Shown here piece by piece: positions 1 to 64,000 of a stretch of DNA of 64,000 bases. The stretch is from assembly GCA_038087875.1 (NCBI GenBank), contig CM075990.1, forward strand, positions 13,394,001 through 13,458,000, written 5' to 3'. How positions within the stretch are numbered: the first letter of the stretch is position 1; every line of letters starts with the position of its first letter. The notes below the pieces were generated by a model. The model saw only the letters and a list, made by a program, of their open reading frames with translations, was not told the DNA's origin and made no database searches. Made by a program: the position numbers and the translations under genes. The stretch comes from Malacoraja senta. Taxonomy: Eukaryota.

Positions 1-100
1 CTGAGTTGGATGATCAGCCATGATCATATTGAATGACGGTGCAGGCTCGAAGGGCCAAATGGCCTACTCCTGCACCTAATTTCTATGTTTCTATGTTTCT
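1..100 (+). mobile_element. CR1 LINE 3' end (3'UTR and CTATGTTT tail)
   Basis: Matches the 3' terminus of the other CR1 copies (gttggatgatcagccatgatcatattgaat...cctactcctgcacct) and ends in ttctatgtttctatgtttcta. Confidence 0.85.
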
Positions 101-529
101 AATTCAATTATTCAAGTTAGCAGTTTATACATTATATTTGATACAAATTAGACTTGTACTATAATATAACTAAATCAAAGTATCTTAAACAAAGTGTAAA
201 TCTGAAATTGTTATTGAATTGTTATATTGCTTTAAAAAGGACAGTTAACTTTTGTACATAATCAATTTAGTAGTTATTTCCATGCAATTAATGCATTAAT
301 TACAGGACAGCGGGAAGTAAACGAAAATCCAAGCCAAGAGTTACAATCACGTTAAACTTTGCAGGAAGGCAAGGTTCATAATTTCTTTATTGAGACGGTA
401 AAATAAAGTGCTACAAAAATAAGTATTGATGAAACGTGGCTCGGTTCCATTTGGATGAGAATTCATCAATTCTCAACATCTCAAATTTAATGCCGGGAGA
501 CAGAAAAATGGGAAGAACTTTGTTGGTTC

Positions 530-1540
530 TGCAGATGTGGAAATCGGCCGGGCTGGACTTGAGTTCCAAATAGACTGCGCAGAGAACGTGCAGTTTTTTG
601 CATCGCTCGGGGTAGAAGGCGTGAACGGCACTTATGGGGGGAGAGAAAGACTTGCCACGTATTCTCCCTCCTCCTTCCACCACCACCCACCCACCCAACC
701 CCCCAACATGATCCGTGCTAACTAGCAGCAAATACATAACGGGGAGGGGAGGGGGGGAGCGCAGTGGGGGTCGACGTTACAGAAACTACCAGTGTTGGTG
801 GTTATACCTTGAAAAAGTTAAAATTAGTTGGGTTTACATTAATACTACAACTGCCTTCAATAAAACATCTCGTGGAGTCGGACGCCTTTTCTCTGTCGTA
901 AACAAGACGGTACTAAAGTTTGCAAACTCTTTTCATTACATCAAGAAAAATAGTTCCCTGGAAGCACGGATAAAGGCAAATCGCCTAACTCCGATCGCCC
1001 TTTTTTTCTTAATGAAGCGCGTTATTTTAGCACGTTATTGGACATTTAGCACGATCGTGATAGAACACGCGGTGTTACAGACAGTGATTTGGCGTACAGC
1101 GCCAGAACTCATCGCCAAAAGTTAAATGCTTTATAAAAAAAACACACTGACGCCGCTCCCAGGCCAGTCAAAGCACCGCGAGGAAACCACGGACACTTGG
1201 ATAGCGGTCTAAATGGGAATCAATTCGAGAGAGGGGGGACGGTGATGGAAAGAGAGGGGTTGGGGGCAGGGAGAGGAAGGGGTGGTGGAAAATGTTTCCC
1301 GAGATTTACCTGCTGAGCGACAGAGATGTGGCGCTGCGGAGAGGGTGCCGAGGGAATGAGAGGCGAGCAGGGATGGAGCACTCACTCACAGCTCACACTG
1401 AGCCTCTGCATGAGTCTGGAGGAGGGAGTTACTCTCAGTCCAGCAATTAACCCTTTCACGTGCATCACAGTATCCTCGCTGTGGGCGGGAGAAAAAAAAG
1501 TGTCCTGTAAATTTCTGGATATGCAAACACGTAAATGATG
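530..1540 (-). promoter_or_regulatory. CpG-rich promoter and probable non-coding first exon (about 1310-1440) of a minus-strand gene leaving the window; P4HA1 by synteny
   Basis: Local CpG enrichment, a minus-strand donor CAG|GTAAAT at 1310/1309, and CACGTG at 1457-1462. In human, P4HA1 lies head-to-head upstream of NUDT13. The identity is inferred; no coding sequence is visible. Confidence 0.45.
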
Positions 1541-1949
1541 TGTCCTTCACAGAATCTCATCTACCTCTTCTGAAATTTGAACCGTTCTCCACACTTCAGA
1601 AACAAGATACATGGCTGTGCTTCAATGGGTGTCAGGGTGGTTAGAACAACCCGAGCTCGTCTGACGAGCCTGGTATATTTAACTTCTGTATGATTACATG
1701 TTTCAATGCTGGATAATTTTAAAAGGAAGCTGAAAATAGACTGCTATTCTTAATCCACCTTGAACAATTTGCTAGATCAGATGGGCAATTAAGAGTCAAC
1801 CATACTATGGGCCTGGAGTTACATAAATAGGTAAAGGGAGCAACACTCGTTTACACCAAGCTGACAATTTCACAGCTATCATTACCACTTCTGCGCTTTA
1901 TGCCATATTCAATAATAATCTACATTTTCCACCTACAGCAGTGGGATTT

Positions 1950-4900
1950 AGAAACATAGAAATTAGGTGCAGGAGTAGGCCATTCGGCCCTTCGAGCCTG
2001 CACCGCCATTCAATATGATCATGGCTGATCATCCAACTCAGTATCCCGTACCTGCCTTCTCTCCATACCCTCTGATCCCTTTAGCCACAAGGGCCACATC
2101 TAACTCCCTCTTAAATATAGCCAATGAACTGGCCTCGACTGCCCTCTGTGGCAGAGAGTTCCAGAGATTCACCACTCTCTGTGTGAAAAAAGTTCTTCTC
2201 ATCTCGGTTTTAAAGGATTTCCCCCTTATCCTTAAGCTGTGACCCCTTGTCCTGGACTTCCCCAACATCGGGAGCAATCTTCCTGCATCTAGCCTGTCCA
2301 ACCCCTTAAGAATTTTGTAAGTTTCTATAAGATCCCCTCTCAATCTCCTAAATTCTAGAGAGTATAAACCAAGTCTATCCAGTCTTTCTTCATAAGACAG
2401 TCCTGACATCCCAGGAATCAGTCTGGTGAACCTTCTCTGCACTCCCTCTATGGCAATAATATCCTTCCTCAGATTTGGAGACTAAAACTGTACGCAATAC
2501 TCCAGGTGTGGTCTCACCAAGACCCTGTACAACTGCAGTAGAACCTCCCTGCTCCTATACTCAAATCCTTTTGCTATGAAAGCTAACATACCATTCGCTT
2601 TCTTCACTGCCTGCTGCACCTGCATGCCTACTTTCAATGATTGGTGTACCATGACACCCAGGTCTCGCTGCATCTCCCCTTTTCCTAGTCGGCCACCATT
2701 TAGATAATAGTCTGCTTTCCTGTTTTTGCCACCAAAATGGATAATCTCACATTTATCCACATTATACTGCATCTGCCAAACATTTGCCCACTCACCCAGC
2801 CTATCCAAGTCACCTTGCAGTCTCCTAGCATCCTCCTCACAGCTAACACTGCCCCCCAGCTTAGTGTCATCCGCAAACTTGGAGATATTGCCTTCAATTC
2901 CCTCATCCAGATCGTTAATATATATTGTAAATAGCTGGGGTCCCAGCACTGAGCCTTGCGGTACCCCACTAGTCACTGCCTGCCATTGTGAAAAGGACCC
3001 GTTTACTCCTACTCTTTGCTTCCTGTTTGCCAGCCAGTTCCCTATCCACATCAATACTGAACCCCCAATGCCATGTGCTTTAAGTTTGTATACTAATCTC
3101 TTATGTGGGACCTTGTCGAAAGCCTTCTGGAAGTCCAGATACACCACATCCACTGGTTCTCCCCTATGCACGCTACTAGTTACATCCTCGAAAAATTCTA
3201 TAAGATTCGTCAGACATGATTTACCTTTCGTAAATCCATGCTGACTTTGTCCAATGATTTCACCACTTTCCAAATGTGCTGCTATCCCATCTTTAATAAC
3301 TGACTCTAGCAGTTTCCCCACTACCGATGTTAGACTAACTGGTCTGTAATTCCCCGTTTTCTCTCTCCCTCCCTTCTTAAAAAGTGGGGTTACGTTTGCT
3401 ACCCGCCAATCCTCAGGAACTACTCCAGAATCTAAAGAGTTTTGAAAGATTATTACTAATGCATCCACTATTTCAGGAGCTACTTCCTTAAGTACTCTGG
3501 GATGCAGCCTATCTGGCCCTGGGGATTTATCGGCCTTTAATCCATTCAATTTACCCAACACCACTTCCCGACTAACCTGGATTTCACTCAATTCCTCCCT
3601 TTGACCCGCGGTCCCCTGCTATTTCCGGCAGATTATTTGTCTTCCTTAGTGAAGACGGAACCAAAGTAGTTATTCAATTGGTCCGCCATATCCTTGTTCC
3701 CCATGATCAACTCACCTGTTTCTGATTGCAAGGGACCTACATTTGTTTTAACTAATCTCTTTCTTTTCACATATCTATAAAAACTTTTGCAGTCAGTTTT
3801 TATGTTCCCTGCCAGTTTTCTTTCATAATCTATTTTTCCTTTCCTAATTAAGCCCTTTGTCCTCCTCTGCTTGTCTCTGAATTTCTCCCAGTCCTCCGGT
3901 ATGCTGCTTTTTCTGGCTAATTTGTACGCATCATCCTTCGCTTTGTTACCATCCCTGATTTCCCTTGTTATCCACGGATGCACTACCTTCCCTGATTTAT
4001 TCTTTTGTCAAACTGGGATGAACAATTTTTGTAGTTCATCCATGCAGTCTTTAAATGTCTTCCATTGCATATCCACCGTCAACCCTTTTAGAATTAATTG
4101 CCAGTCAATCTTGGCCAATTCACGTCTCATACCCTCAAAGTTACCTTTCTTTAAGTTCAGAACCATTGTTTCTGAATTAACAATGTCACTCTCCATCCTA
4201 ATGAAGAACTCAACCATATTATGGTCACTCTTGCCCAAGGGGGCACGTACAACAAGACTGCTAACTAACCCTTCCTCATTACTCAATACCCAGTCTAAAA
4301 TAGCCTGCTCTCTCGTTGGTTCCTCTACATGTTGATTTAGATAACTATCCCGCATACATTCCAAGAAATCCTCTTCCTCAGCACCCCTGCCAATTTGATT
4401 CACCCAATCTATATGTAGATGGAAGTCACCCATTATAACTGTTTTGCCTTTGTCGCACGCATTTCTAATTTCCTGTTTGATACCATCTCCAACTTGACTA
4501 CTACTGGTAGGTGGCCTGTACATAACACCCACCAGCGTTTTCTGCCCCTTAGTGTTTCGCAGCTCTACCCATACCGATTCCACATCCTCGAAACTAATGT
4601 CCTTCCTTTCCATTGCGTTAATCTCCTCTCTAATCAGCAACGCTACCCCACCTCCTTTTCCTTTCTCTCTATCCCTCCTGAATATTGAATATCCCTGGAT
4701 GTTCAGCTCCCAGCCTTGGTCACCCTGGAGCCATGTCTCCGTGATCCCAACTATATCATAGTCATTAATAGCTATCTGCACATTCAACTCATCCACCTTA
4801 TTACGAATGCTCCTTGCATTGAGACACAAAGCCTTCATGCTTGTTTTTACAACACTCTTACCCCTTATACAATTATGTTGAAAAGTGTCCCTTTTTGATT

Positions 4901-5050
4901 TTTGCCCTGGTTTTGTCTGCCTGCCACTTTTACTTTTCACCTTGCTACCTATTGCTTCTACCCTCATTTCACACCCCTCTGTCTCTACGCTCACACATTT
5001 AAGAAACCCTTTCCCTTTAACTCCATCCTCCACTATCCCATTCGACACCC
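1950..5050 (-). mobile_element. CR1 LINE, 5'-truncated, ORF2 (APE endonuclease + reverse transcriptase) broken by stops and frameshifts
   Basis: ORF 4008-5132 has endonuclease motifs (LNARS, GITETWL, MGDFH, SDHN). ORF 2482-3591 has RT motifs ([30 protein letters not shown]). ORF 2038-2442 is the CR1 C-terminus. The tail (GAAACATA) is at about 1950-1960. Confidence 0.95.
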
Positions 5051-5447
5051 CATTTGAAAATATCTCTACATTAAGTAAAAGTTTATTATTGTTACATGTA
5101 TATGAAAAGCTTTTTGTTTGGGTGCTATCCAATCATATCAGATAATACTATACATGAATCCAATCAACACAAACTCAAATGCAAATGTTGAGTAATCGGA
5201 GTGCAAAATATAGTTCTCAGCATTGTACTGCAACAATTCCAGAGAAAAAGTTCAATTGTACAATGAGGAAGGTTGGAAAATTGGGACTGTACCCTAGCTT
5301 ATGGAAGGAACCAATTAGACCTGAGTTATGGAATTAGACCAATTTTGGAAGGACCAATTAGACCCGAGTTCTTTAAAACTAATCCATCAATTTAGCCACT
5401 ATACTACCATAGTCCAACAGCTCTGACCCAAATTAGAAGATTTAATG

Positions 5448-5578
5448 TGGAGGAAGGAACTGCAGATGCTGGGTAACACTGAAGATAGACTCAAAATGCT
5501 GGAGTAACTCAGCGGGACAGGCAGCATCTCTGGAGAGAAGGAATGGGTGATGTTTCGGGTCAAGACCTACTTGTCAGA
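5448..5578 (-). mobile_element. Penelope-derived short repeat with degenerate hammerhead core
   Basis: gaaggaactgcagatgctgg...gagtaactcagcgggacaggcagcatctctggagagaaggaatgggtgatgtttcgggtcaagacc, the same family as the 48052-48176 copy. Confidence 0.75.
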
Positions 5579-6578
5579 ATGGGAGCCAATGGTGAGCAAG
5601 CCAATGTAAAACTAACCAAGTTGGTGGTCATCCTTTCAGATGTGACTGTTAAAATAGTTCTGGCTGTTTGGATAATCCTCATCATTAGAGTTATTCCCCT
5701 CTCAACTCTGGCCATTAAATCTCATTGCTGTTTGCAGCATCAATGGCACAGACCTGCACAAGTCTTTAAATGAGGGTCAGTAGGGGAGTCTTTATAATCA
5801 ACTGTTATCTTACAATCAAGTGTTTGGGGAGACAAGACAAAAAGTAAAATGGATGTGAGATTGTGATTGAAGAGATCTCCAAAGTCAAGGCTTTTGAGTG
5901 TGGTGGCATTTGGTGAAATTCAGGAAGGCAACAAAAGCATGGAAGTCAGCTCCACAATTGCAGCAGCCATATAATCTAGTGGGTGGTGATTATGCAAAAG
6001 TATTTGAGCCCCGTCTCAAGTGTTGTCAGGAAGGGCAATGATCAAAAATTACTTTGTCAGTATACAACATTTTGTCACCATCACACTGAAACAATCGATG
6101 TCAAGGAGCATTTAAATGTGGCATTTGCATGACTGAATGATTTACCCGAGGACTGGCGTGTTTGCAACATCACCTGACTCATTCTGAACTTTCAGCTGAA
6201 AAAAGCAAATCTTAATAAATAGAACTTTTATATATCAGCCCAGGTGCATCATCTTGGCGTGTGTATAAACAATCTAGCCTCCAGGCAAGTGCAGGCAAGC
6301 CCTGTCAAATTGGGCCATGTAGAATTCTGCACATGACCATTTGCACTTTCAAATATTAATTATTTTAATTCCGAAACATGCACATTCCTGATGCATATTA
6401 ACAGAGTAAAAGCTGACGGCTACAACTCAATGTCAAATTAGAATGAACAGGTAAGCAGAATGCAATTTAGACAAGTATAGGACTTGAAGGCAATTATTAT
6501 CAGTGCTGAGATTTGAAATATCCTGCAGGTAGGGTGGGTAAACACTGATAGGTAGAGTTTAATAAGAACAAATAAATA

Positions 6579-8016
6579 CAGTGCCCTCCATAATGTTTGG
6601 GACAAAGACCCATCATTTAATTATTTGCCTCTCCACAATTTGAGATTTCTAATAGAAAAAATCACATGTGGTTAAAGTGCACGTTGTCAGATTTTATTAA
6701 AGGATATTTTTATATAATTTTGTTTCACCCTGTAGAAATTACAGCTGTGTTTATTCCCCCCCCCCCCCCCCCCCCATTTCAGGGCACCATAATGTTTGGG
6801 ACACATGGCTTCACAGGTGTTTGTAATTGCTCAGGTGTGTTTAAATGCCTCCTTAATTCAGGTATAAGAGAGCTCTCAGCAACTAGTCTTTCCATCACCT
6901 TTGGAAACTTTTATTGCTGTTTATCAACATGAGGACCAAAGTTGTGCCAATGAAAGTCAAAGAAGCCATTTTGAGACTGAGAAACAAGAATAAAACTGTT
7001 AGAGACATCAGCCAAACCTTAGGCTTACCAAAATCACCTATTTGGAACATCATTAAGAAGAAAGAGAGCACTGGTGAGCTTACTAATCATAAATGGACTG
7101 GCAGGCCAAGTAAGACCCCCACAGCGGATGACAGAATAATTCTATCTATAATAAAGAAAAATCCCCAAACACCTGTCCGACAGATCAGAAACACTCTTCA
7201 GGAGTCGGGTGTGAATTTGTCAATGACCGCTGTCCGCAGAAGACTTCATGAACAGAAATACAGAGGCTACACTAGAAGATGCAAACCACTGGTTAGCCGC
7301 AAAAATAGGATGGCCAGGTTATAGATTGCCAAGAAGTACTTAAAAGAGCAACCACAGTTCTGGAAAAAGGTCTTGTGGATAGATGAGATGGAATGATGGC
7401 AAGAGCAAAGTATGGAGGAGAGAAAGAACTGCCCAAGATCCAAAGTATACCACCTCATCTGTGAAACACGGTGGAGGGGGTGTTATGGCCTGAGCATGTG
7501 TGGCTGCTGAAGGTACTGGCTCACTTATCTTCATTGATGATACAACTGCTGATGGTAGTAGCATAAATGAATTCTGAAGTGTATAGACACATCCTATCTG
7601 CTCGTTCAAACAAATGCCTCAAAACTCATTGGCCGGCGGTTCATTTTACAGGAAGACAATGATCCCAAACATATCCCCAAAATAAGTTTTTCAAAGTTAA
7701 AAAATGGTAAATTCTTGAGTGGCCAAGTCAATCACCCGATCTGAGCATGCCTTTTATATGCTGAAGAGAAAAGAAGGGGACTAGCCCCCAAAACAAGCAT
7801 AAGCTAAAGATGGCTGCAATGCAGGCCTGGCAGAGCATCACCATAGACGGCACCCAGCAACTGGTGATGTCCATGAATCGCAGACTTCAAGCAGTCATTG
7901 CTTGCAAAGGATATGCAACAAAATACTAAACATGACTACTTTCATTTACATGACTTTGCTATGTCCCAAACATTATGGTGCTCTGAAATGGGAGGACGAT
8001 GTATAAACACTGCTGT
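6579..8016 (+). mobile_element. Tc1/mariner (IR/DR-type) DNA transposon; near full-length transposase pseudogene 6929-7929; right end truncated
   Basis: TA|CAGTGCCCTCCATAATGTTTGGGACA left end, with an inner direct repeat at about 6783-6805. HTH region MRTKVVP...VRRRLHE, WIDE and QEDNDPKH catalytic motifs, and a KGYATKY* end. Premature stop at 7322-7324 plus indels. Confidence 0.92.
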
Positions 8017-9120
8017 ATAAACATTACTTAAAGCAATTCGCCAAATGTTTTGCAATGCTCTTCTTGATAAACAAATTTTAAGATAGAAGATCTTTAAAGC
8101 CATAAAGGATGTGAAAATAAATATTCTCCTGTTTGCAATTTCTGAGCTAGTGAAAATGTCTAAAATTAACATGCATAAGTTCCAGTGATATTAGGTCAAG
8201 AATATGGACCACACACTAAAATATCTTTTTAGAAACAGATACATTTATGGATAGTGCCAGAACAGATGGCAGTTTCCAGAATCCTTCAGGAGATTACAGC
8301 AAGAACTGATGAGGTATGCTTATGAAGAATTCATAAGTATTTTGAGGAGTTCACCAAAAGCTTAATGTACAGTATACATAATATACACAAATGAAGCTCC
8401 AACCATACTTCAGGATCAGTTATGCCAATATCAGTAACAGGAAAATGCTCAGAATCCTCACAATGTAGGTATTAAAAGCCAAATAAATCAAGATAAACAT
8501 GTTACTCATCACAACATTGTTAAATATTTCCAAAGAATTGTTGATTGTTTGCTATTCAATCCTTTGGATACATACACATTTTTGGAAAAAAGTTCAGTAT
8601 CATCCTTAATCAAATTACAAAGGCTGTGTAGAATCAGTAACAAACTGGCTAATTCAACTTACATTTTATAAGAACCACCCCAACTAAGAACAATTGCAAT
8701 TTCATGGTTCTGGGCATGATGCTATTTTAATCTTAACTAGCAAATATATTAAAAATGGTACATTGTGACATTCCAAATGTCATTATAATAAATGCAAAAC
8801 ACCAATGATTGATAAATGATTCTTATCTGCAATGTGAAATTGAAAACCTCTGCTGCCAACTATAAATTAAGCAAATGACATTTAAACAGAGTTACCCAAG
8901 CCGGTCTTTACTGAACAACAATTAAATAAGGTTAGTGTATCATGTGACTTATTAAAAGCAGCATTTGGAGGTATTCTGGTAGTATATAAATGTTGGGAGA
9001 AGTGCTGTCGGAGTAAGTTTCCCCTACCTAGCTATGTTTTCACAACAGGCCAGAAAGTAAATTACTGCCTGGCTTGACTAGGGGATCTTTTGTATGGCAA
9101 AGTGATTAGTGTCAGTGTAA

Positions 9121-9419
9121 AGGGTCTGTCCCACTGTACGAGGTAATTCAAGAGCTCTCCCGAGTTTAAACAAAAAATCAAACTCGTGGTAAGCACGTAG
9201 AATGTACGTAGCGGGTACGTCGGAGCTCGGGACGTCTCTTATCGGCTCGTAACGCTAACGGTAGGTACTCGGGAAACGCGGTAAGCTCGTGAAGACTTGT
9301 GAAGATTGTCCACGAGAGTCCCGAGTACCTACGAGCGGCTATTACCGTAATTCTCCGAGTTCGAATCAGGGGAAACTCGGGAGAACTCTTGAATTAGCTC
9401 GTACAGTGGGACAGGCCCT
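9121..9419. mobile_element. PIF/Harbinger-type MITE (299 bp)
   Basis: About 47-bp imperfect TIRs (AGGGTCTGTCCCACTGTACGAG... / ...CTCGTACAGTGGGACAGGCCCT) flanked by a TAA duplication at 9118-9120 and 9420-9422. Confidence 0.85.
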
Positions 9420-9441
9420 TAACATGTTTAAATGTATCACG

Positions 9442-11206
9442 TGTTACTATAGTCAGAAAGGTTCGAGGACACGTGTTGCCAGGGAAAAGGAATGGCAGAC
9501 AAATAAACCAATGTGTTTATGTTCCGTGTCCTTGAAGCGTGTTTATTGCATTCGTATCAAGGCAAGGATCTGACATTGGCGACGAGGATGGGATCTCGTG
9601 TAACTTTGTGGTGGTACACACCTGTGTTCTTCATGTAGTGCCAACAAAGCTGAGGTCAAGGATGATTGAGTTGGCTCACGAAGGACATTTAGGAGTTGTT
9701 GGAACTAAACAAAATCTTCTTACGATAGTATGGTGGCCAGGGATGGAAAAAGATGTAGAACGACATGCGAGGTCATGCCATGGATGTCAGATGGTAAGCA
9801 GACCCAATCCACCCGAGCCAATAGGAAGCACATTGTTACCGACAGGTCCATGGGAAGATGCTGCTGTCGATTTTCTTGGTCCATTTCAATCAGGAGAATC
9901 AATATGAGTTGTGATTGATTACTACAGCAGATATTATGTGTATGCAATAATGAAGTCTACAACATCGGAAAAGACTGTAGCAGCTTTGATGGAAATCTTT
10001 GCAAGACACGGTCTACCAGTGACATTATATTCAGACAATGGGCCTCAGTTCATTTCTCAGAAGTTTGCCGGCTACACAGGTGTGTACCATCACAAAGTTA
10101 CACCAAAGTGGCCGCAAGTTAATGGACAAGTGGAACGTCAGAACCATTCTCCAGAGAAGAGGTTGAGAATTGCCCAAGCAGAAAGCAAAGATTGCAAGGA
10201 GATGCTCTTACCATATGTGGCAGCATATAGAGTTTGCACCACACAGCACAACGGGGAAGATTCTGGCACAATTGTTGTTTGGAAGGAAAATCCAGACTAA
10301 GATACCATGGGTTAGTTGAAATGGTAAATGATCAAGAAGTGAGAGATGATGCAGAAAAGAAAAGGGCATCAAAGCTCTATACATTCAGGTGACGATGTGC
10401 TAGACCGTCAGATGTGAGATGAGGTGCTAGTGGGGAGAGAAAGTTCAAGCAAAAAGGACACACACTTCTTTCCACAACCATACATAGTGGTGTCCAGACA
10501 AGGGAATATGGTTACGGTCCAGTCGCCAGAAGGAGTCAAATATGATAGAAAAACATCGCATGTGAAAAAGTATCACCGTTGTGATAGTCCAAGGACACTG
10601 CAAACTGAAGTTGAGACTGTGGGGGATCAGACTCAAGACTACCAAATTGAGGAGCCAAGAATGCACGAGTTTGAGGTCAGAGGACACATGGGAAAATGAA
10701 TGGTGGACCAATAAATCAAAGTGTTTATGTTCAGTGTCCTTGAAGCGTGTTTATTATATTCGGAGGTACACAAAAATGCTGGAGAAACTCAGCGGGTGCA
10801 GCAGCATCTATGGAGCGAAGGAAATATGCAACGTTTCGGGCCGAAACCCTTCTTCAGACTGATGTGAGAATTGTGAGAATTCAATGTTCATGCCACCAGG
10901 ATGCAGACTCCCCAAGCGGAATATGAGGTGCTGTTCCTCCAATTTCCGGTGGTGCTCACTCTGGCCATGGAGGAGGCCCAGGACAGAGAGGTCGGATACG
11001 GAATGGGAGGGGAAGTTGAAGTGCTGAGCCACCGGGAGGTCATGTTGGTTAATGCGGACCGAGAGGAGGTGTTCGGCGAAACGATCGCATAGATGCTGCT
11101 GCACCCGCTGAGTTTCTCCAGCATTTTTGTGTACCTGGGATTTTCCAGCATCTGCAGTTCCTTCTTAAATACATTAATATATTCGGATCCAGGCGAAGAT
11201 CTGACA
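9442..11206 (+). mobile_element. Internally deleted Ty3/Gypsy LTR retrotransposon (integrase only) with short LTRs and tRNA-Ser PBS
   Basis: 5' LTR about 9442-9575 ends in TGACA. PBS TGGCGACGAGGATGGGAT is at 9577-9594. Integrase motifs: HEGHLG..CHGC, VDFLGP, IDYYSRY, SDNGPQF, NGQVER. The 3' LTR (about 10670-10764 plus 11178-11206) is split by a Penelope insertion. Confidence 0.88.
10765..11177 (-). mobile_element. Penelope-like element fragment (GIY-YIG endonuclease C-terminal part, hammerhead core, inverted terminal segments) nested in the Gypsy 3' LTR
   Basis: ORF 10808-11104 reads DRFAEHL..PVAQHFN..HSVSDLSVLGL..RKLEEQHLIFRLGSLHPGGMN. CTGAAGA..GAAAC lies on - at about 10832-10858. Arms at about 10766-10810 and 11089-11135 are inverted. 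TSD TATATTCGGA at 10755-10764 and 11178-11187. Confidence 0.85.
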
Positions 11207-11574
11207 ATTAGGGCATCTTTTGTATGCAGTGAAATAACTTTATAGATACAATGAACTGCAGCCCTTTGTGCTTTTTTTTGATAAACCAGCATCTGCAGTT
11301 CCTTGTTTCTATAAAGTTATTTCACTGCAGAATAAAATTCCACCGGGTAAACGGTAGAAACGGCATCATCCTCTTTGATCTAACGCTACGTTTTGCATTC
11401 CTTTTCCCCTCTGGCCTGAGTAAACCTCACTTCATGTCTCATCCCTTTTCTGTCTCGTCACTGTATCAGTTAGCTTTTCGCCACAATTTTAATGTAACAT
11501 AAACATAATTTTGAATGACATTTTATATGATTAAACTTAAGTTTAGAATTTACAACAGGGTACACCAATTTTGG

Positions 11575-13155
11575 ATGTGAAGGAAATTCACTTTAAACTG
11601 GACGGCCTGAAAACTGATCCAGCGAAAATCAGTGCTATTAATGAACTTCCAGCACCCACGGATGTGCCCAGCTTGCAGGGGTTCCTTGGCATGGCGAACT
11701 ATTTGAGCAAATTCATTCCAGATTTCAGTTAAATATCAACCCCATTGCGCCATCTCACACACAAAGACTCTGCTTGGACCTGGCATTGACACTCTAAAAT
11801 GGCAGATGTCGGCCACCCCTACTCTAGCGGTACTTTGATCATAGACTGCCTATTACACTTACATGTGATGCCGCACAACATGGCCTGGGCGCTGCCTGCC
11901 TTCAAAATGATAGCCATGTCAATAAGCCTGTCGCCTATGCCTCGCGCACCATGTCTGACACAGAACAACGATACGCTCAAATCGAAAAGGAGTTGTTAGC
12001 GGTTGTTTTCACCTGCAAAAAGTTCAACGATTTCATCTTTAGTCGCACTATTACAATTGAAACCGACCACCAACCTCTGATCAGCATTTTCAGTAAACCT
12101 ATTCATAACTCTCCAGCGCACCTACAACGGATGTTACTACAACTACAAAAATATGACATCGTCCTGACCTACAAACGTGGAAAGGATATGCACCTGGCAG
12201 ACACTCTTTCACGTGCATCTCAGAAGACCTGCGAGGATCTACCCTCACAGGATGATGACTTTATCGTGATGTCCGTATCCTTCATCACTTCATCTTGGAT
12301 GGAGGATGTGGTTGCCCACACTGCCACCGACAAAACCCTATAGTCGCTAACTTCTGTCATTAAGCGCAGCTGGCCAGACAAACACCACAACCTTCCATTG
12401 CCAATACGACCTTTCTTCCCTGTTCGCGACGAATTAGTGCTACAAGACGGCATTGTTTTAAAAGGACACAAGGCCGTGGTTCCTGTTTCGCTGCATCGCC
12501 GGTATTTCGACACTGTCCATGCAGGACACCCAGGTGCTGAAGCCACTGTTTCACGGGCGAAAAGCATGTTTTACTGGCCTGGCATGGCCGAATACATCGA
12601 CGAAAATGTGGCAGCATGTGCTGTGTGCAATAGCCTGGCACCTCATCAACAAAAGCAACCACCTGCCACATCCTGTACCTGCGCTCCCATGGTCTACAGT
12701 GGCAGCTGATTTATTTGAATGGCACGGCAAGCAGTACCTGATGCTCGTGGATTCGTATTCAGGATGGTTCGACATTAATTTTCTCAGCAGCCCCACTTCC
12801 AGCGGTGTGATTTCGAAATTATCTCATCATTTTTCCATCCATGGATCTCCAGGCAAGCTGTTGACTGACAATGGCAGCCAGTTCACCAGCCAACAATTCA
12901 GACAGTTTGCCTGACGCTGGAATTTTCACCACATCACCAGCAGCCCTGAGTATCCACAGTCTAACGGGCTGGCTGAACGGGCTGTCAGAAGTGCAAAACA
13001 ACTCATGGGGAGCGCACTCACAGGGCTAAATCTGCCTTATTCCTGGATTTGCTCAACTTTCGCAACATTTCCCGTGACCCTGCCTTGGGTTCACCTGCTG
13101 AACGATTAATGTCAAGGCAGACCCGTACCCCGTTGCCCGTATATGAGCAAACGTT
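11575..13155 (+). mobile_element. Degenerate Ty3/Gypsy pol fragment (end of RT, RNase H, integrase)
   Basis: EQRYAQIEKELLAVVF, ETDHQPL, ADTLSR (RNase H); HAGHPG..CAVC; ADLFEW..VDSYSGW, TDNGSQF (integrase). Several frameshifts. Confidence 0.9.
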
Positions 13156-13376
13156 AATCCCACTTCTGACACCATGTTGATTTGTAGTCCTTGTAATAAT
13201 AATGGCCTCACACCATGTCAGGTTATATAGAGTTTATTAGGAATAAGCAACACAAGTTCTCACTTGAGAGTTCACTTTAAGACTAACAGAATGCAGCAGA
13301 CTGCGACACTAACAAGCTAGTGGCCGTAACTACAAATGCATGACTCGTAGCATGAGCCACTAATCTCCAATACACA
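13156..13376 (-). mobile_element. Gypsy-type LTR (about 13175-13376) plus tRNA-Leu primer-binding site (13156-13174), opposite in orientation to the adjacent pol fragment
   Basis: The minus strand reads TGTGTATTGG...AATAAA...AAATCAACA|TGGTGTCAGAAGTGGGATT, complementary to the tRNA-Leu(CAA) 3' end as I recall it. The far LTR boundary is approximate. Confidence 0.7.
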
Positions 13377-14519
13377 TGGTCAACAGGATACCTCTTAACT
13401 GGGCAACTATAAACTTTAAAACATTTCCTGGCAGCTGATCCCTGTTGTTCAACCAAACTAGACCCATGTGTAAATACACAACTCCTGATCGCCAGTATTT
13501 CCCTTCTGAGCCTCCATTTTACCCCAATATTGCGAATGCCACAGCTCTCTGTGGATAATCTCTTGCTTTCTCTATCTCTCCTGGTCACTATTCTCCCAGC
13601 TTTGTATATTTCCAGAGCCTTGGTTCCCATACAGCACACTGGCATACTGCATTTTTGGTCAATACCTGATATTGTGGAACATAAATTGTGATACTGTACA
13701 TTTATGTAATATTCCAGAAACATTACTAATGTCTCAGGTTATGTGACCAAATATTACAGAGAATGCCGTGGAGGTTAAGAAATGGCACATAAAATGTATG
13801 TACATTGCAAGTAGGTATACGATCCAATAAATAACATTTGAAATTTCTGGGGGAAATCAAGATATCCTGACCTCAAATTATTAATAATAAATCAGTTACT
13901 ATCCTGAATAATGTGTTACCCGTTAGCCATGGAAAGTTTCCAGCATTGTATAAAAGAACGTACTATTTCACTTGAGCAGATGATTGATGAGATCAGCGCA
14001 ATGATTTTAGGGAGCACTATAACCTGACCTTGAATTGAAATGTTTAGTTTGATACAAATAAAACATTGCATCACTCACAGTACCCATCAATCATAAGCCA
14101 CTTCCAGTGAATAAGGCAAGATCCATCCACTTGGATACCCACCCGAAATTCAAAATCATTCAGAGTATCAACAACCTGCGTTTGAGGTGCAGTAAAATAT
14201 CGCAGGACATCTTGCAGAGTGTAATAAGAGAAAACAACATTTTTAAACCAAAGGAGAAGGAATCTCTCTTCTGGATTTACACCTGAGAAGGAGAATCTTT
14301 AAATCTCAGGTGTTGATATTTCTGAAGCCGATATTGATCAGCAAGTATAGTGGGTAATAGGTAAATGAGACTTGCTCCAGACTCGCTGCTGCTGGCAGTG
14401 TCTGTGGCCATCCAGACTGTCTCTGGACTCTGGCTCAGATGAGTGTAGACTTCTGGGCAGGGTGATGAGCCCAGGGTGACATGGCCCACTGTTGGCGGTA
14501 ACATAATGATAACAGTGAT

Positions 14520-14830
14520 TTTAGTTTAGTTTACTTTAGAGATACAGTGCGAAAACAAGTCCTTTGGCCCACCAAGTCCGTGCCGACCAGTGATCCCTGC
14601 ACATTAACACTATGCTTGGGACATAATTCTACATTTATACAAAGCCAATTAACCTATGTCTTTGGAGTGTGGGACGAAACCAAAGTTCTCGGAGAAAACC
14701 CACGCAGGTCACGGGGAGAACATACAAACTCTGTACAGACAAGCACCCGTAGCCAGGATCGAACCTGGGTCGCTGGTGCTGTAAGCACTGTAAGGCAGCA
14801 ACTCTACCACTGTGCCGCCATGCTGCCCTA
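14520..14830 (-). mobile_element. tRNA-derived V-SINE (HE1-like)
   Basis: On -: A-box-like TGGCGGCACAGTGGTAGAG, B-box GGTTCGATCC, V-domain GAGTTTGTATGTTCTCCCCGTGACCTGCGTGGGTTTTCTCCG and a (TAAAC)n tail. Confidence 0.8.
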
Positions 14831-15344
14831 TTTACATTTTGAATTTGGTATTTCCCTGCCAAAATTACAAATGGTAGTTTCAAACTACTTTTACTCTAAA
14901 ATAATTGTTTGTTTAATTCTATCATCTGCAACTCAAAGCAAGCAAGATTTCAACTTAAAGCAAGCAATACTATCACAGGGTCTTTAACATCTACCGGAAT
15001 GGATGAATCTGGTCACTGGTTAAATCAAATCAGGACAACAATATTAAAACGTCAACTTACATTGCATATTCAGGTCTTGGTGGTAAGTCTGAACCCATTA
15101 CTCTTCAAATCAAAGGTAAGAGTTCTAGTACAAAGTCAAATTTTGATGACTACTTGAAGTGGCTGATATTGGTTTTATGCTTCATATAACATCTCTCAAA
15201 TTGTAGTGTCAAACCGGACTACCTGCTCAAATCTATTTAGTAAGGTTTATACCCATAATGTTTGGATACAAAGAGTGTTACCACTGAGCCAGAAATAACA
15301 ACTCTTATTAAAAGAGCAAAATCAAATCCCAATATTTCTATTTA

Positions 15345-16359
15345 CAGTGCCCCCAAAATGTTTGGGACAAAGACCCATCATTTACTTATTTGCCTCTGTA
15401 CTCCACAATTTGAGATTTGTAATAGAAAAAATAACATGTGGTTAAAGTGTACATTGTCGGAATATATACATACTCCTCCCATTTTAGGGCACCATAATGT
15501 TTGGGACACAGCAATGTCATGTAAATGAAAGTAGTCATGTTTAGTATTTTGTTGCATATCCTTTGCAAGCAATGACTGCTTGAAGGCTGCGATTCATGGA
15601 CATCACCAGTTGCTGGGTGTCTTCTTTCGTGATGCTCTGCCAGGCCTGCATTGCAGTCATCTTTAGCTTATGCTCGTTTTGGGAGCTAGTACCCTTCAGT
15701 TTTCTCTTCAGCATATAAAAGGCATGCTCAATTGGGTTCAGATCATGTGATTGACTTGGCCACTCAAGAATTGTCCATTTATTAGCTTAGAAAAAAAATT
15801 GTTTTAGCAGTATGTTTGGGATCATTGTCTTGCTGTAGAATGAACCGCCGGCCAATGCGTTTGGGGGCATTTGTTTGAACTTGAGCAGATAGGATGTGTC
15901 TATACACTTCAGAATTCATTATGCTACTACCATCAGCAGTTGTATCATCAATGAAGATAAGTGAGCCAGTACCTTCAGCAGCCATACATTCCAGGCCATA
16001 ACACCCCCACCACCGTGTTTCACAGATGAGGTGGTATGCTTTGGATCTTGGGCAGTTCCTTCTCTCCTCCATACTTTGCTCTTGCCATCACTCTGATATA
16101 AGATAATCTTCGTCTCATCTGTCCACAAGACCTTTTTCCAGAACTGTGGTTGCTCTTTTAAGTACTTCTTGGCAAACTATAACCTGGCCACTCTGTATAA
16201 ACACTGCTGTAATTTCTACATGGTGAAACCAAAACGTATAAAAATGGCCTTAAATTAAATCTGACAATAGATTTTTTCTATTTCAAATCTCAAATTGTGG
16301 AGTACAAAGGAAAATAAATAAATGATGGGTCATTGTCCCAAACATTGTGGGGGGCACTG
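15345..16359 (-). mobile_element. Tc1 IR/DR transposon, internally deleted, both TIRs present
   Basis: TA|CAGTGCCCCCAAAATGTTTGGGACA at the left end and TGTCCCAAACATTGTGGGGGGCACTG at the right. WTDETK, QQDNDPKH and SHDLNPIEH remnants lie on -. Same family as 6579-8016. Confidence 0.9.
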
Positions 16360-16384
16360 TGTGTATTGGCAAATGTTCCAGGAT

Positions 16385-17822
16385 AGAAACATAGAACATA
16401 GAAAATAGGTGCAGGAGTAGGCCATTCGGCCCTTCGAGCCTGCACCGCCATTCAATATGATCATGGCTGATCATCCAACTCAGTATCCTGTACCTGCTTT
16501 CTCTCCATACCCCCTGATCCCTTTAGCCACAAGGGCCACATCTAACTCCCTCTTAAATATAGCCAATGAACTGGCCTCAACTACATTCTGTGGCAGAGAA
16601 TTCCACAGATTCACCACTCTCTGTGTAAAAAATATTTTTCTCATCTCAGTCCTAAAAGATTTCCCCTTCATCCTTAAACTGTGACCCCTTGTTCTGGACT
16701 CCCCCAACATCGGGAACAATCTTCCTGCATCTAGCCTGTCCAACCCCTTAAGAATTTTGTAAGTTTCTATAAGATACCCCCTCAGTCTTCTAAATTCCAG
16801 CGAGTACAAGCCGAGTCTATCCAGTCTTTCCTCATATGAAAGTCCTGACATCCCAGGAATCAGTCTGGTGAACATTCTCTGTACTCCCTCTATGGCCAGA
16901 ATGTCCTTCCTCAGATTAGGAGACCAAAACTGTACGCAATACTCCAGGTGTGGTCTCACCAAGACCCTGTACAACTGCAGTAGAACCTCCCTGCTCCTAT
17001 ACTCAAATCCTTTTGCTATGAATGCTAACATACCATTCGCTTTCTTCACTGCCTGCTGCACCTGCATGCCCACTTTCAATGACTGGTGTACCATGACACC
17101 AAGGTCTCGTTGCATCTCCCCTTTTCCTAATCGGCCACCATTCAGGTAATAGTCTACTTCCCTGTTTTTGCCACCAAAGTGGATAACCTCACATTTATCC
17201 ACATTATACTGCATCTGCCATGCATTTGCCCACTCACCCAGCCTATCCAAGTCATCTTGCAGCCTCCTAGCACCCTCCTCACAGCTAACACTGCCCCCAC
17301 AGCTTCGTGTCATCCGCAAACTTGGAGATGTTGCATTCAATTCCCTCGTCCAGATCATTAATATATATTGTAAATATTGTAAATAGCTGAGGTCCCAGCA
17401 CTGAGCCTTGCGGTACCCCACTAGTCACTGCCTGCCATTCTGAAAAGGACCCGTTTACTCCTAATCTTTGCTTCCTGTCTGCCAGCCAGTTCTCTATCCA
17501 CATCAATACTGAACCCCCAATACCGTGTGCTTTAAGTTTGTATATTAATCTCTTATGTGGGACCTTGTCGAAAGCCTTCTGAAAGTCCAGATATAACACA
17601 TCCACTGGTTCTCCCTTATCCACTCTACTAGTTACATCCTCGAAAAATTCTATAAGATTCGTCAGACATGATTTACCTTTCATAAATCCATGCTGACTTT
17701 GTCCAATGATTTCACCATTTTCCAAATGTGTTGCTATCCCATCTTTAATAATTGACTCTAGCAGTTTCCCCACTACCGATGTTAGACTAACTGGTCTGTA
17801 ATTCCCCGTTTTCTCTCTCTCC
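16385..17822 (-). mobile_element. CR1 LINE, 5'-truncated (RT and C-terminus)
   Basis: ORFs 17285-17848 and 16480-17421 carry [15 protein letters not shown] and FADD; tail at 16385-16402. Confidence 0.95.
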
Positions 17823-19069
17823 GAGAAACCAATTGTTTGTAAATCCATGATGACATTTCATCATTAGTATTCCAGCACATGATGGGTACTTTCAAATCAC
17901 ACGATACAAACATTTAAAAAATAAAGCTGGCCTCATCTATCGTGTTTTTAATTACATTTGCTAACTAGTGGGGAAGCAAAACAATATACAATTGTGAAAC
18001 ACTGTGCAGGTACATGCATTTGGACAATATCTAATTGTTAAGAAGCTCTGTGAGACAAGGTTGGGCCATAATATTCTATAGTCTCGGCTTGCTCGAGTCG
18101 TTAATATAGGAAGAGGATGAGGCCTAATATATTTTCTGGGATTTATTCCAAAATTGTAAAGAGATAGATTTTACTTAAAGAAGGAAAGTCTCTACGTTGT
18201 AAGATGATCTCTCAATATTCCATGACTGCTACCCAAGAACGCACTTATACTTACATTTTTTAAAATCTTCTCCACCTTCCAAAATATATTTGGAAACCTC
18301 CTTGGAGCTTAGCATAAGTCGAGTGCAAATGTAGAACCTTGTTTATATGGAGAGATGATTGCAAAATTAGATTATTGCCTTGTAAAAGTTAAGGAAAATC
18401 CTATTACCAGCTTATTAATTGGGTTATGCTTAGCTTTCTTGGCAGACTGGATGAACAGCAGGAATTTCTTTTTATGTATTTAACTTTTGTGGGGCACGTA
18501 AGGGAAATGTTTTCAATTCTTTGGTTTTAAATACCTCACACTGTCAGTAGTAACTCTAGAATTTTCATTTAAAAGCTCTCGCCAAATGAATGGCATTAAA
18601 GTAACCCTTCCATAGTCCTGAGGCCCAATAAACAAACCTAACCCTACCAGAAAATAATTAATTCAAGCATAGGTAAGGCCAATCTCCCTCAGCTTCAGGA
18701 CACATAGATGGCCTCTAATGTTAGGCCTCCCTGAATAGGTTTCAGGTTAGGAATGTGTTGATTCTGTACCTATGCATTTCCCCCAGAAAGGCTCTGTACA
18801 GCCTCATAAAACCAGGCAAAATCAATGCATCATTTATTCTTCTGACCAATCTCCCATGATGTTCCACTCAGTTGTTTGCCAGAGGGTTAACCTGATGGAA
18901 TACTCGTCTCAGAATAAATTTGTTCACCTCTTACTTTTCCCATTCTCACAACTGCTTGATTGGCAATGCGATAATTGCACCTTGCAACCTTTGTTACCAC
19001 AGAAAAGTGACTGATACTGGAAGAATAAATGCCACTGAAACCAGATAAGTACGAGAGAAAATCATGATA

Positions 19070-19442
19070 AAATGTACATCATGTACAAAATCATGAGAGG
19101 AACAGATCGGGTAGACACACGGAGTGTTTTGCCCAGAGTAGGGGAATCGAGAACCAGAGGACATAGGTTTAAGGTGATGGGTGAAAGATTTAATAGGAAC
19201 CTGAGGGGTAAAATTTTCATGAAAAAAAATGGTAGGTGTACGGAACAAGCTGCCGGAGGAGGTAGTGGAGGCAGGTACTATCACAACTTTCAAGAAACAT
19301 TTAGACAGTCACATGGAAAGGACAGGTTTAGAGAGATATGGGCCAAATGCAGGCAGGTGGGACTAGTGTAAATGGGACATATTGACTGGTTTGGGCAAGT
19401 TGGGCCGAAGGGCCTGCTTCCACGTAGACTCTATGACTATGA
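19070..19442 (+). mobile_element. Older CR1 LINE 3' fragment
   Basis: YKIMRGTDRVD...ESRTRGHRFKV C-terminal motif followed by a 3'UTR with a ctctatgactatg tail. Confidence 0.8.
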
Positions 19443-19539
19443 AAACAATATTATGTAGGGTGGTTGAGATTAAGCGGAAGGAAACTATGTGATTCATCCC
19501 CAGCACAGTCCTGTTGGACTACCTGATGTGTTTCTGTGC

Positions 19540-19712
19540 TTGTTTAAGAAAGAACTGCAGATGTTGGAACAATTGAATGTAGACAAAAAATGCTGGAGAA
19601 ACTCAGCAGGTGAGGCAGCATCTATGGAGAGAAGGAATAGGCGACGTTTTGGGTCGAGACCCTTTGGGTCGTGACCCGAAACGTCGCTTATTCCTTCTCT
19701 CCATAGATGTTG
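19540..19712. mobile_element. Penelope-derived short repeat with inverted duplication
   Basis: gcatctatggagagaaggaataggcgacgttt... is folded back on ...gaaacgtcgcttattccttctctccatagatg. Confidence 0.75.
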
Positions 19713-20419
19713 TTTCTGTCTAAGGGTAGATGAGGTTGGGAGTAATAAATTGAGCCTTCACAAGATTTAAAAATAAAATGGGAATTTTAATCAGTGAGAT
19801 TTCTAGTTAATTTTACATTATTTTATGATTGGGGGAAAAAAGTGCTGCGTATTTTTGTAAACTTTTATTCGCTTCTTTTTAAACAAAAATCCAGGACACA
19901 ATTGGGACACATTTCCACGATTCTTTTTTGCAGAACCTATTTGTTGCATGCACAAAGCACCAAGAATGCTGGCACGTAATCAATGTTGAAATACATTGCT
20001 ACTTAATTAACTACCTGGTAGAAATATTGCTACTTAACTATCTACCTGGAACTCACTACAAGGACCAGGATCTGGTTATCAGTCCTGTCTCAACTAAAAT
20101 CTGATTAAAAAAGAGATGACCTATTTCTTAATCAACATCCACAGTTAGTTCAAGAGAGGCAAGGAAAAAAAGTAAATTTTGGCCCTGAATATGAACAATT
20201 GAGCCAAATGTTATACATTTCTCTGCCACAGTGGAAATAAGCTAACAATATTAATCAGAAATAAAACATTCTAGGCTTAAAATTTATAGGCTTAAATTTT
20301 ATTTTTTCATCTCTAAAAAGTCATTTAGCCAAGTGACTGAAGAGCAGTATCATTTGATTAGCATGACACATTAATACAATTCTCCACATTGTATTACCAT
20401 AAGTTAAATGGTTTTGGTT

Positions 20420-20680
20420 AGGTTAGAGATATAGGCCCTTCGGCCCACCGAATCAACCCCGATCAGCGAACCCCACACGCTAACACTATCCTGCACACAC
20501 CAAGGACAACTTTACCAAAGCCAATTAACCTACAAACCTGTACGCCTTTGGAGTAAACCACGGTGGGAGGAAACTGGAGCACCCGGAAGAAACCCACGCG
20601 GTCTCAGGGAGAATGTACAAACTCCGCACAGTCAGCACCTGTGGCCAGGATTGAACCAGGGTCGCTGGCGCTGTAAGGCT
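20420..20680 (-). mobile_element. V-SINE (HE1-like) fragment
   Basis: V-domain GGAGTTTGTACATTCTCCCTGAGACCGCGTGGGTTTCTTCCGGGTGCTCCAGTTTCCTCCCAC on -. Confidence 0.75.
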
Positions 20681-20727
20681 GGTCCCATGGGATTCAACGA
20701 TTATAAACTGACACTCATATACAACAT

Positions 20728-21025
20728 GTGTAGGAAGGAACTGCATATGGTGGTTTAAACCGAAGATAGACACAAAATGCTGGAGTAACTCATCTCTGGA
20801 GAAAAGGAATGAGTAACGTTTCGGGTCGAGACCCTTCTTCAGACTAAGAGTCAGGGGAGAGGGAAACGTGATATGGAAGGGTACAAAGAACATGCGAGGT
20901 GTGAAAAGGACAGATCAAAGCAGTCAAGGAAATTGTTGGATGAGGGGAAGCTAACAACGAGGCATACAAACTGTAAAATTAATCAGGAAAACTAGGGTGG
21001 GGTAGGGACAGAGAGGGAAAGCAAC
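20728..21025 (-). mobile_element. Penelope-derived repeat with hammerhead core
   Basis: On -: CTTAGTCTGAAGAAGGGTCTCGACCCGAAACGTTACTC at about 20811-20847. Confidence 0.75.
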
Positions 21026-21859
21026 ATATTGAGGATGTCCTGCATCATCAGATGTACCATTTTTCAGAGGAAGTGTTCAATCTTTTCTCTCATATGGACA
21101 GTGAACTGGTGGGGGTGCTTTCCCCCATTGCCCTAGCCAATAATTAAATCGAATTGATAGTTTTAAAGACAGATTATCAGATGGTTATTTCATTGGTGTA
21201 CGAGGGAATCAGCCTTGGGTGAAATTACTGCCGTTTCTCACCATGGCAGTGACTACACTACAAACATGCCCCCCCCCCCCCCGGCTTTTAAAGACTTTGA
21301 GAGATTCTCAATAAAAAGAAGAATTGGCATAATATATAAATGTCAGTATTTTTTTTTATTTGGATGCACGCTTCTGTTTGTCTACGTCAGGAGCCTTTTG
21401 GTTCATGCGATTTGTCTATAAAGTAACTGAACAGCCTAGCTTTATTCGGGATACCTTGTTATTTGAAAAGTCAAACAACTTTTAACTTTTCAGAAGTTCA
21501 AATTTGCATTTAATGCGTGCTTTAAAACACCCCAGGATACGATGAAGAGAATACCCCGATCAACATCTTTACCTCAATCAGCCATCAAGAACAGATTCGC
21601 CGGTTAATCATCTCATGTCTGATTATATGATCTTGCTGTGTGTAATCTGGCAACTCCACTGGGTCATTTCCTACACACACACTTATTAGAGCAGGAACGA
21701 AAACTTCCAATTAGTATGGACTTGCAAAATAAATGAAGCGGAATTCAAAAGTTGTATAAATATTGACACGGCTGTTTAAACATTTGCACTGAGTGAAATA
21801 CTTGGATAATTATGTGTAATATGCCGGTTAGAAAGTTCCAGTAAATCGTACCTAGGCCT

Positions 21860-22400
21860 TGCCTGTGCGGACAGCGCGGCTCAGTCCTCCTCCCTAACTA
21901 CGACTTCTTCTAGTTTTCACACAAACAACTACGCTCGCTTCCTCTGAAGGAAAACTGAGACGGGCCCCGCCGCTTCCACTACCCAGAGGCGGGCCTTGCC
22001 CTCCTTCACCGCCCCCTCAGGCTCGCCGTCTAGACTCGCTTTGTTTCAGCTTCCCTGGGCCGCATCCCTCTCAGTGAGAGACGTGCAGTTTCTCACACAC
22101 CGCCGATCGCCGCCAGCGCTGCGCCTCCGGTCCTCCGACCGGTGGGGGGCGCTGCATCTGGCTGATCGCCCCGGCTGCGCTGTTGGTCTTCCGGCCGGTG
22201 GGGGGGGGGGGGGGCGCTGCATCTGGCTGACCGCCCCGGCTGCGCCGTTGGTCCTCCGGCCGGTCCATGGCGCTGCATCCGGCTGACCGCCCCGGCTGCG
22301 CTGTTGGTCCTCCGGCCGGTGGGTGGCGCTGCATCTGGCTGACCGCCTCGCAGCGCAGCCGCAGTCGCAGTCGCAGTCCGGCCCACCCTCTGGTATGGTT
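21860..22400 (+). promoter_or_regulatory. CpG island; probable NUDT13 promoter and non-coding exon 1
   Basis: Very GC/CpG-rich block about 3.8 kb upstream of the NUDT13 start codon, with a GC box (CCCCGCC at about 21965) and a candidate donor TG|GTATGG at about 22392/22393. Confidence 0.7.
22149..22350. repeat. GC-rich minisatellite, about 3.5 copies of a ~56-65 bp unit
   Basis: The unit gcgctgcatctggctgaccgccccggctgcgctgttggtcctccggccggt starts at about 22149, 22214, 22270 and 22326 (partial). A long G-run follows the first copy. Confidence 0.85.
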
Positions 22401-23220
22401 GAGGTTTCGGGTCGAGATCCTTGTTCAGACTGAAAGTCAGGGGAGACGGAGACGGAGACACAGACACACACACACACAGATTAGGAAGTATAAGGTACGA
22501 AATACGACATATATCAGCGAGACCAAGCGCAGGCTCGGCGATCGTTTCACTAATCTCCTCCCCTCAGCCCACCTGATCTCCCGGTTGCTCAACACGTCAA
22601 CTCCCCCTCCCTTACATTCCCACACTGACCTTATATAAGATTGCGTACAGTTTTGGTCTCCTAATTTGAGGAAGGACATCCTTGTGATTGAGGCAGTGCA
22701 GCGTAGGTTCACGAGATTGATCCCTGGGATGGGAGGAAAGATTGAAATTATAAAAATTATAAAAGGACTGGACAAGCTAGATGCAGGAAAAATGTTCCCA
22801 ATGTTGGGCGAGTCCAGAACCAGGGGGCCACAGTTGCAATGAATGGCGGTGCAGGCTCGAAGGGCTGAATGGCCTCCTCCTGCACCTTGTTTCTATGTAA
22901 GATAGGCACACATGTGCTGGAGTAACTCAGAGGGACGGGCAACATCTCTGGAATTTCTTCTCTCCACAGATGCTGCATGTCCCGCTGAGCTACTCCAGCA
23001 TTTTGTGTAAATGACCTGCGTGAGGTAACCACTGCTGAGGTGTTTGCGCAGGAATCAACCAGAAACCAGCACCTGCAGTTCCTTCCTACAACACATCCCA
23101 TTCCCACGCTGACCTCGCTGTCCTGGGCCTCCCCCACTGTCAGAGTGAGGCCCAGCGCAAATAGCACCTCATATTTCTCTTGGGCCCAGAGGTATGGATA
23201 TTGACTTCTCTAACTTCAAG
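22400..23220. mobile_element. Mosaic of Penelope (GIY-YIG: YISETKRRLGDRF) and CR1 3' fragments
   Basis: PLE endonuclease remnant at about 22505-22630 and 23095-23220, CR1 pieces at 22640-22895, and a PLE-derived inverted repeat at 22905-23010. Confidence 0.7.
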
Positions 23221-23221
23221 T

Positions 23222-23393
23222 CACAGTGGCGCAGCGGTAGAGTTGCTGCCTTACAGCAAATGCAGCGCCAGACACCAGGGTTCGACCCCGACTACTGTCT
23301 GTACGGAGTTTGAACGTTCTCCCCGTGACCTGCGGGTTTTCTCCGAGATCTTCGGTTTCCTCCCACACTCCAAAGACGTACAGGTTTGTAGGT
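23222..23393 (+). mobile_element. V-SINE (HE1-like), 5' part
   Basis: A-box TGGCGCAGCGGTAGAG, B-box GGGTTCGACCCC, V-domain GGAGTTTGAACGTTCTCCCCGTGACCTGCGGGTTTTCTCCG. Confidence 0.8.
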
Positions 23394-23469
23394 AAAAAAA
23401 GTGTCCAGTTAATTGTCCAACTTCCAGTATAGTCTATCTCCAGCCCTCTCCTGCTCCAGTTTACTTTAT

Positions 23470-23654
23470 GTTCAAGAAGGAACTGCAGATGCTGGAAAAT
23501 CGAAGGTAGACAAAAGTGCTGGAGAAACTCAGCGGGTGTGGCAGCATCCATGGAGAGAAGGAAATAGGCAATGTTTTGGCCCGAAACATTGCCTATTTCC
23601 TTCGCTCCATATATGCTACTGCACCCGCTGAGTTTCTCCAGCACTTTTGTCCAC
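23470..23654. mobile_element. Penelope-derived fold-back insertion with a 16-bp TSD
   Basis: TSD CTCCAGTTTACTTTAT at 23454-23469 and 23655-23670, with internal inverted arms. Confidence 0.8.
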
Positions 23655-23759
23655 CTCCAGTTTACTTTATAGCAGGAACGAAAGCTTCCAATTAGTATGG
23701 ACTGTAAACAAAATTAAGTGGAATTTAAATATTGACTCGGATGTTTAAACACCTCTTCC

Positions 23760-24228
23760 AGTTCTCCAACCATTCTGACTGTCCCCTGAGTAAATTCTAT
23801 CTATGTATGCTTCATTGTCAACTTGTCCTAACTAACAATGATCTATTCTACATTTTCCGTGAACTGCATCTTTTTTGATGTCTCGTTTTCACACCTTACA
23901 CTTCCTTATCTCTGCATCTCCCTCTCCCCTGACTCTCAGTCTGAAGAAGTGTCTCAACCCGAAACGTCATCCATTCCTTCTATCCCCAGATGCTGCCTGT
24001 CCTGCTGAGTTACTCCAGCATTTTGTGTCTCCATCCGCCATAGGATGTGACCTCCAACCCCTCATGGGGTGCTACAACCACATCACCTGCACCAATGAAC
24101 CTAATGATCCCCATTCCTCCTTAAAATATAATCCTGCAAACCACTAAATCTCCGAAGATAGACACAAAATGTTGGAGTAACTCAGCAGGACAGGCAGCAT
24201 CTGGGGATAGAAGGAATGGATGACGTTT
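23760..24228. mobile_element. Penelope-derived repeats (sense copy with hammerhead core at about 23941-23968, inverted copy 24152-24228)
   Basis: cagtCTGAAGAagtgtctcaacccGAAAcgtc followed by the family body; a reverse-complement copy lies downstream. Confidence 0.7.
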
Positions 24229-26179
24229 TTTCAATTAGTTCAGTGATTTGGTCTCCACAGCCCTGTGGGGTAGACATTTCCAAGGTTTATCCTCATCTGG
24301 TCCCTAAACAACTTAAGATTAATCATAAGCCTGTGATCTGTGGTTCTGGATTCCAAACCATTTTACAGAAGGCCACTTTACCCTGTGACAGTTTGCCAAA
24401 ATACAAAATGTATCTGAAATGCAATACTGTAAAAAATAATATTTTCTATGCTTATGCTTGAACGTTGTCATTGATTGATGTTTGATAGATTGCCCTCCAC
24501 CTAGCTTGCCTGAGATATTTGGTCCATCCATTACGTGGAAGATGCAAGACTGCAAAGTGATTGATTTGGGGCGGACAAGGAGTTTCCACCAAGGAGCTGT
24601 TGGCATCTAGCTCCAATTCCAAAGGCACAAAGGGTAGAGCCTGAAGACTGTGTCTCAATGGGACCACTTTCTTTTTCAATTCATGGGGCTTCTGCACAAT
24701 CTGCAGATCATCTTCAGCAACACCTTGTAAAATCTGGTCATCCCCAACAATGGAAGCAGTGGCCTGCGTAGAATACTGGGAGTAAACTATTAAAGAAGAT
24801 GGGCAGGAGTTACAACAAAGATTATGCATTGGTATTGCCTAATCAATAGGATTACAGATCACAAAATCAGTGGCACCAACCACCATATGGAGAGAACATA
24901 CAGAATGTTTAGCCGCAGCCAAACTAGAGCCTCTTCGGAAAGTAACATAACACATGTTGTCTCTTCCGTACCTGATTTGTATTTGCTGAAATTCTACACT
25001 TGTTCTCTCTCCCTTCCTTTTCCTGCTGTACTGTTCTTAATAGTTGTGTCAGGGCAGCACCTCAGTCCAAAATTGTTACTTGTGAAGACTGACTATCAAT
25101 TTAACAAACCATTCTTATTTTTACGGATTGAGAGGAACAATTGTAAAATATCTGTTTTTGAGCTGTTTGTTTTTTTCACTTATTTCTGTAGAACTGCTGC
25201 ATTTACGGTCCTGGCACGAATCTGACAGAATGATAAAAACAACATCCTCCAACTGTGCACACTGACTACAGATCTGAAACTTGCAACATGCTCCATTTCC
25301 ATTAATGTCAGAAGTCTCCTTGAAATTCACAACGTTAAATGATGCTATAATTACAAAGGTATGCTTCCACAGCTTTCCTTAGGTACCGGGTAGGAATAAT
25401 TTACCATTGGAATGACATAATTCAGCAAAACTCAACAAAATGAAGCTAAATGCTGGTGTTTTAAAATGGCTGAAATACTTGGCGCATGTATCCAAGAAAA
25501 CCAGAGTGTTTTGTTTTAAATGGGACTAGGTCAGCTGGACATCTTGGGTCAGCATAATTGAGTTGAGTTCTGAATGGCCTGTTTCTGTATAATTCGATGA
25601 CAGACCAGTATTTATCCTTTAAGCCAAAAGTCTGTAGCCTCTTTTATTTCATTCTTCACATGTTTAAATTATAATGTTTTATTTTTAATTTACCGTATAT
25701 CGTGTTATTACTTGCGAGCAAAGCACCAAGGCAAATTCTTTGGATGTATACATACTTGAATAATTTATTCTATTCAATTTAATTTAAGTAGGTGATGAGT
25801 CAGTTATTGAACAATTTGTCCCTGACTGAAGATACTCCTACTGTTTTGGTTAGGGTATTGCAGAATTTATAACTAAGGAGAATTGTTTTTAATTTGCACC
25901 AACATATTTTCACTAAGAGATTTCGGGGGTGGGGTAGCTTAGAGATTAATTTCATTTCTGAATTCTTCTGAGCCAAGCCACCAAAGGCAGGTGAGTTATT
26001 ACCCGATTGTACCACTGTCCCAGGCTGTCTACTTTCTCTTGTTTAATGTCTACAGTGTTGGATGTACTTGGGGTATAACTCAATTCTCTCTCCGACAGCT
26101 TATGTTACTCTTTGAGCGCCCAGAATAGATTGACTAGGTTTAGTCAAATTCTACAAGCTGAATTTGAAAATCAAAAGTG

Positions 26180-35881
<9,702 letters not shown>

Positions 35882-36108
35882 CTGTCTTGAAATCCTGCAA
35901 TGACTCATTTGGTGGGATTGGATAGTGGGTGGATGTTATTTCTTTGCATTACTTTGGTATTTTATGTGGGCCAGCCACAAAGGAAAAAATGGAATGCGTC
36001 AGGATATTTTCCACTTTGAAGACCTTTATAATGGTAGATATCATTTTTTGTGTGTCTCCTTTACAGCACTGGAGAAGGGAAGAAGACAAGTGATTGTGTA
36101 TTTCTAAT

Positions 36109-36114
36109 AATAAA
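36109..36114 (+). terminator. Candidate NUDT13 polyadenylation signal
   Basis: AATAAA about 230 nt after the stop, followed by U/GU-rich sequence. Confidence 0.55.
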
Positions 36115-36323
36115 AAATAATACTGTGGTATTTAACTTGTTTCTGCTTTAAACGTTTGATCCACAAAGTCAACCAACCAATTTGAATACATTCAAACCCG
36201 ATTTTCAGTATTAAAAACAACTTTCCAAACCTTCCTGTGTGGAAAAGCTCTTTTTGGTTTTGAGATTCAGCTTTTTGTGTCTTCAGTTTAAACCAGCATC
36301 GGCAGTTCCTTCCTGCATCGGCA

Positions 36324-36924
36324 GGTTCTACTGCAGTTGTACAGGGTCTTGGTGAGACCACACCTGGAGTATTGCGTACAGTTTTGGTCTCCAAATCTGA
36401 GGAAGGACATTATAGCCATAGAGGGAGTGCAGAGAAGGTTCACCAGACTGATTCCTGGGATGTCAGGACTTTCATATGAAGAAAGACTGGATAGACTTGG
36501 CTTATACTCGCTAGAATTTAGGAGATTGAGAGGGGATCTTATAGAAATGTACAAAATTCTTATGGGGTTGGACAGGCTAGATGCAGGAAGATTGTTTCCG
36601 ATGTTGGGGAAGTCCAGGACAAGGGGTCACAGCTTAAGGATAAGGGGGAAATCCTTTAAGACCGAGATGAGGAAAAACTTTTTCACACAGAGAGTGGTGA
36701 ATCTCTGGAACTCTCTGCCACAGAGGGTAGTTGAGGCCAGTTCATTGGCTATATTTAAGAGGTAGTTAGATGTGACCCTTGTGGCTAAGGGGATCAGGGG
36801 GTATGGAGAGAAGGCAGGTATGGGATACTGAGTTGGATGATCAGCCATGATCATATTGAATGGCGGTGCAGGCTCGAAGGGCCGAATGGCCTACTCCTGC
36901 ACCTATTATCTATGTATCTATGTA
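36324..36924 (+). mobile_element. CR1 LINE 3' fragment (left arm of an inverted pair)
   Basis: ORF 36337-36765 YRVLVRPHLEYCVQFWSP...; tail tctatgtatctatgta. Confidence 0.93.
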
Positions 36925-36952
36925 CACATTCCCTCTCCTTCCTATTGTTTGA

Positions 36953-38608
36953 TACATAGATACATAGAAAATAGGTGCAGGAGTAGGCCATTCGGCCCTT
37001 CGAGCCTGCACCGCCATTCAATATGATCATGGCTGATCATCCAACTCAGTATCCCGTACCTGCCTTCTCTCCATACCCCCTGATCCCTTTAGCCACAAGG
37101 GCCACATCTAACTCCCTCTTAAATATAGCGAATGAACTGGCCTCAACTACCTTCTGTGGCAGAGAGTTCCAGAGATTCACCACTCTCTGTGTGAAAAAGT
37201 TTTTCCTCATCTCGGTCTTAAAGGATTTCCCCCTTATCCTTAAACTGTGACCCCTTGTCCTGGACTTCCCCAACATCGGGAACAATCTTCCTGCATCTAG
37301 CCTGTCCAACCCCATAAGAATTTTGTACGTTTCTATAAGATCCCCTCTCAATCTCCTAAATTCTAGCGAGTATAAGCCAAGTCTATCCAGTCTTTCTTCA
37401 TATGAAAGTCCTGACATCCCAGGAATCAGTTTGGTGAACCTCTGCACTCCCTCTATGGCTATAATGTCCTTCCTCAGATTTGGAGACCAAAACTGTACGC
37501 AATACTCCAGGTGTGGTCTCACCAAGACCCTGTACAACTGCAGTAGAACCTCCCGGCTCCTATACTCAAATCCTTTTGCTACGAAAGCTAACATACCATT
37601 CGCTTTCTTCACTGCCTGCTGCACCTGCATGCCTACTTTCAATGACTGGTGTACCATGACACCCAGGTCTCGCTGCATCTCCCCATTTCCTAATCGGCCA
37701 CCATTTAGATAATAGTCTGCTTTCCTGTTTTTGCCACCAAAGTGGATAACCTCACATTTATCCACATTATACTGCATCTGCCAAACATTTGCCCACTCAC
37801 CCAGCCTATCCAAGTCACCTTGCAGTCTCCTAGCATCCTCCTCACAGCTAACACTGCCCCCCAGCTTAGTGTCATCCGCAAACTTGGAGATGTTGCCTTC
37901 AATTCCCTCATCCAGATCATTAATATAAATTGTAAATAGCTGGGGTCCCAGCACTGAGCCTTGCGGTACCCCACTTATCACTGCCTGCCATTGTGAAAAG
38001 GACCCGTTTACTCCTACTCTTTGCTTCCTGTTTGCCAGCCAGTTCTCTATCCACATCAATACTGAACCCCCAATACCGTGTGCTTTAAGTTTGTATACTA
38101 ATCTCTTATGTGGTACCTTGTCGAAAGCCTTCTGAAAGTCCAGATACAACACATCCACGGGTTCTCCCCTATCCACTCTACTAGTTACATCCTTGAAAAA
38201 TTCTATAAGATTCGTCAGACACGATTTACCTTTCGTAAATCCATGCTGACTTTGTCCAATGATTTCACCACTTTCCAAATGTGTTGCTATCCCATCTTTA
38301 ATAACTGACTCTAGCAGTTTCCCCACTACCGATGTTAGACTAACTGGTCTGTAATTCCCCGTTTTCTCTCTCCCTCCCTTCTTAAATAGTGGGGTTACGT
38401 TTGCTACCCTCCAATCCTCAGGAACTACTCCAGAATCTAAAGAGTTTTGAAAAATTATCACTAATGCATCCACTATTTCTGGAGCTACTTCCTTAAGTAC
38501 TCTGGGATGCAGCCTATCTGGCCATGGTGATTTATCGGCCTTTAATCCATTCAATTTACCCAACACCACTTCCCGACTAACCTGGATTTCACTCAGTTCC
38601 TCAGTCAC
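36953..38608 (-). mobile_element. CR1 LINE, 5'-truncated, with an open 520-codon RT/C-terminal frame
   Basis: ORF 37046-38608 has uninterrupted RT motifs ([26 protein letters not shown]); tail tacatagatacatag. Confidence 0.95.
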
Positions 38609-40289
38609 TCAGTTGATAGTTTGTATCAGTCATCCAAAGGAAAAATGTGGGATTGTGTTTTTAAAAAAAGGTTTATTCCTTGACACCAGCTGATATCGTC
38701 ATCTTTAATGCATGTTTTTGGAAACATTATTTTCAATTATTGTTCACAGATAATCTGATTCATTAAAACAATTAGTTATGCTCATAAAGTCTTTTTTTTT
38801 TTTAAGTATCTCTGAACTAGTCTAGACTAGTAATGTTATGTAAGAGAAATTGTGGATTACTGTAATTAGACATGTAAAGTTAATTACAAAGTTCCTTGCA
38901 TCTTTATATTTAATTAGCCATTTTTTATCAAGAATTGATTTTTAACAGGATCTCACAACAATGTTTAGTTTGTTACCTCAGTTAAAGATTGAATCAGTGA
39001 AGGATTAGATAACACCCAAGGTAGGCATACAATCTTGAATATTTAGTAAAATAAATATCGTTTTATATGTCCTGTATACCAGGCCCTAAATTGAATATTC
39101 AATATTTTAACATTCAAGATGGGTGCATAAAAATCATAGTATACAGCGTGTGACAATGGCCAGCATTGCATCTGTCTCTCCTGCTTGTTACTTTTTCAAA
39201 GAAATCCACCAGATTTGTCAAGCAAGTTCTCCCCTTAACAAAACAATGCCGACTTCAGCCTATTTTATCATGTGCTTCAAAATACCCCGAAACCATAATA
39301 ATAGTGTCCTTAATAATGGACTTTAAAGTCTTACCAACCATTGAAGTCGGCTAACCGGCCTATAATTTCCATTCTTTGGCCTCCCTCTCTTCTTAAGCAG
39401 TGAAGTTACATTCATGATTTAAAAAAAAATCTTTTAAAAATCTGACCTAAATCATCTCTGTTCTAGGTAAAAAGATAATAGCTTTTCTTTTTTCTTCACG
39501 ACTGAAATCCTTCACTCCTGTTAATGTTCCAATCCTTTTTCTAAATATTTAGGAGTTGACAATTATCAACATATCTTCTCCTGATCTGAAATGGTGATAA
39601 ATCTTATACAGGATCGCATTTCACTTTAATTTTTTTCTGGGATGGTTTAAAAAAAAATGTTTGGCTGTCTGGGCTTTTGAGTGTGAAGCTTCAAGAAGGA
39701 AATCATTTGGCCTGTCAGGTACAAATTTAATGGATTCTGGAAAATTGGCAGTTCCATTTTCAGAGCCTGAAAAATTACCAGCTTGACCATATCTCAGTGT
39801 GACAGTTCTGACACATGCTGGCAAATGGATCTATGATGAAAAATTCCATGAAATCAATTTCTCAGAGGAAAACTGAATCACTTTGTATGGGTCAGCATTT
39901 GGGCGATGAAATTAAGAAGTTGTTGTGTTGTTTGTAAATCAGAGCTGGAAATATTGGGTATTAAGTATAATATATGGATCTGAGTTTAGCCTCAAGCAGG
40001 AAAGACTCAACAACAGTGTGTGTTATAGTGGATGATTTGTTGCAAGATAAATATGTTACTACAGAATGCTTACAGTTCTGTTCATCACATTTTATAATTC
40101 ATTTAAAGCAGGTGGCTGATGTTGGCAAAGTATTTAAAATATAGATGGCACCAAAAATGTGTGAGTTATACATACAGGTCCTCTGCAGGTTATGACAGGG
40201 TTCAGTTTCTGAAAACTGTTCCTAACCCTGATAGTGTGCAAGCTGGAAATATGGCAATCTGGCAATATACTTAAATAAAAACATAGGGC

Positions 40290-40955
40290 CAATCAAGGCA
40301 ACTTTACAAAAGTCATTAGGTCATACATGGCATTATTATGGGTAGTTCTGGTTGCCACATTATAGTATGTGGTGGGCTCTGGGGAGAATAGAGGAGATTC
40401 ACCAAGTTTTGTTTAAGAAAGAACTGCAGATGCTGGTAAAATCGAAGGTAGACACAAAATGTTCAGCGAGTGAGGCAGCATATACGGAGAGAAGGAGTCG
40501 GCGACGTTTCGCGTCGAGACCCTCCTTCAGATTCACCAAGTTGTTGCCTGGATTGGAGGACTTTGTGAGGAAAGATTGGATAGGCTGAGCTTATTTTCCC
40601 TGTAACAAAGGAGGCTGAACGATGATCTGATAGAGATGTATAAAATAGTAAGAATGGAGTAGATAATCAAAATCTTTTTCCTATGATACGGGTAACAAAG
40701 ACAAGAGGGCAGCATGTTAAGGTGAGATGAAAGATTTTTAAAGAGGATTTGAGGGGAACGTTTGCTTGAATCTTAGTGTGGTTGAATCTTAAAGTCATTG
40801 CCAGAGGATGTGATGGAAATTTCACAGGTACTTAAACAGGCAAGAGATAAAAGGATGGAGGATCTTTGTTGGGCAAATGGAATGGTGTAAATGCACAAAA
40901 CAGTTAACATGCTGAGATGAAACAAAGGACCTGTTACTGTGTTGTAGAACCATGA
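40290..40955 (+). mobile_element. Old CR1 3' fragment interrupted by a Penelope-derived insert (about 40409-40528, - strand)
   Basis: Decayed CR1 C-terminal and 3'UTR sequence, with the direct repeat AGATTCACCAAGTT on both sides of the insert. Confidence 0.7.
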
Positions 40956-41595
40956 CAGGTTGTGACATGGGCGACAATCAGTTTAGTGTTGGTTGGTGGG
41001 ATTAAGTTTAATAGCTGCTTTTATGACCAGCACAGACCAAGTGATCTTACAATTTCTACGATTTTTTATATTGGACTTTTTAACATTATGTAACGACTTG
41101 AAATTAGAAACAGGGTATTTAAAAATCAAGGCCATCAATTCAAAAGAGCCACGAAGAAACAGTCACGAACAGTCCCAATTTACCCGACGGACACTTGTTT
41201 TTTCCCCCCCAATATAAAACGGCATATTTCATAGAGTCCAAACTTTGCAAGGTGCTAAAGTAAATACTTTTAAAGTAATCTCACACCCGAGATAATGAAA
41301 TCCAATTGAATTGAAATCCACCTCCTTTTAATTTTGATTTAAGGCCATTCTATAGATGAAGTTCATCAACTTTTTCCTCCTACTGTAGTAAATACTGGAT
41401 ATATTTTTTGAATCATAGCATATCTTTCTGAATTGCAATCCTGGAGGATTTGACGAATCTTGTAAATCATTAACCACTGTGAAAATAAAGGTCCGTTGCA
41501 AGTGGTCAATTTGGTTCTGTCCACATTTTTGTGGCCCATGGTTAATCTTTAATTTGACGAGTTTGATTTCCCACCCTGTCTCCCCATTCAATGGG

Positions 41596-41766
41596 ATGGC
41601 GGCAGAGGTCCCCGCACCAGAGCGTGGCTGCCGGTGGCTCCTGTGTGGCTGCTGGTTCTCAGCTTGGGCTCTCTACACCATCTGCTCCGCGTTCTCAGAG
41701 TTCGTCAGCAAAGTCTTCATCAGCCAGTACCGCTTCAGCTTCCCTGCCTTCATCGTCCTCTGTCAG
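41596..41766 (+). CDS. SLC35D3-like exon 1
   Basis: gggATGG Kozak context; MAAEVPAPERGCRWLLCG..KVFISQYRFSFPAFIVLCQ|gtgagt. Confidence 0.85.
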
Positions 41767-44700
41767 GTGAGTAGAGCTGACAAACAGCTAGGGATTGGTG
41801 GTCTGGGCCATTGCTCTGTTACTGTGACAAGTGGGTCTGAGCAGGAATACAACCCCGTCCTCAGCGGGACAATTTCTTGGTACGTCACTTTGCTGTTGAT
41901 AAGTGGGTGACAAATTTCACCCTTAACAACGGGGCTTCAGACAAATGTTTTAAACTTGATATTACTTTGTTTGTCAGTAAAAACCCGAATTAGGAACACT
42001 TTTAGCTTCGGAGTAATCTTTAACCTTAGTCAGTAGGTCGTACATTTCAGCTTGCAGGTTTGAGTACAAAATCCAAGACTCCGCGTTATACTGGTATACT
42101 TTATCTTAATCAGTATGATAATGGTGGTAATGTCACTCCTTGCACAAATTTCCCACACTTTTTAATGAAATACATAATCGATTTAAAAAGGTAAATCCTA
42201 TCTTATATTCCCAGTGTTGAGGGTACATTACTCTATTGGAGGTGCTATCCTTTGAACAAGAAGTTGTCGCCTAGTATAAAAGGGAAATATACTTAAGACC
42301 ACCATGGATGTTTGTCCCAGAGCCTTAGTCAACATTTAGACTTCACACAATAACCGATGCATTATCTGTTCTTTTTCACATTACTCTGTGTGTATAAGTT
42401 AGCTGCTGTCTCCTTCGTTACAATATCGTTGCACAATGTGAAATTCACTAGCTGTAAAGAACATTTGGACATTCCCAAGCTGAGTAGGTTCCCAACCCGA
42501 ATCTCAACACCTTCCATAACATAGCAACTTCATTTATGGATGCCACTGTAAACATTGATTCCCCCTTTCACTGATGCACAGTGTACCACCAACAAAATGC
42601 ACTAAAGTTACTCGTCAAGACAATTCCAACTCCAAACCCAGAACCTCTGCCACTCAGGATAATTGATTTGGAAATACGGAACACCACCACACGCTCGCTC
42701 CCCTCCAAATCACACACAATCCCGATTTAGGAATCCACTGGCCTTTCATCTTCACCGGACTAAATCCTGGAAATGCCGTTTCAACAGCACGGTGGGAGAA
42801 TATTCACCAGAGGGTGATTCGAGATGGCAGTTCACCATCTTCTTCTCAAGGCAATTAGAGATGAGCAGTGACACTCAGAAAATGAATAAAGAACTCTTTA
42901 TGATTCTTTATGCCTGTTTGAACTAGAAACTTTCAGGTTCATTGACAAGCAATGTTGAATAAGAAGTATTTTTCTTAAATAACAATTTCATTACCTTTGA
43001 ATTCAGAAGATTGTGGCACTTTGGCAGACACCTGAGCAAAAGGTAAAAGGTTTGGCCGTTAACTAATTTGGATACAGTACAACGGTTCAAACCGTACTGC
43101 AGGAAGATAAGCTTCATAACGAGGATTGATGTGCCACTGCCATGGCGTGTTGCACTATCGGTGTTGAAACAATCATGTTTGCCTTTCAATAACGTCACTG
43201 TACCATTTCAAGAGTACTGATCCTCTCACTGTCCTGGTCAAAACTCCCACATCAATTAATAGTATGTAAAACAGGACAAAATATGTCATCCCATTGTTAT
43301 TTGTGGGAGCTTGTTTTGCACCAAATAACATGGATGTATACAGTTTTAAAGTCATTTACTGTGTGACTTTGAGACACTTGGAGATATGACAATATTTCAT
43401 AAATATACATACTGTTCTAAACTGTTTATCTTTTGATAGGCGCTACTAACCATTGGCATGCTGCAGTTACTCAAACGAGTTGGGCTACTGAAGATTCGGC
43501 CCTATTTACTGGAGAATGGAGAGATTTTTTTGCTCCCTTCTATTTGTTTCTGTTTTCATTCCATCCTCATCCTGTGGTCTGTGACCAACTCCAGCTCCAC
43601 TGTCTTCACCTTCATCAGGCGGTTCACCCCAGTGGCCAGCTTAGCCCTGACGCAAACATTCAACTTGAAAAAGAGAGCATCTACCGGCAGTGCCTTCCTT
43701 GTGCTCCTGGTCACTTTGTGCTCAGTTCTTGCAGGTAAGATGCGATGATGGATAATTTGTTTTGTATAATTTGCATTAAAACTTTCAAAACATCTCAAAG
43801 TACTTTACAGACAATAACGTGTTAGCGTTGCTGTAAAGTGGACAATATGATAATCTTTGCAAAGCAATTCCATCAAAAACTGTGAGACCAACCCATGAAG
43901 TCAATTTCTGGGTTTGTTGGGTGGAGGAGCAGTATTGGCCCAAAATAGAGAGAATAACTCCACTGCTTTTGTTTCCCAAAATACTGCCAGAGCTTTTGCA
44001 TTTAGAGAGCAGCTCAGACCCTAGTTTGATATTTCTTCCAAATAATGGCAATTCCAGTAATGCAGTACTCTGTTACCTCAATTAAGTGCAAGTCTTGATA
44101 AATCACTTCAGAGTACTTTCTGTTATATAAATGCAAGACTGTAGATTCAAGTTTGACCTCCTAATCTAATGTACATCCCACCTCTACAATATCTTAGTTT
44201 GTACCTTCGCCTTGGCATTCATCCATTACCACTGTATTCTAGCCTCTGTGGCAGTGGCGTCAGTGGTCATTGACAAATCCACACCTGACCAGAAGAGTGT
44301 TTCTGATGTTTTTTCTGTAAATTGAATTGTTTGTGTGTCGTGTAGGAATTGTTTTGTTTGTATGGCTGTGGAAACGGAGTTTCGTTTGAGCCTCTTTGAG
44401 GTTCAAATGACAAGAAATATAATCTAAAAAAAAAAGGTATTTGGAGATTTTTCTTTATTATAGAGATAATTCTTCTGTCATCAGCTGTGGAGGTCTTCCT
44501 TGGCCTGCCAGTCCCTTTGTGATTAGTAAGCTCACCAGTGCTCTCTTTGTAATGATGTTCCAAATAGGTGATTTTGGTAAGCCTAAGGTTTGGCTGACAG
44601 TTTTATTTTTGTTTCTCAGTCTCAAAATGGCTTCTTTGACTTTTATTAGCACAACTTTGGTCATGTTGATAAACAGTAATAAAAGTTTCCAAAGGTGGAA

Positions 44701-47080
44701 AGACCGGAGGAAAGACGAGGTGACGAGAGCTCTCTTATACCTGCATTAAGGAGGCAATTAAACACACCTGAGCAATTACAAACACCTGTGAAGCCATGTG
44801 TCCCAAACATTATGATGTCCTGAAATGGGTTTTGGGGGGGGGGGGGGGGGGGGAGACACTGTGTATAAACACAGCTGTAATTTCTACATGGTGAAACCAA
44901 AATTATAAAAATACCCTTTAATAAAACCTGACAATGTGCACTTTAACCACATGTGATTTTTTTCTATTATAAATCGCAAATTGTAGAGTACAGAGGCAAA
45001 TAAACAGTGGGTCTTTGTCCCAAACATTGTGGAGGGCACTGTATATTCCAAGCTTTGCACAAGAGATTAACAGATTCACAGAAGAAAATATTAAAAGATG
45101 CACTCAAAGCCTCCATGAAGAAATACAACATTCCAACTGACTAATGGGAATCACAAACATATGGCCGCTCAAAGTGGAGAAGGAGCAATTGGGATGACAT
45201 TGAGAACGATAGATCAATGCAGCAGGAACAGATAGGTCCTGTGTAAATGTCGGAATGAGTGCACCATCTCACACACCATTCAACTGCCCATCCTCTCAGG
45301 CATCTCGTAATCCATTTGTGGAAGAATTGGCTTCATCAGTCACTTCAAGACCATGGAAGACAGAGTGGGAGCAAGTTATTCCCAACCCCCGAGAGACTGA
45401 AGTAGAAAGGGCCCAGCAAAGCACAAACCTGTCACTTTGGGGCAGACAATAAATGCAGCTGGGGCTGGCCTTAAACATCATGCTCATACAGTGGCATCTG
45501 AAGATAGTTGCCTGACAATATCCTGAGGGTGTCATTGTGCTCCAAGCCTGGGGCAATGGCTGAAGGGAGGAAGAAAGAAAACCAGTGCCTTGCGGTGATT
45601 GTCACATCCCGTGAATGATTTCCAAAAGAGTTAATGTCAAACTCAAAAATTCGCTGACTTCTCTAGTAACAAATATGATCTTGATTTTCAACAAACATGA
45701 ACCAGAATTTGGAGCAGTTTATCTTATCTTTATTTAAAATTGCATCATTGTTACCTTTTATCAGCAATAATCTAGAGATAATTTGTAGAACATTGGCAAA
45801 TATTAATCACTGGGATTTGAGCAGCATGGTTCACAGAAGTTAGTGTTGCCTCAGTGAAACCCCAGCAACCCAGGTTCAATTCTAACCCGGGATGCTGCCT
45901 GCGTGGAGCTTGCATGTTCTTCCTATTGCCCAACACGTATTTAAAATTTGCCCCTCTCACCTTAAAGCTAGACCCTTAGTTTTTGACATTGTCACTGGGG
46001 AAAATAGTACTAAGTGTTTACTTCTACCCTATGTATGCCTCACGTAATTTTTACACTTTTATTAGGTCTCCTCTGAACCTCTGACGTTCCATTGAAAACA
46101 ACCCGTTTGTCCAAAGATAGACACAAAAACCTGGAGTAACTCAGGCAGCATCTCTGGAGAAAAGGAATAGGTGAATTTTCGGGTTGAGACCCTTCTTCTC
46201 TGATGATGGGTCTCAACCCAAAACGTCACCTATTCCTTTCCTCCAGAGATGCTGCCAGACCCGCTAAGTTACTCTAGCTTTTTTGTGTCCCTCTTCGGTG
46301 TAAACAAACATCTGCAGTTCCTTCCTACATACCAAGTTTGTCCAACCTTTATACCTAATACTCTCTAACCCAGGCAGCATCCTCCTAAACCTCTTCTACA
46401 CTTTCTCTGAAGCACAATAACTTCATTTCTCACCACCAGTAGCTCAACTGATATTCACTTGTAAAATATTGTTTTGAAGAATGTGAAAGCAAGAAAGTGA
46501 AAAACATGACCAATATTCTAATAATAAATCCTAACCAAGTACTGTTCTCATTGGTCCTTCCTTAGGTGTCCGCACCTTCAATGATGAAGCCATTGTTTAC
46601 GTCTATGGGTTGATGAACATCATGCTCGAGAGCACTTATCTCACTTTGCTCCAAAGGATTTGTGAAGACCAAAAGACATCAGTGGTAGATGTTCACTACA
46701 CCTGTACCATCAACAGTTGCCCACTGCTGTTTGTGTACTGCCTTCTCCATCCAGATACTCATCAGATCTACCCTTTGGGAAGTTGGACCAGTCTGATCTT
46801 TTTGGGCTTCTTTTCCTTGGTGCTGCTCCTGGGATGTTTCCTGAAGCTTCTCGCTTGCCTGTGCACTTTGCTGAGTTCAGCACTGATGGCGAGCATGATG
46901 GAGGTTGCGAAGACAGACGTACTGACTCTAAGGAGCATCATTGCATGTGAATGGACAGTCTCGCCATCACAGCTCACGAGTCTTCTCATCAGTGCCAGTG
47001 GAGTGGGCATCTTTATATATAAAGATTGCAGAGAAACAAATAAATCAACGAGGAACGAGACTGTGGGATTCAAACTCTGA
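41596..47080 (+). CDS. SLC35D3-like nucleotide-sugar transporter (SLC35D/DMT family); join(41596..41766,43440..43734,46566..47080), 326 aa
   Basis: GT-AG introns of phase 0 and 1; 981 nt with no stops; multiple hydrophobic TM segments. Colinear similarity to SLC35D3 as recalled: KVFISQYRFSF ~ KFLISRYQFSF, LQLLKRVGLL ~ LELLRRLGLI, IRRFTP ~ FKRCLP, CSVLAG ~ GAALAG, YLTLLQR ~ YLVLIQK, CPLL ~ TPLL, LLGC ~ LIGC, CTLLSSA ~ CTYINSA. Confidence 0.85.
43440..43734 (+). CDS. SLC35D3-like exon 2
   Basis: ttttgatag|ALLTIGMLQLLKRVGLLKIRPY...LVTLCSVLA G|gtaaga. Confidence 0.88.
44440..45041 (-). mobile_element. Tc1 IR/DR transposon, 5' half only, in SLC35D3-like intron 2
   Basis: Ends ...CCCAAACATTGTGGAGGGCACTG|TA; N-terminal transposase remnant MTKVVLIKVKEAILRLRNKNKTV on -. 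Confidence 0.88.
46116..46330. mobile_element. Penelope-derived fold-back element
   Basis: Inverted arms around cccttcttctctgatgatggg; degenerate hammerhead cores on both strands. Confidence 0.75.
46566..47080 (+). CDS. SLC35D3-like exon 3 (terminal)
   Basis: ccttccttag|GT VRTFNDEAIVYVYGLMNIMLESTYLTLLQRIC...GVGIFIYKDCRETNKSTRNETVGFKL*. Confidence 0.88.
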
Positions 47081-48051
47081 AAAATGTTCAGTATATTTCA
47101 AATATTAGAATTTAACTCAGGGAGTCATATTCCACCTTGCCGCTAAAATGATTGATTGCTGATGCTGCAGTGGAGAAGAGGACACATCCAAATACATGTC
47201 TCACTAGGAAATCATGTTAAGCTATTCAACATAAGGTCATTTATAACTTCTGGCTCTTGTGATTTCCAGCTGCCTCAAAATCCAGAGGTTATACAAGTTG
47301 CTATCTAACCACACGTGTACAGCACTGTAACAGCAGGTTTGCATGGAGAAAGCTCTCACAAACAGCTGTCTGGTAATGAACATACACTGTGTTCTTGGGG
47401 ACAATTGGGATAGATTCAGAATAGACCTGGCAAACCAAACTAGACATCCATGCAACACCGGACCAATGCAGCAGAAATGTACACCATTGCAATCTGCAAC
47501 CTCACTGCCTGGCATTTCCTTCACTCTACCGTCACAATTGGGCAAGGCAATAGACATTGCTTCAATGAGGAGTGCAGAAGAACACGCCAGTTCCAGCACA
47601 ATGTAGACCCAACAATCATGGGCCAAGCACGGTCCTAGTGAAACAAGTTAGTGGGCATCAACGGAAATACCTCCAGCTGTTGAAGTTAAACCCACACAAA
47701 GAAGACAGTTATGGTTGTTGAGTCAATTATCCCAGCGTGGGGCATCAATGCAGCAATTCCCCAGAGTACCTTCTTCACCAATGGCCTTCCTATCTCCATA
47801 ACAGAAGTGGGGACACACTCTGATAATTGCAGTATTCAATGCCATTTGCAACTTTTGAGAAATGAAACTGTCCAAGCCTGAATACTATGAGACCCGAACA
47901 GCATGGATTAAGTGGCAAAGGACAGTCTTACCACAAAAGTGCCAGGCAATGACCATCTCCAATACGAGAGTCTATCCATCTAACATTTAGTCAATACAAT
48001 CACAATCAAGGGGGCCATTATTCACCAGAAACTCAAATGCATCAGCCAAGT

Positions 48052-48176
48052 CTGAAGAAGGGTCTCGACCCGAAACGTCACCCATTCCTTCTCGCCAGAG
48101 ATGCTGCCTGCCCTGCTGAGTTACTCATTTTGGGTCTACCTTTAATTTAAACCAGCATCTGCAGTTCTTTCCTACA
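48052..48176 (+). mobile_element. Penelope-derived short element starting at an intact hammerhead core, 9-bp TSD
   Basis: CTGAAGA A GGGTCTCGACCC GAAA CG TC at 48052-48079; TSD CAGCCAAGT at 48043-48051 and 48177-48185. Confidence 0.85.
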
Positions 48177-48575
48177 CAGCCAAGTTAATATGGTGGCTAG
48201 AAAAGCTAGTCTGAGATTTGTTAGCATGGGGAAAGTGATATATCTTCTGATACCATAACCTATGAAGCCATTAGAAGCGTGATAAAACACTCCCTATTTG
48301 TCTAAATTAGTGCAGCAATGTATCCTTATTATCTATGAACAGTAGATGGGTAATAAAATGATGTTGGAAGATATATTCACTTCACAATCCCATTGTTAAT
48401 TCTTTTAAGTCAAGTCAAGTCGTCAACTTTATTTGTCACATACACATACAAGATGTGCAGTGAAATGAAAGTGGCAATGCCTGCGGATTGTGCAAAAAAC
48501 TACAGAACAGGAATAATCTTAACAATAATGACCAATTGTCTCCACATTATTTGGAAATTGTTGCTTAAGTTTTCA

Positions 48576-48581
48576 TTTATT
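48576..48581 (-). terminator. Candidate ECD polyadenylation signal
   Basis: TTTATT on + (AATAAA on -) about 300 nt past the ECD stop. Confidence 0.55.
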
Positions 48582-48877
48582 TACAGTTACAAAAATATTT
48601 TCTGTAATACTTTGAGGAAAGTATTAAAATACGGAAAAGTGAACACTCTCTGATTGCTGTACTTTGTTTTCAAATTCATGGCAAATGAAAGCAGACAGCT
48701 GCACCAAAGTCAGATTTAATGGACCCTTGTCTCTAATGATGGACTAGCAGCCCTGGTTTAACTGTAGCGTGGAACACACGTAGAGTTTGGAAGGTGACGC
48801 AAAAGTAACAGAATGGATGATAAAAATCTGTTGTGAGAGGTGTTCACCAGACAGAGCCATTATGTGACTCTGTTCTG

Positions 48878-63807
<14,930 letters not shown>

Positions 63808-64000
63808 CTAACAAGGATTAAAAATAATAAAACTTCAGTTCCGTCTAAAATGTCAGGGTCAACAATCTATCTACAATTATTGAAGGCGCAATTACCAGTT
63901 GCATAAGGAGCTAGAGAAACATTTAGTACAAAAATTAATGCCACCAATTAACATTTTTTCAACATACAATGTTCCAGTACTAAAACAAGATTTCAAATTT

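What the first reader, a model, noticed from the sequence alone, without database searches (positions are those of the whole stretch)
41596..47080. Intact, divergent SLC35D3-like transporter gene between NUDT13 and ECD
Seen: a clean three-exon, 326-codon multi-pass membrane protein, split across three unrelated-looking ORFs in the track. Established: it aligns colinearly with SLC35D3 motifs; in human, NUDT13 and ECD are neighbours and true SLC35D3 lies elsewhere. As I recall, its second intron (phase 1 after ...VLA-G) matches the single SLC35D3 intron. It also has an extra phase-0 intron after Q57, lacks the long acidic C-terminal tail, and changes conserved positions (FKR to IRR, GCAMNF to GCFLKL, VKSI to AKTD). 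Inference: an ancient SLC35D paralog kept in cartilaginous fish, probably lost in mammals, possibly with a different substrate.
Basis: partly seen in the sequence, partly recalled or inferred. Interest (0 to 1): 0.75.

Follow-up and report, generated by a model that had tools for sequence, protein, structure and literature searches.

The report
Fish-retained sister gene of SLC35D3
This skate gene is a real, spliced relative of the sugar-nucleotide transporter SLC35D3 that lampreys, sharks, bony fish and coelacanth keep but land vertebrates seem to lack, and its altered binding pocket suggests it carries a different cargo or none.

Summary
The three-exon, 326-codon gene is exactly as described. 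Contigs from a related organism skip both introns, and its listed differences are mostly silent per site (pN/pS about 0.3). It is not the SLC35D3 orthologue. It belongs to the orthogroup that NCBI labels si:ch211-248a14.8, present in lamprey, chondrichthyans, coelacanth, bichirs, paddlefish, gar and teleosts, so it is not a cartilaginous-fish relic. Coelacanth and reedfish each hold both genes, and the clades are separate (100/99 and 100/100). No tetrapod or lungfish member appeared in four protein searches; genomes were not searched. The model has the ten-helix SLC35 fold (Z 27.6 to Vrg4). The pocket is remodelled: glutamate replaces the glycine of the TM9 GxxK motif in 11 of 11 chondrichthyans (no acid in 93 outside rows), the TM1 NK pair is lost, and gar and teleost members lack TM10. 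Best reading: an endomembrane carrier with a changed substrate; a non-transporting role is the main rival. The gene is predicted in databases, often misnamed SLC35D3, and no paper on it was found.

The parts
41596..41766 (+). Coding exon 1 (M1-Q57): TM1, loop 1-2 with the clade-invariant Q44-Y45, start of TM2
   Evidence: laid by contigs X1 rec 1 and X2 rec 7 from 41611/41612
41767..43439 (+). Intron 1, GT-AG, phase 0; human SLC35D3 has only two exons
   Evidence: skipped in X1 rec 1 and X2 rec 7; two exons per PMC3923682 passages
43440..43734 (+). Coding exon 2 (A58 to first base of G156): TM2-TM5, with R117/R118 at the Vrg4 K118 position
43735..46565 (+). Intron 2, GT-AG, phase 1 in G156; position appears ancestral to the animal D3-like family; holds repeats
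   Evidence: 23 of 35 N-terminal fragments of relatives lose homology right after this codon and a camel SLC35D3 model joins at it
46566..47080 (+). Coding exon 3 (rest of G156 to L326, TGA): TM6-TM10, clade-specific loop 7-8 (H217-P218, G227-L232), E268-x-x-K271 on TM9, short tail without YEDL
47081..47529 (+). 3' untranslated region, minimum extent; true end not known
   Evidence: X1 record 1 continues to 47529; first AATAAA on + at 48352
27916..35878 (+). Upstream neighbour, NUDT13-like exons (approximate span of the open frames seen; last one 35618-35878)
   Evidence: Pfam NUDIX E 6.8e-06 for 34323-34619, no hit for three other pieces; frames; gene name from recalled motifs
48881..63807 (-). 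Downstream convergent neighbour ECD (SGT1 family); its last coding frame ends at 48881, 1.8 kb from the transporter's stop
   Evidence: Pfam SGT1 in 5 of 6 pieces, E 4e-09 to 3e-29; the last exon had no hit; frames

Best explanation
A functional, spliced gene for a ten-helix SLC35/DMT-fold membrane protein. It is the skate member of a vertebrate paralogue lineage (NCBI si:ch211-248a14.8) that split from SLC35D3 no later than the lamprey-gnathostome split and seems lost in tetrapods. Shown: gene structure, splicing in a relative, constraint, clade, fold. Inferred: it sits in ER, Golgi or endosomal membranes and works by alternating access like its family, but on a substrate other than the UDP-glucose reported for SLC35D3, most likely smaller or less anionic. 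It keeps the equivalents of Vrg4 Y28, S32 and N191, one TM4 basic residue and the TM9 lysine, but has gained acids at E35, E268 and D273 and lost the TM1 NK pair. Identity of the gene: about 0.95. The confidence given is for the mechanism.
For: Gene model and splicing. 12 silent against 11 replacement differences among 23 listed, pN/pS 0.30, p 0.004. Clade with lamprey 100/99, SLC35D3 clade 100/100. Both genes in Latimeria and Erpetoichthys. Model pLDDT 92.3 with ten membrane helices; Z 27.6, rmsd 3.3 over 290 residues to Vrg4 5ogk. Among 11 chondrichthyans: Y27 11, S31 10, acid at 35 in 11, H97 11, N173 10, N205 11, E268 11, K271 11; polar residues kept inside helices fit a working cavity. 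Outside the clade column 268 is G in 81 of 89 rows plus 4 of 4 SLC35D3 rows, never D or E. In Vrg4 the neighbouring A286D change gives a mutant strain that needs complementation, and S32, K118 and K289 are needed for transport (PMC13342644, passages).
Against: No transport, location or tissue data. The Vrg4 mapping comes from a profile alignment and puts K271 on N288, one off K289; no side-chain geometry was inspected. The good model was built on an alignment in which 99 of 120 rows lie outside the clade; with the 11 chondrichthyan rows alone pLDDT was 39.8, and that profile found 0 solved structures. True SLC35D3 also lacks the FYNN asparagines yet is reported to carry UDP-glucose, so motif loss need not mean substrate change. 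Many pocket residues are not kept in teleosts or lamprey, which fits rival 1 better. The difference list behind pN/pS was cut by the tool.
Confidence: 0.45

Rival explanations
1. A pseudo-transporter: the fold is kept as a membrane scaffold, chaperone or regulatory partner whose conserved surface faces the lumen, and it carries nothing.
For: The column of the essential Vrg4 K118 is K/R in 92 of 93 outside rows but basic in 9 of 11 chondrichthyans and 0 of 8 other clade members; K118A is transport-dead but binding-competent (PMC6789118, passages). All six gar and teleost-like members I read end after TM9 (P0190, P0031, P0032, P0044, P0046, P0055), and 3 of 3 teleost rows lack K271. The residues most specific to the clade (Q44, W103, S228, L232 in 19 of 19) lie in loops or helix ends on one face. 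Non-transport roles are reported for SLC35D3 itself (PMC6709370 and PMC3923682, passages).
Against: The skate protein has all ten helices, R117, R118 and K271; each of 11 chondrichthyans keeps at least one basic residue at 117/118. The reading fits the ray-finned branch better than this gene.
Confidence: 0.28
2. An ordinary nucleotide-sugar/nucleotide-monophosphate antiporter of the Golgi or ER, overlapping with SLC35D1-D3, which would explain why tetrapods could lose it.
For: Nearest structures are Vrg4, SLC35B1 and the CMP-sialic acid transporter; Atlas features match UDP-sugar transporter clusters at 0.98; Y27, S31, R117 and K271 are present; SLC35D3 departs from the consensus too and still carries UDP-glucose (PMC8373376, passages).
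Against: An acid replaces a near-invariant glycine beside the lysine that contacts phosphate and sugar in Vrg4; N38, P111, G151, D159, G279 and G294 of the outside consensus are also lost; Pfam TPT hits a coral relative at E 2e-13 but none of the 11 chondrichthyan proteins.
Confidence: 0.22
3. It is the chondrichthyan SLC35D3 orthologue, fast-evolving and translocated, as several NCBI names imply.
For: NCBI names 7 of the 11 first hits SLC35D3 and one more SLC35D3-like; I could not show a second, true SLC35D3 in a skate or shark genome.
Against: It groups with coelacanth, reedfish and teleost proteins whose genomes or lineages also hold true SLC35D3; the skate protein is 49% identical to the coelacanth paralogue and 21% to coelacanth SLC35D3, while coelacanth and perch SLC35D3 share 67%. 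Even if sharks had lost SLC35D3, this gene would still be the paralogue.
Confidence: 0.03
4. On origin only: the lineage is older than vertebrates and has separate invertebrate orthologues, instead of arising by a vertebrate duplication with SLC35D3.
For: Free trees do not join it to SLC35D3 (sister in 142 of 1000 bootstraps; 424 of 1000); FastTree joined it to four nematode-like rows at 96.
Against: The nematode join vanished under the mixture model; the tree with both vertebrate clades held together scored 4.4 log units higher, AU p 0.635; SLC35D3 is the most frequent bootstrap sister.
Confidence: 0.3

Closest known systems
SLC35D3 (vertebrate; vesicular UDP-glucose transporter, dense-granule protein)
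   Same: Same D3-like branch of SLC35D; colinear over ten helices; shared intron position at G156 (indirect); both lack the FYNN asparagines
   Different: 21-22% identity; separate clade; extra intron; no long tail or YEDL signal; TM9 GxxK is ExxK; locus between NUDT13 and ECD, whereas human SLC35D3 is at 6q23-25 (PMC3923682)
si:ch211-248a14.8 / Si:ch211-207n2.7 (automatic fish gene names in NCBI and UniRef)
   Same: Same orthogroup: 100/99 clade; 49% to coelacanth, 37% to paddlefish, 25% to killifish
   Different: No paper found on it; gar and teleost members lack TM10 and most pocket residues, while the skate protein is complete
Invertebrate D3-like / UTr7-like proteins (coral, sea urchin, Capitella, copepods)
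   Same: 25-28% identity, higher than to true SLC35D3; share H97, N205 and the G156 intron signature
   Different: They keep NK on TM1, PMY-x3-KR on TM4, GD after TM5 and G-x-x-K on TM9
Vrg4 GDP-mannose transporter (PDB 5ogk, 9s35) and human SLC35B1 (9gs5)
   Same: Ten-helix DMT fold, Z 27.6-27.9, rmsd 2.9-3.8; Y28, S32, K118 and N191 have equivalents in the skate protein
   Different: 13-16% identity; FYNN reads YTCT; S266 is K249; Y281 is A264; G285 is E268

Membership tests
SLC35 / DMT nucleotide-sugar transporter family | Ten-helix inverted-repeat DMT fold | tested here: met
   Model of the 95%-identical Leucoraja protein, pLDDT 92.3, Z 27.6-27.9; the deep alignment favours this fold
SLC35 / DMT nucleotide-sugar transporter family | Sequence homology to SLC35D members | tested here: met
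   Profile of 11 chondrichthyan proteins hits invertebrate D3-like at E 2e-38 and coelacanth SLC35D3 at E 2e-24; Pfam EamA in 6 of 11, best 23.6 bits, under the 28.2 cut-off
SLC35 / DMT nucleotide-sugar transporter family | TM4 lysine (Vrg4 K118) | tested here: inconclusive
   R117 in this protein; basic in 9 of 11 chondrichthyans, 0 of 8 other clade members
SLC35 / DMT nucleotide-sugar transporter family | TM9 G-x-x-K / GALNK motif | tested here: not met
   K271 kept, glycine replaced by E268 in 11 of 11 chondrichthyans
SLC35 / DMT nucleotide-sugar transporter family | Nucleotide-sugar antiport in ER or Golgi | not testable with these tools
   Needs localisation and transport assays
SLC35D3 orthologues | Groups inside the SLC35D3 clade | tested here: not met
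   Separate supported clades in three trees
SLC35D3 orthologues | Long C-terminal tail with YEDL sorting sequence | tested here: not met
   Tail of about 19 residues without tyrosine; YEDL present in perch and camel SLC35D3, absent in coelacanth SLC35D3; role per PMC13485648 abstract
SLC35D3 orthologues | Two-exon structure with the intron at the G156 codon | tested here: inconclusive
   Three exons here; the shared intron is supported only through protein fragments and one camel gene model
SLC35D3 orthologues | No other SLC35D3 in the same genome | tested here: inconclusive
   No genome held for the window; coelacanth and reedfish hold both genes
si:ch211-248a14.8 orthogroup | One clade with named members, sharing clade-specific residues | tested here: met
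   100/99, 99/98; 24 columns conserved in at least 16 of 19 members and rare outside
si:ch211-248a14.8 orthogroup | Conserved NUDT13-ECD neighbourhood in other fishes | not testable with these tools
   No eukaryote genomes could be fetched

The most novel reading that the evidence does not exclude
An undescribed fifth vertebrate SLC35D subfamily in which a nucleotide-sugar carrier was rewired at the base of vertebrates into an acid-lined carrier for a neutral or cationic metabolite, was cut to a nine-helix non-transporting protein in gar and teleosts, and was lost at the water-to-land transition. It would be a natural series from transporter to pseudo-transporter within one orthogroup, testable in zebrafish.
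Probability: 0.25. Interest if true: 0.65.

Novelty: new variant of a known kind. Interest (0 to 1): 0.38.

Why it matters
It corrects an orthology trap: shark and ray RefSeq entries named SLC35D3 at this locus are a different gene. It adds an undescribed vertebrate SLC35D branch that tetrapods seem to lack. Its substitutions fall on the motifs that structural work ties to nucleotide-sugar binding, so the skate, coelacanth and zebrafish proteins form a ready set for asking how the SLC35 fold changes substrate or stops transporting. It has no direct bearing on human biology, and fish-retained, tetrapod-lost paralogues are common, which keeps the score moderate.

Tried and rejected
No whole genome is held, so a second SLC35D3 copy and synteny elsewhere could not be read. 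Pfam on single exons gave only EamA at E 0.014 for exon 3. The first structure job on 11 close sequences failed (pLDDT 39.8) and was not used. The profile of those 11 found 0 PDB sequences. The FastTree grouping with four nematode-like proteins was rejected as long-branch attraction: I left them out, put them back, and they moved into the invertebrate group. TMEM241/SLC35D4 and human SLC35D1/D2 were not in any tree; one eel D1/D2-like protein and unnamed rows served as outgroup. No holder was on record as RNA; X3 and X4 were marked probably DNA and show no spliced piece, so only X1/X2 (one sample) count. Tetrapod or lungfish members: none among 11, 17 and 16 named hits; of the best 150 of 569 representatives, 20 were looked up by name, and the other rows scoring nearest the clade resembled teleost members. 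The word searches missed paddlefish, so they lose members under about 45-50% identity. Literature: 0 papers for ch211-248a14.8, 0 for five alternative names, 0 for an SLC35D1 cryo-EM query, nothing relevant in the listings. The pig cloning paper says nothing on introns. Earlier findings of this scan: none. No complex prediction was run, as no binding is claimed.
Full report
Verdict. The gene is real and is not SLC35D3. It is the skate member of an uncharacterised vertebrate paralogue group that databases label si:ch211-248a14.8, found from lamprey to teleosts and coelacanth and not found in tetrapods. Its substrate pocket differs from the family at several key positions. What it carries, if anything, is inferred and not shown.

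The observation. Exons 41596-41766, 43440-43734 and 46566-47080 on the + strand give 326 codons and a stop, with GT-AG introns of phase 0 after Q57 and phase 1 in G156. Three skate RefSeq proteins of 326 residues match at 315, 310 and 299 positions, so the window is from a skate. A 1453-base contig from a related organism lays on all three exons with contiguous record coordinates and skips both introns; a second run of the same sample repeats this (table 8). The runs are only guessed to be RNA, and the other two runs laid were marked probably DNA and show no spliced piece. Of 23 coding differences that the tool listed, 12 are silent and 11 change a residue, against 232 silent and 707 replacement sites: pN/pS 0.30, p 0.004. 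The list was cut, so this is an estimate. The flanks are a NUDIX-domain gene upstream on + and ECD downstream on -, with 5 of 6 ECD pieces hitting Pfam SGT1. The name NUDT13 rests on that hit and on motifs I recall.

Relatives. Exon 3 found 11 chondrichthyan proteins at 56-94% identity. Their profile added coelacanth and entries named si:ch211-248a14.8. The search of all 50% representatives added paddlefish, bichirs, teleosts and a lamprey protein, and the coelacanth query added gar. True SLC35D3 turned up lower in the same list: coelacanth, perch, reedfish and camel. Coelacanth and reedfish therefore hold both genes. The Leucoraja protein is 49% identical to the coelacanth paralogue but 21% to coelacanth SLC35D3, while coelacanth and perch SLC35D3 share 67%. 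I could not show a true SLC35D3 in a skate genome, since none is held.

Trees. With a mixture model and 42 rows, the window protein lies in an 11-row clade with lamprey (100/99), and SLC35D3 forms its own clade (100/100); both sit among invertebrate D3-like proteins. Whether they are sisters is open. They were sisters in 142 of 1000 bootstraps in that set and 424 of 1000 in a 32-row set. The tree that holds them together scored 4.4 log units higher than the free tree, AU p 0.635. A FastTree join with four nematode-like rows disappeared under the mixture model. The lamprey row is long and oddly composed, so its place is less sure than its support suggests. TMEM241 was in no tree.

Introns. Human SLC35D3 has two exons and lies at 6q23-25 (PMC3923682, passages). 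I could not read its intron position directly. Indirectly, 23 of 35 short N-terminal fragments among the representatives lose homology right after the A155-G156 codons, often continuing with K, E or M as a phase-1 donor would give, and a camel SLC35D3 gene model with a foreign first exon joins at the same codon (count made by reading the printed ends). Intron 2 thus looks ancestral to the animal D3-like family. One teleost-like fragment begins at the Q57 junction after an acceptor-like stretch, which hints that intron 1 is shared within the clade.

Loss. No tetrapod or lungfish member appeared among the named hits of three word searches or among the 20 representatives named of the best 150. 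The remaining rows nearest the clade resembled teleost members. Gene lists put NUDT13 next to ECD in human (PMC4388690, one passage) and duck (PMC13255704, one table row). This is moderate evidence: the word searches miss members under about 45-50% identity, and no genome was searched.

Fold and pocket. A model of the 95%-identical Leucoraja protein on a 120-row alignment has pLDDT 92.3 and ten membrane helices. It matches SLC35B1, Vrg4 and the CMP-sialic acid transporter at Z 27.3-27.9, rmsd 2.9-4.0 over 283-300 residues. Most alignment rows lie outside the clade, and the model on 11 close rows failed, so the fold is partly borrowed from the family. Mapped to yeast Vrg4 through the profile alignment, the protein keeps Y28 (Y27), S32 (S31), K118 (R117), N191 (N173) and a TM9 lysine (K271, one off K289). 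It has lost the TM1 NK pair, which 75 and 80 of 83 outside rows keep. G285 of the GALNK motif is E268 in 11 of 11 chondrichthyans, D in coelacanth and lamprey, E in paddlefish, and K, H or Y in the five other ray-finned rows; outside it is G in 81 of 89 rows and 4 of 4 SLC35D3 rows, never an acid. Position 35 is acidic in 15 of 15 non-teleost jawed members. In Vrg4, S32, K118 and K289 are needed for transport and A286D is a defective allele (PMC13342644, passages); K118A binds but does not transport (PMC6789118, passages). All six gar and teleost-like members I read stop after TM9. The residues most specific to the clade (Q44, W103, S228, L232 in 19 of 19) sit in loop 1-2, the end of TM3 and loop 7-8, which by the family's topology (recalled, and consistent for loop 1-2) face the lumen.

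Mechanism. My best reading (0.45) is an endomembrane carrier working by alternating access on a substrate other than UDP-glucose, probably smaller or less anionic. Sharks and rays keep polar and charged residues inside the helices, but with acids where the family binds a diphosphate sugar. The main rival (0.28) is a non-transporting scaffold or chaperone; it fits the truncated gar and teleost forms best, and SLC35D3 has reported non-transport roles (PMC6709370, passages). A plain UDP-sugar antiporter (0.22) remains possible, since SLC35D3 also departs from the consensus and is still reported to carry UDP-glucose (PMC8373376, passages). The tail lacks the YEDL sequence that helps send SLC35D3 to dense-granule precursors (PMC13485648, abstract and opening text), so a granule or vesicle location is not expected. 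Coelacanth SLC35D3 lacks YEDL too, which weakens that point.

Novelty. The gene is predicted in RefSeq and UniRef, named SLC35D3 in 7 of the 11 first hits. I found no paper on it in the held library (listings of 29, 57, 63). Subscription journals are mostly missing and I searched no supplementary files, where the fish gene name may well appear in expression tables. It is a new variant of a known family. I score it 0.38: a clean, testable orphan branch with a remodelled pocket, of a kind (fish-retained paralogue) that is common.

Noticed in passing
window 41591-41593 (+): An out-of-frame ATG lies five bases before the start codon, in weaker context; in the spliced message it opens a 61-codon frame ending early in exon 2. 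It could lower translation by leaky scanning.
   Followed up: partly
window 47529-48881: The transporter's 3' region and the ECD 3' region converge; contigs cover the gap almost without break (47536-49000) at depth 11-63, so the two untranslated regions may abut or overlap. Contigs give no strand.
   Followed up: no
P0190, P0031, P0032, P0044, P0046, P0055: Gar and teleost-like orthologues all end after TM9, so a nine-helix form with its C-terminus on the other side of the membrane seems fixed in neopterygians.
   Followed up: partly
window 249th codon, about 46844-46846; P0001-P0011: Position 249 (Vrg4 S266, Asn in the family) is K or R in skates and rays, coelacanth, paddlefish and reedfish but N in sharks and chimaera; it lies across from E268 and might pair with it.
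   Followed up: no
P0006 (Pristiophorus), P0118 and P0154: Faulty database gene models: a reverse-transcriptase piece fused to the sawshark protein, and foreign N-terminal stretches in reedfish and camel SLC35D3.
   Followed up: no
window 1-27000 and 36200-38400: Mostly repeats by eye: LINE-type reverse-transcriptase remains (2041-5132, 16483-17857, 36292-38305), Tc1-like transposase remains (6887-7618, 15544-16176; also 44267-44745 inside intron 2) and LTR-element integrase remains (9536-10297, 11828-13177). Labels are from recalled motifs.
   Followed up: no
P0029-P0048 and similar rows: Corals, sea urchin, annelid, copepods and nematodes have conserved D3-like transporters with the full canonical motif set; both vertebrate descendants are long-branched and have each lost different parts of it.
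   Followed up: partly
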